From a virus, in IMG/VR virus record IMGVR_UViG_3300029845_000007: a stretch of DNA of 64,000 bases. One strand, given 5' to 3'. Made by a program: the position numbers and the translations under genes. The first letter of the stretch is position 1; every line of letters begins with the position of its first letter. Below the pieces are notes generated by a model that was not told the DNA's origin, did not search any database, and saw nothing but the letters and a program-made list of their open reading frames with translations. Shown here in pieces: positions 1 to 64,000 of the stretch.

Positions 1-1435
1 CAACTTGCAGACCACGAGACATTTTAACTTCATATTGAGATTTATCAATATCCGTAGATATAGAATTGCTAGGAACAGAACCCCAAGACGGTGGAATAGG
101 AGTAAGACCTTTCAATACACCAACAAGATAAGACTGACCTTTCATACGTACCATACGAACATTACGATTTCCGTTATATACAGAATTGTCAATGAACATC
201 AGTTTGTGAGATGTCATAGGCAAGCCAGTACGAGGATGAATAAGACCATTAGCTTTTGCTGTTTCAGCAATAGGTGATTTATCCAAGAATGGAAGATGAA
301 CACAAGTAACTGTATGTCCGTCAATAGTCTTATATTTACGGAAGTATTTACCATAAGTAAGACCACCACCTTCTTCACCAATCATCTTTTCTCCAAGTGG
401 AGTAATGAATCCTTCTGACTTAACATCTTCACGAATAGCCATGTCGAAATCTTCGATACCACCTTTACCTGCATACAGAGTAATCTCCATAGAACCAGTA
501 TCGGTATCTTTATCAACTACATCACCAATAGTTCTTTTTAACTTGCTAAGAGGCAAGTATTCACCATAAGTATCGTAGTTAGATTCTTCTAGGATTTCAA
601 ACATTCCGGCAGTTTCAGGAATAGGTTGGTCATTATCCCAATCCTTCATATCAATAGTACCATTAACAGTACGATTGTAACGAGATGTCCATAAGTCAAT
701 CTCATTAGAGATACGCATCTGAACATCGAACTGACGCATTTCTTCATTAATCCAACGAGTATCAGTACCACCGCCTTTTGTCTTGAAAGCATAACTAACA
801 ATAACATTACTAATGTTACCTGCAATTTCCTTGCTATAACGTTTGAATCCTAACTGAGATTTCATAACACCAGGACCCATAACATTAGTTTTGTTACCCT
901 TAGAATAAGATTCAGGAATAGACGGAGCTAACATACACCAATACTTACCTTTCTCAAAGTTAGCTGGGTCAATATAAGCACTCTTATCTGGATTCTTTAG
1001 CTGCAAAGAATACAGATGTCCACCATGATTACCTGCACCGTGGTCACGCATTACACGAACAGTTGTCTTACCATCAGGAGCAAGCAAACCATACTGTTCA
1101 ATAATAAGACCAGTAGCAAACTCGACTTTAATAGGTTTACCACCAATACCAGGAGTAGTATCACTAGTGTCAGCCCAAACAATGTAATCATTGAATCTTT
1201 GACGACCCATTGTCTTCCAAGTCCACTCAACAGTAGTAATGTCACGAACACCAGCAGCACCTTGTCCTTCAGTAAGGAAAGTTAGCGGGAATCGGTCATC
1301 TTCCATACCATAAGTGTAAGTTAAGAAGTTGTTGATTTCCTCCGGTTTTTGAATCATTAAGGCAGCAAGAGATTGTTCATTAGAATAACCTCTGTCATCA
1401 TATCTACCTCTTTCGACTTCTCTTAATCTGTACAT
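1..1435 (-). CDS. Putative major capsid protein. Partial: the start codon is at 1435 and the ORF runs off the left edge of the window.
   Basis: Single uninterrupted minus-strand reading frame starting at ATG (complement of cat at 1433-1435) and extending past position 1. The hand translation is protein-like (MYRLREVERGRYDDRGYSNEQSLAALMIQKPEEINNFLTY...). It sits downstream of portal and scaffold-like genes, the usual MCP position. GC-richer codon usage fits a highly expressed structural gene. Assignment by gene order only. Confidence 0.4.
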   Translation of the reverse strand, partial: MYRLREVERGRYDDRGYSNEQSLAALMIQKPEEINNFLTYTYGMEDDRFPLTFLTEGQGAAGVRDITTVEWTWKTMGRQRFNDYIVWADTSDTTPGIGGKPIKVEFATGLIIEQYGLLAPDGKTTVRVMRDHGAGNHGGHLYSLQLKNPDKSAYIDPANFEKGKYWCMLAPSIPESYSKGNKTNVMGPGVMKSQLGFKRYSKEIAGNISNVIVSYAFKTKGGGTDTRWINEEMRQFDVQMRISNEIDLWTSRYNRTVNGTIDMKDWDNDQPIPETAGMFEILEESNYDTYGEYLPLSKLKRTIGDVVDKDTDTGSMEITLYAGKGGIEDFDMAIREDVKSEGFITPLGEKMIGEEGGGLTYGKYFRKYKTIDGHTVTCVHLPFLDKSPIAETAKANGLIHPRTGLPMTSHKLMFIDNSVYNGNRNVRMVRMKGQSYLVGVLKGLTPIPPSWGSVPSNSISTDIDKSQYEVKMSRGLQV

Positions 1436-1451
1436 ATTAGTTTTAATTTAG

Positions 1452-2786
1452 TTAGTTCAAGACTAGTTGGTCATTATCAACTGTCTTAGAATTATTACCT
1501 TTACTATTGATAATAACAGTCCTTTTACCAGTAGTTTGCGCTGCGGCAGTTCTAATAGATAGAACTTTTTGTTTATTAACAGCCATACCAACAAGACTAG
1601 CATAATCGCCACCAGTAAACCTTAGAAATGCTTTAAGTAAATCATCCTGCATACGAGCATCAGAATCAACTTTAGCTTCGTCTAACATATAAGCTGTATT
1701 ACCTTCACTATCAACAGGAGTAGACACATACTTCAAGAAGTCTTTGCGACTAAGCATTACTTTCTTTCCGTCTTTGTTACATTGGATTTGTTCAGGAATA
1801 CTATAACCTAATAGTTCGCCTTTGCTAATAGTCTTTTCTACATTATCCCAATATGCTTTTTCTTCAGCAGCAGCAGCAGCTTCTTTAGCTTCTACTTGTG
1901 CTTTCTGTTCAGCAAGTCGAGATTCATATATGCTATCAACAGCTTCTTTAGATTCAACAGCAGTATCATAAAGAATACCAGCGTTCTTACAATAGTCAAT
2001 AAATTTGTTTACGTCTCCTTTCTTACCGCTAAGTTTCCATTCTTCACGAATGAAAGTAGCTTGTTGTTCTTCGTTATCTTTACTAACAGTAATCTGACTT
2101 CTATCAGGTATTTCTACGAAGTCATCAAGAGTACCATTAAGTTTAAGATGATTAATAACTTGTTCTACTTGAGGATAAGTTTCAAATAAGTTATTAATAG
2201 CAGCAGTTTGAGCTTCTTTAACTCTACTCTGAACTACTGTTTCAACATAAGCAGCAATGCCTTCTTCATTATCATCAAATACGATAGGATTACCGTTTTC
2301 ATCTTTAAAGTCAGAACCGAAACGAGTTTGTAATTGGTTAAGAACACTTGGTTCAGAACCATTTTGAGCGATAAGTTCAGCAAGTTCAGTAGCAGTACGG
2401 AATACAGTTCCGTCAGCAGCAATAGCATTACCTTCAGCATCAATAGTATAATCTACACCGTCTACATTAATAGTATCACCTTCTGATAACTTAACTTCCC
2501 CCATAGAGGAGTCTTGTTGCTGATTATCCACTTGACCTTGCTGACCTTGATTTCCAGTATTACCATTACCGTTATTAGCATTAGTATCAGGATTAGTATC
2601 AGGATTACCATTACCATTACCTTGTTGACCTTGTTGATCTTGTTGTCCAGCACCTTGTTGTCCCTGTCCGGTAGTATTACCGTTATTACCAGAGCCAGCA
2701 CCTTGACCTGCACTACCAACAGTAGATATATCATCTATTTTAGTAGTACTTAAATCGAGAGAATCATTATTATTAAAAGTTGGCAT
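1452..2786 (-). CDS. Scaffolding-like or head-associated protein. It has a Q/G/N-rich low-complexity N-terminus and a coiled-coil acidic C-terminal half.
   Basis: 444-aa ORF between the putative portal and the capsid gene. Disordered GQGQQGAG/NGNGN tract. Contains one copy of the dispersed C5 motif at 2494-2522. Confidence 0.35.
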   Translation of the reverse strand: MPTFNNNDSLDLSTTKIDDISTVGSAGQGAGSGNNGNTTGQGQQGAGQQDQQGQQGNGNGNPDTNPDTNANNGNGNTGNQGQQGQVDNQQQDSSMGEVKLSEGDTINVDGVDYTIDAEGNAIAADGTVFRTATELAELIAQNGSEPSVLNQLQTRFGSDFKDENGNPIVFDDNEEGIAAYVETVVQSRVKEAQTAAINNLFETYPQVEQVINHLKLNGTLDDFVEIPDRSQITVSKDNEEQQATFIREEWKLSGKKGDVNKFIDYCKNAGILYDTAVESKEAVDSIYESRLAEQKAQVEAKEAAAAAEEKAYWDNVEKTISKGELLGYSIPEQIQCNKDGKKVMLSRKDFLKYVSTPVDSEGNTAYMLDEAKVDSDARMQDDLLKAFLRFTGGDYASLVGMAVNKQKVLSIRTAAAQTTGKRTVIINSKGNNSKTVDNDQLVLN

Positions 2787-3082
2787 AATAAATATGTTTT
2801 AATTATTACTTTCAAGTCAAATGTAGTCTAATAATATAAGAAATACAACTCTTGCTAGTTTGAATACCTTACTATTAGGTTTAGAAAAGCCTGTATTTGA
2901 ATTTAAGTAATATAAGAGTTAAATAGTATCAGCTAAAACGAACGTTCAACATAGGGCAAAAGAATAAGCCATTTTAAGGCTTGCTACGGCATTTTAATGC
3001 TTTATAATACAGTTCATCTCTTTAAGGGGGAAAATTCAATAGAAGTCAAAAAAATGCGGTCTACGTCAATCTTACGGGTACG

Positions 3083-3109
3083 AAAAACCCTACGGAGACA
3101 TCCGTAGGG
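3083..3109 (-). terminator. Rho-independent terminator after the putative portal gene.
   Basis: Top strand reads aaaaa-ccctacgg-agacat-ccgtaggg. On the minus-strand transcript this gives a perfect 8-bp stem with a 6-nt loop followed by UUUUU. Confidence 0.6.
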
Positions 3110-3157
3110 CACGTCTGAATCATAGAGAAAGGTATATAGCTAATTATAACTTAGTGT

Positions 3158-5590
3158 TCACTTCTTACTAGAACTACTACTAGACTTTGGTTTATCATAT
3201 TTGTTCTTATTCTCTTTAGCTATCTTTAGTTGATTATCTCTATCTAATGCAGCATTAATCATATCCAAGTCTTTAGCTCGTTTCTTCTCATTTAGTTCAG
3301 CTTGTTTTAAAGATAGTTCGGCAGAGTTATCTTGTGGTACAGTTTGTGCAGGTTGATTAGCTAGAGCAGCCATTGCAGCTTCTGTATCCATTCCTTTAGC
3401 AAGAAGGTCATAATAACCTTTGATTTCGGCAAGTCTAGCATCTTGTTCTCCTTTTGCAGCTATCTGTTCAAGAGCAGCTTTATTCTTAGCATCTTCTAAC
3501 TGTTGGTCTAGTTGACGAAGAGATTCTTCGTTTTTCTGACGAATTTCTTGATAACGATTAATAGCTAGTTTAAGACTAGATATATTCCCTGAAGTAATAG
3601 CTGCGACAGCTGACATTAAATCTCCATTCTGACTAGCATTGAAAGCCCACTCTTTGAGTTGCTCGAACTTCTCTGTTTCTCTATCAGAGTTCTTAGCTTT
3701 AATCACATACTGTCCGAGAGTATGATTCTCTACATTAAGAGAAATATATTGCTTTCTATCTGACTTATCATAATAAGAAGTATCTAACCCGTCAATCCAA
3801 GCTAGCTTAGAATTATTTAAGTCTACGATATATTCATCTTCACGAAACTTATCAAACATATAATTGGTAATAACAGTTCCCATTGAACTACGAATAATTG
3901 CTTCTTCCGTAGTACCTTTACCAGCACTAGTAGCTATTTGTCCATAACGTTGTGGTGTCATATCTACCATTTCACGTGCACTGACTTTAATAGATTCAAT
4001 AAGATTAGATATTTCAGTAATATAACCAGAGATATTAGCATCGAGCATTTTAATAGATTGCGCTTTAGTGCTATTAATATCTTCTGCATCATCGTATGGA
4101 AATATACCTTCAGCAGCTATATTATATATAGCTTCTTCCGCATCTTCTCCAAATAAAGACTTAGCTGCAACAAGAATAAACATCTTATTTTTAGCTATCA
4201 TCATTTCTCTATGATAAGAGAATATATTGATTAGTATTTGGAAAGGAGTAAGTATCTCTACAATGGAGAACTTTCCCATTTGAGGAAGAACTTCTTGAAG
4301 TCCACAATATTGCAATCTAGCATCATCGTCTATTTGGAAAGGAATAGGTTTAGCACCACCTGGGTATATACCGAAACGTTGTCCTCCAATACGATAACCT
4401 TCATATATCTGCGGTTTATATACAACAGATATTTCAATATGACCTAGTTCAGGATTAAATTCAAAGTCATCAGGAACAATCATTTCATCAACTAAACCTA
4501 CTTCGTTAATATACTTTAGTATCTTAACTTGCGCATATCCTCTCCAATTAACATGCCATACTTCTAACAATTCTCCGTTCTTTAATCTTAAATCATAACC
4601 TTCTGACGGAAATATCTCACCAGTATCTTCTTTATAGTTCTTACACTTTTCAGGAAAATAATAAGTATAAGAATTAAGACTAAGAGTACGAGTAGCTCCA
4701 ACAGTACTAGGATTATAATACTTAGTTATAAATTCTAGTTGTTCCTCTGTTAATTCATCAGAGAATTGGTCTATTACCTGATTGTAACTCATTAACATTC
4801 TACGAGCTACAATATCATATTTAGATACCATTTGTTCTCCATTAGGAACAGGATACATATCAGTAGTAGGAACATATTCTTTAATTAGTTTCTTACCACG
4901 AACAGTATGGAAACTATAAACTTCCCCCGTAGTGATATAGTTGAAATACTCAACCGGAATTATTGTCTCATTATTAAGAACATCATCAATAACTTCTAAT
5001 AGTTGCTGTGCTTGTGAACTTATCTCATCTATATAATTATCAATAAAGTTCTTTTCAAACTCTTCTGCATCACCTGCAAGTTGTGCTGGGTCAACATCTT
5101 GTGTTGGTTGTCCTTGAGCTTCTAGTTGAGCGTTTTCAGCTTGTTGCTGTTGTACTCTCTTTTGAACTTCTTGTTGAAACGCTATCATAGCTCTCTTAAC
5201 TATATCTTCTCGAATAGCTGCATCACGAGCCATAATAATTTCAGGATTATTAGCACCAACAATAAATTCATGCTGAGACTTAACATATTCTGATAAATAA
5301 CGACGAACTACATCATTAATAATATCAAGATTTCTTAGAGTAGCAGGAAACCTCTTAAAGTTCTCCTTAGTAGCATTATAAGGATTAAGTGTCTTACGAT
5401 AAAACTCGTCAGGCATTTCTCCATGAAGTATTTCAAGAAGTTGTTCAGTCTTAGTTCTATCATTACAAGCTAGTCCGGCAGCAATACAATAATCTATTGT
5501 TCTGCCTGCCCAATACTCATCCTTTTCAGAATTAGGGATACGCTGTTTAGGCATATCCCCAAGTCTAACATTTAGCTTTGCATCAATCAT
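3158..5590 (-). CDS. Putative portal protein.
   Basis: 810 aa. Positioned between the putative TerL and the scaffold-like and capsid genes. Long C-terminal coiled coil ending in a Ser/Lys tail. Assigned by size and synteny only. Confidence 0.4.
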   Translation of the reverse strand: MIDAKLNVRLGDMPKQRIPNSEKDEYWAGRTIDYCIAAGLACNDRTKTEQLLEILHGEMPDEFYRKTLNPYNATKENFKRFPATLRNLDIINDVVRRYLSEYVKSQHEFIVGANNPEIIMARDAAIREDIVKRAMIAFQQEVQKRVQQQQAENAQLEAQGQPTQDVDPAQLAGDAEEFEKNFIDNYIDEISSQAQQLLEVIDDVLNNETIIPVEYFNYITTGEVYSFHTVRGKKLIKEYVPTTDMYPVPNGEQMVSKYDIVARRMLMSYNQVIDQFSDELTEEQLEFITKYYNPSTVGATRTLSLNSYTYYFPEKCKNYKEDTGEIFPSEGYDLRLKNGELLEVWHVNWRGYAQVKILKYINEVGLVDEMIVPDDFEFNPELGHIEISVVYKPQIYEGYRIGGQRFGIYPGGAKPIPFQIDDDARLQYCGLQEVLPQMGKFSIVEILTPFQILINIFSYHREMMIAKNKMFILVAAKSLFGEDAEEAIYNIAAEGIFPYDDAEDINSTKAQSIKMLDANISGYITEISNLIESIKVSAREMVDMTPQRYGQIATSAGKGTTEEAIIRSSMGTVITNYMFDKFREDEYIVDLNNSKLAWIDGLDTSYYDKSDRKQYISLNVENHTLGQYVIKAKNSDRETEKFEQLKEWAFNASQNGDLMSAVAAITSGNISSLKLAINRYQEIRQKNEESLRQLDQQLEDAKNKAALEQIAAKGEQDARLAEIKGYYDLLAKGMDTEAAMAALANQPAQTVPQDNSAELSLKQAELNEKKRAKDLDMINAALDRDNQLKIAKENKNKYDKPKSSSSSSKK

Positions 5591-5853
5591 AATAATTCGC
5601 TTAGTTTAATAAGTATATTAATGTACCAATCAATAGCACCCGTAGCTATTACTATAATAAGCATTAACACGAATCCTATCATTCCGCCAAGCAATGTAGC
5701 TAAAATATCTAAGAAATCAAACTTACCTCCCGACATTTTATCTTTAAACTCCATACCAACGGCAAGACCTGCCACAAACATTATTCCTAGCAATCCACAT
5801 GGAATTGCATAGAGGAAATGTTTTAACCTGTTACTTTCTGTTAACCAACTCAT
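5587..5853 (-). CDS. Small membrane protein (2-3 TM helices).
   Basis: 88-aa hydrophobic ORF whose start/stop codons overlap those of its neighbours on both sides. Confidence 0.4.
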   Translation of the reverse strand: MSWLTESNRLKHFLYAIPCGLLGIMFVAGLAVGMEFKDKMSGGKFDFLDILATLLGGMIGFVLMLIIVIATGAIDWYINILIKLSELL

Positions 5854-5855
5854 AA

Positions 5856-8153
5856 TTAATAACGTTTACGATTCCAAAAATTTTCTTTTTCTGTTTGAAC
5901 TCTTTGTCTATGTTCAAGTTGCTTTTTAGCAAACTTATCATTAGCAGCCCATTCAATACCTCTAACAATCATTTCTGATACACGGTCAAAGTTACCAGTA
6001 TTAGACCATTTCTTTAACTCTAGTACCGACTGATAATCATATATAGTATGAAGAACAAGCATGTCACGTCCGTCTTCAAACTTCCCTATGGGGGAATACA
6101 ACATTTCCTTCAACATACGCAGACCGTCAAGTTTCACTGTCTCACTACTAATATCATAACCAATAGTATTAACCTTCTTACTATTAATATTAGTGTCCCA
6201 AAGATGAACAGGATGATAACCTAGATACTTAACAGCTTTCCACTTCTTAAAATTACTTACTGTTTCACCACGATTGATTTCAACATTAGTTGTACCAAGA
6301 CAATTATAAGTAACTGCAAAGTAATAACATATTCTGTCTGCCTTTTCTAGTTCATCAGGACGACCATAATACACAGCACATAGTCTAGGACGATAACCAT
6401 TATATATACAGGGATTCATCCATACTTTAATACTATTATGAGAATGTTTGTTAGTAAGCTCTTTTTTATCTTTATCAATACCAACAGGGTCATAACTAAT
6501 ACTATATATTCCCGGAGGAGTACCTTTAGTCAACTGACCAGTTTTCTTATCTACATATTCAACTTTAATAGGATTAAACCACTTACGAATACAACCTTCG
6601 GGGTCTTCATTAGAATGACGAGGAACATTCTTAATATAATCAAAGAAGTCTTTTCTATATACACCACCAGTTGCAGCAATACGTTCATTAGGAATAAACT
6701 CAAAGTTTTCAGAATCATATTCCACAAACTTACCGTCTATATAGAAGTTATACCTATTAGACATCTTTAGCTCTTGTTCCCATTCATCTAGTATCTCACT
6801 ACTAAATATATTCTCACTTACAGAACTAAATGATTCACTAGGCATATTAGCATATTGTCCACAATAACTAATAAACTTAGCAAATGATTTACTTTTAGCT
6901 TTTTCAATAGCACGTTCTTCTTCGGCTATCTGAAAACCTAAAACTATATCAGAATTACCGTCATCATCAAGAGATGTAAGAGTAGCAATCTGATTATCAT
7001 CACCAATCTTATAACCTTCAAGTCCCCAACAATAAGGTTTAAAATAACCACATACTTCCGGTCTACTATCTTTATCCCATACATTTTCAAATGCCATAAA
7101 GTTTCTACCTCTAGGGTCATAGAAGTTCTGTTCAAATGTAACCCAACCAGCATTAGCTTTACCAGCAGTACCCCAAGCATTAAGAAAACCAGTAGTAACA
7201 GAACCTGTCTTTAGTGTAGGTTCAGTAACATCCATAAAATCATCAAAGTTTTCAAACTCTGACATTTCCTCACACTTAATTTCTCCGGCATCTTTACCGA
7301 CAGCGGCAGAAGGATTATTCTTAGTAGACACAGATATACAAGCACTATTCCAACTATTATCATCAATAATGGCTGTACTAGGGTCTTTATAACCTAAGAT
7401 AAAATCACTAGCATCAATCTTAGCTATACCTCTTACAAATGGTGTATTAGATTCATAGAAGATAATCTGTTTCTTCATAAAGTCTGATAAACCACCTGAC
7501 TGAACTAAGAACTTGTTATCACTAGCTGCATGAATAACAGCACGATTAGGAGTAAGATTAATAAAGTTTGCAGAACCAATAGCTTCCATATAACTAAATC
7601 CACCACGACGAGTTTTATCATTTATAAGGAATAAACCATTATCTCGACAGAACTGTTTAATCAAGAAGTACCACCATTGACAATCTATGAATCGTGGAAA
7701 TCCTCTTATCTTACGTCCAGTAACTTTACCTTCTTCAACACGAAGTGTTTTAGTATCTAGTTTAAGAATACGTCCATAATTGATAAAGTTATAATGTTCA
7801 CCAGTAATATAAACCTCTTCTATCTCACCAGTTCTAGTATCCATAAGACATGGAGCTTTAAAACCTACAAGTCTACGAAGAGTTTCTTGTTTACGAAAGT
7901 TAGTATAAGGCATACTATCTACTGCAAACTTAGTATAAACCCCATCTTTCTCATAAGCAATAGCAGCAGGACGAAGAAGCTCTGTATTAACAAATCTCTT
8001 ATTTTGGTCAATGTTCATTAAGAATCCTCCACTTTCTCCTATTAAGAAATGGTCAAATGGGTCTTTATATCCAAAGTCACTAGCATGTTTATACTTCTTT
8101 CCTTTATCTTCTTCCATGTAATACATGAAAAATGGATATTCAGACAATTGCAT
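5856..8153 (-). CDS. Putative terminase large subunit.
   Basis: 765 aa. Glycine-rich P-loop-like segment (DKTRRGGFSY) in the N-terminal half. C-terminal acidic motifs (SLDDDGNSD, ISYDPVGIDKD) compatible with an RNaseH-like terminase nuclease. Located immediately upstream of portal. Confidence 0.5.
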   Translation of the reverse strand: MQLSEYPFFMYYMEEDKGKKYKHASDFGYKDPFDHFLIGESGGFLMNIDQNKRFVNTELLRPAAIAYEKDGVYTKFAVDSMPYTNFRKQETLRRLVGFKAPCLMDTRTGEIEEVYITGEHYNFINYGRILKLDTKTLRVEEGKVTGRKIRGFPRFIDCQWWYFLIKQFCRDNGLFLINDKTRRGGFSYMEAIGSANFINLTPNRAVIHAASDNKFLVQSGGLSDFMKKQIIFYESNTPFVRGIAKIDASDFILGYKDPSTAIIDDNSWNSACISVSTKNNPSAAVGKDAGEIKCEEMSEFENFDDFMDVTEPTLKTGSVTTGFLNAWGTAGKANAGWVTFEQNFYDPRGRNFMAFENVWDKDSRPEVCGYFKPYCWGLEGYKIGDDNQIATLTSLDDDGNSDIVLGFQIAEEERAIEKAKSKSFAKFISYCGQYANMPSESFSSVSENIFSSEILDEWEQELKMSNRYNFYIDGKFVEYDSENFEFIPNERIAATGGVYRKDFFDYIKNVPRHSNEDPEGCIRKWFNPIKVEYVDKKTGQLTKGTPPGIYSISYDPVGIDKDKKELTNKHSHNSIKVWMNPCIYNGYRPRLCAVYYGRPDELEKADRICYYFAVTYNCLGTTNVEINRGETVSNFKKWKAVKYLGYHPVHLWDTNINSKKVNTIGYDISSETVKLDGLRMLKEMLYSPIGKFEDGRDMLVLHTIYDYQSVLELKKWSNTGNFDRVSEMIVRGIEWAANDKFAKKQLEHRQRVQTEKENFWNRKRY

Positions 8154-8164
8154 AATCTATATAA

Positions 8165-8659
8165 TTATTTTAATAATACGACAACAAGAATAGCTAGCAC
8201 ACTTGTACTAGCTATAAATCCATTACGTTGTTTTTTATATCTCTTAGACTTTTTATACTCCTTATTAAGATTAGTAATAGCTTCATTACCTATTAACGTT
8301 ATCCTTCTTATTTCTTCACATTGCTTAGATATAACAGAATCCTGCAAGTAGCTATCTTGAACTTTTAATTCATATAACTTCTTGTAGGATTCGTATTGGT
8401 TTTTGTACTCTTCTGAAAGTATTAACTTAGCATTGGCTATTCTTAATACTTCTTTATCTAAGCTCCGCTTCGCTCCGCTATCCCCCATAAAGGGGTGTGA
8501 TTGCTGTAAACTATCTACCTTCGTCTCTAGTCTCTTGATTCTTAATTCTGACTGGTTTTGACACAAGATATATGAAGCGTTCGAGGATAGCAATACTATC
8601 AGTATCACTAATCGCTTTATTAAATTCTTTCTCATACTGATTAGTATTATTAAGAGCAT
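8165..8659 (-). CDS. Hypothetical coiled-coil protein with a C-terminal TM anchor.
   Basis: 164-aa ORF whose 5' region overlaps the 3' end of ORF 8511-8846 in another frame by 149 bp. An extended copy of the GC-rich dispersed repeat (8461-8510) is embedded in it and encodes ...HPFMGDSGAKRS... Confidence 0.3.
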   Translation of the reverse strand: MLLIILISMRKNLIKRLVILIVLLSSNASYILCQNQSELRIKRLETKVDSLQQSHPFMGDSGAKRSLDKEVLRIANAKLILSEEYKNQYESYKKLYELKVQDSYLQDSVISKQCEEIRRITLIGNEAITNLNKEYKKSKRYKKQRNGFIASTSVLAILVVVLLK

Positions 8660-8846
8660 TGAGAATAGAATCTATTACTAGTTGTAAACTATCTCTCTTT
8701 GTTTCTATTTCCTGATATATAGTATCAGGAACGATAAGTGGGACTTCTACACATTCCTTATTTGAAACAAAATGGGTGAATACTCTAATTCCAATAAATA
8801 GTATAATTACTACTAATAGTCCTATTCCAATGCTCTTTAGTTTCAT
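8511..8846 (-). CDS. Hypothetical protein with an N-terminal TM helix (spanin- or holin-like topology).
   Basis: 111 aa. N-terminal MKLKSIGIGLLVVIILFIGI hydrophobic segment. Sits between the putative cell-wall hydrolase and the 164-aa ORF. Confidence 0.3.
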   Translation of the reverse strand: MKLKSIGIGLLVVIILFIGIRVFTHFVSNKECVEVPLIVPDTIYQEIETKRDSLQLVIDSILNALNNTNQYEKEFNKAISDTDSIAILERFIYLVSKPVRIKNQETRDEGR

Positions 8847-9466
8847 ATTATCAAATCTTTTTCTTCTAATAACGTATAACTGAATATATCTCCGTAAATA
8901 GGAATGGATAATTCAACTATATTCATAAGTTCTCTAAAATCAGTATCTCTTGCTAGAACTTGACAACCTGCCGACCAACCGTCAACAACAACACTAGCTT
9001 CACCTGCCTTATGAATATTAATACCAAACATACCTTCTTCAATAGAAGATTCATCACAGTCCATATAAAAATCCTTGTTAGCATCACGGAATACTTTAAC
9101 AGGTTTATGTTGAACTAGAGCAGCATACTGTCCTTTATGATAACCTTTCTTAAAACAACCACGATATTGACCAGGAACTAGAATTGCACAACCTTTAAAA
9201 TTAACAGGTTTTTCAAGACTTTTAAATCCTGGGTCAGTAGTACAAGGATAAATAGGAGTATATCTTCTACTATTACCTGTCCAATAATCAATTATAAAAG
9301 CATCGTTAAACTCATTATTATCACGTTCTTTAGCACGAACTCCAATAAGATTAAGATTATACTTTCCAGTAGAGAAATAAACATATCCTTTACTTTCCAA
9401 TGTCTTTCGCCAATCAACTAGTCGACATTTATTTATTAACGCATCATTATATTTAAAACCACTCAT
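8843..9466 (-). CDS. Putative cell-wall hydrolase (YkuD-like L,D-peptidase fold). Candidate endolysin.
   Basis: 207 aa containing GINIHKAG...VDGWSAGCQVL, which resembles the His...SxGC catalytic signature of L,D-transpeptidase-fold enzymes. Adjacent to two small TM-protein ORFs, which together could form a lysis cassette. Confidence 0.3.
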   Translation of the reverse strand: MSGFKYNDALINKCRLVDWRKTLESKGYVYFSTGKYNLNLIGVRAKERDNNEFNDAFIIDYWTGNSRRYTPIYPCTTDPGFKSLEKPVNFKGCAILVPGQYRGCFKKGYHKGQYAALVQHKPVKVFRDANKDFYMDCDESSIEEGMFGINIHKAGEASVVVDGWSAGCQVLARDTDFRELMNIVELSIPIYGDIFSYTLLEEKDLII

Positions 9467-9471
9467 AATTA

Positions 9472-10470
9472 TTATACAAATAAATTCATTTGTTGTTTCT
9501 GACTTCCATTAACAGTTTGATAACGAATATTAAGCATAGTATCTATTTCAGGTTCTAACCTAGATATTTTATACCATTTAGCTGTTTCTGTCCTACTTTC
9601 ATCAATATGAAAACCGTCTTTAAATCTTTGAGGTCTACCATATTGGTTAAGTATAAATGGAACTTCAATATGACAAAGAGCTAAACCTTTACATGGTAAA
9701 CCAGTAATAAGATGAACCATTTTAGCATATAAGTTTAATTGTAAACTATATGTAGTTCCATTACAATTAGGAAGACCACCAAAAGGTGGAAGAAGAACAT
9801 CTTCAGGTTTATGTACCCATTCATCTGTTTCTTGAACAGGTCTAACACTCTTATCTTTCTTATAATAACCTGCCTGAAATCTAAGACCAGTACGATTAGT
9901 TTTCCAATCTAGTATAACGAATCCGTCCTCTCTTATAGGCAATATATCAATAGTACCACTAACTAAATACTTCGGAAGAAAAGCTCCTATCTCTGAATAA
10001 ATCTTATAATCTCTTTCAGTATAGAACTTAAATACTTTATATATTTCTGGGTATTTGTTTTCGGTATGGTCAATAAAAGCATCAACATCAAGAAGTTTAG
10101 TATGACTATCAACAACATCTAAATCAGCAACAGTAACCATTTGTTTACTCTCTTGCTTATTAAGATATTTAATAGCATTAAAGAACTTACTATTTTGACG
10201 AATACCTTCTTCAAAGCTATTATGATAAACATTACCCATATCACAAGCCTTGTCTCTTATCTTATCCCATTGATTCTTTATATCTTTAATAGAAGTATTT
10301 TCTTCTTTAGCTTTATATTTAGCCCAATAATTAGAATCGAACTTAGGAACATAAGAATGAATAATTGTAGTAGCACTAATATAAGAATTACCACAATTAT
10401 CTGTATACTTATGAGTAGGTTCATCAAAGTATAACTTCGTTTGTTTATATTCAGATTTTACAGGTATCAT
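9472..10470 (-). CDS. Cas4/RecB-like PD-(D/E)xK exonuclease with a putative Fe-S cluster.
   Basis: 332 aa. N-terminal YFDEPTHKYTDNCGNSYISATT resembles the YqaJ/Cas4 N-terminal motif with one Cys. GTIDILPIREDGFVILDWKT is a D...ExK core. Three C-terminal Cys (LPNCNGTTY...GLPCKGLALCH) match the 1+3 Cys arrangement of Cas4/AddB. Confidence 0.5.
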   Translation of the reverse strand: MIPVKSEYKQTKLYFDEPTHKYTDNCGNSYISATTIIHSYVPKFDSNYWAKYKAKEENTSIKDIKNQWDKIRDKACDMGNVYHNSFEEGIRQNSKFFNAIKYLNKQESKQMVTVADLDVVDSHTKLLDVDAFIDHTENKYPEIYKVFKFYTERDYKIYSEIGAFLPKYLVSGTIDILPIREDGFVILDWKTNRTGLRFQAGYYKKDKSVRPVQETDEWVHKPEDVLLPPFGGLPNCNGTTYSLQLNLYAKMVHLITGLPCKGLALCHIEVPFILNQYGRPQRFKDGFHIDESRTETAKWYKISRLEPEIDTMLNIRYQTVNGSQKQQMNLFV

Positions 10471-11186
10471 TTTGTACTCTCGTATTTCCCCCGTAAAGGA
10501 GCGTTGACAATTGTATCACTTACTAATCCTAGCTCTCTCTTTTGAGCCTCTACTTGAGCTTCCAAATCACTAGCATCTTTTGCAGACATAGACATAGTAA
10601 CAACCTTACCACCTCTAGCTTTCTTTTGCTCTATTTCAAGAGCAGCAGCTTGTTTAGCTTCACCTAAAGCTTTAATTTGATTAGGAATGATATTAATAAT
10701 ACCATTTAGTTTTGTCACTAAATCAATAACTGGTAAAGCATCTTCGGCTTGTAAACCAGAGTTTAACTTATTAGTAAGTTGCTCACTAATAATATTTGCT
10801 GCACGAGAACTATTATGAACAGCTCTAAGAATACTTTCAAGAGCTTCTCCTGCAACACCCATTTTATCTTCATGATATCTATCAATAAGACGAAGAATAA
10901 GAGCATCAGGATTCCAATCAGCAGGAAGACCATAATTAGTCTTTGCAGAAGCTAATGCTTCAGAACGACTATATCCCATTTGATTAGGTGGAGATTTAGG
11001 GTCGGCTACATAAAAGATAACTCCGGCTTCTTTAATATACCGAAGTTTATCCTCACTATTATCACGAAGATATAATTCTCTTACATCTTTATCCTGTATC
11101 TGATAAACGTTAGGAGCATAGGGATAACCTTGCTCATTAACACTAATCATACCACTTAAATCCAATGGGGAAATCTTCGCAATCAT
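10467..11186 (-). CDS. Hypothetical protein.
   Basis: 239-aa ORF with start/stop overlaps with both neighbours. Its C-terminus contains a dispersed-motif copy (10486-10501) encoding NAPLRGKYE. Confidence 0.5.
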   Translation of the reverse strand: MIAKISPLDLSGMISVNEQGYPYAPNVYQIQDKDVRELYLRDNSEDKLRYIKEAGVIFYVADPKSPPNQMGYSRSEALASAKTNYGLPADWNPDALILRLIDRYHEDKMGVAGEALESILRAVHNSSRAANIISEQLTNKLNSGLQAEDALPVIDLVTKLNGIINIIPNQIKALGEAKQAAALEIEQKKARGGKVVTMSMSAKDASDLEAQVEAQKRELGLVSDTIVNAPLRGKYESTK

Positions 11187-11688
11187 AACCTTCTCTATTT
11201 AATAGATTAATATAGTAATCAGAATCATTAACTGGTTTCATCTTACTAAAGAAATACATATATAGTTTATAACCACGTTCATCTCTACCAAATTGTCTAA
11301 GTTTTCGTCCAGCTAGAACTTTATTAAGTCTAATTGTACGAGATATTATAGTAGTTCTACTTTTAAATCTACGACGTTGAACAACCCTAGACAATATAAG
11401 ACCTCTTCTAAACTCTTTGTATTCTTCAGGAGTAAGCTCTTGCCTTTTCTCTTTCATTAAAGCATGATGCTCCATTGCATCAAGTTTACCTTCATTCGGA
11501 AAGAATGAACCGATACGAGGAATTGTAACTCTCCCCATAATCTTAATTCTATTGACTACTTGACTTTCAATATCATCAACAATATCATTAATAATAAGAG
11601 CATCTTGGGGAGTGACACCTAATAGAGCAATAATATCAGCTCTATCAAGCATCAATTCTCTCTTCTCTTTTAAATCAATAGACGGCAT
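11143..11688 (-). CDS. Hypothetical protein.
   Basis: 181-aa ORF in the same operon-like array. Confidence 0.45.
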   Translation of the reverse strand: MPSIDLKEKRELMLDRADIIALLGVTPQDALIINDIVDDIESQVVNRIKIMGRVTIPRIGSFFPNEGKLDAMEHHALMKEKRQELTPEEYKEFRRGLILSRVVQRRRFKSRTTIISRTIRLNKVLAGRKLRQFGRDERGYKLYMYFFSKMKPVNDSDYYINLLNREGYDCEDFPIGFKWYD

Positions 11689-11691
11689 CTA

Positions 11692-12333
11692 TTATATTTG
11701 TAATAAGTTTGTAGCAACAATAAACTTTTGAGGTTTACCATTAGGAATAAGACCTTCAATAGTATTCTGTCCTTGAATATCAGAAAGACGAACAATCTTA
11801 TAACCAACACAAACTACTGTTTCAGCAATAGTAGTAATCAATTTACCATTGTCACCTTTCTTTTCAATAGTCGCAGGACTTACCTCATTACCAAGTAAAC
11901 TAATAACAGAACCAGTACTAACCTTACGGAATATCTCACCACGAGCAATACTTATATTTAAGTCTTGGTCACTACGAATAAATTCAGCAAGATTATAAGG
12001 AGTAAGTTCATTGCTACGAGGATTACAATCTATACCCATAAATACGTCAGAAGGAGCGACATATAAGAAACGATTAAGCAAAGCTCTATCGCCTTCTTTA
12101 ACATCATCACTATAATTAGCTTTAACTAATATGAACTTAGTATTACCAGTACCTTTTAAGTCAGGATTAATAATTTCACGAAGTTTAGCAGTCTGAATAA
12201 TAGCAACAATACCAAAATGCTTGAAAGGAGTAATATTCTTAACTCTTTCAGAAACATATTGGAAATCAATTTCTGCCATGTGTTGAGGAACTAGGAAAGT
12301 CTCTCCTTTAGTTTTGTTCTCTAAGTGTAGCAT
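11692..12333 (-). CDS. Hypothetical protein. First gene of the leftward operon.
   Basis: ORF track gives 11692-12381. The internal Met at 12333 (MLHLENKTKGETFLVPQHMAE...) is the more likely start, since the upstream extension is low-complexity (NLINNINNL). Confidence 0.45.
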   Translation of the reverse strand: MLHLENKTKGETFLVPQHMAEIDFQYVSERVKNITPFKHFGIVAIIQTAKLREIINPDLKGTGNTKFILVKANYSDDVKEGDRALLNRFLYVAPSDVFMGIDCNPRSNELTPYNLAEFIRSDQDLNISIARGEIFRKVSTGSVISLLGNEVSPATIEKKGDNGKLITTIAETVVCVGYKIVRLSDIQGQNTIEGLIPNGKPQKFIVATNLLQI

Positions 12334-12821
12334 AATTACTTTAATTAGATTATTAATATTATTAATTAAGTTGACTAACATTACTAACTGTAATATAACC
12401 GTCAGTCATTAATAGCACAAGTATACGAATAATATCTATATCATCAATATCTAACTAGTTAAAAAACCTTTAGAATTGTATTCTCTGTATAATTCACATC
12501 CATTCACACTAGTTCACATTAGTATACACTCTAATACAAGTCCACTACTTAACTAAAATATCGACTAAATCTTACCATTCTATTTTTACAATCCTAATGC
12601 TAAATCTTCGGACTCTTCGATAGAAGAGGAGAAAGGTAATACACAATAAGACACAATAGACAACTAATACTATATAATATAAGTAAGACCAATTAAGGAC
12701 TTAAAGGAATTAATTAGACTAATAGGACTAACTAATAAGATAATTCTTCTATAAGAAGAGTTAGACTACTAACAACAATAGATATACAGAAGGGAATTAG
12801 AAATACTATTAGAACTAACTA

Positions 12822-12940
12822 ATGTATATAGACTTAGAAATAGGACTGGAACTACTGTTAGAAATAGAATTAGGAATAGGACTAATAATGAACTTAGAAA
12901 TAGGATTAGGACTATTAGAAGAAATAAACTTAGAGGTACT
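12822..12940. repeat. Degenerate tandem repeats of about 13 bp (cttagaaatagga-like).
   Basis: Visible as repeated LEIGL units in the spurious ORF 12822-13082. Lies in the 1.2 kb divergent intergenic region. Confidence 0.6.
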
Positions 12941-13081
12941 ACTATTAGTGCTGCCCCACAAAATAATATTTTTCATGAGTATATTTTTATCGAGACGAAG
13001 CTCCTACCCTGATAGCCCCCTGCTCTCAAACCAATTCCAATACCCCCGTCAAGACCAAATGACTTTAAACATATTGCTATA

Positions 13082-13261
13082 ATGTTTAATTTAATACTAA
13101 TGTTTATGATATTCTTGATATTGTTATTGGTTGCAGTTGTTATGACTACTGCAACTTATCGTTCTGTTGTTAATAAACAGAGACGTGATTGGAGAGAACA
13201 TGGTCGTGCAGGCGAGACTTATGAACAATTTTGTTCACGTTATTATACTAGATACGTATGA
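13082..13261 (+). CDS. Small membrane protein (59 aa).
   Basis: ATG 13082-13084 to TGA 13259-13261. N-terminal TM (MFNLILMFMIFLILLLVAVVM) then a basic tail. Too small to appear in the supplied ORF track. Confidence 0.3.
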   Translation: MFNLILMFMIFLILLLVAVVMTTATYRSVVNKQRRDWREHGRAGETYEQFCSRYYTRYV

Positions 13262-13440
13262 GTACTCGTGATAAGATTAAAGTGGTACACTTGGCATTAA
13301 GTATGCTAGGTGTGCCAGTATTCATACATCTAAGTTACATTAAATTGTATGATAATCATGTGAATAGTTTCTTAATACTATTGGTCGTACTAGTATTGAT
13401 ACCAGACATAAATAATATAGTAAAAGAACTATTGAACTAG
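13258..13440 (+). CDS. Small hydrophobic protein (60 aa).
   Basis: ATGA start/stop overlap with the preceding small ORF. Confidence 0.3.
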   Translation: MSTRDKIKVVHLALSMLGVPVFIHLSYIKLYDNHVNSFLILLVVLVLIPDINNIVKELLN

Positions 13441-13579
13441 TCAAACCAAATGACTATAAACATATTGCAGTTACTATCAAACCAAATGACTATAAACATA
13501 TTGCCATTGTGTGTGTGGTTAGGATGCACATTGGTTGAACAGTTGCTAACCGATTTATAACATTTAATTTATTTGTATT

Positions 13580-14254
13580 ATGGGAACAAGAGTTAATGAT
13601 GCAGCTAGAAAAGCTGCTGAAGAAGCTGCTAAGAAAGCTGCCGAAGAAGCTAAAGCTAACGCTAGTAATGATGCTAGTAACGATGCTAGTAATGATGCAC
13701 GTATCGTTGATTTGTCCGAGTATCACGGAAAAGACGCAGACGATATTACTCGTCTGTTGCTTGACCGTCCTGATTTCGAGAATCACGATAGCTTGATGAT
13801 TACTAATATCATTGATAATAGCAGTCGTTATGCAGGTGCTCTTACCATTGTTGTTAACCGTAACCTTCCACAGTTTGTGAAAGATGCTGCAAGTGGTGAT
13901 TATGTCGAGTCTGTAACTCGTAATATCTTTACCACTCGTATTCAGCTATCTGCAATACTGAAAGGTCAAGGCGAACCAATGCTTGCCAATGCTGTTATGA
14001 CTGCACCGTTATCAGTGCTGCACGTTATCTTCAAGAAGGCACGTATTAGCGTGCTTGGACACGTGCTTGGAGCAGGTGAGATATTTGTAAATCCGTATGC
14101 CAGTAAAATGGCTAAGGAGGAACGTGTTAATGAACACGACCGTTACGAGTATTTCCCATACGAACTAAGTATGCGTAGTTTGTCCCTTGCGGACGAAATG
14201 CTCGTAGCCGACATGTTGGCTAAATACCAGCCTGATGCAGAGAGTGCTGCTTAA
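13580..14254 (+). CDS. Hypothetical protein with an N-terminal AEEAAKKAAEEA/ASNDASNDASND repeat region. GC-rich codon usage.
   Basis: 224-aa ORF, first large gene of the rightward block. Local GC is clearly above the window background, and a perfect hairpin follows. Confidence 0.6.
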   Translation: MGTRVNDAARKAAEEAAKKAAEEAKANASNDASNDASNDARIVDLSEYHGKDADDITRLLLDRPDFENHDSLMITNIIDNSSRYAGALTIVVNRNLPQFVKDAASGDYVESVTRNIFTTRIQLSAILKGQGEPMLANAVMTAPLSVLHVIFKKARISVLGHVLGAGEIFVNPYASKMAKEERVNEHDRYEYFPYELSMRSLSLADEMLVADMLAKYQPDAESAA

Positions 14255-14262
14255 CCAGTTAC

Positions 14263-14286
14263 GTAGGAGAGAGAAATCTCTCCTAC
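14263..14286 (+). terminator. Perfect 10-bp stem with GAAA loop (GTAGGAGAGA-gaaa-TCTCTCCTAC) between convergent genes.
   Basis: Seen directly in the sequence. The U-tract is weak, so it could act as a bidirectional terminator or a protein-binding palindrome. Confidence 0.35.
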
Positions 14287-14411
14287 TAAACTAAGAATAC
14301 ACCATTCGGCACGTGTTCGACAATACTACCGACTTATGCTCGCCGTCCGGCAAAGCCTTCGGGCACAGCCGTCAGGCAAAGCCACTAAGGATTGGAAACG
14401 ACACTAGTCAC

Positions 14412-14465
14412 CTGATAAGCGAAATGCTACAACTGATAAGCGAATCCAACCAACTGATAAGCTAT
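14412..14465. repeat. Three iteron-like direct repeats, CTGATAAGCGAA / CTGATAAGCGAA / CTGATAAGCTAT, at about 21-bp spacing.
   Basis: Copies begin at 14412, 14433 and 14454. The last overlaps the stop codon of the winged-helix gene. They sit in a GC-rich non-coding stretch (14255-14461). Confidence 0.6.
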
Positions 14466-14977
14466 TTGTCCGAATACAGTCTCATGTAATCCGATACGAA
14501 CTTGTTTCTATCTCCCATGAACATCATATTATGGTTTATGATATAGACATTGTTCTTATCATTAATAGCTTTAGCTATAAAGTTAGCATCGATTAGTTGA
14601 CGGATACCGTCACTTATTCTCTGTTGACTAACAGACAATTCACCAGCAATCTTAGTTTGGTTAAGTACTATCCAGTTACAACCGAAACCTATATTCCTAT
14701 ATATGTAATTCAACATGGATAAACCATGGGTCTTTAAATATCTTAGGTTAGACATTCCATCGAAGTACAACTGCATAAAGTTACCTGTATATCTAACTTT
14801 ATCATCTTCGATTACAACAATTGTCTTACCTGTCTTATTAGCCCATTGTTTAAGCTCGTCAAGACTGTCGTCAGAACAATCTTTAGGATTAATATTAAAA
14901 GGAAATACAGTAGGTTTGATAAGATTGTCCACTGGTTGGACTTTAGCATTAGCTTTAGCATTTGTTTCTACTTTCAT
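14462..14977 (-). CDS. Winged-helix DNA-binding protein (Rep-initiator-like or transcriptional regulator).
   Basis: 171 aa. ...NWIVLNQTKIAGELSVSQQRISDGIRQLIDANFI... is a typical HTH recognition-helix/wing. Flanked by iteron-like repeats on the 3' side and an inverted-repeat operator pair on the 5' side. Confidence 0.55.
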   Translation of the reverse strand: MKVETNAKANAKVQPVDNLIKPTVFPFNINPKDCSDDSLDELKQWANKTGKTIVVIEDDKVRYTGNFMQLYFDGMSNLRYLKTHGLSMLNYIYRNIGFGCNWIVLNQTKIAGELSVSQQRISDGIRQLIDANFIAKAINDKNNVYIINHNMMFMGDRNKFVSDYMRLYSDK

Positions 14978-15019
14978 AATTGTTAATTTATAGTTAAAAA
15001 CTCATTTTCGGCTTCTAAA

Positions 15020-15082
15020 TTACACAGATTTGCGTGTAAAAACAAGCATTACACCTAGTATTTTACACAGATTTGCGTGTAA
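15020..15082. promoter_or_regulatory. Two copies of a 20-bp operator-like site, TTACACAGATTTGCGTGTAA, upstream of the winged-helix gene.
   Basis: Copies at 15020-15039 and 15063-15082. The ends TTACAC/GTGTAA are inverted repeats. Located 43-105 bp upstream of the start codon at 14977. Confidence 0.55.
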
Positions 15083-15179
15083 TTTGAAATTCGTAACTGA
15101 CTGATAATGACCGATTTAACATAAAATTAACACGCTATAACAAGATAGGGAATCTTGTAAAAAATAGATTTTTATTTTG

Positions 15180-15960
15180 TATATGCAAATATAATACTAT
15201 TTTTTTTATTAGCTCACCTATTCGATGACTATTGTCGTAGACAATAGGAAGAAGCTCATACAATAACAACAGTAGTATCAACAATAGTATTATCAACATC
15301 AGTAGTATGAATAGTATGAATAGTATTATCAACATCAATAGGAAGAAGACTATTACTAATATCAATAGCATCAATAGTAGTATGAATAGTAAGATATAGA
15401 GATGATAGCGAAACTACATTCCCTTAACTCAATATAACTCCTCACACTTACTAAATTAAACCTCTTAATGTTTACTTTTGAACCTATTCAAAATCCATAT
15501 AGAGTATAAATCAAATTTATTCGATTGTACTATTATCGCTATGTTTCCGATACTATATTTCCGATACTCTATCGTCATTGTTACTATCGTCATTGTTATT
15601 ATATTATATTATTATACTATCACATGTTATTACTATTACTATTAGGTTTTAATCTAATCTCACTATTGCCAATCTCACTATATACTATTAGTATTATATC
15701 TTGGTTGTATTGTATGAGGTCTAGTTCCTATTCTTACAGAATAGTTCACTAGTATATTAATACTATATATAACATCTGATAACGAGAATACCAATAGATT
15801 GAATATAAGGCTATATAATAGACTGGATAGTATTATTACCAATAGATTGGATAATAGAATAAGTATAGTAATATGTATAAATATGTATAGATATGTATTA
15901 CTATTAATATCTAGATTACTATTTGGTTTGTTACTTAGCTGGTCTAGTCCCGCTCGCAAA
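15180..15960. repeat. Low-complexity, minisatellite-like non-coding region.
   Basis: Repeated units include aataggaagaag, agtagtatgaatagta, tttccgatact x2 and tatcgtcattgtta x2. Only spurious Leu/Ile-rich ORFs overlap it. Confidence 0.5.
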
Positions 15961-16000
15961 GCTCGCTTTTCTCCCCCATAAAGGAGCGTGATTGCTGTTA
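15938..16000 (+). repeat. Extended intergenic copy of the GC-rich dispersed element.
   Basis: gctggtctagtcccgctcgcaaagctcgcttttctcccccataaaggagcgtgattgctgtta. About 50 nt closely resemble 40807-40856, and its 3' half resembles 8480-8510. Confidence 0.7.
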
Positions 16001-16218
16001 CATCTTCACCTTTTATTTACCATTTAACTTATATCATTATGAATACCGATATTTATTTCTTTATAATAACTGTATTACTATTTGTTATTACTACTCTCTT
16101 ACTGAATAACTATCTCATTGATAAGAAGTCTAATATTTTGTCTATGACAATATTTATTATAGCTGTTATGGCTATCGTTATTATCTGTGTTGCAATATTT
16201 AATCTTTCTAGTATATGA
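15988..16218 (+). CDS. Small membrane protein.
   Basis: 76-aa ORF with two hydrophobic segments. The likely start is the internal Met (MNTDIYFF...). Confidence 0.3.
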   Translation: MIAVTSSPFIYHLTYIIMNTDIYFFIITVLLFVITTLLLNNYLIDKKSNILSMTIFIIAVMAIVIICVAIFNLSSI

Positions 16219-16400
16219 CTACTTATCAATTCCATATATTTCTATCTTTAATTGGAATAGTTATATGTCTGTTGTATTTGATGTTTAATTACCTTTCTTA
16301 TAAGAAGGTTTTTATCGTCCGTTCTTTAGTTCAAACTATAATAACTTATATAATAGTTATTAGCTTTATTCGTTTACTATATCGTACTATATTATTATGA
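16215..16400 (+). CDS. Small membrane protein.
   Basis: 61-aa hydrophobic ORF whose start overlaps the stop of the previous one. Confidence 0.3.
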   Translation: MTTYQFHIFLSLIGIVICLLYLMFNYLSYKKVFIVRSLVQTIITYIIVISFIRLLYRTILL

Positions 16401-16452
16401 TATAGATTCATTACTTTTAAAATTAAATTCTTAATAATTAATACATGTATTT

Positions 16453-17352
16453 ATGAAAGCTGTTGTAAATGATAAAAATCATCTAACTTTTGTATCTCAT
16501 CTTAATGGAGTTACTATTGTTGAATCTAGTGGTTTTATTATCGATTTAGATTATCAATGTCTTACTTCTATTTGTGAGATTTCTGATATTGGTAATAATT
16601 ATAGTATTGCTGAATCTAATAGAATCTCTGAATTAGAGAAAACTATTTCTGAATTAGAAGCCGATGTTGCTAATAAGTCTACTCAAATTAGTAAACTGTC
16701 TAGTGAATTAAATCTTCGTGCTAGAGTTATTAGTGAGAAGAACGAAGAGATTGAACAACTTAAATCTGATATTATTAAGTTCCAAGCTGATATTGCTAAT
16801 TTTCAGGCTTGTGCTGCTAATGTTTCTGATATTGAATATGAACTGAATAAATGTCGTGAAACAAATAATGCACTTACAGAAAAGTTAGAAAGTAAAACTT
16901 CTGATTTAGCTGAAAGAACTTATTGGTTCAGATATTATAGACGAGCATTTCGTGCTGTTAAGGAGTATCTTAAGCCTAATGAAAAATATGGTTTAGATTC
17001 AAGCGGTTATAATATTGTTAATAGTATTGATAGTAAATTTATAATATCATTTAAAGATACAAGTATTGCTAGTAAAGCATTTAATGAGTTAAGATATTCT
17101 ATTTCTCCAAGAACTGTATTACTCAAGTATGAAAATGATATTGTTGAATATAATGTCGATGCTATGAATATCTATTTTATTGAAGCTAATACTCCTACGG
17201 TTATTCGTAAGTTTAATGATGAAAACTTTAGTATTACTTGTTGCGATGTTTATACTGCCGAGATTACTAATGCTCTTCTTAATTGTGGTTTTCCTGCTAG
17301 TGATATTGTTTCTACTTATAAATCATATATAGCATTTAGTAATATCAATTAA
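16453..17352 (+). CDS. Hypothetical coiled-coil protein.
   Basis: 299-aa ORF. The central region (SELEKTISELEADVANKSTQISKLSSELN...) is heptad-rich. Confidence 0.5.
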   Translation: MKAVVNDKNHLTFVSHLNGVTIVESSGFIIDLDYQCLTSICEISDIGNNYSIAESNRISELEKTISELEADVANKSTQISKLSSELNLRARVISEKNEEIEQLKSDIIKFQADIANFQACAANVSDIEYELNKCRETNNALTEKLESKTSDLAERTYWFRYYRRAFRAVKEYLKPNEKYGLDSSGYNIVNSIDSKFIISFKDTSIASKAFNELRYSISPRTVLLKYENDIVEYNVDAMNIYFIEANTPTVIRKFNDENFSITCCDVYTAEITNALLNCGFPASDIVSTYKSYIAFSNIN

Positions 17353-17419
17353 TAAAATTATCTGTATTGTTTGGTATTTCAATTATTTATTTCTATACTT
17401 GCATCCGTATTAAACGATT

Positions 17420-17584
17420 ATGATTATGTACGAAGAACAAGGCATAGAATTTCCTATTTGTGGTTTGATAGACGATATAGACTATCTTGACTGTGAAATG
17501 GCTAATAATTGGAATACTGGCAATACTCTAAGTGAGAATAATATAGACCTTGACTTAGATATAACTCATATTGAAAATTAATTA
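17420..17584 (+). CDS. Small acidic protein (54 aa).
   Basis: ATG 17420 to TAA. MIMYEEQGIEFPICGLIDDIDYLDCEMANNW... Not in the ORF track because it is under 60 aa. Confidence 0.25.
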
Positions 17585-17594
17585 AATAATAGTT

Positions 17595-17978
17595 ATGGAA
17601 GAAAATAATAAAGTTGATGTTCTTAGTAAGAAACGTCCTACTGTCAATGAGTTAAAGACAGAAGTTATTCGTTTACGCAAAGATTTGGATAAATCTAATG
17701 CTGGTCTTAATCATTACAAATATACTTATGAGAAAGTTTCTAGCGAACAAAAGAATCTTATTGATAAGTGTTCTAAACTTGTTACTAGTAATAACTTTTT
17801 AGAAGCTAATAACAAGACTCTTAAAAATAGCATTGCATCTCTTGAAATTAATTTAGCTAAAGCTAAGAAGGATTGTGAAGAACTTAAAGCTAAGAATCAG
17901 TATAATTCTTCTGCATTTGTTATTGCAGCTATTATTGCTCTTGGTGCTGTTATTACAATGATTTTACGTTTAGTATAA
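17595..17978 (+). CDS. Coiled-coil protein with a C-terminal TM anchor.
   Basis: 127 aa. Ends with AFVIAAIIALGAVITMILRLV. Confidence 0.45.
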   Translation: MEENNKVDVLSKKRPTVNELKTEVIRLRKDLDKSNAGLNHYKYTYEKVSSEQKNLIDKCSKLVTSNNFLEANNKTLKNSIASLEINLAKAKKDCEELKAKNQYNSSAFVIAAIIALGAVITMILRLV

Positions 17979-18051
17979 TTCCGATATATACTTAATTTAA
18001 TTCATATCTGACAAAAGGGTTAAATAATGTCGGTTCACTCTATTAAGATTA

Positions 18052-18990
18052 TTCAGGTCGTGAGACTAGAGTAATATTAGTAGAGTTTTTTATTGTATAA
18101 TTTAAAACTTACTATAATGAAAGAGATTATTAAAGCAATTATTGCTGCTAGTATGGGTTCTGATATTATTGATAAAGCTAAGAAAGAATTTCATAAACGC
18201 TTTATTAATGGAGAACTTAATAAAGAACTTATTAAAGATATTGAATCTATTAATGTGAAATCATTAAATCAACTTCTTGAAGATATTCTTGACGGTGAAT
18301 ATTCTATTGAAGATAAGGTTAAAGCTGTTGAACAATGGGATAGCATTATACTTCCTTATATCAAATATATTAGTGATATGAGAGATAGTGCTAAAGAATC
18401 TTATGATAAACTTCTTGCTAAATATGAAGCTAGTAAAGCTCCGATTTATTCTGTATTCTATTGTTCTGAAAATCATCTTGTATTCTTAGACAAGAATGAT
18501 AAGCTAAGAAAGTCTTTTAATGGTAATGCTAAAACTCTTTACTCTGGTAATAGTAAAGATGAAGCTCGTAGAATATGTGAATCATTTCTTAAGGATTGTC
18601 CTGATTTTTATTGTGTAGATTATACAAAGATATACAATAAGTAATTTGCCAATTTTGTTTGTCTGTTTTAGTTAAACTAAAATTAAATTTTGTCGTATTG
18701 TAGTTTTATATCTGTTGTTTGTGAAGATAGTAGATATAGGTTTTATGGAATTCTAATAGTACTGTTCGTGAGAATCGTGCTATTTCTTATGATAGCTCTG
18801 ATGATGACTAATCTAAGTTGAAACATTAACCAAATGGTTGAAGTAAGGGAAATCCTCTTCATAAAATGTCAGCTATAAATACATAGTATTGTGTTTAACA
18901 TACAAGTTGCATTTACTGTCGTGAGACAGAAAAACTTTATTTGTCTTTTAATTTTTACCCCTAATTAAATTACTGTCGTGAGATAGAATT
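18052..18990 (+). promoter_or_regulatory. Four copies of a GTCGTGAGA-centred palindrome/hairpin motif (YTGTC-GTGA-GAYAG).
   Basis: Copies at 18052-18071, 18760-18779, 18913-18935 and 18969-18990. The last two are near-identical 18-mers (TTACTGTCGTGAGAYAGA). Each has a 4-5 bp stem closed by a GTGA (GNRA) loop and resembles a CTGT-N6-ACAG operator. Confidence 0.45.
18093..18644 (+). CDS. Hypothetical protein.
   Basis: 183-aa ORF. An alternative start lies at 18117 (MKEIIKAII...). Confidence 0.45.
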   Translation: MYNLKLTIMKEIIKAIIAASMGSDIIDKAKKEFHKRFINGELNKELIKDIESINVKSLNQLLEDILDGEYSIEDKVKAVEQWDSIILPYIKYISDMRDSAKESYDKLLAKYEASKAPIYSVFYCSENHLVFLDKNDKLRKSFNGNAKTLYSGNSKDEARRICESFLKDCPDFYCVDYTKIYNK

Positions 18991-19011
18991 AGGTGTCAAT
19001 AGTTTAATGGT

Positions 19012-19038
19012 AGGAGAGGAAGCGTCCTCTCCTTTTTA
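19012..19038 (+). terminator. Rho-independent terminator.
   Basis: AGGAGAGGA-agcg-TCCTCTCCT followed by TTTTT. Confidence 0.5.
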
Positions 19039-19070
19039 ATTGATTATTAACTAAAAACTAATATACCGAC

Positions 19071-19391
19071 ATGGATAAGAAAGAATTTACTAAATTGTTT
19101 AAAGAGTTACAGAAGATACAACTTAGTCTATTGTATAGTACTAAACTCTCTAGTGACCTTTATACTAATTGCAATCTTAATAATACTTCTTATATTAGTA
19201 TGTATCTATTTGTTCTTGATATTAATAGAAATATTGATGAAACACATAGTTACAATCTTTATAGCAATGATAGTATTGATAAGAATAGAGCTGTTGTAAA
19301 TGAAATTAAGCAAAAGGTTAAACAATTCACAACTCCTTTAAGGGGGAATAAAGCGAAGCGAAGCGGAGCGTCAGATACTCCAATTAAGTAA
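19071..19391 (+). CDS. Hypothetical protein.
   Basis: 106-aa ORF. Its C-terminus is encoded by an inverted extended copy of the GC-rich repeat (19335-19370), giving ...TPLRGNKAKRSGAS. Confidence 0.35.
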   Translation: MDKKEFTKLFKELQKIQLSLLYSTKLSSDLYTNCNLNNTSYISMYLFVLDINRNIDETHSYNLYSNDSIDKNRAVVNEIKQKVKQFTTPLRGNKAKRSGASDTPIK

Positions 19392-19478
19392 TAACTAAAT
19401 ACTAAACGTAAATGATTAAGAAGAAAATTAAATTTGGAAAAAGTGAGAAAAGTTACAAATTAGTAGCTTTTACTCTTA

Positions 19479-19853
19479 ATGTACTTGAAAGTATTAGTGT
19501 TAAACTTGTTAGAATGGAAGAAAGGAGACGTATTCCTAGTTATGCCGAAATTAAACGAGTTTAAACAAGATAATGGTAAGCTCATTGTCACGACTGGTAA
19601 ATGTCTAGTCTGTGGTGATGAGCTTCTTGTGTTTGGTACAGATGATATTTATATCTGTCCTAAGTGTAAAGAAATATTAGATGCTGATAATTGTCTAGTT
19701 CTTGAAACAATGTTTGTTGAAGATGATAGAATAGTTACTGCAAGAAATTGTATTGTTCCTAAAGAACAAATGCATACTAATGTTCCTATTATTTGTATGC
19801 CTTCTGATGAGTTTAATAAGTTATACGAAATATATAAAACTAAAGCTAATTAA
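19479..19853 (+). CDS. Zinc-ribbon protein.
   Basis: CLVCGDE...CPKCKE four-Cys motif. An alternative start at 19542 is preceded by AAAGGAG. Confidence 0.45.
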   Translation: MYLKVLVLNLLEWKKGDVFLVMPKLNEFKQDNGKLIVTTGKCLVCGDELLVFGTDDIYICPKCKEILDADNCLVLETMFVEDDRIVTARNCIVPKEQMHTNVPIICMPSDEFNKLYEIYKTKAN

Positions 19854-19854
19854 T

Positions 19855-20106
19855 ATGATTGTAGATTTAAAACAATGTGTTAATCCTGATAGTACTTTTG
19901 ATGTATATTTTGAAGGACTTAAAGCTGTTATTTCTCATGATTTATGTGTTAATACTTATTATTGTATTATCGTAGATGTTCATAGTGATAGATGTTGTGA
20001 AATTACTCCATTACCTAGAATTATGAATACTGATAAATATAAGATATTCCCCCGTAAAGGAATGTGTTGCGTACAGTATAGTGTTAACCAAATAGTCAAA
20101 CCTTAA
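19855..20106 (+). CDS. Hypothetical protein (84 aa).
   Basis: This is the ORF track's 19753-20106 ORF trimmed to the in-frame ATG at 19855, immediately after the stop of the upstream gene. Contains motif copy 20047-20066. Confidence 0.4.
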   Translation: MIVDLKQCVNPDSTFDVYFEGLKAVISHDLCVNTYYCIIVDVHSDRCCEITPLPRIMNTDKYKIFPRKGMCCVQYSVNQIVKP

Positions 20107-20110
20107 TATT

Positions 20111-20476
20111 ATGGGATTAAGTTTCAAACTATCAGCGGTAAATGAGGAACAGAAAATTCCTCGTGAGAAAGTAATAATGCAGATTGTTACTGGAACTATC
20201 GTTCTACATGATAACATGTATAAGTTTAAACCTAAAGATAGTGATGAATTTATTACGTTATCTGAACGTTCGTACTCATGTAAAGGTTTTAAGACAATAT
20301 ATACTCGTGCATTAGATAATTATGGTAGACCTACTAAAATTGTTAGATGTACTGATGCTTATTGTGTTATGCCTAGCTGTTATATTCCATTTAAGATAGG
20401 ATTACCTGTTAAGGGTTATATACTTAAATGTCGTGATAATATTGATAGATTCTTACTAAAATGCAATGAATTTTGA
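20111..20476 (+). CDS. Hypothetical protein.
   Basis: 121-aa ORF. Confidence 0.45.
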   Translation: MGLSFKLSAVNEEQKIPREKVIMQIVTGTIVLHDNMYKFKPKDSDEFITLSERSYSCKGFKTIYTRALDNYGRPTKIVRCTDAYCVMPSCYIPFKIGLPVKGYILKCRDNIDRFLLKCNEF

Positions 20477-20957
20477 AAAGTTTGATGATGCTAAGAAAGA
20501 CGATAAAGTCTTAAATAGTTTTACTCGTGACCAAAAGATTGCTTATGAAAACCTAGTAGCTTTTATTGAGAAAGGTTATGTTGCAGGTGATTATAAACGT
20601 GCTCTTATTGGCTCGGCAGGTACAGGAAAAACATATATGATACGTGAAGTAATTAGACGATGCGGATTATCTAAATCCGTTATTGGTCTTGCAGCTCCTA
20701 CACATAAAGCTGCTCGTGTACTTCGTGCATCTACTGGATATTCTACGTCTACTGTGGCTAGTGATTTAGGTTTAAGACTTAATACTGATGTTACTGATTT
20801 TGATATTAATAATCCTCCTTTTGACCCATTAGCTGAAAAGAAGATTAAGCAATATAAGTTATATATTGTTGATGAAGCGTCTATGATTGGTATTAATCTT
20901 AAAACTCTTATAGAAAGAGAATGTGAACAGTTTGGTTGTATGCTTATTTATATGGGT
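20466..20957 (+). CDS. PIF1/RecD-like SF1 DNA helicase, exon 1 (Walker A through DEAS box).
   Basis: GSAGTGKTY Walker A. IVDEASMI motif II. The exon ends ...LIYMG at 20957, with U as the last exon nucleotide. Confidence 0.8.
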
Positions 20958-22123
20958 AAATAGTTATTGCCCAGTTTAAACTCTTCTAATTGCTGGAAAC
21001 TCGTGAAGGTAATAGTACTACAACATAAGTTGAAAAACTAAGTGTGAATGTTAGAAAAACTATTATTATATGACAATCAGCAGCGAAGTCTCTAAATTAT
21101 GTTCATTTACATAATAAGAGAAACGTTCATCGACTATCCCGTAAGGGAGTACAATTCTATGGAATTGGAAACGGAGAGAGTTGTATATTTGCAATTTACT
21201 CCTTATATTTACATAAATTTTTAAAATGTAAATATTATGAGCAAAAAAGAAACTCCAAAAATGTATGGTTTAGAACATAAGTTAAATTCTAAGTGTGTTT
21301 ATATTCATTTTATTAAATCTATTAATATTCCTATTTATATAGGAGAAGGAAATGTACAAAGAGCTTTTGATTTTACTAATAGAAATAATAAATGGAAAGA
21401 ACTAGTTAGCAATCTTAATGATGTTCATGTTGAAATAGTTGCTATTGATATTAATAAAGAAGAATGTGTAGAAATAGAAAAGCAGCTAATAAAACTATAT
21501 AAAGAAAGAGGATTTGAACTTGTTAATTGTAATAATGGAGGTAGTTGTATAGGAACTTTTGGAGAAGATAATTATTTTTATAATAAACATTTGTTTGGTA
21601 AAGACAATGGTAATTATGGAAATAAATATTCTAAAAATCCTTTATCCATTGAAGTTATTCAGTTAGATATATTTGGAAATATTATTAAGAAGTGGAGTTC
21701 TGCACAAGAAGCAGAAGAAATAGGTGGATATATTGCTAGTTGTATTAATAGTTGTTGTAATGGTAAACGTCAACTACACAATAATTATCAATGGATATTT
21801 GCTTATAATTATAATCCTAATAAATCTTATGAATATATTCCTAAAGGAACTTCTATGAGAATTTATTTAGCTATTGGTATAAGAGATAATAAATCTTATA
21901 TTCATGGTATATATAATTCTAGTAATGAACTTACTAATGAAGGATTTAATCCTAAACTAGTTCAACAAGTTGTTACTGGTTATAAAAAGTCTCATAAAGG
22001 TTTTGCTTTTGTTGATTTCTTTAGATTAACTAAAGACCAACAAGAAAAATATAAAGAACAAGTTATTGCAAAATTATATAGCTAAGATATAGTCAGACTA
22101 TTATAGAAATATAGTAGGTTATG
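20958..22123 (+). mobile_element. Group I self-splicing intron (1166 nt) carrying a GIY-YIG homing endonuclease ORF.
   Basis: Follows an exonic U and ends with G at 22123. Internal guide sequence gccca (20969-20973) pairs with the exon end tgggt. P-like element aattgctggaaactcg (20988-21003). Q-like aatcagcagc (21075-21084). R-like gttcatcgactat (21125-21137). S-like aagatatagtc (22084-22094), which overlaps the HEG stop codon. Splicing restores helicase motif III, LIYMG|DNYQLQPV. Confidence 0.8.
21237..22085 (+). CDS. GIY-YIG homing endonuclease (intron-encoded).
   Basis: N-terminal VYIHF...IPIYIGEG...R GIY-YIG signature. C-terminal region has NUMOD-like DNA-binding repeats. Confidence 0.75.
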   Translation: MSKKETPKMYGLEHKLNSKCVYIHFIKSINIPIYIGEGNVQRAFDFTNRNNKWKELVSNLNDVHVEIVAIDINKEECVEIEKQLIKLYKERGFELVNCNNGGSCIGTFGEDNYFYNKHLFGKDNGNYGNKYSKNPLSIEVIQLDIFGNIIKKWSSAQEAEEIGGYIASCINSCCNGKRQLHNNYQWIFAYNYNPNKSYEYIPKGTSMRIYLAIGIRDNKSYIHGIYNSSNELTNEGFNPKLVQQVVTGYKKSHKGFAFVDFFRLTKDQQEKYKEQVIAKLYS

Positions 22124-23089
22124 GATAACTATCAACTTCAACCAGTTAAAGAATCTCGTTCACGTTGTTTTGATAATGTTAAGTTTTATACTCTTAGACA
22201 GATTGTTAGACAAGAAGAAGATAATCCTGTTAGTGAGTTATTAAAGATACTAAGAAAAGATATTGATAATAGGAGTTGGAAATTCCTAGAATATATCAAT
22301 AAAAACAGATATGCTTTCGATTCAACTCAAACTAAAGGATATTATACTTGTGGTGCATACGAGTTTCAATCTCTTGTAATAGACGGATTTTATAATGAAG
22401 AGTTTACTAGAGATGTTGATACTTGTCGATTAATAACTTATACTAATAAATCTGTATCTGAATGGAATAAATTTATTCGTAACAATATCATCGAAGGTAG
22501 TGATAAAGCAATTCTAACTCGTAATGATTTAGTAATGTCTTATAATACTTTTGTTGATGAGTTTAAAGATACTATTATTGTAAATTCTGAAGATTATATA
22601 ATACATGATATTAAGAATTTTACTAATAAAGATGAAATCTTTGGATTCAATGTTACGTTCATTCAAGTTAATGGTGGTAATAGAACTAAACCTTTATTTG
22701 TAGTAGACCATTCTAATTTAAATAATGTTATGCTTTATTATAAGTTAGGTGAAACTTATATTCAAAATGCAATTAATGCAGAGAAATATAATAGAAGTAA
22801 GCGTTGGAAGGAATACTATGACTTTAGAGAGAGGAACTTGTTACTAGTTAACTTATTAGATAGGTCTACTGGTAAGATTAAGTTTAGTCGTGACTTAGAT
22901 TATGGATTTGCTCTTACAGCTAATAAAGCTCAAGGAAGTACTTATTTTGATGTATATGTAGATATAAATGATATTGTATTTGATATGCGTACTGGTAATC
23001 CGTGGGGAAATATAGATGAAACTCTTCGTAGATTATATACTGCTTGTAGTAGATGCAAAAATCGTTTATATTTGTGTTACGGTAAATAA
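22124..23089 (+). CDS. PIF1/RecD-like helicase, exon 2.
   Basis: Begins DNYQLQPV (motif III). Contains FALTANKAQGSTYFDVYV (motif VI-like). The track ORF starts at the in-frame ATG 22121, which is the last 3 nt of the intron. Confidence 0.8.
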   Translation, partial: DNYQLQPVKESRSRCFDNVKFYTLRQIVRQEEDNPVSELLKILRKDIDNRSWKFLEYINKNRYAFDSTQTKGYYTCGAYEFQSLVIDGFYNEEFTRDVDTCRLITYTNKSVSEWNKFIRNNIIEGSDKAILTRNDLVMSYNTFVDEFKDTIIVNSEDYIIHDIKNFTNKDEIFGFNVTFIQVNGGNRTKPLFVVDHSNLNNVMLYYKLGETYIQNAINAEKYNRSKRWKEYYDFRERNLLLVNLLDRSTGKIKFSRDLDYGFALTANKAQGSTYFDVYVDINDIVFDMRTGNPWGNIDETLRRLYTACSRCKNRLYLCYGK

Positions 23090-23102
23090 AAAGTATAAGT
23101 AT

Positions 23103-25373
23103 ATGAGTTCTATGTGTTATGATGTCGAAGTAACTAGAAATTACTTCTCGGTAGTATTTGTTGATTTACGTAGTTATCTTAAAACATTTTCTGATTGTGT
23201 TGATAATGAGGGAAAAGCTATTCCTATTATTGATAAACTTAGTGTTACAGAGATAAAGAAACGTTTAGAAACAATACCTAAGAAACGTTTTGTTTTATAT
23301 GAAGATGATGATAGTGATTTATTTAATCTATTATATTGGTTAATACAGAAGGCAGATTACTTCGGTTATAATAATCGTAAGTACGACCGCTTAATGTTAA
23401 GTGCATTATTAATGTATTATAATCAATTTGATAAACCTAGTAAACTTATTACATTTCTATATGAAACATCACAGAGAGTTATTCGTAATTCTAATAATGA
23501 TACTCTTTGGACTGATAACTTCACTTCTCTTATACTGCGTAATAACGTGGCATTTCGAGACTTGGATTTATTCCAAATATTTAGGCTAGACCATTTTCAT
23601 AAAAGTCTCAAACAGACTTCTATTAATATTAAATGGTATAATCTGAAAGAGTATACTATGCCACCTATTGGTGACTTAGATAGACATTATTACCATGAGC
23701 GACTTCCCGAAGCTAAAAGCATGACAGATAGAGAACTTAATATCCATTATCGTAATGTGTTTGAAAGATTTATACCTAAAGAATATCTTCAAGAAATGGC
23801 TGATTATAATGACAATGATGTTTATATTGTTGCCGAACTAATTAGAATGAATCAAGAAGAAGTTCTTCTAAGGTATCGTATTAGTGAAGAATATAAGGTA
23901 GATGTATTCTCTGCAAGTAGAAGTACGATAGCTGATAAAGTTATTGTTAAGCTATATAGTAAGTTTACTGGTCTGCATCCTAAAGCCTTCATTGATACTA
24001 AGACAATACGTAGGAAAATCGTAGTTTCCGAAATTTTGTCAGATAAAATCGCATTTTCCACGCCTGAATTGAACGATATTTTGTCAGACATACGTTCGCT
24101 AACCCTACGTGGGGAAAAGAGCGAATTTGACAGGGAATTTACCTTCATGGGCACGTCATACACTATCGCAACAGGAGGTTTACACTCAAACGAGATTCCG
24201 AACATTTATCGTAGTTCTGCTGATTATTCAGGTGCTACTGATATTACTATTGGTAATCCTTATGATAGTAATGGCAATATTGGAGTTAGTACTTCTGATA
24301 TATATATTTGTGATTTTGATATTAATTCAATGTATCCTAATATTATTAGAAGTCTTAAAGTATGTCAGAAACATCTACTTCCTAAGGCATGGTTTCGTAT
24401 AGCTGATACTATTGTCGATGAACGACTAGAACATAAACATTTATCCAAAGATAAATCTCTTGATAGTAAAGAGAGAGATAAACATGCTACTGCTGCTGCT
24501 TGTCTAAAGATTGTAGCAAATGCTGGTATATTTGGTAAAATGGGTAGTGAACAATCTTTCTTGTGTGATAAGAAAGCAATGTATCAAGTTACTATTAATG
24601 GGCAATTATTTCTACTAATGTTAATAGAGAAACTTGAACTTGCAGGCATTCATATAATAAGTGCTAATACTGACGGTATTGTTTCTATAATACCAAAAAA
24701 TAAGTTTGAATTATATTGTAATATTTGTCACGAATGGGAGAAAGTAGTTGGATTGACAGGTGAATTTACTCCATATACTAAGTATGTTACAGAAGGAGTA
24801 AATAGTTATCTTACTGTAAAACCTAATAATGGTAGAAAATTCAAAGGTAGAATGAATCCTAAGATGTTCTTAGAGGATTTATCTAAAGGATATAATTCTC
24901 CTATTGTAGCTAAATGTGTTACTGAATACTTTATTAACGGTACTCCTGTTATGGAAACTCTTCGTAATGCTAAATCTATTCTTGATTTCTGTCGTACTCA
25001 AAATGTTAATCATAAGTATAGACTAGAGTTTACTCACGTTGTAGACGGAAAGATAAGAACAGATGTGGTGCAGAGGAATACAAGGTTTTACATCTCCTCT
25101 ACGGGGGGAACCCTCATGAAGGTTGAGAGTATAGGCTGGAACGATAATGGTGAAGAACAAGTTAAAAAGAGTTCTTTATGTGCAGGTCAACGTGTTTCTA
25201 TATGTAATACTGTTGATGATACTGATATATCTGAACTAAATGTTAATTACTTATATTATTATAATGAAGCTATGGCTATTATTGAACCAATAGAGCAAAG
25301 TCGTAATAATAAAGGTAAAGGTAAACGTTTAGTTAAGAAATACTATGGAATGAGAAATACTTTGTTTGATTGA
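23103..25373 (+). CDS. Family B DNA polymerase.
   Basis: Exo I CYDVEV. Exo II YNDNDVYIVAELI. Motif A DFDINSMYPNII. Motif B KIVANAGIFGK. Motif C ISANTDGIV. Start trimmed to ATG 23103, just after the helicase stop. Confidence 0.8.
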   Translation: MSSMCYDVEVTRNYFSVVFVDLRSYLKTFSDCVDNEGKAIPIIDKLSVTEIKKRLETIPKKRFVLYEDDDSDLFNLLYWLIQKADYFGYNNRKYDRLMLSALLMYYNQFDKPSKLITFLYETSQRVIRNSNNDTLWTDNFTSLILRNNVAFRDLDLFQIFRLDHFHKSLKQTSINIKWYNLKEYTMPPIGDLDRHYYHERLPEAKSMTDRELNIHYRNVFERFIPKEYLQEMADYNDNDVYIVAELIRMNQEEVLLRYRISEEYKVDVFSASRSTIADKVIVKLYSKFTGLHPKAFIDTKTIRRKIVVSEILSDKIAFSTPELNDILSDIRSLTLRGEKSEFDREFTFMGTSYTIATGGLHSNEIPNIYRSSADYSGATDITIGNPYDSNGNIGVSTSDIYICDFDINSMYPNIIRSLKVCQKHLLPKAWFRIADTIVDERLEHKHLSKDKSLDSKERDKHATAAACLKIVANAGIFGKMGSEQSFLCDKKAMYQVTINGQLFLLMLIEKLELAGIHIISANTDGIVSIIPKNKFELYCNICHEWEKVVGLTGEFTPYTKYVTEGVNSYLTVKPNNGRKFKGRMNPKMFLEDLSKGYNSPIVAKCVTEYFINGTPVMETLRNAKSILDFCRTQNVNHKYRLEFTHVVDGKIRTDVVQRNTRFYISSTGGTLMKVESIGWNDNGEEQVKKSSLCAGQRVSICNTVDDTDISELNVNYLYYYNEAMAIIEPIEQSRNNKGKGKRLVKKYYGMRNTLFD

Positions 25374-25377
25374 TAAA

Positions 25378-25611
25378 ATGGATATAGAAAAGATATGTAT
25401 AGCTAATCTTGGAAAAGAGATTATGTATGGTAGACTTAAAGGAATGATAGTAGGTTATGATACTATATTAAAATATTTAATCATTTCTTTTACTAATAAC
25501 TATGGTTGGAACTTTTTAATAGATAATAGTGTTATTCTATTAAATAGTCCTCTTAATCATAGTTATGTTCTTATTAATCCTGAATATTATAAAGGACAAC
25601 TTGTCTTATGA
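25378..25611 (+). CDS. Small hypothetical protein.
   Basis: 77 aa from ATG 25378. The track's 25366 start uses TTG inside the PolB stop region. Confidence 0.35.
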   Translation: MDIEKICIANLGKEIMYGRLKGMIVGYDTILKYLIISFTNNYGWNFLIDNSVILLNSPLNHSYVLINPEYYKGQLVL

Positions 25612-27074
25612 ATGATGTAACTGATATTTATAATGAAGCTGCTAATAAATGGTCTGATAACAAAGGTGTGGGTAGTGTTATTCTATCCGAACCACTAAGT
25701 GTAATGAACTTTGTTACAATGGTGTTAGATAAAATGGTAGCTAAAACTCCTGATTTAACGTCTCTTATTATAACAGAGACAATGGAAGATAGAGCTAACA
25801 TTACTTATTATCTTGACAACACTTCTGAACTAAAGGACATTCATAAACAATTAATTACTGATAAGAAATGTCTTATACTTACTCGTGAATATGTAGAGCG
25901 TTCTCCATATAAACCTAGTCCTAGTAGTCATAAAGATGTTCTTATTACTATTAATGTTAAGAAGTTCCGAAAGATTGCAGAGAAGTATAATGGTAATTAC
26001 TTTAAGTTTAAACTACTTGCTACTAATGCTATTGATAGTGTTGCTGATAATGCTGTACTTATGTATAAGTATGCACCTAAAGTATATGAAATTAATTATG
26101 CTCACTTAATCAATCGTTCTATTCATTCCCCCATAAAGGAGTACCAAAAAGGTGTTGTCCTAACTGATGCTGATAGAATCTATTACGATAGATGTAGCCA
26201 ATATATTAATGAAAGTGTTACTATATTTGGTAGTTTCGATAAGTTAGAAGAATGTCGTACTGGTAATCCTAGACTAAATATTGCAGCTGAAACTTGTAGA
26301 TTGCAAGTAGCGGAAAGTAATGGTTGGTCAGCTAAAATGGATATGACTGATGCTATGTGTCGTAAGATAGATGAACTATATAATCCTAGTTCTTTAATTG
26401 AGAGAGTTAATCAAACTTATAACATTATCAGAGAAAGAACTAAGATAGTAACTGATAATATTGTTAAGTTAGATGCTATACTTGATATAGTTAAGGAAAA
26501 TATAGGCAAGAGAATACTAATTATTTCAAAGAATGGAGTATTTGCCAGTAAAGTAACAGAATATCTAAATGCTAATATAAAGTATGAGGGTAAATCTATT
26601 ATGACTAATGGTGAGATATTCCAAACTGGAATAAGTATATTACAGTATGATTATTGCGGAAACTATCATAACGATATGGAAGGAATACAGGCTTATGACA
26701 AAAACGGAAAACCTAAAGTATATAAATCAGGAGCTAAAGTCGGACAGCCTGTAATCATAAAAGCTCAAGCCCAAAGAACGCGAAATTTGGAACTGTTTAA
26801 TGACGACTATATGAAAGTATTGTCGGCAAATAATTCTATTGATACGAGCTTTAAAGGAGTTGTAGACGTTGTAATTTTCACGTCACCTCTTTGTAGCTCC
26901 ATACGAGACTTAAAATATCGAATACCTAATCTATCTTTTAGTTCTGTACCTAACATTATATATAAGATATATTGTCGAGGTACGAACGAAGAGAAGAAGT
27001 TAATAGAGACGAAAGGAGGAAAAGACTATGAAATAGTTAAAGATAGTGAAATTGATTTCATAATAGGAGAATAA
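25608..27074 (+). CDS. Hypothetical protein (488 aa).
   Basis: Long ORF in the replication block. No Walker A recognised. Contains motif copy 26126-26145. Confidence 0.5.
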   Translation: MNDVTDIYNEAANKWSDNKGVGSVILSEPLSVMNFVTMVLDKMVAKTPDLTSLIITETMEDRANITYYLDNTSELKDIHKQLITDKKCLILTREYVERSPYKPSPSSHKDVLITINVKKFRKIAEKYNGNYFKFKLLATNAIDSVADNAVLMYKYAPKVYEINYAHLINRSIHSPIKEYQKGVVLTDADRIYYDRCSQYINESVTIFGSFDKLEECRTGNPRLNIAAETCRLQVAESNGWSAKMDMTDAMCRKIDELYNPSSLIERVNQTYNIIRERTKIVTDNIVKLDAILDIVKENIGKRILIISKNGVFASKVTEYLNANIKYEGKSIMTNGEIFQTGISILQYDYCGNYHNDMEGIQAYDKNGKPKVYKSGAKVGQPVIIKAQAQRTRNLELFNDDYMKVLSANNSIDTSFKGVVDVVIFTSPLCSSIRDLKYRIPNLSFSSVPNIIYKIYCRGTNEEKKLIETKGGKDYEIVKDSEIDFIIGE

Positions 27075-27147
27075 TCGATGCTAGTCTTTGGAGTTAACAG
27101 AGAAATTAGTATCTTTGTAGAGTAATCAATAAGCGACCTTTGAAATA

Positions 27148-28062
27148 ATGGAAGAAGTAAAGACAGAGAATGAGAGAACTCTAGCTAAGACAGAACCAAA
27201 AGCAAAACCGAATAATAATAGTATGGTTATGGCTTCTGCTCTTAATACCCTAGACATTTACAATCCCGATGATAGGAGTAAGTTAGAGTTGTATCTGAAA
27301 TCAGTAATGTCTAGTGATAAGTGCGGTATTAAGACTATTCAAGACGGTCTTGCAATATATAGCCGTGCTAAAGAGTTAGGTTTACCGTTTACTAGTTGTA
27401 TTGAACATCTAGGAGTTATTAATGGTAAAACTACATTAGACGTTCACTTAATCAAAGCATTATTATTGAAGGCAGCTATAACATGGGAGTGCACAAAAGA
27501 TTATATAGCTCTGTATGAATATACAGACGGTAATAATGTTTATATAGATAGTAAGATACCTGACTATTGTAGGCGATTCAAAAGCAAGAGAGAAGCTGAT
27601 GAATTTAATGCTAGTGCTGATAATGACGAAATTGGTATTTATCCAGTTAGAAATTATCAAGATTATAACGGTACAATCTACAAGGAATATCAGTTGAATA
27701 ATAAGTTTGGTGTTGCAGCTAATCAACAACAAGCTAAAGATATTGCAGCGAAAGGATTAGTTCCAATATTCCGAATACCTAATGTTCCTTGTGATTATAT
27801 TACTGAATATAAACTTACTCGTATAGTAGATAATAGAGTTATTACTAGTATTGGTCATTTTAGTTATAGCGACGCTGTAACTGCTGGACTTGCTAGTAAA
27901 GATACTTATACTAAGTATATGAGAACACTTATCGGTCATAGAGCTTTTACGCTTGCAGCTCGTGATATAGCGGCTGATGTCATACTTGGTTGTATGGAAA
28001 CAACAGAAGCTAAGATAGTGAACAATATGAGTATTGATGATGCTGATATTGTAGAGATTTGA
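27148..28062 (+). CDS. Hypothetical protein, possibly a single-strand annealing (RecT-like) protein.
   Basis: 304 aa. ...KELGLPFTSCIEHLGVINGKTTLDVHLIKAL... weakly resembles the RecT core. Low confidence. Confidence 0.3.
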   Translation: MEEVKTENERTLAKTEPKAKPNNNSMVMASALNTLDIYNPDDRSKLELYLKSVMSSDKCGIKTIQDGLAIYSRAKELGLPFTSCIEHLGVINGKTTLDVHLIKALLLKAAITWECTKDYIALYEYTDGNNVYIDSKIPDYCRRFKSKREADEFNASADNDEIGIYPVRNYQDYNGTIYKEYQLNNKFGVAANQQQAKDIAAKGLVPIFRIPNVPCDYITEYKLTRIVDNRVITSIGHFSYSDAVTAGLASKDTYTKYMRTLIGHRAFTLAARDIAADVILGCMETTEAKIVNNMSIDDADIVEI

Positions 28063-28184
28063 TAGTAATAGAAGTCTAACTATTACTAATCAATAGATAC
28101 GAAATAAGACAAAACTTTACGCTAACAATGAGCTATATGCTCACTTTTAATAATTAATTATTAATCATTTAAAATTTTACAATT

Positions 28185-28940
28185 ATGGGACTTCAATTTG
28201 GATTTTCCGCAGTACAGAGTGGTAAGAGAGTAATGCAATCTAGTAACGAACCTACATTGACAGCTAACAGCACTAAAGCTAAGTTTAGTCTTACAGGTGC
28301 AGTTACTCGTATCATGGGTCTTGTTCCTGGCGATACAGTTCAGTTTATTAGTAATGTTGCTGATATTGATGCAGCTATTGCTGAACGTGATGCTGAAGTT
28401 GTTGCATGGTGCGAAGCTAACAATGTTGAATTTGGTACAGAAGCTGCTCGTGCTGCACTCATCCAAACCTTTAGCGAATATGGTATCTGTAAAGGTGTAC
28501 CTTTGTTCGAGAAAGACGGTAAAGTTAAACTTGTTGGTGTTCGTATGACAGCTGAACAAAAAGCTGCTGCTTTTGAACTGAACAAAGAGAAGATTGCAGA
28601 GGAACTTGGCAAGTCAGTAGAAGAAATCACTATTGATGATTATTCTCCTGTTACTCGTGCTTACTCTGGTGCACGTACTTCTACTTCTTCCAATCTTAAT
28701 GGTGTTGGTTTGCCGTTAACTTTCTCTGATTCCAGTATGTGGAATGAATTGAAAGAGAATCTCGGTGAAGATGCAGAGAAAATCAACCGTGTATTCGAGG
28801 TTAAACTTAACGAACCTTTCTCTGTTGCTGTTGAAACTGGTAGAGTTATCGGTGACGAAAAAGAAACTGTTGAAGTTAGTGCTTACAAGATTGTCTTCCA
28901 GTCTGATGAAGAACCTTCTGTTCGTCAGTCAGCTAAATAA
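28185..28940 (+). CDS. Hypothetical protein, probably highly expressed.
   Basis: 251 aa. GC-rich codon choice (GCT/GGT/GTT/CGT) differs from neighbours. Followed by a strong terminator. Confidence 0.55.
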   Translation: MGLQFGFSAVQSGKRVMQSSNEPTLTANSTKAKFSLTGAVTRIMGLVPGDTVQFISNVADIDAAIAERDAEVVAWCEANNVEFGTEAARAALIQTFSEYGICKGVPLFEKDGKVKLVGVRMTAEQKAAAFELNKEKIAEELGKSVEEITIDDYSPVTRAYSGARTSTSSNLNGVGLPLTFSDSSMWNELKENLGEDAEKINRVFEVKLNEPFSVAVETGRVIGDEKETVEVSAYKIVFQSDEEPSVRQSAK

Positions 28941-28970
28941 GACTTCTTCCAGTAATAGCTAGATTATAAA

Positions 28971-29007
28971 GAGCTAAATTCTTAATTGAATTTAGCTCTT
29001 TTTTATT
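28971..29007 (+). terminator. Rho-independent terminator.
   Basis: GAGCTAAATT-cttaattg-AATTTAGCTC followed by TTTTTTATT. Confidence 0.7.
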
Positions 29008-29111
29008 GGCTATAATTTTGAAATTTATTATATTTGGAAACTTTGCAATAAACAATAGCAAGCCTGTACAACTTGTTATTGCTAGTATTAATCTTTATAA
29101 AAACAATTTTT

Positions 29112-30152
29112 ATGAGTACTCAAAAAGAAGGAACTGCCAAAGTAGATGAATCAGTAGTAAATCAACCAGCTAATAGTGCTGCAACTACTGCTCCTAAAAA
29201 GCGTCGTAGAGGTATTAGTAATGAAACAAGAACTACTTCTCGTAAGAAGTTCTCTCACAAAGATGCTATTAATAATCTTTGGTTATTTGTTGGTCATCTC
29301 CATGCTCGTGTTGCTTGGGTAACTATGAAGGAAGAAAGCAATATGCGTCCTGCATTTGCAGGAAAAGCTGTTCCACAGCTTATCATTGAAGCTACTTCTC
29401 TTCATACCAATCCTATTGATGTTCGTGTTGCAAGTAAGACATTCTGGGCTTATGAAAGTAATGTTGACTATATTCCTGGCGGTGCTAAAGAGAAGTTTAT
29501 TAATATGGACTTTGCTTGGATAAAACACTTCCTTGATGTAGTTGTATTCAAAGGTCGTGAAATGACTGGTGAAGAATCTGAAATGCTTGAACTTGGTTAT
29601 GTTGATTATGACGATAATGGTCAGTATGAACCAGTTGAAGTAGAAGATGTTATCAAGGCTTGGGGAGTTCTGTTTGACAATGTAGTTAAACTTGTTGAAA
29701 CAGGTGGTGAGAATGGTAAGTCTGCATTACTTGATAAAGTAGGCAACCAAAGACAGTTTTGGTTCAGACTTAATCGTTACTACAAGAACAAAGGTGATTG
29801 GGCTTTCTCCGGTCAAGGTTCAGAAGAAGGCGACTTAGTATTTCCGAACATTGTCGGACAAGGTATCTTTGAAGAAAAGTTCATGTTAGATGCTACTCAT
29901 TTCAAAGAACCTAGTCTTATGTTTGATATTACTAAGGAACGTATTGCTCCTATGGACGGTGTTCAATCAAAACAAAAGAAAGCTCCTAATCTTGCAGCTG
30001 CCCCAGGTATTGGTGGTATTGCAATGGGTGCAGGAATTGTTCAACCTAGTATGGGTGGTATGCCAAACTTTGGTGCAGCAGGTGGTTTTAATCCAACTGA
30101 AGGTTCTGCATTTGCTCCTGATTCAGAAGACAATGGTGGACTTCCATTCTAA
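29112..30152 (+). CDS. Putative ssDNA-binding protein.
   Basis: Gly-rich flexible C-terminal region (GIGGIAMGAGIVQPSMGGMPNFGAAGGF) ending in the acidic tip SEDNGGLPF, like the DDDIPF tail of bacterial SSB. Start trimmed to ATG 29112 (MSTQKEG). Confidence 0.4.
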   Translation: MSTQKEGTAKVDESVVNQPANSAATTAPKKRRRGISNETRTTSRKKFSHKDAINNLWLFVGHLHARVAWVTMKEESNMRPAFAGKAVPQLIIEATSLHTNPIDVRVASKTFWAYESNVDYIPGGAKEKFINMDFAWIKHFLDVVVFKGREMTGEESEMLELGYVDYDDNGQYEPVEVEDVIKAWGVLFDNVVKLVETGGENGKSALLDKVGNQRQFWFRLNRYYKNKGDWAFSGQGSEEGDLVFPNIVGQGIFEEKFMLDATHFKEPSLMFDITKERIAPMDGVQSKQKKAPNLAAAPGIGGIAMGAGIVQPSMGGMPNFGAAGGFNPTEGSAFAPDSEDNGGLPF

Positions 30153-30182
30153 GTAATCCAAATATATTTCGTTAATAATGTT

Positions 30183-30214
30183 ATAAGCCTAGTGTAAAGC
30201 TAGGCTTATTTTAT
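30183..30214 (+). terminator. Rho-independent terminator.
   Basis: ATAAGCCTAG-tgtaaag-CTAGGCTTAT followed by TTTATC. Confidence 0.65.
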
Positions 30215-30225
30215 CTAGTTATACT

Positions 30226-31359
30226 ATGCGTAGAGGAATAAGACAAGACTTAACAAAAGAGTTTATATTATCTAAGGTTAGTCAGGAAATGATTATGGCT
30301 AAGTATATGGGTATACCTGTATCAGTAGTTAATGATTGTGTTGAAAACAATGTTCTTATATGTTCTCCTTTACGTGTTGATAATCATCCAACATTTGGTT
30401 TTGCTTTTAATAAGAATCATAAGCTAAAAGCATGTGATTTTAATGGTTCTTTCTTTGGTGACTGTTTTGATTTAGTAGCTTATGTTCTAAGTTTTAAAAC
30501 TGGTCGTCATATAAATGTTGCTAATAAGGCAGATTTCTATTATGTATTAAAGCACATAGCTTATACTTTCCGTAAGATAATATATGACGGAGAAGTTGAC
30601 GATGAGAATGAAATCTTGCTTAAACAAGTAATATCTAAAATCAAAGCAAGTAAACCTATTATTGAAGTAGCTACTAGAAGTTGGAATAATAACGATAAGA
30701 ATATTTGGAAAAAATGGGGAATTGGTCTTCATTGGCTTAATACTCATTTTGTCTATCCTGTTGACCAAATGTATATTAATAGATATTGTCAACCTATTCC
30801 TAAATATAAGTATAAAGAATCTGACCCTTGTTATGCTTATGTTACTGGATTAGATAGTAATGGTATCTATAATATTGAATGTTACTTTCCTCTTCGAGAT
30901 AGAAGTAAGGGAGAAGTAAAGTTCATAACCAATCATAATGGTCTAGTTGGAATACTTAATCTTGATAAACCTAAGTATGATATAATTATTATAACTAAAT
31001 CATATAAAGACAATCTAGCATTAAGTAATTGGTTACATTCCTATCCTTTAAGGGGGAATTTGTCAGAGTCTAAAATAGGAGTAATTAATGTTACTTCGGA
31101 GAGCTACGTTCTTAAAGATTACGAATATAATTGGCTTCAATCTAAACTAAATGACGGTGGAATACTTGTTTCATTCTACGACTGTGACCTAACTGGTGTA
31201 CATGGTGCTCGCAGGTTACGTAAAGAATATGGTATTATACCTATTATTATTCCTAGAAGTTATGGAGCTAAAGATTTCTCGGAGCTAATTACTATGTATT
31301 CTAAAGAAACTATTAATTTATTCATAGAACAAACAGAATCATTATTTGAATATGATTAG
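30226..31359 (+). CDS. DnaG-like DNA primase (zinc finger plus TOPRIM).
   Basis: CSPLRVDNHPTFGF...KACDFNGSFFGDC zinc-binding motif. TOPRIM-like FYDCDLTGVHGA (DxD). Contains motif copy 31045-31062. Confidence 0.6.
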   Translation: MRRGIRQDLTKEFILSKVSQEMIMAKYMGIPVSVVNDCVENNVLICSPLRVDNHPTFGFAFNKNHKLKACDFNGSFFGDCFDLVAYVLSFKTGRHINVANKADFYYVLKHIAYTFRKIIYDGEVDDENEILLKQVISKIKASKPIIEVATRSWNNNDKNIWKKWGIGLHWLNTHFVYPVDQMYINRYCQPIPKYKYKESDPCYAYVTGLDSNGIYNIECYFPLRDRSKGEVKFITNHNGLVGILNLDKPKYDIIIITKSYKDNLALSNWLHSYPLRGNLSESKIGVINVTSESYVLKDYEYNWLQSKLNDGGILVSFYDCDLTGVHGARRLRKEYGIIPIIIPRSYGAKDFSELITMYSKETINLFIEQTESLFEYD

Positions 31360-31888
31360 AGAAGAAGAATATAAGCCGCTACCTAAAGCGCAAGAAGAAT
31401 TGCGAGTGATTAATTTTAATTCATTTGCACCATTGAGAAGAATAGCTATAAATAGTTTCGGTAATAGTGGAGCTGTTCATAGCTATTATTTTATGTACCC
31501 TTTAACAGATGAAGAAGAGAGTTACTTAAACCATATTAAGCAACAAATGATTGATAATCCTAATACATTGTTTCGTATTTCATTGTCTGACGGTACACCA
31601 ATAGATTTCTCTAAGATAAAAATCTATGGTAACTTTGACTTTGATAATGAAGAACATATTGCGATTATTAAAGAATACTTGGCTAAAGATTTGTACAGTT
31701 CTCATAAGATACCTAGAGAGTTCAATTATGAAGCTAATACTTCGGTATCTAAAGGAAACTTTATACAGTGGACTGAAAGTACTGATTATTTAAAGTGTTT
31801 CAAGTTCTATCATGCGAGAATAGGTAAACCTAAAAAGTATATAATTGTAAGACTTACAGCAAATGAAATTAGATACAAATCCGTTTAG
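31346..31888 (+). CDS. Hypothetical protein.
   Basis: 180-aa ORF overlapping the primase stop. Confidence 0.45.
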   Translation: MNMIREEEYKPLPKAQEELRVINFNSFAPLRRIAINSFGNSGAVHSYYFMYPLTDEEESYLNHIKQQMIDNPNTLFRISLSDGTPIDFSKIKIYGNFDFDNEEHIAIIKEYLAKDLYSSHKIPREFNYEANTSVSKGNFIQWTESTDYLKCFKFYHARIGKPKKYIIVRLTANEIRYKSV

Positions 31889-32375
31889 TTACGAATTAGA
31901 TGAATCAGACATTAGGATGATTAGACATAACTGTAATACTAAAGGTATTCCTAATACTATTGCTAATTATCTTCATGAATTAGATTTACCTAATTATCCT
32001 TATATTCAGACTATTCATTTCAGATATAAATGGATAATGGCAGCTCTCTTATATTTAGGATATGATAAAGAATCTCTTGAAAAGATTCATGAAGCTAATC
32101 TTAAATATGAAGAAACTCATCCTCCTATTATTTACGAAAAGAAAAGAGGTGGAACTAATAAGACTAGTGCTAAACGAATTACTAAATCTTCCCCCATAAA
32201 GGAGTGTGGATTTGTTGCATCTTCTTCTAATGGTGGAAAATCCGTTGCAACTCCTGTCAATTCTAAAGTTAGAATTATTGTTATTGAAACTAATAAGTCT
32301 ATGATTATTGATAGAGAAGTTGCTATTGGTCTTATGCGTGAACAACCTAACAAATATAAAATTGAAGAACTATGA
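31863..32375 (+). CDS. Hypothetical protein.
   Basis: 170-aa ORF. Contains motif copy 32188-32217 encoding KSSPIKECGF. Confidence 0.45.
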   Translation: MKLDTNPFSYELDESDIRMIRHNCNTKGIPNTIANYLHELDLPNYPYIQTIHFRYKWIMAALLYLGYDKESLEKIHEANLKYEETHPPIIYEKKRGGTNKTSAKRITKSSPIKECGFVASSSNGGKSVATPVNSKVRIIVIETNKSMIIDREVAIGLMREQPNKYKIEEL

Positions 32376-33637
32376 GCGAATCGAAAAGTATTATTCTTTA
32401 TAAGCGTAATGCACAAGGTAAACCAATCTTTTGGTCAGCTGAAATACTAGGACACAAGATTATACTAAAGTATGGTATTGTTGGTAAAGAAGGGACTACA
32501 TCTGAATATGTTCCACCTAGAGGTGTTGAGAAAGAATGGAAAACTATTGTTGCAGCTAAGCGTAGAGAAGGAGGTATGGAACTGTCTGAATTATATGATG
32601 CAGCTCCTCAAGAAATACCTAATATTGAGGCTTTGAAACATTATCTTGATATGTATCTTCCTAAATACAATACTAATAATGAAGGATTTGTTCTTCCTAT
32701 GCTAGCTAAGATATATGAATATAATAACGAACAAAACCTGTTAGCTCAAATTAAGATTAACGGTGTTCGTTGTAATATATCAGCTGTTATGCGTGGTGAA
32801 GGATTCTTTAAAACTAAAGGTCTTGTATTTCATAGTCGTAAAGGACTTGAATATAAATGTCCTGTATTGGAGAATGTATTGCTTGATGATGTTATTACAG
32901 ACAAGCTATTCAATCGTATGTTAGAAGATAATCTAGTATTAGACGGAGAATTATATATTCCAGGTCTTGAACTAAATGATATTCTAAGTGCTGCCGAGAA
33001 TCTTAAAAGTCCGTATAATCGTTTTCTTCAATTTTGGTGTTATGATTTAGCTATTGATGATATGATTCAAACTAGTCGTATATCATTATTGAAGACAGAG
33101 TTCGGTAAGTTTAAGATGCCTAATTACGTTAATGCTAAAGCTATTCTTGATTATCACATGAATAATAAGAATCGTTTCGTTCTTATTCATACTTATGATA
33201 ATGTAAATGGAGATGAAGATATTATTAAGTATCGAGATATCTTTGTTAAAGCTAAGTTCGAGGGAGCTATTCTCCGAAATCCTTATGCTACATATCAGTT
33301 TGGTAAACGTAATTCTAATATGTACAAAAGTAAACCAATATTAGACGGTAAATTCGAAATTCTAGATATTATTCCTGAAGGAGCTAAACGACCTAACTTT
33401 AGTAAGTTTGTTCTTCGTAATGATATTAATGGTGAAACATTTGAATGTATGCCAGTTGGTGATGCTTCTACTCGTCAAAGTTATCTTATTAATAAAGACA
33501 AGTTTATTGGAAAGATAGCGTTTGCTGAATTTAGATGTAGGTCAGGTGTCAAGGAAGTCCCCTCACATGGAAATGTTATAAAAATACTTGATAATGAGCC
33601 TACAAGATTACCAAATAATAACGAAGAAGAAAGTTAA
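32372..33637 (+). CDS. ATP-dependent DNA ligase.
   Basis: Motif I KINGVR (adenylation lysine). Motif III LDGELY. Motif IV FEGAILRNP. Confidence 0.6.
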   Translation: MSESKSIILYKRNAQGKPIFWSAEILGHKIILKYGIVGKEGTTSEYVPPRGVEKEWKTIVAAKRREGGMELSELYDAAPQEIPNIEALKHYLDMYLPKYNTNNEGFVLPMLAKIYEYNNEQNLLAQIKINGVRCNISAVMRGEGFFKTKGLVFHSRKGLEYKCPVLENVLLDDVITDKLFNRMLEDNLVLDGELYIPGLELNDILSAAENLKSPYNRFLQFWCYDLAIDDMIQTSRISLLKTEFGKFKMPNYVNAKAILDYHMNNKNRFVLIHTYDNVNGDEDIIKYRDIFVKAKFEGAILRNPYATYQFGKRNSNMYKSKPILDGKFEILDIIPEGAKRPNFSKFVLRNDINGETFECMPVGDASTRQSYLINKDKFIGKIAFAEFRCRSGVKEVPSHGNVIKILDNEPTRLPNNNEEES

Positions 33638-33713
33638 TTATAATCAATCTTATATAGACTATAAGAAAAAGAAACTGATAATAAAAGATATACATTTGAA
33701 TAATAAACTAAAG

Positions 33714-33947
33714 ATGCTTATAATGTCTAAGTTCGACCCAATAGAAGGACAAGACGGTATGTATCTAGGTTTTGTTACAGATAATGTTCTAGGTCAATGC
33801 CGAAATGTATCTGTTTCTGATTATGGTTATTATTCTGTTTCTGCATCTGATATTATACAAGCTCTCGATGTTAAGTCAGATACTAATGTTAAGTTAGTAA
33901 AAGAAGAAGAGGATGATAACCTTGTAGTATATAAGTTGTTAAAGTAA
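33714..33947 (+). CDS. Small hypothetical protein.
   Basis: Internal Met (MLIMSKFDP...) of track ORF 33588-33947. The upstream part overlaps the ligase. Confidence 0.35.
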   Translation: MLIMSKFDPIEGQDGMYLGFVTDNVLGQCRNVSVSDYGYYSVSASDIIQALDVKSDTNVKLVKEEEDDNLVVYKLLK

Positions 33948-33964
33948 GTCGTGGTTTGATTCTT

Positions 33965-34006
33965 GCCCTATCATTAGTCGAAAGATTAGTGGTAGGGCTT
34001 TTTTGT
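33965..34006 (+). terminator. Rho-independent terminator with a GAAA loop.
   Basis: GCCCTATCATTAGTC-gaaa-GATTAGTGGTAGGGC (stem with G-U wobbles) followed by TTTTTTG. Confidence 0.6.
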
Positions 34007-34207
34007 TGTTCCCTTGTAAAGCTAAGTGTTACTACTATATATTCTGATTGTGAGATAAATCGTTAGCTTATACTCAAAGAGGACTGTCGGAACGTATAAG
34101 AAACAACACTCCTTTATGGGGGAAATCAACGAGAATACCCGATATTTTGTCTCTGTACGATTTACTATGCCAACCTTAACAACTATACTATTTTTGTCTT
34201 ACGTTTA

Positions 34208-34582
34208 ATGACAAGCCTTAGAATCGTTTTTCTGCGTATGCTGAAAAACAGTAAGATTTTCTTTGGTCTAATACTAGGATTGATTATATTTGTAAATGAA
34301 GTAATGGAGAAGAAGCAAATAAAAGCTAAATACATAGTTGTTAAACAACCTGACGATAATATTGCATATCGCAATGTTATCAAGTTCTTATATATCGTAA
34401 TAACTCGTGAAGAACTATCTAAGAAAATCGACAATTATCTTAACGGTAAGATTGAAAGGACTGCTGGTGTTTATGCTCCTCTTGATTTGTTTAATCATAT
34501 TATTAAGCATAGGAAAGTTTATTCCTACGAAGAAGCTAAACGTCGTGCACGTTATTTAAATAAAAAGTATGGAAGAAGTTAA
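34208..34582 (+). CDS. Hypothetical protein.
   Basis: 124-aa ORF. Confidence 0.4.
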   Translation: MTSLRIVFLRMLKNSKIFFGLILGLIIFVNEVMEKKQIKAKYIVVKQPDDNIAYRNVIKFLYIVITREELSKKIDNYLNGKIERTAGVYAPLDLFNHIIKHRKVYSYEEAKRRARYLNKKYGRS

Positions 34583-34901
34583 AAACACAGTCAGATTCGT
34601 TACTATTCCTAATTTTCCTAATTATTGTATAGGAGAAGACGGAAGAGTTTGGTCTGATAATCGTAAACGTTATCTTAAATGGTATCGTGGTAAAGGTTGC
34701 GAACGACCTCATGTCAAATTGTTTCACAATGGTAATAGTGCTAAGCTATTTATAGCTACTCTCGTTGCTCAAGCATTTGTTACTAATCCTAAGCCTAATG
34801 TATATAAATATGTTAGGTATAAAGACGGTAACAGTGCTAACAATCATTATACTAATATTGAATGGTGTAGAAATCAAACTGGAAGTAAATATGGAAAATA
34901 A
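34569..34901 (+). CDS. Free-standing HNH homing endonuclease.
   Basis: N-terminal IPNFPNYCIGEDGRVWS (NUMOD4-like). HNH core HVKLFHNGNS...DGNSANNHYTNIEW. Confidence 0.65.
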   Translation: MEEVKNTVRFVTIPNFPNYCIGEDGRVWSDNRKRYLKWYRGKGCERPHVKLFHNGNSAKLFIATLVAQAFVTNPKPNVYKYVRYKDGNSANNHYTNIEWCRNQTGSKYGK

Positions 34902-35169
34902 AATAAAAAATGTTTTAGATATTATAGCCGAAATAAGTAAGAAAGATAAGAAGAAACAAGTATTCATTCTTATTAATCTTATAAATCAGTTAAAAAGTAC
35001 TCGTATAGAGGCTAACAGCAATTATGAAGATTGTCAGCTTTCTTATGCTCGTAGAACAGATAATTATATTGATAACTTTAAGCTGATGCTATTTAAGAAA
35101 CGATTAGATTGTCTGGATATGATTATTGAGAACTTAGATTTTTATCTTGACGAATTATTAAACAAATAG
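34891..35169 (+). CDS. Hypothetical protein.
   Basis: Internal Met (MENKIKNV...) of track ORF 34765-35169. The upstream part overlaps the HNH gene. Confidence 0.4.
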   Translation: MENKIKNVLDIIAEISKKDKKKQVFILINLINQLKSTRIEANSNYEDCQLSYARRTDNYIDNFKLMLFKKRLDCLDMIIENLDFYLDELLNK

Positions 35170-35170
35170 T

Positions 35171-35476
35171 ATGAATAGAGCTAAAATCTTTCAAAGTGTC
35201 ATTAAAGGAACTAATGTATTTACTCCTATTATTGATAGTTATCATACTGTTGGTAATCACATTATTGAACTTAGTTGTTCCGAAAAAGATAATCAACATG
35301 GGTTATACAATAGAGAAGTTAATGGCATTAGCTTTAAAGGTACATATGGTGTGACTGTTATTACTAATAACGGTAATGGGTGGGAACGTAGTATTGAATT
35401 AGATAAATTATGTTATTCTCGTGAAGAAGCCATAGAATATATTAAATCATTAGGAGATAAAGAAGATGAAATTTGA
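35171..35476 (+). CDS. Hypothetical protein.
   Basis: 101-aa ORF. Confidence 0.45.
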   Translation: MNRAKIFQSVIKGTNVFTPIIDSYHTVGNHIIELSCSEKDNQHGLYNREVNGISFKGTYGVTVITNNGNGWERSIELDKLCYSREEAIEYIKSLGDKEDEI

Positions 35477-35628
35477 TAATCCTTATAGTATATTTCTTGA
35501 TGATAGTCCTCTTGAATTAGTATTTCCTTCTAACAATAGTTACAAAGGAAGTTCTACTAAAGAAGGTTCTAATTCTAAAGCTATTGCTAAGAGACGTAAA
35601 CGTAATAAGAATAAGAAAACTCATAGAA

Positions 35629-35961
35629 ATGCAAAACGGTGAAATAATTCCTATGCTTATTGCTAGGATAAAACAGAACAATACTGATAACATGGTTATT
35701 CGTTCTAAACTTTATAGCTTATTAACCGATATTACTAATAAGTTTGATGAAGTTATTAGAGCTGTTCCTCGTATCGAAGACTTTCAAAATATGTCTAATG
35801 AACAAGTACTTGAACATTATTATCTAAGTGTTGGTGCTGAAAGTCTTTGGGATTCTCGTGAGCTTATTATGAAAGCTATATCTGAACAAAATAAATTAAT
35901 TAGAGAAGAATATGAAAAACCTAAAGAAGCTAGCAAAGAAACTATTAAAGATAAAGGATAA
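35629..35961 (+). CDS. Hypothetical protein.
   Basis: Track ORF 35584-35961, likely starting at Met 35629 (MQNGEIIPML). A 58-aa basic ORF (35467-35643) overlaps upstream. Confidence 0.4.
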   Translation: MQNGEIIPMLIARIKQNNTDNMVIRSKLYSLLTDITNKFDEVIRAVPRIEDFQNMSNEQVLEHYYLSVGAESLWDSRELIMKAISEQNKLIREEYEKPKEASKETIKDKG

Positions 35962-36071
35962 AGAAGTTACTCGTTCATGCTCTAATTGTGAAAAGTACAG
36001 AAGTATGAGATGTCCTAATAGTTTCTATTGTTACAGTACTGAAAACAAACCGTTTTTTAAACCGAAACATA

Positions 36072-36845
36072 ATGGGAAATAGTTTATTTAGTATTAAAGC
36101 CGAGTTGCAGGATATTATCTTGCAACTCGAAGAAGGTGAAGCAACAGATGAACTTGTTGCAAAACTAGGTATTACCGAAGATAATCTTAAAGATAAGATT
36201 GCTGATTATCTTCAAGTAATTAAACGTTATCAATGTGACGTTAAAGAATGTAATGACGAAGTTGCTCGTGTTAACCAAATTAAGAAAACAAGAGATAATA
36301 CTCTTAGACGTCTTAAAGATGCTGTTCTCGAAGCCGTTCTTATGTTTGGTTCTACTGGTAAGTCAGGTAATAAAGTTATTGAGGGTAGTACTTATAAAAT
36401 CTATTCTCGTAATACAACTACCACTGTATTAGATGATATTCGTATCTCTGATATTATCCGACAGTTTGTAGATATTGTTACCGAATACTTAGCGAGTACT
36501 GAAATTAAAGAAAGTCTTAGTATTGAGTATCTTGCTCGTATTATTAGTGCTCACATGAAAGCTGAAACTTCCCCCATAGAGGAGTCGGAAGATGTGCGAT
36601 CTCCTTTCGTCGACGTAACTACTGATGATATATTTGCTATTGATACTGAAATAACTATTAATATACGTTTATCAGAACTAGCAAATGCTACTAATTTCAA
36701 TCTTGTTCAATGGATTGGACAGAATCCTCATAGGGTAGAATTTAAATCTTCTACTAGTAAATCAGCTGTTGCAGCTAATTTAGATTTAAATGCTGACCTT
36801 ACTATTGCTAAACAAGTACCTAATACATCATTAATAATTAAATAA
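36072..36845 (+). CDS. Hypothetical protein.
   Basis: 257-aa ORF. Contains motif copy 36568-36588 encoding ETSPIEESE. Confidence 0.5.
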   Translation: MGNSLFSIKAELQDIILQLEEGEATDELVAKLGITEDNLKDKIADYLQVIKRYQCDVKECNDEVARVNQIKKTRDNTLRRLKDAVLEAVLMFGSTGKSGNKVIEGSTYKIYSRNTTTTVLDDIRISDIIRQFVDIVTEYLASTEIKESLSIEYLARIISAHMKAETSPIEESEDVRSPFVDVTTDDIFAIDTEITINIRLSELANATNFNLVQWIGQNPHRVEFKSSTSKSAVAANLDLNADLTIAKQVPNTSLIIK

Positions 36846-36964
36846 TATGTTTGAAGTAGAAGATTGGGTAGAAGAACTTATCGAGAGAATTATGAATACT
36901 TATGGTTGTAATCGTAAACAAGCCATTGATTCAATAAAAGAAAATCTTTATTAAAAAGTTAGAT

Positions 36965-38053
36965 ATGCAATTTAATTTTAGAGATTCAGATTATAGAATT
37001 AAGTACAAAGCTCGTGGAATTGCTTGGAGAGGAAAAATTGGAGTAGATGTTAGTGATTGTAAAACAACAGAAGAAGCTATTGTAAAAGCTAAACTTGATT
37101 ATACAGTTGCTAAATGTCAATTGTCTGCAAAAATGCCAACACATGATAATGGTGTTAGTCGTGACGGTTCTATTTTTCCTAATATAGTTAACGGCTTTGA
37201 ATTTGTTGATGTTCCTGGTGAGTTTGCAACTTATCGTACTGATACTAATATTCCTCTTGGGAAAGTAAAGTCTCGATACGAAGTAGTACAAAATCAAATG
37301 GCTTTTGGCTTCTTTGACGATGCTCTTGGTGGTAGAGTAAAACTTGACCGTGCAGGATATTTTGGTTATGGACAAAAGATATTTATGTCAGCAACATTTG
37401 ATAAAGATATTAATATTGGTGGTAAAAATGATACTATCCAACATTATTTTGTCTTTACTAATAGTCATGACGGTGGAAGTGCTGTACAAATGATGATTAC
37501 TCCTATAAGAGTTATTTGTATGAACGCACTTCATGCAGCTAGAATATCAGCTGAAAGTTATATATCTTTTAGACATAACAAAGGTGTTAATACTAAGATA
37601 CTTACTGTTCCTGAAATACTTGGTCTTACCGAACGTAAGATAGAAGAGGAAGAAGATATGTATCGAGTATTATATAAAACTAAAGTATCAGACGAAGAAG
37701 TAAAAAAATATCTCTCTGCAACTTTCCTTACGGGGGAAGAATTCGAGAGAGTAGATGAATTGTATTTATATAACGGTTTGTTCCGTAGAGATAATTCTGC
37801 CTATGAAGCCTCTGGAATATCTATGCAGAAACTAAATACTCTCTGCGATTCTTTTGAATATTATCAGGAAGGCGTTGGTCAAAGACTAATAGCTGGTACA
37901 GCTTATGGTGCTTATAACGCTGTTACAGGTTATTTCTCTAACGTTAAAGAGTATAAGACAGAAGAACTTCGCTTGAAGAATACAGTATTTGAAGGCGACT
38001 ACAATACTAGTCTTAAAGCTCTTAACTATGCTCTAGCTAATGTATGGGAATAA
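36965..38053 (+). CDS. DUF932-like phage/plasmid protein.
   Basis: 362 aa. ...FVFTNSHDGGSAVQMMITPIRVICMNAL... resembles the conserved core of the DUF932 family. Contains motif copy 37725-37743. Confidence 0.4.
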   Translation: MQFNFRDSDYRIKYKARGIAWRGKIGVDVSDCKTTEEAIVKAKLDYTVAKCQLSAKMPTHDNGVSRDGSIFPNIVNGFEFVDVPGEFATYRTDTNIPLGKVKSRYEVVQNQMAFGFFDDALGGRVKLDRAGYFGYGQKIFMSATFDKDINIGGKNDTIQHYFVFTNSHDGGSAVQMMITPIRVICMNALHAARISAESYISFRHNKGVNTKILTVPEILGLTERKIEEEEDMYRVLYKTKVSDEEVKKYLSATFLTGEEFERVDELYLYNGLFRRDNSAYEASGISMQKLNTLCDSFEYYQEGVGQRLIAGTAYGAYNAVTGYFSNVKEYKTEELRLKNTVFEGDYNTSLKALNYALANVWE

Positions 38054-38196
38054 GAACTTTTATTGAAAAACTAATTGGGTTATTTACTGTTCCACGTTGT
38101 CCTAATTGTGGTGCTAGACTAGAAGAAGTTCCACGGGAAGAGGAAAATGACCCAATTGCTTTTAAATGTATTAACTGTGGTAAAGAATGGAGTTAG
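38044..38196 (+). CDS. Small zinc-ribbon protein (50 aa).
   Basis: CPNC...CINC. Overlaps the stop of the upstream gene. Below the ORF-track size cutoff. Confidence 0.35.
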   Translation: MGIRTFIEKLIGLFTVPRCPNCGARLEEVPREEENDPIAFKCINCGKEWS

Positions 38197-38432
38197 AAAC
38201 CGTATTAAAAACAATTTTATTAGATGTCCCTGTTATTGAATGTTTTATTCAGTTTGTAATAACTGCAATAGCACTAAAGATTACTAAGGAAAGACTAGAT
38301 GATGAAGTAATAAGTACAGTTACTCTTAATTGTGTTTTATTCTTTATTCCAATATTAGGTCATGTTCTATTTGTAATATTTATAATCAGGTTTGTTCATT
38401 TATTAAAGTATCTATATGGAAAAGAAGAATAA
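38187..38432 (+). CDS. Small membrane protein.
   Basis: 81 aa with hydrophobic segments. Confidence 0.4.
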   Translation: MELETVLKTILLDVPVIECFIQFVITAIALKITKERLDDEVISTVTLNCVLFFIPILGHVLFVIFIIRFVHLLKYLYGKEE

Positions 38433-38610
38433 AGTCAGAACTTGCGGTAATTGTATTCATTTAGTAAAGAGAGAAAAAGGTTGTTTCTATAAACATTATA
38501 CGTGCTTAGAAAGAAGTAGTGATACTATTATTACTTCTTGTTATAGAAGACCTAGTACTCCAACTGATTGTTCTTATCATAAATTTAAAAATAATAATTA
38601 TAATGAGTAA
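38416..38610 (+). CDS. Small Cys-rich protein.
   Basis: CGNC...C...C...C pattern, 64 aa. Confidence 0.4.
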   Translation: MEKKNKVRTCGNCIHLVKREKGCFYKHYTCLERSSDTIITSCYRRPSTPTDCSYHKFKNNNYNE

Positions 38611-39145
38611 ATTAAGTAAAGCAATAGCTAATGCTATTATTGAATTTAATGGTGGTTTATTAACTCAAGATAGACTCTTTGATAAACTAGAACGAGACAT
38701 TGATAATGTCTCTGTTAAAGTATGGCGTGAAGATAAATCTGTTCCATTACCTACTTATGGTAAAGAAGGAGATGCTTGTTGTGATGTCTATGCTAAGAAT
38801 ATAGAGATTAAACAAGATGATAGAATAGTTGTTCATACAGGTCTTCATTTTGCTCTTCCTGATAATTACGAAATGGAACTTAGACCTCGCAGTAGTTTTA
38901 CTAAAGGAAATCTTGTAATGCAAAATAGTCCGGGGACGCTCGATGAATCTTATAGAGGAGAATTACTATTTGTATTTAGAGGACTTTACGACCTTGAAGA
39001 ACCTATTGTTCCAAAAGAAGGGGAACGTGTTGGTCAACTTCTTGTTCGTCGTCGTGAGAAGATTACTTGGGATGAAGTTGAAACTCTCGAAGAACTAGGA
39101 ACTACTGAAAGAGGTGTAAAAGGATTTGGTAGTACTGGAAAATAA
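38603..39145 (+). CDS. dut: dUTP diphosphatase (trimeric dUTPase).
   Basis: Motif 3 GTLDESYRGEL. Motif 5 RGVKGFGSTGK. Motif 2 region RPRSS. Start trimmed to ATG 38603 (MSKLSKA). Confidence 0.7.
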   Translation: MSKLSKAIANAIIEFNGGLLTQDRLFDKLERDIDNVSVKVWREDKSVPLPTYGKEGDACCDVYAKNIEIKQDDRIVVHTGLHFALPDNYEMELRPRSSFTKGNLVMQNSPGTLDESYRGELLFVFRGLYDLEEPIVPKEGERVGQLLVRRREKITWDEVETLEELGTTERGVKGFGSTGK

Positions 39146-39181
39146 ACTAATTACTAATTTTAAACAATAAATAATTAAATT

Positions 39182-39865
39182 ATGAAAGCAATTGGAATTA
39201 AAATGGTTGAACTTCAACCAATGAGAGCTAGTATGGCTCTATCAACTGGTTATAAAATAGGTAATGCTCATCCTGATGATATGGGTTATGAAGTTACTTA
39301 TCCAGATGGATATAAAAGTTGGACACCTAAAGATGTAGCTGATGCTGCGTATTATCCTCTTTCAGAGAATAATGACGGTACTAAGATTATTAAAGAAGAT
39401 GTTGAGAACTTTATCACAAATGTAGATGTTACAACAATAGGAGAAAAGACTACTGTTGTTAATGCTCATACTCGTAGTGGTTTCGATATAGTTCGTCATT
39501 CTTCTTGTGTTGACCCTAAGAACTATAACGAAGAACTTGGCAAACAATATGCTATGGAAGAAGTTATTAATGACATTTGGGCACATCTTGGTTTTGTCCT
39601 TCAATGGGCTAAATACGGTATTAATGTTAAACCTAAAGAAAGTAAATATCCTCCTCATATTCAAAGAGTAATTACAGAATATGAAGAGCTTAACGATAAG
39701 ATTGGTAAACTTAATAAATTTATTAATGGCAATCCTTTCTTTAAGAAACTTGATGCAGAAGAGAGAAATGATATGGCTTGTCAGCTTACTTCTATGAGAA
39801 ACTATTCTGATACTCTTCTTTCTCGTCTTACAAGAGCTGGCGTTGATTTCAAAGAACTTATTTAA
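39182..39865 (+). CDS. Hypothetical protein.
   Basis: 227-aa ORF. Confidence 0.5.
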   Translation: MKAIGIKMVELQPMRASMALSTGYKIGNAHPDDMGYEVTYPDGYKSWTPKDVADAAYYPLSENNDGTKIIKEDVENFITNVDVTTIGEKTTVVNAHTRSGFDIVRHSSCVDPKNYNEELGKQYAMEEVINDIWAHLGFVLQWAKYGINVKPKESKYPPHIQRVITEYEELNDKIGKLNKFINGNPFFKKLDAEERNDMACQLTSMRNYSDTLLSRLTRAGVDFKELI

Positions 39866-39876
39866 AACTAAAAAAT

Positions 39877-40170
39877 ATGCTTAAATTAAATAATGTATTA
39901 TCCATAGAAACTTATGGAATTAAATCTAAAGTAGTAAATCCTAAGATACCATATAAGGTATATCAGTGCAATAGTCTAGCTCGTATGCAAGACAAGAACG
40001 GTAGTAATACTCTTCATATTGTTCTTGAAGATATAACTCCTAGTGCTGACAATGATACTTTTGACCGAGAAAAAATTGTAGTTGAACTTAATCAGTTCGC
40101 GAATACTTGGAATCATTATGCTGAACCGAAAGAAGAAATAAAAGATGAAGTCGGAGAAGTACATGATTAA
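39877..40170 (+). CDS. Hypothetical protein.
   Basis: 97-aa ORF. Confidence 0.45.
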   Translation: MLKLNNVLSIETYGIKSKVVNPKIPYKVYQCNSLARMQDKNGSNTLHIVLEDITPSADNDTFDREKIVVELNQFANTWNHYAEPKEEIKDEVGEVHD

Positions 40171-40351
40171 ACAGATTCGTAAAGCTATGCGATATGTTAG
40201 TTGTTTACCGCAACTTAAAGCTCGTAATAAAGTTTATCTCAAACTACAAGAGATAGAAAAGAAGTATAAAGAATAATAAGTAATAATCATTTTTAGTTAT
40301 ACATTATTAAGAGTACTAGTAGTAATACTGGTACTCTTATTTTATAATACT

Positions 40352-40537
40352 ATGACAAAAAGAATAAGCGTTAAAGTAAAAGCCTATCAATCTAATGGAT
40401 TTAGTAGAACTTGTAAGAACTGTATTTATAGACCTTGTACTCCAATGCAATTAAATCTATGTACTAAAGCCTATATAGAAGGTTATATGAAAGGTTACAA
40501 GAGAGCTAAAAAAGATATTAAAGAAAGAATAATATGA
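40352..40537 (+). CDS. Small zinc-ribbon protein.
   Basis: CKNC...C...C. 61 aa. Confidence 0.4.
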   Translation: MTKRISVKVKAYQSNGFSRTCKNCIYRPCTPMQLNLCTKAYIEGYMKGYKRAKKDIKERII

Positions 40538-40712
40538 CACTAGAAACTGTTGGAATAATTATAGGAGGATTAATATTTGCATCAATACCATTTGGAATGT
40601 TAATCTATTGTATTGTAAAAGAATTAGCTGAAAAGAAGTTATGGGGATATTTATTATTCATAGTAATAATGATAATATTGTTTTTAACGAAATCTTCCAT
40701 AGAAACTTCATA
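40536..40712 (+). CDS. Small membrane protein (58 aa, 2 TM).
   Basis: ATGA overlap with the previous ORF. MTLETVGIIIGGLIFASIPFGMLIYCIV... Confidence 0.3.
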
Positions 40713-40806
40713 ATAGATTAGAACTATTAATAGTAGTAATACTGTTGATAGTTCTTTTTTTTATGTTGTACTTGGATAAAATCAACGTATTAATGATAGT
40801 TGTATT

Positions 40807-40915
40807 GCTGGACTTGCCTACGCTCGCAAAGCTCGCTAAATCCCCCATAAAGGAATGGAATTATAGGTAAACCACTCCTCTATGGGGGAAGAAAGCGAGC
40901 CGATAGGCGAGCGAG
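40807..40915. repeat. About 110-bp imperfect palindrome built from two inverted extended copies of the GC-rich dispersed element.
   Basis: Left arm cgctcgcaaagctcgct-aaa-tcccccataaaggaatgg. Right arm ccactcctctatggggga-agaa-agcgagccgataggcgagcgag. Located at the convergence point of the rightward and leftward gene blocks. Confidence 0.7.
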
Positions 40916-41347
40916 ATATAGTAAAGCTAGTATTAATAATAATAGTTCAAACAATAATACTAACGGCACTGGGGATAGTGTTCAGGAAGATGTTCTTCGT
41001 TAGATAGAACATTTGGGAACTTTTTGGATATAGTGAGGTCATAGACGGAGTAAATAGTATTCGGCTCTTTTTCGGGTAGTGAAGCTAAATCAATCGCTAT
41101 TGACAATCATTCTACTAATCCTTGTAGCTTTGTTTCTATTTATCGTCCGAGGTTTTGCACTAGGGCGGAGACACTGCCTAAATGAAATAGTACTTATAAG
41201 TACTAAGACTAATCGAGTTCCCTAGCTCTCCACACTACACGCAACTAATCTAATTAGTCAGATAGCAAATGCTAAATCCCGTACAACAGTCCGAGACGGT
41301 AGGTACTTGTTCACTGCAAAGGTAGTAATTATTTTGATATAAACAAT

Positions 41348-41378
41348 AAGTCGGACTACTTTCACAAGCAATCCGACT
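41348..41378 (-). terminator. Possible terminator downstream of the giant gene.
   Basis: 7-bp stem (agtcgga/tccgact) with a 16-nt loop, followed on the minus-strand RNA by a U-rich tract. Weak. Confidence 0.3.
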
Positions 41379-41408
41379 TTCCTATGAGTTGTAATATTAA
41401 GTAGTTAG

Positions 41409-44400
41409 TTATTCTTCATCTTCATCAGTAATCATATTAGCAACAACTTGACCTAAACCACTAAACGGACTACTACGTACTTTATAGTAACTATTATTAG
41501 CACCAAGTCTTTCATGTTTTATAATCTGATTAACTAATGGTACTTGTTTAAAGAAATTTACTACAAGTTTATTTTCATCTGAATAGCTTCCTGAATTATA
41601 ATATAAATCATCAGGATTACCAGTAATAATATAGCTACAAAGTGCTCCTAATAATCTAAGATTATCTTGCGCAATACTTAATGCAGCAACAGGTTGACTA
41701 TATAGTTTCTTACCTTCATTAGCTAATCCCCACGGAGTATATTGAATAATTTCAGACATTAGACGGTCAGCACTATATAAGATATAGTCAGCTACTTGTG
41801 TAGAATCATCATCGTCATCTAGCATTAATTTTCCTACTACAAATAGTGCTACTGCTTTAGTAATAGCTATCCATTCACCTAAGCATCTACGAATATTGGC
41901 TTTATCATATTCAGGAAGAATGTTATAATAAGTAGTAAGATTAGCTACAAAATCTGCATAACCTTTAGCAATTCCTTGAAGAGTACGAACAGCTTGAAGT
42001 TCGTTACTATCATTAAGTTCGTAGTATTTCTTAAATGGCATTGCTATAAACTCACCTAAACTAACATAAGTTCCTTTACTAATAGATTCTCTAGTTTCAT
42101 TATATATACCGTCAAAGTGACCTAAACGATAACCAAAACGTTTTTGGAATCCAGGAACTAAGTGTTTATGGAACTGCATTAGTAAAGCTCCCCACCAAGA
42201 TTGTTGTAATTGATTAGCACCAATCTTATCATAGATACCATGTATTTGATGATTAACTGATATAACCTTATTACGGAAAGCTGCAATATCATTATTAGTA
42301 AGACCACTGTCAGGTTTAAGAATAGCAACACCATTTTTCAAGATAAGACTTTCTCTAAAAGAAGGATGATTCTCGAACTTAGTTCTTTCTTCTTTAGTAT
42401 CTTCTTTATAGGTAGCTTTAAACTCTTCTCTTATCTCTTTAGGAACAGAGCGTAAGAAGTCAGTTATTATATCAGCTTTAAACTTAACATAACGTTCTTT
42501 CTCAATATATGATTCAAGTACTTTATCTCTGAATGTTTCATATTTAGTAACTAATTCAGGATTATTCTTACGAAGAACTTTAAGCAATGCTTCTTCTCTA
42601 AGTCCCATAGCAAACTGTTCAAATGACATTACTTTATTCTTACCATTAACAGTAACAACTCTATGAGAATGAAGCATAGCTAACAATGTAGCGTTCTGCA
42701 TATAATGTTCACCTGCGGTTTGTTGGATAAACAACAGATTTTCTAATTTACCCATAGGATTGTTACCTTTACCATAACGTTCTGTTATCATATCAGATTC
42801 AATAACATTGAATAATCTAATAATAGCATTAGTTTCGTTATTAGTAGTTTCATTATAAGCATCAGCTAAATAACTACCTACATTCTGCATCCATTCGTTC
42901 TCACCTTTACGGAAGTCTTTGTATTTAAAGAATTGTCCGGCAGCCATTTCCATTTGTATCTGTGTCTTACCATATAATACGTTGGCAATACCACCAGTAA
43001 CGTTTAACATCATAAACTTACTAGATACCATATTACGCATAACACGAGATACTTTAGAACGAGTACCTTCATCCATTTCAAATTCATTAAATACTAACTT
43101 ACGAACTTGATTCTCAAAGTGCTTAACTATATTAGAATCATCACTTTTAGTTGTGCGTATTTCTTGTTTACCAGTAATTCTACTAAGTAATCTATTATCC
43201 ATAAGTTTATCGTTAGGATTTCTCTTAATAATATCCATATTACGTAATTGATTACTAGTAATTTTAGCTAATCTAGCTATATCATTACGAGTATTAAAGT
43301 TATACATACTATCAATAAATGAATTAAGTCTTTCAAGAACATTAGGATTATTACGTTCTACATTTTCCTGTGCTCTTTGCTTACGTAACTCATTGTTCCT
43401 AGCTTGAGTTTCACGAACATAAGCTAGATATTCATCAGTAGTTTCACCTTCTTGTTTCTCACGAATAGGAAGAAGTTTAATCTCTGATAAACTATGTAAC
43501 ATAGGAGCATTACTAAATCTTTTATATAGATTAAGCTCTATATCAGATTTATTAGGAGTATCATACCAACCATGACTGCGTTTAAAGTCTTGCCAATAAT
43601 CAGTAAATCCTTGATGTGGTTGTTCAACAGCTTGATTAGGTAAATAACCACGATTAATATAAGCACGACTACGTTTATCTTTAACAAGACTATTAAGTAG
43701 ATTATCTACTTCATTGTATAGTTGTTGCTGATAGTTATTCATTCCATAATATTTATCATTGCGATATTTATTAGTAGAAGGTTGTAACTTAACTTCATCA
43801 TAGTTAGGATTCTTGTACTTGTCTTTAACTTTAGTTTCTAACCATTTATATTTAGGACTATATTCCATATTATTAGCTTCGTCCTTAACTATCATTTGTC
43901 TCCAAATAGCTAATGGTTCGTATTCTTTAGTAATAGGATTAAGCACATGATTCTCGTTATACCATTTATCAAATACTACTTTACCCATTTTGTTCATAGC
44001 CACATACATAGCTTCGTAGTATACAGTATTGATATAGCTTATATGCTCATCTAACCACTTTTGAGCTTGTTCTTCATTTGGCTTAACTCTACCAACAGCT
44101 GCTGCAAACATTTGCTCTTGATGTTTCTTTAAGTTAGCTATTTGCACTTCTGTAAACTTAGTACCGTCAATAACACCTGTTTCATCATACTTACCGTATG
44201 CCATAGTACGAACAAAACTATCAAAAGGATTGCCAGCACGAGTATCCATATAAGCTTTCTTTAACTCATCTAAGAACTCACCTTTTAACTTATAGTCAGT
44301 ATTAGCTTTAAGCCATTCAGCTGATTCTCGATAAGTTTCAGATGTTTCAGGGTATTGAAGTCCTTCAATAGCTTGTTTATAACGAATAGTAAAAGCATCC

Positions 44401-47400
44401 TTAGGTCTGTTCTCTTTATACTTATTATTAAGTTGACGACGAGACAATAGATAATTATTAACTGCATTAGCTTCATAATAATTCTCTTTGTAATTACCGT
44501 CAACATCAATAACAGCACGCATTTCAGTAAGTTCACTTTGAATCTCGTTAAGACGTCTTTCATTTTGAACAGTAAGAGTACTATAATCATTGTCAATCAT
44601 TGTACTTAATATATCTCCTTCTTCATGCAATAGCTTCATTAACTTAACATAAGTTTCAGGGTATTTATTAAGTAACTGGTTTGTATTGTAGTACTCTTGA
44701 TACATCTCTTTAACGTATTCACGTTCTACATTATCTATTAAGAACTTCTCTAACTCATCTTTAGCTTTCTTATATATTAAACCGTCTCGACCGTTCGGGT
44801 CTTCGATTTGTGCCAGTTTTACAGCCTCTTTTAGCGACCTTAATTTTTCAGTGAACGTTTCATTATACGGCAGCAAAAGATTGCCATTTTCGTCCAAAAT
44901 ATCGTTCAGAGACACGTCTATACCGTTGTTTTTTGCGTCCTCAATGATAGCCGATATTGCCGAAGTAAACGCTATCTTTTTGTCTCTAGCTTCTATTTCA
45001 CTAGCTCTTAACTGATTCATCATTTGTTTAAGAACTATTTGAACTATTGGTATATGTGTCTCTTGACTATCAGCTAACCAAAACTGGAAGAAGTTTTCAT
45101 CTTCAAATGCTTCTGTAATGCTAAGCATATTAGATTGTACACGAGGGTCACTAGAAAGACTAGTAATGTAACTATCGAAGTACATCTTAGTACTACGTTT
45201 AACTACATTATCTAAGTCTTTGATACGTTTGAACTTATCCTTAATCTGTTTAAGCATATCATTAGTTCTACGCAAACCTTCGATTTCTTCTTCTGTTTCA
45301 CTTACAGTATAAGCCTCATCAATATTATAAGGTTGAATAGCTTCAATAATAGAATAGTCTTCTACAAATCTATTAATATCATCTAGGAACATCTCATAAC
45401 GAGTACGTAATGTTTCATCCTTTAACATAAGGTCGAATAACTTCTTATTAGTTATACTCCATTTCTCTTGAACTATCTTGTTACCATTTTCATCTAACTT
45501 ATAAGTTCCGTCAGGATTAGTAACATAAGTAGTAAAGAAGTTGTGTATATCAAATAAGAAATCATCAATACGTCTATTAGTATAACCATTGATAATTCTC
45601 AACGCTTGTTCACGTAAGTTATCATTTAACTTAGTAGCTGTATTAGAACGTAAATCAATAGCTGTAAATGAACGGAAAGCATCGTTTAATGCAGCTTCTT
45701 CTACATTAGCATTACTACGTTCAACACTTTCAATAACACGAGATATATAATCATTTATCTCTTTATCATTATCTATCAATGCAGATTCAAGTATATCTTC
45801 ATTAATAAAGTTATCTTCTGTCTGAACACGAATAATGTTATTATTAGCAAATTTATCTAATCTAGCATTTTCTTTAACTACTTGAGTAATGGCATTACGT
45901 CTAGGGAATTGTAATTGACTAACACTATTAATAGTTACTTTCTTACTATACATATAGTCAGGAGTGAGACCAACAGATTTAGTAGTTACACGACCTAAGT
46001 TAGTAACAATATAAACATTACCTTCCTTTTCGTATCTAAAATATCCACCAGCTCTAAAACCTGTATTATCTACAACAGTTTGTAAAACAGGAACAAAACC
46101 AATACCATTAACATTAACATCTTCAATAGTTTGATTAATGCTAGCTTTAAGTTGAGCATAATAAGGAGATTCAGAATTATCTGATTTCTTCTTTCTAAGT
46201 TGAACTTCATTAGCTTCTAACTTAGTCATAGATGTTTGTAGTCTCTTGGCTGCAATATCAATGTTATTACGGTCATTAATAAGTTTACGGATATTACCGT
46301 AATTCATATTAGGAGCTACAACAACATAATTAGTAATACCAACAGCTTCAAGAGATTCAATAGTATCTAGTATGACCTGATTATCAGTAGCAGCAATAAT
46401 GTATCTACGAGAAGTATCAACTTGTTGCTCCTTTATGGGGGAAGTTAAGACAGTACTATTAGGAAACGCTTCTTCTATTAATAAATTAGCACCAGCTTCA
46501 AATGCTTTAGGAAGAACTACAAACTTACGAATATCAGAGTTCATAGCTATATTAATAGAACTAATAAATGCAGGGTCATACTGATTAATAGAAATTTCTT
46601 CTAATATATCTAATGGAAGAAACATTCTATTATTATCAGGATTAACACTAATTTCTCCAATTTCATTCTGTTCTAATGGATTAGTAGGAAGCATATATAC
46701 AACATCATTATCATATACTAGCTTATATAAACGTAGAACTTTATTATTATCATTAGTTTTAGCGTAATGACGATACTTACGATTATCTTCACTACCAGTA
46801 ATCATTCTGCGTTCTTGTGCTTCTTTAAAACTAAGCATACCTACACCAAGTCTATTGAATACTATCTTATTAGATTCTTTGTACTTCTTATTCTCAAATG
46901 TAAGTACATCAGGATTATTAGGATTAGTTCTAAAGAATAAGTCACGTAATTTTTCTATTGCCTTATCATCATTACTAAGTCTTTCATAGGTTCCTGTTTC
47001 ACTACCGTATTGAACCATACTATTAATGGCTTTGTCTGAATCATTAATAATATTAGTAGCTGTTGAAACTCCATTATCAGAATCAATACCAGTATCCTGT
47101 CCATATAAAAGCTCAACAGGAATAATCTTACTAACTGTTCCGCCTTTAAACTTATAACCTTCTACTACCATAGAATATCTTACTAAATCCATAGCTGTAA
47201 GTTTAACGAAAGGATTATTACTATGCCAAGCATTACGAAACATCTGATATTGAGATTCAGTAGATATAGTACTATCAATAATAGATATTCTATCATAACT
47301 ATTGCGACGACCTTTATACTCCACATTTAGATTTTTAAATAGATTATCATCCGAAGTATATCTTTGAATCAATACTACTTTATTTGCAGGAGACAACTTC

Positions 47401-50400
47401 ATAAATGCTTCTACATTCTTTTCAGACATATCAGACATATCGAAGCTACCTATTACATTAGTATAACCATATAATCTAGCACGAGTATTCTGTTGACTGC
47501 TAATAAGATTCAAATTATAACTAGGAATAAACTCATTATCGCTTCTAGTTATAAATCTATTAGTATTAACAAAATTAGATTGTGCTTGACTCATATTAAT
47601 TATGAAACTCTCTAACTGTTGAATAGTTTGTAGATTACGAACATCGAACTTACTAACTAACTCACGGAACTGTGGAGTTTGAGTTTTGAATATTTCACTA
47701 TCACGAATAATCTTTTCAGTAGCTATACAGCTATACTTCAGTTGATAATATAAAGAAGGATATGCTGATTCTGAATCATCCTGATTAATATCGTTAATAG
47801 TATTGAAACTAATCTTAGGATAAATAGCATCTATAAGATATTTATTACCTTCTTCTGTAACAGCTTTAAGAACAGGATTACCTTTCTTAATACGAGCAAT
47901 ATTGTTATTCTTAATATCAGTAATACGATTAATTACATTATCAATTTCGTTAGCAGATTTACCAGCACCAAACTTATCACTAGTAATAACCATCATGTTA
48001 GTATTGATTTGGTCACCTATCTCTTTGAAATATTCAAATGCCCTTAATGCTTTAATCTGATATATAAGATTATCTGTATTATTATAGCTAGTACTTTCTA
48101 CATCATCTTTAAGATGTTCTCTTAATTCAGTTACTCGTATTCCTTCTTCGAGTAATTCATTTTCATTGATAGTTATTCCTCTAGCTTCAAGCATTGCTTT
48201 AACATCTTTAAGACGAGTTTTCTTAGTAATACTATTAGCTGGAATACCAACAGTCTTAGCCAATCTTATATACATATCTCGTCTCAATCCTATAAGGGGA
48301 TTAAATCCAGTTTCACCGAATACATTATCATTAGCATTTTGTCTAGCAATAAGTTCGGTTATTACAGGTTGATTAACGAATAAGATAGAAGTTTCATAGT
48401 TTGCACCACAATCAACAATAGACTTATATACATCGAAAGTATATAAATCAACATTAGGTACACCACCTTCTTTTACACCGTCAAGAATAAGTGCAGTAGT
48501 TTCAGAAGAGTAAGGAGTAATTAAACGATTATCTATATTAAGATTATCGTAACTCCAACCTAACTGATTATGGTCTACCATTACTTCTTTTCCACTTCTA
48601 GTTACGTCTCTGAAACGTTTTCTTAATTTTGCTTGAGCGTCTTTGGCTTCTTTCTCTGTATTATATGTATATACAAACCTAAAACCACCATGAGCACCGT
48701 CAATAATAGTCTTAGCTTTATTACCAATAGAGGCAAAGTTGTCACGATTAACAGAAATAGCTTTAAGACGTGCACCGGACATATTAGCATCACGATACCA
48801 ATTTTGAGCAATTACTGAATTAATATTACGATAAGTCTCTGACAAACCTTCAAAGATATTACTCTTTGCAGCTTTAATATCTTCAAAATTACTAGACGAT
48901 AAGTTCTCACCAATAGATACTGGTAGATTCATTATATTAATAAATGTATCTACTATTTTATTGTTACGAGCATCACGAGTATTTTGTTGAGCTACTGTTA
49001 ATTGACTAAATTCTTCAAGAGACATAGCTCCTACTATTTCAGCTCTTGCTTGAATAGTTTGTTCTAATCTAGCTCTACGAGTTTCATCAGCATAATCAAT
49101 AGCTAGTTGTTCAGCGTTATCTTTTACATTTTGATAAAATTCTCTTTGTTCATTAATAACAGATTGAATATTACGATACTGTTGTGCAAACTTAGCAACA
49201 TATTCATCATTAGCATATTCACTTTCATAAAAGTCCATCTTACTTACAATAGCGTCTACTCTTTCACCAAACTTTAATTCTTTTGATTTAAAAGTAATAG
49301 TAAGATTATCTTTTATTTCTCTTGGAAGCTCAGCCCATGTTTCATCTGTTTCAGCTATTAAATCTCTAACTTGGTCAGTTAAGAATTTATCATATTCTTC
49401 ATTAGCTTTAAGAACAGTTTCTCTTGCAGCTTTACGAGCTTCTTTAAATTCTTCTTTAGTAAATTCAGAATTAGTAGCTTTACGAGTTTCTTTATCTATT
49501 AAAGAATTAACATATCCTATATATCTACGATAAGTAGATACTTCGTCTTCTCCTCCTATATATTCGACTTTATGAGGTTTACCATTTCTATCAAAATAAG
49601 CAGTATGATAAATACCATAGATACTATCAATATCAAAGTCAGCACCGGTCTGTAATACCCATTCATCAGGAACAACAATAGTAGAACCTTGAGATTCATC
49701 TAATAAACCTACTACTTTCATTACTGCTACTGATTGCTTACCTTCTGTTGGAATACGATAACCAATCATAGTATCTAGTCCAGCATTTTGTAAATCTTTA
49801 AGAGTAACTTCCTTAACTAGATTACCTTCTGCATCATAAGTATTATAAGCTTTTACCATCCATTTAGGTAACAATATCTCTACTATTTGACTACCGTCTT
49901 TATGATACGTTAGTTTACGTCCAAGAGAATAACCGTGTTTCTCTTCTACTCTAGATTGCATCAAATCTCTTAAATCACTACGACCTGATAGTTCGGTCAT
50001 GCCAATATCTGAAACTTGACTAGCATGAAATCCTGGAAGTACTTGTCGAGTAACACGATTAGTAAATATACTATTTACAATATTTTCTATCTTGCTACGA
50101 ACTAGATTAGTCCAAGCAGGCATATAAGGCAATCCAGTTTCAGGATTTATTTCAGCATACTTACGATAATTACTGTCTAATCCTCTACGAGTTAACTCAT
50201 CCTTAATAAGAGATATAAACTGATTATTATCTATCTTAGCTTGATTACCTTCATATACTACATTACCTTTAGCATCAATCTCTACACCAATACGAGCAGC
50301 AGCATCTTTAAAACTATCTTGAATATTAGCAGTAAAGTTGTCAAAGAAATCTTTAATAAGAGATTGACCTTCGGGAGTATTACCAATATTATCTATTAGT

Positions 50401-53400
50401 TTCTTAACAATTTGCAGTCCTGCCTTATTTTCACCATCCATGTGTTGAGGAATATCTTGCTGGGTATAAAGATTAGAATACCAACCAGTTTTATACTTAG
50501 TTTGAATATCCAAGTTAAACTGTTTCAACCTTTCTTTAGAGGGGAATTTCCCATGAGAATCCCAAAATTCTAGTACTCTATTAGTAGTAGCTTTTTCAGT
50601 AGTAGTAAAGTTAACCTGACCTATATTATTATCAGTCATATATTTAGCTAAAGCAGCAAGTTCACTATTGCCTAAGAATCTAGGTATAAGTACGAACTCT
50701 GCATTTTTAATCTGAATAGGATTAGCTAACTTAGCATCATTATCTATTTCTAAGTCATAATAGAAGTTCTTTTGAACTTGTATCTTCTTAGATAATTCTC
50801 CTAACTTAACATTGTCAATAGGCTTACTTTCGTCATAAAGAGCTTCAATTAAATCTTTATAACTATCATACTCTCCACGTAGATACATTCTACGAACAAA
50901 TTCATCAAGAGTAATAAACGATTGAGCATCTGTTACTTCTGACTTATCTTTAGAGAACTGTTTAAGTATAAAAGCTCTAGTCTCTTTAGATACATTAGCT
51001 ATATCTAATTGCTTCTTTAAATCATCGAGAACTTTACCGCTACTTTGAACATCTTCAAGAGTAATATATTTGAAACTACTATCTATACTAATAGTCTTAT
51101 TAGGAGCTACTGTTATATCTCCCAAATGCTTTTGTACATTATATAAATCATATCCTGCATAAGCTAATCCTCCGGCTTGATATTCTTTGTTACGTTTAAT
51201 AGTATCACGAGAATCTTTATAATATGCTTCATCTCCGAAGAACATATCATTTAGATTATTATATTGAATCTCATAGTTAAGTACCATTTCTGCAATGAAA
51301 GCGTTAAATGATTCTTGACTAGCATTCTTATATTTATCTACAAACTCTTTATTAGAACTGTATTTAGCGACAGCTTCTTGTATTCTATAATTGATATAAT
51401 TATCTATATAATTATAAACTGAATTACGAAGCTCACCAGTAAGTCTAATATTATATTCTCCGTTCTCATCTTGTATTAGCGATATTTCACTATTCTTTCC
51501 CCCGTAAAGGAGTGAGAATACGTCACCTCCCTCGAATAGCCAATTCATATCCACTGTTTTAGCTGTCTCACTATTATAGTTATTAAGATTCTTAACTTTA
51601 TCAATAAGTAGACTTCTAAATTTAAATACATTACCAGTTGGTTTACCATTGCTATCAAGAATACTTTTACGATAATGATAGTTAAGTCTAGCTTCTGATT
51701 TACGTAAATCTTTAAACTCTTCTTTTATCTTAGGTTTACCGTTCTCATCTGATACAATAGTTACTACTCCATTCTCAACAGTTGTCTCAAATAAGAAGTT
51801 AATAGCTTGCGCCATTTCTGCGAGTTCTTTAGCATAAATATTAGCATAAGCTACATATATAGGATGTCCACGATTAATAGAGCTGTTAGCATTAAATAGT
51901 CCAGTATAATCTAACTTATAACTATTAAATACGAAAGTCTTAGGTGCATCAGAAGGAGTTTGAGTAAAGAACTTAGATTTCTTAACTCCTTTAGTCATCT
52001 CATAATTGTCACCATTATTAGCGTATTCATTAAGCGTAATAATATCCCACTCAAGAGCATTAATATCTTTATAAGATTTAGCCTTTCCTGTTACTTCATT
52101 ACTAACTCCGTTATATAATTGTGCACCAAATTCACGATAATATTCAGTTAGTTTATAACCAGTATCTGTAAGACGAAGTAAACCTGGGACTATTTTTCCA
52201 TTAGACAAAGTTTTCTCAATAAGAATATTACTATATCTGTATTGAGGAATATTAGTAAATTTAACTAAGTAATCACGTAGTTCGGTATTACTAACAGGAT
52301 TATCATTATAACGATTATCGTTAATTCTTTCAAAGAACTTACTTATATAGTTGTTTTTTAGAATATCACTAACTAGATTGTTCTCTGCATTAATACTATT
52401 AAATTCAGAATCTACTATCTGATAATCTTTAAATCTATTAGATATACGATTGGCTATATTATTAGCATAACCACCTTTGTATTGTAGTTGAGATTTATCA
52501 AAAGGAACTACCACATATTCTTCATTCTCTTTAGTTTTAGCATATTCACCTGCATAATAGATACGTTGTGCTTCATTATCTATCTTTAATAGATTAGTCG
52601 CCTTACCTACTACTTTATTAAACTCTAACAAATCATCGACAATAGAAGAGATATTAGAAAGTTGGTTATCACCGAAGTTACGAACGTAGTTAACAACACC
52701 CTGTCTATTGATGCCGAAGTTATACTTATTAAAAATTGCAGCAATTTGCTCCGTAATTTCTTGGATTTCATTTGTGTTAGAATTTTTTAGTGTAGATAAT
52801 CTGTTTTTAAGTTCGTCTAATACGGCAATATCATTAGCCATAATAGAAGGATTGTGAATAAGTGAATCGAAACTATTAAGTATTTTGTTTTGTAGATTAA
52901 GTTTAGGAAAAGTATTACGATTCTTAGTAACCACATTAGAACCGTCTTGACTATAAACTACTTCATTACGTTCCCAAATAGATTGTTTTAGTTGAGTAAA
53001 TATCTTATTTCTCATCTGAACATTGGCTTCGTCTTCTAGTAAACGTGCAGCATATTCTAAATGAGATACTTCTTTAAATCTTGCAGCAATAGTATGGAAA
53101 CTCTCTATCATAGCTTCAACACTAGAGAAATTACCATAGTTATTAATAGCTTTAAAAGAACTAGAAAAAGTAGTACTTTCAGCCATGCCTGAATAAGTAT
53201 TATTAGAAGTATCAGGCTGTTCATTTATAAAACTATTACTATTTGTTTTAGGTAAACGAGCAAACCATTCTTTTACTTCTTTGCTAACATTTTTATCTAT
53301 ATCTTTTCGTTGGTCAGATATTTCAGACCAATCAGCACGAAGAGCAGCAATAGTTTCTTGGTCATCTTGACGAGAGTTTTGTTCACTATCTTCTTTAACA

Positions 53401-54128
53401 TCATCATTAGATTCAAAATCTTCATTAGTATCTATACCAAACTCTTTGCTAAGACTAACTACTTCCGGTGAGTTAATTACTATATCAAATAACTCATTAC
53501 GATTATAATTACCGCCATCGTAAAGATTACGAATAATAGTACCTACATAAGCCTTTTGTTCTTGAGTAAGTTTCTTATCATTCTCTTTTAGATGTCTATT
53601 AAGATAAGTAATCATAGTCAGCTTTATAGCGGCTTGAGGACTTAACTCATTACCAGCTTTATCCTTTATTACTTCGTTTTCACCCTTACGTTTTTTATTA
53701 GCAAGAGCTTTACGAATACTTCCTTGACTCTTTAAATAAATAGTAGCAAGAATATTAATAGCGTGGTCTTCTTTCGCTATGTCATTACCAAATACACCAG
53801 TCCGTGAAGTACGAACGTTCTGAACATAATCTTTACTATTGATAATCTCTCTGTTATTATATGCTATTATAGCATTAACAGTATTAGTATCAATATTCTC
53901 ATCATTAAAATCTCTACCAGTCTTTTCTTTATACCAATCACGAAAACTATTGTCTTCGATAGTAGCAAGGTATTCAGTAGACTTTCTAACATCATTATTA
54001 GTAAGCGTTAATAGCTTATCTAATTTAGGGTTACTAGGAATACAACTCATATACTTTATATTATTAATTAAGTTATTACTAACATTACCAAAGATAGCAT
54101 TATTATCAATACTATCAAATAGATTCAT
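41409..54128 (-). CDS. Giant virion protein (4239 aa) containing a DPBB-type RNA polymerase catalytic domain. Likely a virion-packaged RNAP fusion.
   Basis: Uninterrupted 12.7 kb ORF. ...VVPDEWVLQTGADFDIDSIYG... (about residue 1495, DNA about 49627-49641) matches the universal Mg-binding xADFDxD motif of multisubunit and crAss-like virion RNAPs. Four copies of the dispersed motif lie inside (46424, 48286 weak, 50533 weak, 51496). Confidence 0.6.
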   Translation of the reverse strand: MNLFDSIDNNAIFGNVSNNLINNIKYMSCIPSNPKLDKLLTLTNNDVRKSTEYLATIEDNSFRDWYKEKTGRDFNDENIDTNTVNAIIAYNNREIINSKDYVQNVRTSRTGVFGNDIAKEDHAINILATIYLKSQGSIRKALANKKRKGENEVIKDKAGNELSPQAAIKLTMITYLNRHLKENDKKLTQEQKAYVGTIIRNLYDGGNYNRNELFDIVINSPEVVSLSKEFGIDTNEDFESNDDVKEDSEQNSRQDDQETIAALRADWSEISDQRKDIDKNVSKEVKEWFARLPKTNSNSFINEQPDTSNNTYSGMAESTTFSSSFKAINNYGNFSSVEAMIESFHTIAARFKEVSHLEYAARLLEDEANVQMRNKIFTQLKQSIWERNEVVYSQDGSNVVTKNRNTFPKLNLQNKILNSFDSLIHNPSIMANDIAVLDELKNRLSTLKNSNTNEIQEITEQIAAIFNKYNFGINRQGVVNYVRNFGDNQLSNISSIVDDLLEFNKVVGKATNLLKIDNEAQRIYYAGEYAKTKENEEYVVVPFDKSQLQYKGGYANNIANRISNRFKDYQIVDSEFNSINAENNLVSDILKNNYISKFFERINDNRYNDNPVSNTELRDYLVKFTNIPQYRYSNILIEKTLSNGKIVPGLLRLTDTGYKLTEYYREFGAQLYNGVSNEVTGKAKSYKDINALEWDIITLNEYANNGDNYEMTKGVKKSKFFTQTPSDAPKTFVFNSYKLDYTGLFNANSSINRGHPIYVAYANIYAKELAEMAQAINFLFETTVENGVVTIVSDENGKPKIKEEFKDLRKSEARLNYHYRKSILDSNGKPTGNVFKFRSLLIDKVKNLNNYNSETAKTVDMNWLFEGGDVFSLLYGGKNSEISLIQDENGEYNIRLTGELRNSVYNYIDNYINYRIQEAVAKYSSNKEFVDKYKNASQESFNAFIAEMVLNYEIQYNNLNDMFFGDEAYYKDSRDTIKRNKEYQAGGLAYAGYDLYNVQKHLGDITVAPNKTISIDSSFKYITLEDVQSSGKVLDDLKKQLDIANVSKETRAFILKQFSKDKSEVTDAQSFITLDEFVRRMYLRGEYDSYKDLIEALYDESKPIDNVKLGELSKKIQVQKNFYYDLEIDNDAKLANPIQIKNAEFVLIPRFLGNSELAALAKYMTDNNIGQVNFTTTEKATTNRVLEFWDSHGKFPSKERLKQFNLDIQTKYKTGWYSNLYTQQDIPQHMDGENKAGLQIVKKLIDNIGNTPEGQSLIKDFFDNFTANIQDSFKDAAARIGVEIDAKGNVVYEGNQAKIDNNQFISLIKDELTRRGLDSNYRKYAEINPETGLPYMPAWTNLVRSKIENIVNSIFTNRVTRQVLPGFHASQVSDIGMTELSGRSDLRDLMQSRVEEKHGYSLGRKLTYHKDGSQIVEILLPKWMVKAYNTYDAEGNLVKEVTLKDLQNAGLDTMIGYRIPTEGKQSVAVMKVVGLLDESQGSTIVVPDEWVLQTGADFDIDSIYGIYHTAYFDRNGKPHKVEYIGGEDEVSTYRRYIGYVNSLIDKETRKATNSEFTKEEFKEARKAARETVLKANEEYDKFLTDQVRDLIAETDETWAELPREIKDNLTITFKSKELKFGERVDAIVSKMDFYESEYANDEYVAKFAQQYRNIQSVINEQREFYQNVKDNAEQLAIDYADETRRARLEQTIQARAEIVGAMSLEEFSQLTVAQQNTRDARNNKIVDTFINIMNLPVSIGENLSSSNFEDIKAAKSNIFEGLSETYRNINSVIAQNWYRDANMSGARLKAISVNRDNFASIGNKAKTIIDGAHGGFRFVYTYNTEKEAKDAQAKLRKRFRDVTRSGKEVMVDHNQLGWSYDNLNIDNRLITPYSSETTALILDGVKEGGVPNVDLYTFDVYKSIVDCGANYETSILFVNQPVITELIARQNANDNVFGETGFNPLIGLRRDMYIRLAKTVGIPANSITKKTRLKDVKAMLEARGITINENELLEEGIRVTELREHLKDDVESTSYNNTDNLIYQIKALRAFEYFKEIGDQINTNMMVITSDKFGAGKSANEIDNVINRITDIKNNNIARIKKGNPVLKAVTEEGNKYLIDAIYPKISFNTINDINQDDSESAYPSLYYQLKYSCIATEKIIRDSEIFKTQTPQFRELVSKFDVRNLQTIQQLESFIINMSQAQSNFVNTNRFITRSDNEFIPSYNLNLISSQQNTRARLYGYTNVIGSFDMSDMSEKNVEAFMKLSPANKVVLIQRYTSDDNLFKNLNVEYKGRRNSYDRISIIDSTISTESQYQMFRNAWHSNNPFVKLTAMDLVRYSMVVEGYKFKGGTVSKIIPVELLYGQDTGIDSDNGVSTATNIINDSDKAINSMVQYGSETGTYERLSNDDKAIEKLRDLFFRTNPNNPDVLTFENKKYKESNKIVFNRLGVGMLSFKEAQERRMITGSEDNRKYRHYAKTNDNNKVLRLYKLVYDNDVVYMLPTNPLEQNEIGEISVNPDNNRMFLPLDILEEISINQYDPAFISSINIAMNSDIRKFVVLPKAFEAGANLLIEEAFPNSTVLTSPIKEQQVDTSRRYIIAATDNQVILDTIESLEAVGITNYVVVAPNMNYGNIRKLINDRNNIDIAAKRLQTSMTKLEANEVQLRKKKSDNSESPYYAQLKASINQTIEDVNVNGIGFVPVLQTVVDNTGFRAGGYFRYEKEGNVYIVTNLGRVTTKSVGLTPDYMYSKKVTINSVSQLQFPRRNAITQVVKENARLDKFANNNIIRVQTEDNFINEDILESALIDNDKEINDYISRVIESVERSNANVEEAALNDAFRSFTAIDLRSNTATKLNDNLREQALRIINGYTNRRIDDFLFDIHNFFTTYVTNPDGTYKLDENGNKIVQEKWSITNKKLFDLMLKDETLRTRYEMFLDDINRFVEDYSIIEAIQPYNIDEAYTVSETEEEIEGLRRTNDMLKQIKDKFKRIKDLDNVVKRSTKMYFDSYITSLSSDPRVQSNMLSITEAFEDENFFQFWLADSQETHIPIVQIVLKQMMNQLRASEIEARDKKIAFTSAISAIIEDAKNNGIDVSLNDILDENGNLLLPYNETFTEKLRSLKEAVKLAQIEDPNGRDGLIYKKAKDELEKFLIDNVEREYVKEMYQEYYNTNQLLNKYPETYVKLMKLLHEEGDILSTMIDNDYSTLTVQNERRLNEIQSELTEMRAVIDVDGNYKENYYEANAVNNYLLSRRQLNNKYKENRPKDAFTIRYKQAIEGLQYPETSETYRESAEWLKANTDYKLKGEFLDELKKAYMDTRAGNPFDSFVRTMAYGKYDETGVIDGTKFTEVQIANLKKHQEQMFAAAVGRVKPNEEQAQKWLDEHISYINTVYYEAMYVAMNKMGKVVFDKWYNENHVLNPITKEYEPLAIWRQMIVKDEANNMEYSPKYKWLETKVKDKYKNPNYDEVKLQPSTNKYRNDKYYGMNNYQQQLYNEVDNLLNSLVKDKRSRAYINRGYLPNQAVEQPHQGFTDYWQDFKRSHGWYDTPNKSDIELNLYKRFSNAPMLHSLSEIKLLPIREKQEGETTDEYLAYVRETQARNNELRKQRAQENVERNNPNVLERLNSFIDSMYNFNTRNDIARLAKITSNQLRNMDIIKRNPNDKLMDNRLLSRITGKQEIRTTKSDDSNIVKHFENQVRKLVFNEFEMDEGTRSKVSRVMRNMVSSKFMMLNVTGGIANVLYGKTQIQMEMAAGQFFKYKDFRKGENEWMQNVGSYLADAYNETTNNETNAIIRLFNVIESDMITERYGKGNNPMGKLENLLFIQQTAGEHYMQNATLLAMLHSHRVVTVNGKNKVMSFEQFAMGLREEALLKVLRKNNPELVTKYETFRDKVLESYIEKERYVKFKADIITDFLRSVPKEIREEFKATYKEDTKEERTKFENHPSFRESLILKNGVAILKPDSGLTNNDIAAFRNKVISVNHQIHGIYDKIGANQLQQSWWGALLMQFHKHLVPGFQKRFGYRLGHFDGIYNETRESISKGTYVSLGEFIAMPFKKYYELNDSNELQAVRTLQGIAKGYADFVANLTTYYNILPEYDKANIRRCLGEWIAITKAVALFVVGKLMLDDDDDSTQVADYILYSADRLMSEIIQYTPWGLANEGKKLYSQPVAALSIAQDNLRLLGALCSYIITGNPDDLYYNSGSYSDENKLVVNFFKQVPLVNQIIKHERLGANNSYYKVRSSPFSGLGQVVANMITDEDEE

Positions 54129-54315
54129 TAGACGGACGAAAACCGCACGTTACGAAGGCAGATGGATGCCCGTAGACCTCAAATTCCTGCCGAATTTCGC
54201 ATTTTATATGCTATCGTGATAGTAAGATAAGGAAAATATAAAAGTCCGGCAGATGCGCTTAAAATGGCTCATTCTAAGGCTCTCTGCCGGACTTTCGTCT
54301 CTAGGCTTATCTTAC

Positions 54316-57300
54316 TTAACTACATACGAAACTAAGCTCACCAGTGTCAAACAAATGCGTCACAATAGCCTTTTGTCGATTATTCAATCCCTCAATCAGA
54401 CTATCGAAATTATCGACTTGACGGTAGTTATCACTTATACTACTATCTAAATCTAAGTCTATATCAGGAATATCAAATACATCATCAGTAGGAACGCTAA
54501 CATCTTCCTCTGCTCTATCAAAAGTATCGTCATGAGTAACAGTAGAAGTACTAGCTGTATCACTAGTTTCTAATCCAATAGTAGATAAACGATTACGAAC
54601 TTCTCCAAGTAATGTATTATCTATTTGTCCTATCTTACCTATTAATTCTACTAAAGCATCTACTATTTTAGTAAATAGGTTGTTTGATTCAATAGTAGGA
54701 TTAGAATCATACTTAATTCTAGCTAGTAATCTAGCAAATGTGCGATTAGTAATAGCTTCGACTACAAACTCTTCAATAGCAACAGCTCTAGGTTTACTAC
54801 TATTTAAGAAATCTCCATACTCATCTATTAGACGAGAATCTTGATTAATAAAGTTAGCAAACTTATCGTATAAGTCTCCGAATGATTGTTCTATATTAGC
54901 ACGTTCATCATTAAGTAGATAATGTACACCTTCATGTATAAGAGTAAGAACTCTACGTTCAGGAGCAAGACTATTAAAACGATTACTAAGAGTAATAGTA
55001 TTACCACCAGCGACTATTCCTGCAAATCTACCTTTTTCACCTACTGTTTCAATATCAGGACTAAGTTTAATACCAGCAGATTCTAATGCAGATACAACAG
55101 ATAATAGATTAGGATTATCAGTATTAGCTTGTGCAACTTCCATAAGAGTACCTATTTGAGGAACACTGTCTTGACTAGCAAGTGGGTCAGGTACAACTAC
55201 GGGAGACACAGTTTGTTGCCCCTTTATGGGGGAAGTAGCGGCGTTAGCCGCGTCAGTACGACTAGCATTGCGACTAGGATTCATAAGGGTAATAGTCCTA
55301 TTATAAACATCACCAACATAATTAAAGTTACTAACAATATTACCTTTACTATCAGTAACACTTCCTAAATCAGTAACCAATACTCCGTCCTTAGCTACAA
55401 ATTCTTCATAACTACTATAACCAGTATCAAACCATTCATCTTGAAGTATATTAGGTATCTTAGCTTGTAACTTACCGCCTACTACTCTAAATAAACTAGA
55501 TTCACCACGAATAGCCGAATTAACAACATTACGAGTAAGTAAAGCATATACTTCTTGTAACATTTTACTAAAGTTACCATGATTATTAGTAGGAACAAAA
55601 CCATTAGGCATACGAGCCATAAGTCTTCTAGGTTTAAGTTCACCAGGAATAGAGAAAGCTACATTTCTATCTTTAAGATTAAAATAAATAGTTGGTGCAA
55701 CTCTATTAATAGGTATTAAAGCATGACCTCTTACTTCATAACCATACAATACTTTCTGTTTACCTATATATTTAGATACTTCTTCTAATAGTTGAGTATG
55801 AAGATTTTCATTGCCTTGTAAAGTAGCATCTAATAAAGAATGAAGTAGTTTATCTAATCCTTCATTAAACCTCTTAGTATATTCAGTAGCACCAGTTTCA
55901 CTATTACTCATAGTATTCTCACGACTAGGAACTGCAATAAGTCTTCCTTCTGAATCTTTAATAGTCATACCTACTACATTTCTAGGAATACGACTAGCCG
56001 CAATAATAGTATTGGTTTTAATATCAGCTACTCCACCGTCAACTCCTACTACTAAACGATAACCGTCAGTTGCTTCACTAGTAGTAACATCTCCAAACTT
56101 ACGATATATAGGATTACCTTGTTTATCTTTAGCATAAATAACACTACCTGAACTTGTACGTCCAACAACTAGACGTTTCTTTTTAGACTTAGTTTTACTA
56201 ATAGAGGACTTTAAGTTATTAATGTCCGTATAAGACTTCTTGAGTTTATTCATCCAATTAGTTAACGAATCGTTAACAATGGTACTAAAATCAGACTGAT
56301 TAACATTAAGAGCATTATTAAAGAATATAATACTATTAAGATGTCTAATCCTATCTAATAGATTAGTTTGAGTATCACCGAATAAACTAGTTAGATTCTT
56401 CCAGTTCTTATTCTCTTGTAAAGCATTAAGCTGATGTCCGAATGTTCCTTCAACTTCAGGGTTATTACGAACACGATACAAACGACGTATATTATTAAGT
56501 GTTTGTACAAACTCTTTAGCACTTTCATCTTCATTACTAATAATAGATTGGAGTTGCGTTATAAAATCTATATTACCATTTCTAACAGTGTATCTCCAAC
56601 CTTGATTTATAACTTCAACGTTCCCATTATTATAATTAATTTTAGGAAACTCACCTATCTTAATTCCACGAGATTTAACGATAAGATTATCGTTTTCATC
56701 TAGTTCTACATTTACTGTATCATTAGTCTTTAACTGACCGATACGAGAGTAAACCTTACTATCATTTAGATTAACTAGATTAAAGAAGTAACCATTATCT
56801 TTAGTATTCTGTCTATTCTCTGCAATAGCATTTTCTAATGTCTTACTTGCAGACTGTATAATATCAGAAGGCGTCTTAACTTCTGTATCAACATTAACTA
56901 TCTTACCGTTTATTATTTGACGATTAGCTAAAACTTTAATATCATTATACAGATTAATAGCTCTAGGATTAAGTTGTTGTAAATATATCATCATATCATT
57001 AAGACTAGTAAAAGTTTTACCTTCTACTTCATTGCCTTGTATCTGATTATACAAGTCTATGATAAGATTGATTTCTTCTATACGTTGACGCTGACCTTCT
57101 AAATCATTATCAGATATAGCTGATTCAAGAACTGTATCATCAGTTCTAGTATCTTCTTTCTTAGAAGTATCTACAACAGTAATATCTCCAATAGCAATAG
57201 CTGCATTAAGTTCTTCAATAGTGACATCAGCAATTATATTGCCTTTAGCATCTAATCCGTCAATACTTACATTTCCGAATCTACTAATACGAATATCAAT

Positions 57301-60300
57301 ATCGTTAACTTTAACTGGTTTACGAGATACGTCACTAAGACTTGCAAAAGGATTTACTATCGTAAATTCAAGATTACCTATATTAGACTTATTTACAATA
57401 CCTGAATTAGATTGAGATACTACTTTGTCTAACGTTTCCTTTAATTTCTTCTCTTTTGCAGTCTTTGGTTTAGGTCTAGGCTTAGGCTTAACTTCTAGTT
57501 CTTCTTGAGTCGTCGCTTCGCTCCTCCCTTCCCCCATAGAGAAGGTTTCTTGCTGATTCTCCGGCTGTCTTTGCTGTACTTCATTCTGTATAGCTAACTT
57601 ATTTCTTCTCTTAGTAATAGCTTCTCTTAGATTACTTATTTCATTCTTACCATTCTCTGAATTAGTTAAAATACTAACAGCATTAGATAAACTCTTATTG
57701 CTAGTATTCTGACTTTCTTCATCAGTAAACGCATTATCTAGTGCTTTCTCAAGATTACCAAGCTCTTCTTCATTAGCCATATTAACAAAGTCATTAAGAT
57801 TCTTCTTTGCTGATTTAACTAGATTCTTAGCTGCATCTTCTAATTCTTTCTTACGAGTATCTTCAAATTCCTTAGCTTGTTCATTAGTAGTAATAATACG
57901 AGAACGATAATTATCTCTACGAATTTCATCAAGAAGTATCTGTCCCATATTATCCATATACTCTGAATTAATATTATGAACTTGTTTAGCAAGAGTACCA
58001 AGACTAAAGTCTTTACCTGCCTGTTTAAACAGAGCTACATCACTTTCATCAAGTTCTTCTATTTGTTTCTTGATTAAGTTGTTCTGTTCTTCGCTACCTT
58101 CTATTCCTAATGCAATATTCTCTACACTACGAACATTATCTAGAAACAGACTTTCCATAGAACTTAAACCTCTTCGTAAGTCTGTAACCTTAGATTCAAT
58201 TATTCGCGATAAATCAATATACTGACTAGCTTGCGCTCTATCTAAAGGATTGTTACTATTCTTTAGACTATTATAAGTAGACATTACTTCTCTACGATAC
58301 TGTTCTAATATACCTAATTGCATACGATTCTTAGCCATTGGATTAAGAACTTCATTAATAGCCGGTATGCTATTCTCTAATTGAGATTGAATAGTATTAA
58401 GTCTTTCTACTCGTTTATTTAATAAGTCCGCTTCTTGTGCATTAACTATATTCTCTGATATAGCAACATCTAGTAAAGCATCATCAATATTAGCACTACG
58501 TAACGCAGTAGAATAATTGACATATCTATCGAGAACAGTACGCATAGTTTTCTTTAATTCTTGCGTATCTCTATCGTATTCAACATCATCTACAAGACCT
58601 GAATCAACTAGTTTCTTCTTTAGTCTAGGGTCTTCAATATAATCTTCAAGTAGTTCATAATTACCTGAACGAATAGCATTTAAAGTAAGAGTAGTAGTAA
58701 ACTTCTCTTTAGCCGCTGCCCGCAAATCTTCTTGTTCTTCAGGGCTAACCTTAGTATAACGAGTAGTACCAACTGTTGGGTCTTGACTAACAGTACCGTC
58801 ATCTAAATAAGTAATAGGATTACCATTAGCATCACGTTCTATTTGATATGGATTCTCACCATTATCAATAATCTGCATCTGACGAGCATACTCATTGAAT
58901 ACCTGTTCACGACCATTTATTTCAGCAATACGTTGTTTCTCTTCTACATTACCACCTTTACGATTATTAATAGCTGACATAGTACCACCAAAAGTAATAC
59001 CACCAATAACTCCCCAAAGTGCAGCATTGTATAATTGAGGATTCTGCAAGTACTTCTCTATTCTATCCATAGATACAGCACCATTGTATTGTTCAGCTTG
59101 ACCTAACAAATAACGACCGTATAAAGTACCTTCTTCTTGACCTACAAAGTTAATAGCTTCTTCAATACCTTCTGTTAATTCAGATAATAGTAGATTCTCA
59201 CTAGAATTAACAAAGCGATTTATTTTACCTGCAAAATCTTTAATAGTACCTTTTGCCGCTTGACCTAAAGTTTGACTAGCAGATTCAACACCAGTAGAAG
59301 CTATTCTATCGAGAGCTTGATTCTGTGAATAACGAATACGTGGAGTAATAGCACGATTGACTTGTCCTATTGCTTTATTAACAGCACGTAACTGCATGAA
59401 ATCAAAGAATACGTTACCTGCGTTATAACCAAAGTTACGCATAGCTGCCTTATCTGCAACTATAAGAGCAGCTTCTTCTTTAGTTCTTTCTTTAGCCTCA
59501 CTTGCAATATCAGGATTGTTATCTAACCAATTCTGAAACTCTTCGTCAGACATTCCAGTAAATAGAGACAATGCTTCACCTTCTATTTGTTCTGCAACAC
59601 CACGAGCTTCTTGATAATTCTCACCTAAACGCATACCAATAGCTGTAATACCGTCATTAGCTAATATCTTTAATCTATTAGCACGATATACATTATCTAA
59701 TTTAGTAGCCTTCTTTGCCCAATTCATTGCACGACTTACTTTAGAACTACTACGTCCTAATGCTGCAACTCCTTTACCAACAGCTCCAACTCCTTTAGTT
59801 AAAAGAGTGCCAGGAATCATTAAAGATAGAGAACTAGCAATACTAGGAACTTGACTAAAGAACCAACCTGAAAAGTCATTCATATCAAATGCTTTATCAG
59901 GGTTCTCACGATATATAGGAAATAAATCGTCACGAACATAATCAGATATAGTATCACCAGCTCTTGTAATAGGATTACTAAAAGGTTTATCATCCCATAA
60001 TCCGGCAGTAGCTAAATCTATTAGCATACCCATACCTCCAACAGTATCACCAATAACAGTACCAATAGTTTGTCCTAAAGCATTACTTGCCTGTTTCCAA
60101 GCTGATTGATTCTTAGCACGTAGAGTTTCTAATTCTTCTCTACTTTGATACCTATTAGGTTCAGCACCATACTTAGCTAATGAATGATAATCTTCCTCTG
60201 TACCAGTAAACACTTCTTTACCTGTAAGATTACGAAACATAAAGTTGCCTTGTGCAGCAACATCAGGTTTATATTTAGTAACAGTAGGAACATCATTAGC

Positions 60301-60372
60301 CATATTAACAGAATTAGCCCCACTAGTTAGTGGAGCTTTTTCTACTGATATATTATCAAACATGTTTGGCAT
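54316..60372 (-). CDS. Giant virion/ejection protein (2018 aa) with an HExxH zincin-like motif.
   Basis: LTLIHEGVHYLLNDE near the C-terminus. Coiled-coil and Gly-rich regions. Three dispersed-motif copies lie inside (55214, 57511, plus 60559 in the neighbouring gene). Confidence 0.5.
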   Translation of the reverse strand: MPNMFDNISVEKAPLTSGANSVNMANDVPTVTKYKPDVAAQGNFMFRNLTGKEVFTGTEEDYHSLAKYGAEPNRYQSREELETLRAKNQSAWKQASNALGQTIGTVIGDTVGGMGMLIDLATAGLWDDKPFSNPITRAGDTISDYVRDDLFPIYRENPDKAFDMNDFSGWFFSQVPSIASSLSLMIPGTLLTKGVGAVGKGVAALGRSSSKVSRAMNWAKKATKLDNVYRANRLKILANDGITAIGMRLGENYQEARGVAEQIEGEALSLFTGMSDEEFQNWLDNNPDIASEAKERTKEEAALIVADKAAMRNFGYNAGNVFFDFMQLRAVNKAIGQVNRAITPRIRYSQNQALDRIASTGVESASQTLGQAAKGTIKDFAGKINRFVNSSENLLLSELTEGIEEAINFVGQEEGTLYGRYLLGQAEQYNGAVSMDRIEKYLQNPQLYNAALWGVIGGITFGGTMSAINNRKGGNVEEKQRIAEINGREQVFNEYARQMQIIDNGENPYQIERDANGNPITYLDDGTVSQDPTVGTTRYTKVSPEEQEDLRAAAKEKFTTTLTLNAIRSGNYELLEDYIEDPRLKKKLVDSGLVDDVEYDRDTQELKKTMRTVLDRYVNYSTALRSANIDDALLDVAISENIVNAQEADLLNKRVERLNTIQSQLENSIPAINEVLNPMAKNRMQLGILEQYRREVMSTYNSLKNSNNPLDRAQASQYIDLSRIIESKVTDLRRGLSSMESLFLDNVRSVENIALGIEGSEEQNNLIKKQIEELDESDVALFKQAGKDFSLGTLAKQVHNINSEYMDNMGQILLDEIRRDNYRSRIITTNEQAKEFEDTRKKELEDAAKNLVKSAKKNLNDFVNMANEEELGNLEKALDNAFTDEESQNTSNKSLSNAVSILTNSENGKNEISNLREAITKRRNKLAIQNEVQQRQPENQQETFSMGEGRSEATTQEELEVKPKPRPKPKTAKEKKLKETLDKVVSQSNSGIVNKSNIGNLEFTIVNPFASLSDVSRKPVKVNDIDIRISRFGNVSIDGLDAKGNIIADVTIEELNAAIAIGDITVVDTSKKEDTRTDDTVLESAISDNDLEGQRQRIEEINLIIDLYNQIQGNEVEGKTFTSLNDMMIYLQQLNPRAINLYNDIKVLANRQIINGKIVNVDTEVKTPSDIIQSASKTLENAIAENRQNTKDNGYFFNLVNLNDSKVYSRIGQLKTNDTVNVELDENDNLIVKSRGIKIGEFPKINYNNGNVEVINQGWRYTVRNGNIDFITQLQSIISNEDESAKEFVQTLNNIRRLYRVRNNPEVEGTFGHQLNALQENKNWKNLTSLFGDTQTNLLDRIRHLNSIIFFNNALNVNQSDFSTIVNDSLTNWMNKLKKSYTDINNLKSSISKTKSKKKRLVVGRTSSGSVIYAKDKQGNPIYRKFGDVTTSEATDGYRLVVGVDGGVADIKTNTIIAASRIPRNVVGMTIKDSEGRLIAVPSRENTMSNSETGATEYTKRFNEGLDKLLHSLLDATLQGNENLHTQLLEEVSKYIGKQKVLYGYEVRGHALIPINRVAPTIYFNLKDRNVAFSIPGELKPRRLMARMPNGFVPTNNHGNFSKMLQEVYALLTRNVVNSAIRGESSLFRVVGGKLQAKIPNILQDEWFDTGYSSYEEFVAKDGVLVTDLGSVTDSKGNIVSNFNYVGDVYNRTITLMNPSRNASRTDAANAATSPIKGQQTVSPVVVPDPLASQDSVPQIGTLMEVAQANTDNPNLLSVVSALESAGIKLSPDIETVGEKGRFAGIVAGGNTITLSNRFNSLAPERRVLTLIHEGVHYLLNDERANIEQSFGDLYDKFANFINQDSRLIDEYGDFLNSSKPRAVAIEEFVVEAITNRTFARLLARIKYDSNPTIESNNLFTKIVDALVELIGKIGQIDNTLLGEVRNRLSTIGLETSDTASTSTVTHDDTFDRAEEDVSVPTDDVFDIPDIDLDLDSSISDNYRQVDNFDSLIEGLNNRQKAIVTHLFDTGELSFVCS

Positions 60373-60376
60373 ACGC

Positions 60377-63142
60377 TTACTTCATTAAGTCGTTCATTTG
60401 ATTAAGTATAACTTGACTAGGAGTTTCTCCCGTAAGACTAGAGTACATTCGATTAAAGAATTGAAATACTTGTCTCTTAGTATCTATATCTAATTCATTT
60501 AGATTACCAGTAGCACCTGCCATTATCATAGCCTTCTGCATAAGCGGACGAGCAATCACTTGTTGCTCTTCTATGGGGGAATTTGCAATAGAACCATTTC
60601 TAGCACTAATCAAATCTATATCTTCTTTAACAGGAGCAAGAACAGCATTAGCTTGATTGTTTTGAAGCATACGTTCAAATAACTCACTTTCAGTAATTTT
60701 AATTACAGGAGAATCACTAGCATCGAGTATTTGATACAGGTTGCCATCAGTAACAGCTGAATAACTACCGTCTCCAAATTCACTATCTGATAAACGATAA
60801 CCTCTTTTAAGAGCGTTATTGTACTTAATAGAATTGAGAGTGTCCCATGCTTTAACAGCAGGCAAAGATTTAAATCTCTCTATCTCATCATTAAGTACAG
60901 CACCTGTAATCATATAGTCTCCGGCTACTGCGTTCTGTATTCTATCTTCCATATCAGAATCAGGATTCTTACCAACATTCTTACCTGTCTTTACAGTATA
61001 AGGAATATTTAAGAATATACCATATTCACCAGTAGAAGCAGAACTACACCAACCGTTATTAATATTCTTCTTCTTAATTTGTGCTTGAATAGTTTGCATG
61101 ATAGCATCTCTATCTCTACTATCTTCAACAACTTCAAGAACTCCTTCTTCATTACGTTTCTTAATAACTATACTTCCTGGATTAGCAATACTAACCATAT
61201 TCATAACCCGTTCATTATAGTCTTTTAGTTGTTCAGATTCAAAGCCCTGACCTAAAGCAACAACATGAGGCGGTAAGTCAAATACCGCTAAGTCTACATA
61301 AGTAGGAGGAAGAGTTTTAGATACTCTTTCAGTCGCAGCATTAGATATTTGTGCAGCTTTCTCATATACATAGGCTATTGAGTTTTTATCACTTCCGGCA
61401 GTTGTTATCTCTCCACGACCAAGTGCTCTAAAGCCAGCCATAAATGCAGTGACTTCACTACCATAATATTTATTACCATGATAGACTTCATCAGCCCTAG
61501 TAAATGATTTAGGTTCTACACCTTCATTAGTAAATCCAATAGGATTAACTTTTAATACTTCACTTATTTCAGGAGCTAAACGAGTATAAGCATCTTTACT
61601 AATACGAATATATTCTTTATCCCCTATTTTAGAGAATGATACATCTTGTCTAGTAAGACCCATATCAACTCTTAGTTTAGATATAATAGCAGCTTTACTA
61701 GCTTCGTTAATAGGATTAACAAGAACTGTATCGAAACTATTACCTTGCGAATCTGTGAATAACTTGTTCATTCTATTAGCATATTCACGTTGCATAGGAT
61801 TATTAGTATCTGCCATATTTCCATTACTAAGTCTCTTACCTAAGAAATCAGATGCAAACTGTTCATCTTGTGTAAGATGTCCTTTCATAGCATCTAATCT
61901 ATTATTAGCGTTATTAATACCACTATAATAATTATATGCTTCATCCAATGCTTGCTTCTTAGCTGTATCAGACAGATTGCTATTATTAGCAATACTTGAC
62001 CTTAATTGAGCATACGCTTTATCTAATGGAACAGATTTAGATATTCCATAAGTAGCAAACATATTGGCTAATTGACTATTAAGTGTATTCAATTGTGACG
62101 CAACCTTAGCAGGAGTATCAGGTTCTACTTTCTCTTTACCACCAACTGTTTGCATAGAAGGTAATAATTCAGGTTCTTTACCAGTCTTAGGTTTAGCAGC
62201 AGCTTTACGTACGGCAGCTAATAGATTAAATCCTAATTCAGGACTAATTCTACTTTCAGTTCTACGATAAGCAGAAGCAGCATATCTAGGAGCAAATAGA
62301 TTCTCTTCAAATTCTTTCTGCGACATAATAGTTCCGTCAGGCTTAGTAACAAGATTGTTCTTATTACCTTTATTAGCTTTCCAAACATTTACTTTATAGT
62401 CTTGTTCAAGAGAAGCACGAGCACCAGGAGTTTCATTTAATGCAGCTTCAAATGCAGCACGTATCTTCTCCTTAGATAACTGTTGAATACCACCGGAAGT
62501 TTTAAGATAAGGAACATCACCAGCAACAATATTTCCTTGACCTTCTTTAAGATTACCTTCTGCATCGCCCCATACTAACTGTTCACCTGAACTAGAATCA
62601 ACACCAACAGTAGACAATACTTTCTGATATAAAGTATTATAATCTATTTGTTCAACAGGACGATAATTAGGTTTGAATTGATTACCGCCTATTACTCTAC
62701 CTGTTTCATCTATTTGGTCTTGATAATTATATTTGTTCTGTTCCAATGTATAAGCCTTAACATCTCCATCATAAGCATCACTATTAGTAACTTCGTCTTG
62801 GAACTTTTTAAACTCTTGTTGATAACGCTCACGACCAATAAGTCCTGGATTACTAGCAACTTCTCCGGCTAATCTTCTTGCAGTAGTTAATGCAGTAGCA
62901 TAACTACCTTCTTGAGCACTTGCTTCTATTTGAGCATTAACATCTCTCGAATATTTATCGAGCCACTCATTTTCAGCTTCGTTTAATTGCTTATTAGCAA
63001 GAAACGTTTTAATCTGATTACTAGTTTCAATAGCAGTATCATGTTTCTGTTGTAGAGTATTTAACGTACTATTGTAAACATCTAAAGGAGCGGCAACCCG
63101 CTCCCTCTTTTGATAACCAGCTGTTCTAATATCTATCGGCAT
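60377..63142 (-). CDS. Large virion protein (921 aa), unknown function.
   Basis: Long ORF upstream of and co-directional with the giant genes. Contains motif copy 60559-60586 encoding ANSPIEEQQV. Confidence 0.5.
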   Translation of the reverse strand: MPIDIRTAGYQKRERVAAPLDVYNSTLNTLQQKHDTAIETSNQIKTFLANKQLNEAENEWLDKYSRDVNAQIEASAQEGSYATALTTARRLAGEVASNPGLIGRERYQQEFKKFQDEVTNSDAYDGDVKAYTLEQNKYNYQDQIDETGRVIGGNQFKPNYRPVEQIDYNTLYQKVLSTVGVDSSSGEQLVWGDAEGNLKEGQGNIVAGDVPYLKTSGGIQQLSKEKIRAAFEAALNETPGARASLEQDYKVNVWKANKGNKNNLVTKPDGTIMSQKEFEENLFAPRYAASAYRRTESRISPELGFNLLAAVRKAAAKPKTGKEPELLPSMQTVGGKEKVEPDTPAKVASQLNTLNSQLANMFATYGISKSVPLDKAYAQLRSSIANNSNLSDTAKKQALDEAYNYYSGINNANNRLDAMKGHLTQDEQFASDFLGKRLSNGNMADTNNPMQREYANRMNKLFTDSQGNSFDTVLVNPINEASKAAIISKLRVDMGLTRQDVSFSKIGDKEYIRISKDAYTRLAPEISEVLKVNPIGFTNEGVEPKSFTRADEVYHGNKYYGSEVTAFMAGFRALGRGEITTAGSDKNSIAYVYEKAAQISNAATERVSKTLPPTYVDLAVFDLPPHVVALGQGFESEQLKDYNERVMNMVSIANPGSIVIKKRNEEGVLEVVEDSRDRDAIMQTIQAQIKKKNINNGWCSSASTGEYGIFLNIPYTVKTGKNVGKNPDSDMEDRIQNAVAGDYMITGAVLNDEIERFKSLPAVKAWDTLNSIKYNNALKRGYRLSDSEFGDGSYSAVTDGNLYQILDASDSPVIKITESELFERMLQNNQANAVLAPVKEDIDLISARNGSIANSPIEEQQVIARPLMQKAMIMAGATGNLNELDIDTKRQVFQFFNRMYSSLTGETPSQVILNQMNDLMK

Positions 63143-63159
63143 AGTTATATTATTTATAG

Positions 63160-63942
63160 TTAAGCAATCTTTTTCTTACCACCACATCTGAATAGACTAC
63201 TACGTACTTTACTCAATCTACCTTTATTCTTATCCATCAATTTTAAGAATAGTTCCATTTGTTCAGGATTTGCAGACATCATAGCAGCAGTAGCATTTTC
63301 TTCTGAACGTCTCTTATCCATACCTAATTGATAATCTCTAACCGCACTAGTAAGACCTTCAATTATATTAGTACGATTATTAGCTCTTGCTTGAATCTTT
63401 TCGTTTTCGGTTTGAGTAACTGCATTATCATAAGCGTTTAATACTTGATTGTTTACAGCTTCTACTCCTTGACGATTAAGAGCAGAACGATTGAGAAGGT
63501 TTGTCTCAATATTCTCTTTCATACCTCTTAGTTTATTACGTTCGAGAACTCCACGATTAGCTAAAGATTGAATACGAGCAATCTTTCCTGACGAACTAGA
63601 AGTATTAGAATCAATAATTCTAGCCATATTTCTTTCAGAATCTCGACTTTCAGCTAATTGTGGATTTATATTATAAGTAGTTCTCATCCTTGCAGGAATT
63701 ATAGTTCTAGGTCTAGTAGGAGCTTGAATATTATTAATACTGTTCTTATTAGTAACACCACTTATAATATTACCTAATGCTCCAATACTAGCACTAATAG
63801 CTTCTCCACCTATACCGCTCATAAAGTTTCCAAATCTACTAGATTTAGATAATGGACTAGTACTAGAACTAATAGAAGCTCCAACAGGTTTACTTGGAAC
63901 TACACTATTAGTCTTAACAGAATTCATATTAGCTTTAGTCAA
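63160..63942 (-). CDS. Virion protein (260 aa) with a Gly/Ser-rich N-terminus.
   Basis: ORF with a SASIGALGNIISGVT-type segment. Same operon as the giant proteins. Confidence 0.45.
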   Translation of the reverse strand: MTKANMNSVKTNSVVPSKPVGASISSSTSPLSKSSRFGNFMSGIGGEAISASIGALGNIISGVTNKNSINNIQAPTRPRTIIPARMRTTYNINPQLAESRDSERNMARIIDSNTSSSSGKIARIQSLANRGVLERNKLRGMKENIETNLLNRSALNRQGVEAVNNQVLNAYDNAVTQTENEKIQARANNRTNIIEGLTSAVRDYQLGMDKRRSEENATAAMMSANPEQMELFLKLMDKNKGRLSKVRSSLFRCGGKKKIA

Positions 63943-64000
63943 AGCATTAGGAGCAAAACTACTACTATAATCCTTTTCTAAACCAAAGTTATTATAGTTA

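Follow-up and report, generated by a model that had tools for sequence, protein, structure and literature searches.

A giant reading frame in a Jahgtovirus genome encodes a virion RNA polymerase fusion protein related to phi14:2 gp66 and gp65

The minus strand of the window, by which we mean the whole 64,000-nt stretch of viral DNA analysed here, carries a giant single-frame ORF of 4239 aa with an ATG start (41409..54128). This ORF encodes a virion RNA polymerase (RNAP) fusion protein of a crAss-like phage close to ΦcrAss002; its orthologues are ΦcrAss002 gp33 and p-crAssphage KP06_gp44. We consider it highly probable (approximately 0.9) that this gp33/gp44 orthologue is a Jahgtovirus virion RNAP polyprotein with a four-part chain. 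An N-terminal region specific to the lineage (aa 1 to ~700) would be followed by a single-chain DNA-dependent RNA polymerase of the two-barrel, phi14:2 gp66 type (aa ~800 to ~2450) and by a linker that evolves fast (aa ~2400-2800). The last part would be a module extending to aa 4239, which would correspond to a separate virion protein in other crassviruses and end in a hydrophobic helix and an acidic patch.

The reading frame and its phage

The window belongs to Jahgtovirus (Crassvirales, Intestiviridae), that is, to a human-gut crAss-like phage infecting Bacteroides. In megablast, 95-96% of 24 kb aligned, with a nucleotide identity of 92.9% for cr107_1 and 89.6% for ΦcrAss002. A preliminary description of this DNA had reported one unbroken 12.7-kb frame of 4239 aa; our analysis agreed and added that the frame lies on the minus strand. 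No in-frame stop codons were found in the giant ORF under translation table 11, and stop-codon recoding was rejected on that basis. The overall dN/dS of the ORF was 0.12-0.13, with values of 0.05-0.33 across all 300-codon windows; purifying selection acts along the whole giant frame.

The genes of the same genus, ΦcrAss002 gp33 (QIG59143.1, MN917146; 4245 aa) and its cr107_1 counterpart (QOR58216.1, MT774377), aligned with the giant ORF over the full length and without internal gaps at 92% and 95% aa identity, respectively. Both genomes share with it the neighbouring genes, two copies of a 15-mer, and the DFDID motif, and the ~5-8% of residues that differ are located mostly in aa 1-600 and 2400-2700. 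The annotated starts also differ: the crAss002 annotation has 6 additional N-terminal residues and that of cr107_1 begins 26 codons later. p-crAssphage (Carjivirus communis) KP06_gp44, of 4070 aa, has the same fused architecture and was matched by blastp in four collinear blocks (aa 558-4227), although its identity is only 23-32% and its N-terminus and linker are essentially unalignable. The fused architecture is already annotated for p-crAssphage gp44 (BK010471; 'putative RNAP catalytic subunit fused to unknown RNAP subunit') and ΦcrAss002 gp33 (MN917146; 'putative RNAP catalytic subunit'), and the ΦcrAss002 paper gives 'RNA polymerase subunits' by prediction only. Uninformative GenBank labels, such as 'nuclear pore complex-like protein' and 'hypothetical protein', are also found on orthologues.

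Scans of the whole giant protein against Pfam (E<=0.1), PHROG, and NCBIfam (E<=0.01) matched no family, and a repeat scan detected no tandem repeats inside the ORF. A word-index search of 5.8 billion proteins recovered giant relatives only as fragments of less than ~2300 aa, which limited the depth of our alignments.

Polymerase core and catalytic motif

The RNAP core (aa 801-1563; 49440..51728, minus strand) is homologous to aa 711-1427 of phi14:2 gp66, and it holds both double-psi beta-barrels (DPBBs) and their connector. In blastp, aa 945-1504 matched gp66 860-1368 at 2e-22, with ~24% identity in the core, and an HMM built from seven giant proteins matched gp66 at 3e-37 and the crAss001-type RNAP at 2e-47. 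In the PDB, our profile A1 matched 6VR4_A (E=1.3e-33, chain 930-1549); a single-sequence phmmer search returned only a spurious 54-residue match, and it took a profile to reach 6VR4. Comparison of a predicted structure with the phi14:2 gp66-like structure had been proposed earlier as a check, and the fold was indeed recovered: the best Foldseek match of the AF2 core model was 6vr4_A (E=6e-18, prob 1.0, 1219 columns), and lesser matches to DPBB proteins, Pol I, and AR9 nvRNAP were non-significant. The model had a pLDDT of 65 and a pTM of 0.46, with low confidence at the DFDID loop. The core also showed the lowest dN/dS of the gene (0.05-0.06).

We infer that the beta-like barrel, DPBB-A, spans approximately aa 1110-1217 (50478..50801, minus strand) and the beta-prime-like barrel, DPBB-B, approximately aa 1370-1520 (49569..50021, minus strand). 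Between them lies the connector equivalent (aa 1218-1369; 50022..50477, minus strand), which was mapped by MAFFT from the gp66 connector at 1095-1238 using the gp66 domain boundaries of bioRxiv 10.1101/2020.03.07.982082. DPBB-A contains the conserved strings IQVQKNFYYD (K1120) and QIKNAEFVLIP (K1141), which occupy fully or almost fully invariant columns of A1, make up a beta hairpin in the AF2 model, and align to gp66 'QPLKGVYFG' and 'YLKYSQAVLLP' just ahead of the gp66 connector. DPBB-B, where the AF2 model has strands, contains IGYRIPTEGKQS and QTGADFDIDS, aligned with gp66, crAss001-type, and Intestiviridae orthologues. Both the alignment and the AF2/Foldseek comparison (pLDDT 65) placed two DPBB domains on one chain, joined by a connector of ~140 residues.

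TGADFDIDS, the string on which the polymerase assignment had originally been based, is present at aa 1494-1502 (DNA 49623-49649). Within it, the Mg-binding motif DFDID (aa 1497-1501, minus strand) aligned exactly to gp66 1361-DFDID-1365; because it occupies 49626..49640, the position of 49627-49641 given earlier was one base off. Homology to gp66/6VR4, the fold match, and the exact alignment bear out the reading of ADFDID as the DPBB metal-binding motif of a crAss-like virion-type RNAP. DFDID is the sole D-hydrophobic-D-x-D string of the giant protein. The protein has the three Asp together with the invariant residues around them, and the fourth motif residue is Ile, as in the crAss DFDxD signature, in which this position is Ile/Val and not Gly (bioRxiv 10.1101/2020.03.07.982082). 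The same study showed that gp66 is present in virions, transcribes early genes, and is rifampicin-resistant, that Ala in place of any of the three Asp abolished its activity, and that the DFDID loop in the gp66 crystal has a conformation unable to bind Mg2+ (10.1101/2020.03.07.982082). Among the best 149 relatives of the C-terminal module, [AS]DFDxD was found in 104 of the 120 that have at least 4000 aa.

Downstream of the core, candidate equivalents of the bridge helix (aa 1771-1801) and of the trigger loop (aa 1861-1905) were tentatively placed at 48414..48818 (minus strand). They were mapped from gp66 1529-1559 and 1598-1636 by MAFFT only, with a marginal HMM match (iE 0.096), and the AF2 model was helical there with mixed confidence. 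The Pfam beta-prime models (RNA_pol_Rpb1) were unmatched by the giant ORF; judged by its sequence, the protein appears to resemble the beta-prime active site functionally while standing outside that family at the sequence level. The two-barrel architecture and DxDxD metal site are shared with Neurospora QDE-1 and cellular RNAP beta/beta-prime, a likeness established for gp66. However, the giant ORF has Ile, not Gly, as the fourth motif residue, and it is a single 4239-aa chain with no Pfam RNAP domain.

The N-terminal region that precedes the core (aa 1-680; 52089..54128, minus strand) is lineage-specific, weakly conserved, and predicted to be mostly helical. Its full-length tblastn matches were found only in cr107_1, crAss002, and Rudgehvirus, and in HMM comparison it matched PhiCrAssBcn4_41 (aa 245-616) only marginally.

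Linker, C-terminal module and size of the fusion

The gp66-like half is divided from the gp65-like half by a poorly conserved linker, or junction (aa ~2401-2800; 45729..46928, minus strand), and the end of gp66 was mapped by MAFFT to ~aa 2460-2500 of the giant ORF. No other part of the protein was less similar to the orthologues (5-14% identity to p-crAss and cr8_1), and dN/dS reached its maximum here (0.33 at codons 2401-2700).

The C-terminal module (aa 3585-4204; 41517..43376, minus strand) is homologous to the C-terminal parts of phi14:2 gp65, an RNAP-associated virion protein, and of crAss001 gp49-type proteins, which substantiates the original view of the product as a fusion protein. In blastp, aa 3661-4201 matched gp65 938-1403, so that the C-terminal ~480 aa of gp65 correspond to the C-terminus of the giant ORF; in HMM comparison the module matched gp65 928-1406 and Bcn4_40 808-1336 and reached 8e-40 to the crAss001-type protein. 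A phmmer search with the module recovered 1675 library relatives, in which it was located at the extreme C-terminus of 4000-6200-aa proteins. The module profile matched nothing relevant in the PDB, and an AF2 model of aa 3351-4239 from a 15-sequence alignment had a pLDDT of 58; since every Foldseek match had E>1, no fold could be assigned to it.

A Kyte-Doolittle scan revealed a single hydrophobic helix, LGEWIAITKAVALFVVGKLML (aa 4083-4103; 41820..41882, minus strand), followed by an acidic DDDD patch. An equivalent helix and patch were present at the aligned position in all seven Intestiviridae orthologues, phi14:2 gp65, and PhiCrAssBcn4_40. The helix may insert into a membrane. The module with this helix and patch shares its chain with DFDxD and is located at the extreme C-terminus, an arrangement expected of a fused RNAP of the Intestiviridae.

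The preliminary description had called the protein exceptionally large, which does not apply within its family: same-family orthologues have 4070-4620 aa, and 4239 aa is near the bottom of the relatives' range. Among the best 149 relatives of the C-terminal module, the 120 with at least 4000 aa, all distinct 50%-identity clusters, had a median of 4494 aa and a maximum of 6244 aa, and only 15 of them were shorter than 4239 aa. The giant ORF is typical, even slightly small, for its family. The accompanying statement that such polymerases usually have 2000-2500 aa or are split is true for the Steigviridae (phi14:2, crAss001) but false for the family to which this phage belongs. Our searches detected no intein, Hint, or LAGLIDADG domain, in line with an earlier inspection by eye. 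Interruption by an intein or intron, as in the RNAP genes of Delta and Zeta crAss phages, was rejected given the lack of Hint/LAGLIDADG domains and the gap-free alignment with crAss002 gp33.

Comparison with the Steigviridae shows the same parts in a different arrangement. phi14:2 gp66 (PDB 6VR4) has a homologous two-barrel core with an identical DFDID, and the gene order g067-g066-g065 is as in the window; however, the RNAP and gp65 are encoded by separate genes (2180 + 1421 aa), and the zincin HExxH is at the N-terminus of gp65 instead of at the C-terminus of the upstream protein. Biochemical and structural proof is confined to gp66, and the virion proteins of phi14:2 carry an MS/MS-based record annotation. 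The same three modules occur in ΦcrAss001-type gp47, gp49, and gp50, which we compared via PhiCrAssBcn4 genes 38, 40, and 41; in PhiCrAssBcn4 they are encoded separately (2527 + 1349 aa), with the zincin-bearing gene on the opposite strand. Mass spectrometry of crAss001 virions found all three RNAP-associated proteins (PMC10172136).

Neighbouring genes and a dispersed 15-mer

The upstream partner gene (2018 aa; 54316..60372, minus strand) is the orthologue of crAss002 gp32 and p-crAss gp45, the latter annotated as 'RNAP associated protein fused to zincin protease'. Its product contains HEGVH at aa 1813-1817 (DNA 54922-54936), and p-crAssphage gp45 likewise has a C-terminal zincin motif; no HExxH was found in the giant ORF. 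Pfam, PHROGs, and NCBIfam scans of the 2018-aa ORF gave nothing relevant. The ORFs at 60377-63142, 54316-60372, and 41409-54128 match crAss002 gp31-33, p-crAss gp46-44, and phi14:2 g067-g065, and a syntenic transcription block, with a zincin-bearing protein, the RNAP, and the RNAP-associated module beside structural genes, is therefore present.

A terminator-like hairpin with a 14-bp stem followed by a T-rich tail was located ~30 nt past the stop codon (41348..41379, minus strand). The 519-nt non-coding stretch past the giant ORF gave RNA folding z-scores of -0.8 and -1.9, and we therefore found no convincing structured RNA there besides the hairpin. Rfam searches (gathering threshold for the whole window; E-value for 40250-41450) and a tRNA scan revealed nothing relevant. 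Matches to sigma-70-type promoters upstream of the start were no commoner than in shuffled sequence with a tool whose scope does not include Bacteroides promoters.

With <=2 mismatches allowed, the dispersed element TCCCCCRTARAGGRG occurs 20 times in the window, where 0.12 copies would be expected. A GC-rich motif had previously been said to occur four times in the giant ORF; the element is real, but only two copies lie inside the ORF, even at 3 mismatches, and a count of four was irreproducible under every definition tried. One copy (46428..46442, minus strand; coding strand TCCCCCATAAAGGAG) is within the linker, encodes SPIKE, and is in the same place in crAss002 and cr107_1. The other (51498..51512, plus strand) is antisense to the ORF, the coding strand there encoding LLYGG; the LYGG peptide is kept in six of the seven aligned Intestiviridae orthologues and is LYGR in cr11_1. 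These two copies contain all of the CCCCC/GGGGG runs of the giant ORF. Two further copies (55219 and 57530) lie in the adjoining 2018-aa ORF, and none was found in the p-crAssphage locus (BK010471 24000-52000).

Proposed function and alternative explanations

By analogy with phi14:2 gp66 and crAss001 gp47/49/50, the giant protein would be made late by the host RNAP. If it behaves as its phi14:2 and crAss001 orthologues do, several copies would be packed in the capsid cargo zone and, together with the DNA, pushed in a partly unfolded state via portal and tail into the Bacteroides cell, where the refolded protein would transcribe the early genes without the host polymerase and in a rifampicin-resistant manner. 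The linker may be a site of cleavage, perhaps by the HEGVH-bearing zincin domain of the adjoining 2018-aa protein, and the C-terminal helix may contact the membrane or the ejectosome.

It is exceedingly improbable that errors of assembly or sequencing created the 12.7-kb frame, with a frameshift or chimera joining two or three genes, even though the same modules are separate genes in the Steigviridae (phi14:2 g066/g065; PhiCrAssBcn4 41/40). The same unbroken frame is present in seven other genomes (cultured ΦcrAss002, cr107_1, Rudgehvirus, p-crAssphage, cr8_1, cr11_1, and cr271_1), the identical 4239-aa product is found on at least five independent public contigs, one of them a 97,965-bp gut metagenome contig, and the 120 clusters of at least 4000 aa among the best 149 relatives carry the same C-terminal module. 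In addition, dN/dS remains <0.35 through the junction. A frameshift, which the preliminary description had named as grounds for abandoning its interpretation, is excluded because at least four independent assemblies agree and purifying selection acts along the whole frame. We also think it very unlikely that the giant protein is mainly structural or ejection cargo in which the RNAP barrel is a catalytically dead relic. Activity has been demonstrated for gp66 and for none of the Intestiviridae proteins, the gp66 crystal shows a DFDID loop that cannot bind Mg2+ as seen, and 16 of the 120 giant relatives are without the [AS]DFDxD string; however, the three Asp and their invariant surroundings are retained, no part of the gene is under stronger constraint than the core, and gp66, whose DFDID is identical, shows activity in vitro and drives rifampicin-resistant early transcription.

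The fate of the chain is a separate matter. It may stay uncleaved, with the gp65-like module and its helix tethering the polymerase to a membrane-spanning ejection channel, in convergence with the N4 vRNAP, which consists of a membrane domain, an RNAP, and a C-terminal domain; in that case early transcription would be physically coupled to DNA entry; we regard this as possible, if rather doubtful. Consistent with such a tether, the covalent fusion is kept in hundreds of lineages, the hydrophobic helix and acidic patch are conserved from phi14:2 gp65 to the Intestiviridae, and the linker is under selection, though relaxed. Moreover, the N4 vRNAP is a single chain in a transcriptionally active ejectosome, and the authors of that work call for study of how the three RNAP-associated proteins of crassviruses relate to the N4 NTD, core, and CTD (PMC13434306). 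On the other hand, Drobysheva et al. suggest that polyproteins of this kind are 'likely cleaved into individual components' (10.1101/2020.03.07.982082), the adjoining gene encodes a zincin protease domain, a single helix of moderate hydrophobicity (KD 1.57) might just as well be buried in a protein core, and the model of the module matched no fold. Bayfield et al. assign channel formation instead to crAss001 gp45 and gp46 (PMC10172136).

Two giant phage polymerases invite comparison with the polyprotein that we favour. Coliphage N4 gp50 (~3500 aa) and the two-barrel RNAP of Thermus phage P23-45 (5002 aa) are functional analogues, both giant, virion-packaged, and ejected; the former is fused to non-polymerase modules and the latter to the tail tape measure, whereas crassviruses have no tape measure. 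The fold of N4 gp50 is T7-like, and PDB sequence searches and Foldseek revealed no similarity of the giant ORF to N4 gp50 or T7 RNAP. Its authors describe N4 gp50 (PMC13434306) as a multi-domain, single-chain RNAP that is globally distinct in structure from phi14:2 gp66.

A speculative extension, to which we give low odds, is that the Intestiviridae fusion is functional, and more than a precursor polyprotein, and that the gp65-like module anchors the polymerase at the inner-membrane end of the ejection channel. Anchoring would use the conserved hydrophobic helix and acidic patch of the module, and the anchored enzyme would transcribe, and perhaps help pull in, the entering DNA, in convergence with the three-domain N4 vRNAP. 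Weaker still is an addition to this membrane-anchor reading, namely that the lineage-specific 15-mer might serve as a DNA signal read by the giant-ORF enzyme.

Significance

For sister genomes, publications and GenBank already contain the gene, its RNAP assignment, the fusion, and the giant size, and the value of our analysis is mainly in annotation. It places the window firmly in Jahgtovirus and delimits the polymerase core, the linker, and the gp65-like module at the level of residues, and the numbers show that a fused protein of at least 4000 aa is normal for the Intestiviridae.

The giant ORF and its orthologues

The ORF at 41409-54128 (minus strand) begins with ATG and runs through 4239 codons, in agreement with the single uninterrupted frame of the preliminary description, and it can be read without an alternative genetic code. 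Its TGADFDIDS segment occupies aa 1494-1502 (DNA 49623-49649), and the DFDID within it (DNA 49626-49640) is the only D-hydrophobic-D-x-D string of the protein. No other curated domain was found in the ORF in Pfam, PHROGs or NCBIfam; the earlier impression that it holds no intein was borne out, Hint and LAGLIDADG domains being likewise absent.

Megablast of the 24 kb around the ORF revealed 92.9% identity over 95% to cr107_1, an uncultured phage of Jahgtovirus intestinihominis, and 89.6% identity over 96% to Bacteroides phage ΦcrAss002 (Jahgtovirus secundus; Crassvirales, Intestiviridae). The orthologous gene of ΦcrAss002, gp33 (12,738 nt; 'putative RNAP catalytic subunit'), is preceded by gp32 (2020 aa), and the same arrangement is present in the window. 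In blastp, the giant protein aligned without internal gaps to gp33 (92% identity) and to its cr107_1 counterpart (95% identity). The same single frame was found in seven other genomes: the cultured isolate ΦcrAss002 (4245 aa), cr107_1 (4213 aa), Rudgehvirus jaberico (4098 aa), p-crAssphage (4070 aa), cr8_1 (4422 aa), cr11_1 (4388 aa) and cr271_1 (4620 aa). Moreover, at least five contigs of public assemblies encode the identical 4239-aa protein, among them a human gut metagenome contig of 97,965 bp. The dN/dS ratio (Nei-Gojobori) was 0.128 against ΦcrAss002 and 0.120 against cr107_1, and it ranged from 0.05 to 0.33 in every 300-codon window, indicating that the whole 12.7 kb is translated and under purifying selection. 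The same frame in seven genomes, together with these ratios, rules out an artefact as the origin of the 12.7-kb frame.

The giant gene is already known and annotated in sister genomes; in p-crAssphage the protein (gp44) is a 'putative RNAP catalytic subunit fused to unknown RNAP subunit'. Elsewhere the GenBank labels of orthologues are misleading or inconsistent. Both gp32 and gp33 of ΦcrAss002 are labelled 'RNAP catalytic subunit'. The orthologues of cr8_1 (MT774384, 3426-16694) and cr271_1 (MT774394, 52341-66203) are each a 'nuclear pore complex-like protein', and that of cr107_1 (MT774377) is a 'hypothetical protein' with an upstream 'peptidase'. The annotated start of the cr107_1 gene lies 26 codons downstream of the conserved N-terminus.

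The RNA polymerase core

Four lines of evidence (blastp, HMM, PDB profile and AlphaFold2/Foldseek) confirmed that the DFDID segment belongs to an RNA polymerase (RNAP). Residues 945-1504 aligned to aa 860-1368 of gp66, the RNAP of Cellulophaga phage phi14:2 (blastp, 2e-22). An HMM built from seven Intestiviridae giant proteins matched gp66 at 711-1427 (3e-37), corresponding to aa 801-1563 of the giant protein, and matched the crAss001-type RNAP PhiCrAssBcn4_41 at 780-1690 (2e-47) and 1870-2187. A profile of aa 900-2000 and 31 database relatives retrieved the gp66 crystal structure, PDB 6VR4 chain A (E=1.3e-33, chain residues 930-1549), and no other relevant PDB entry. The structural comparison proposed earlier gave the same answer: the AlphaFold2 model of aa 900-2000 (pLDDT 65, pTM 0.46) had 6vr4_A as its sole significant Foldseek match (E=6e-18, probability 1.0). 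The non-significant tail of that search was rich in double-psi beta-barrel proteins (formylmethanofuran dehydrogenase subunit D, expansins, kiwellin and the p97 N domain) and was also enriched in RNAP subunits (Pol I and AR9 nvRNAP).

A MAFFT alignment placed the gp66 connector (1095-1238) at aa 1218-1369 and DFDID (1361-1365) exactly at aa 1497-1501; the bridge helix (1529-1559) and the trigger loop (1598-1636) were tentatively placed at aa 1771-1801 and 1861-1905, respectively, and the gp66 C-terminus (about 2180) at aa ~2460-2500. Mg2+-dependent RNA synthesis by gp66 requires each Asp of DFDID, and the fourth motif position is Ile or Val in all crAss-like RNAPs; gp66 is present in virions and makes rifampicin-resistant early transcripts (bioRxiv 10.1101/2020.03.07.982082).

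Linker, C-terminal module and size among relatives

The least conserved block, aa ~2401-2800 (5-14% identity to p-crAss and cr8_1; dN/dS 0.33), coincides with the end of gp66 and was therefore assigned as a fusion linker. Homology links the C-terminal ~650 aa (3585-4204) to the end of phi14:2 gp65 (its C-terminal part), a 1421-aa 'RNA polymerase associated protein' recorded as a virion component by MS/MS, and to PhiCrAssBcn4 gene 40 (1349 aa), the equivalent of crAss001 gp49. The crAss001 proteins gp47, gp49 and gp50 have been detected in virions by mass spectrometry (PMC10172136). A single hydrophobic helix of the module (aa 4083-4103) immediately precedes a DDDD stretch, and each of the nine homologues compared has an equivalent segment where it aligns with this one. 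The module could not be assigned a fold: its model (pLDDT 58) had no significant Foldseek match, and its sequence had no match in the PDB.

An exhaustive phmmer search of 1.84 billion cluster representatives, with the final 680 aa as the query, yielded 1675 relatives, 391 of them at E<=1e-30. Among the 149 best, 120 were at least 4000 aa long (median length 4494, longest 6244) and carried the module at the extreme C-terminus, and [AS]DFDxD, mostly DFDID or DFDVD, was present in 104 of these 120. Only 15 of the 120 were shorter than 4239 aa, so the protein is not exceptionally large, contrary to what had been proposed. Much larger relatives include P0163 (6244 aa), P0151 (5160 aa) and P0171 (5085 aa). 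HExxH also occurs in 7/120 giants; these and the largest relatives are consistent with the joining of all three RNAP-associated proteins in triple fusions, which Drobysheva et al. mention.

The upstream ORF and its zincin motif

The 2018-aa ORF upstream of the giant ORF (54316-60372, minus strand) carries HEGVH at aa 1813 (DNA 54922-54936), the only HExxH of the block; the giant protein has none. The p-crAss protein gp45, annotated as 'fused to zincin protease', has HExxH as in the 2018-aa ORF. In Intestiviridae the zincin motif lies at the C-terminus of the upstream protein, whereas in phi14:2 it lies at the N-terminus of gp65 (aa 245). Since the partner differs, the zincin domain has moved between partners during evolution. 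The C-terminus of gp65 is homologous, in its turn, to that of the giant ORF, and the whole arrangement amounts to a domain swap between RNAP-associated proteins.

Dispersed 15-mer and non-coding elements

When up to 2 mismatches are allowed, the GC-rich 15-mer TCCCCCRTARAGGRG has 20 copies in the window, versus 0.12 expected (positions 2497, 6081, 8481, 10487, 15972, 19333, 20048, 25094, 26127, 31043, 32190, 34109, 36570, 40841, 40875, 46428, 51498, 55219, 57530 and 60566; 15 nt each). The dispersed motif noted previously is therefore real; however, the four copies claimed for the giant ORF were not reproduced, since even at 3 mismatches it contains only two (46428-46442 and 51498-51512), which also hold its only CCCCC/GGGGG runs. 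Copies occur in both orientations, mostly within genes, and orientation alternates between 15 of 19 neighbouring copies (hand count; binomial p about 0.01). In a subset, the 5' flanks are GC-rich and of the GCTYCG type, and the 3' flanks read YGTGATTGCTG. All eight copies in the shared part occupy the same positions in ΦcrAss002 and cr107_1, with conservation slightly above that of their flanks (93-94% vs 85-87%). The exact 15-mer is common among IMG/VR contigs of ~92-97 kb and absent from the p-crAssphage, Obtuvirinae, cr8_1, cr271_1, cr11_1, crAss001-type and phi14:2 loci examined; the crAss002 paper does not mention it.

Two facing copies (40841-40855, plus; 40875-40889, minus) and their GC-rich flanks form an inverted repeat of ~28 bp with a 13-19-nt loop (within 40821-40909). 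The repeat sits in the non-coding gap at which the plus-strand genes and the giant ORF converge, and crAss002 and cr107_1 have this pair as well. In the 1.2 kb that separate the giant ORF's end from the last long ORF on the plus strand (40171-41408), the only ORFs are small, including a hydrophobic one of ~59 aa (about 40536-40715); roughly 500 nt are non-coding DNA of higher GC content. This stretch matched no Rfam family, and its RNA folding was not significant (z = -0.8 and -1.9). Terminator-like hairpins were located at 40720-40755 (plus strand) and, after the giant ORF stop codon, at 41348-41379. Another hairpin (54243-54293, minus strand), located in the gap from the 2018-aa ORF's stop codon to the start codon of the giant ORF, has an 11-bp GC-rich stem (AGTCCGGCAGA / TCTGCCGGACT), a 29-nt loop and a T-rich TTTTATATTTT tail; it was missed by the terminator scan because its loop is too long. 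Elsewhere, short imperfect tandem repeats (periods 10-36 nt) cluster at 12794-15898, with three copies of ACCAAATGACTWTAAACATATTGC (13054, 13445 and 13481), within the zone, at about 12-16 kb, in which both gene orientation and GC skew change over; this may be a regulatory or replication-origin region.

Proposed mode of action

The identity, architecture, homology, fold and selection of the giant ORF were established here, and its orthologues suggest how the protein might act. The gene would be expressed by the host RNAP with the middle or late genes, and several copies of the protein would be kept in the capsid cargo zone. The linker may be a cleavage site, with the neighbouring zincin domain as a possible protease; or the chain may work uncut, as one protein whose C-terminal module contacts the membrane or the ejectosome. 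An uncut chain would be similar to the N4 vRNAP with its three domains, a comparison that PMC13434306 brings up without testing it. In the pathway proposed from the orthologues, the copies would be extruded via the portal and tail in a partly unfolded state, either before the DNA or together with it. In the cytoplasm of the Bacteroides cell they would then refold and transcribe the phage's early genes.
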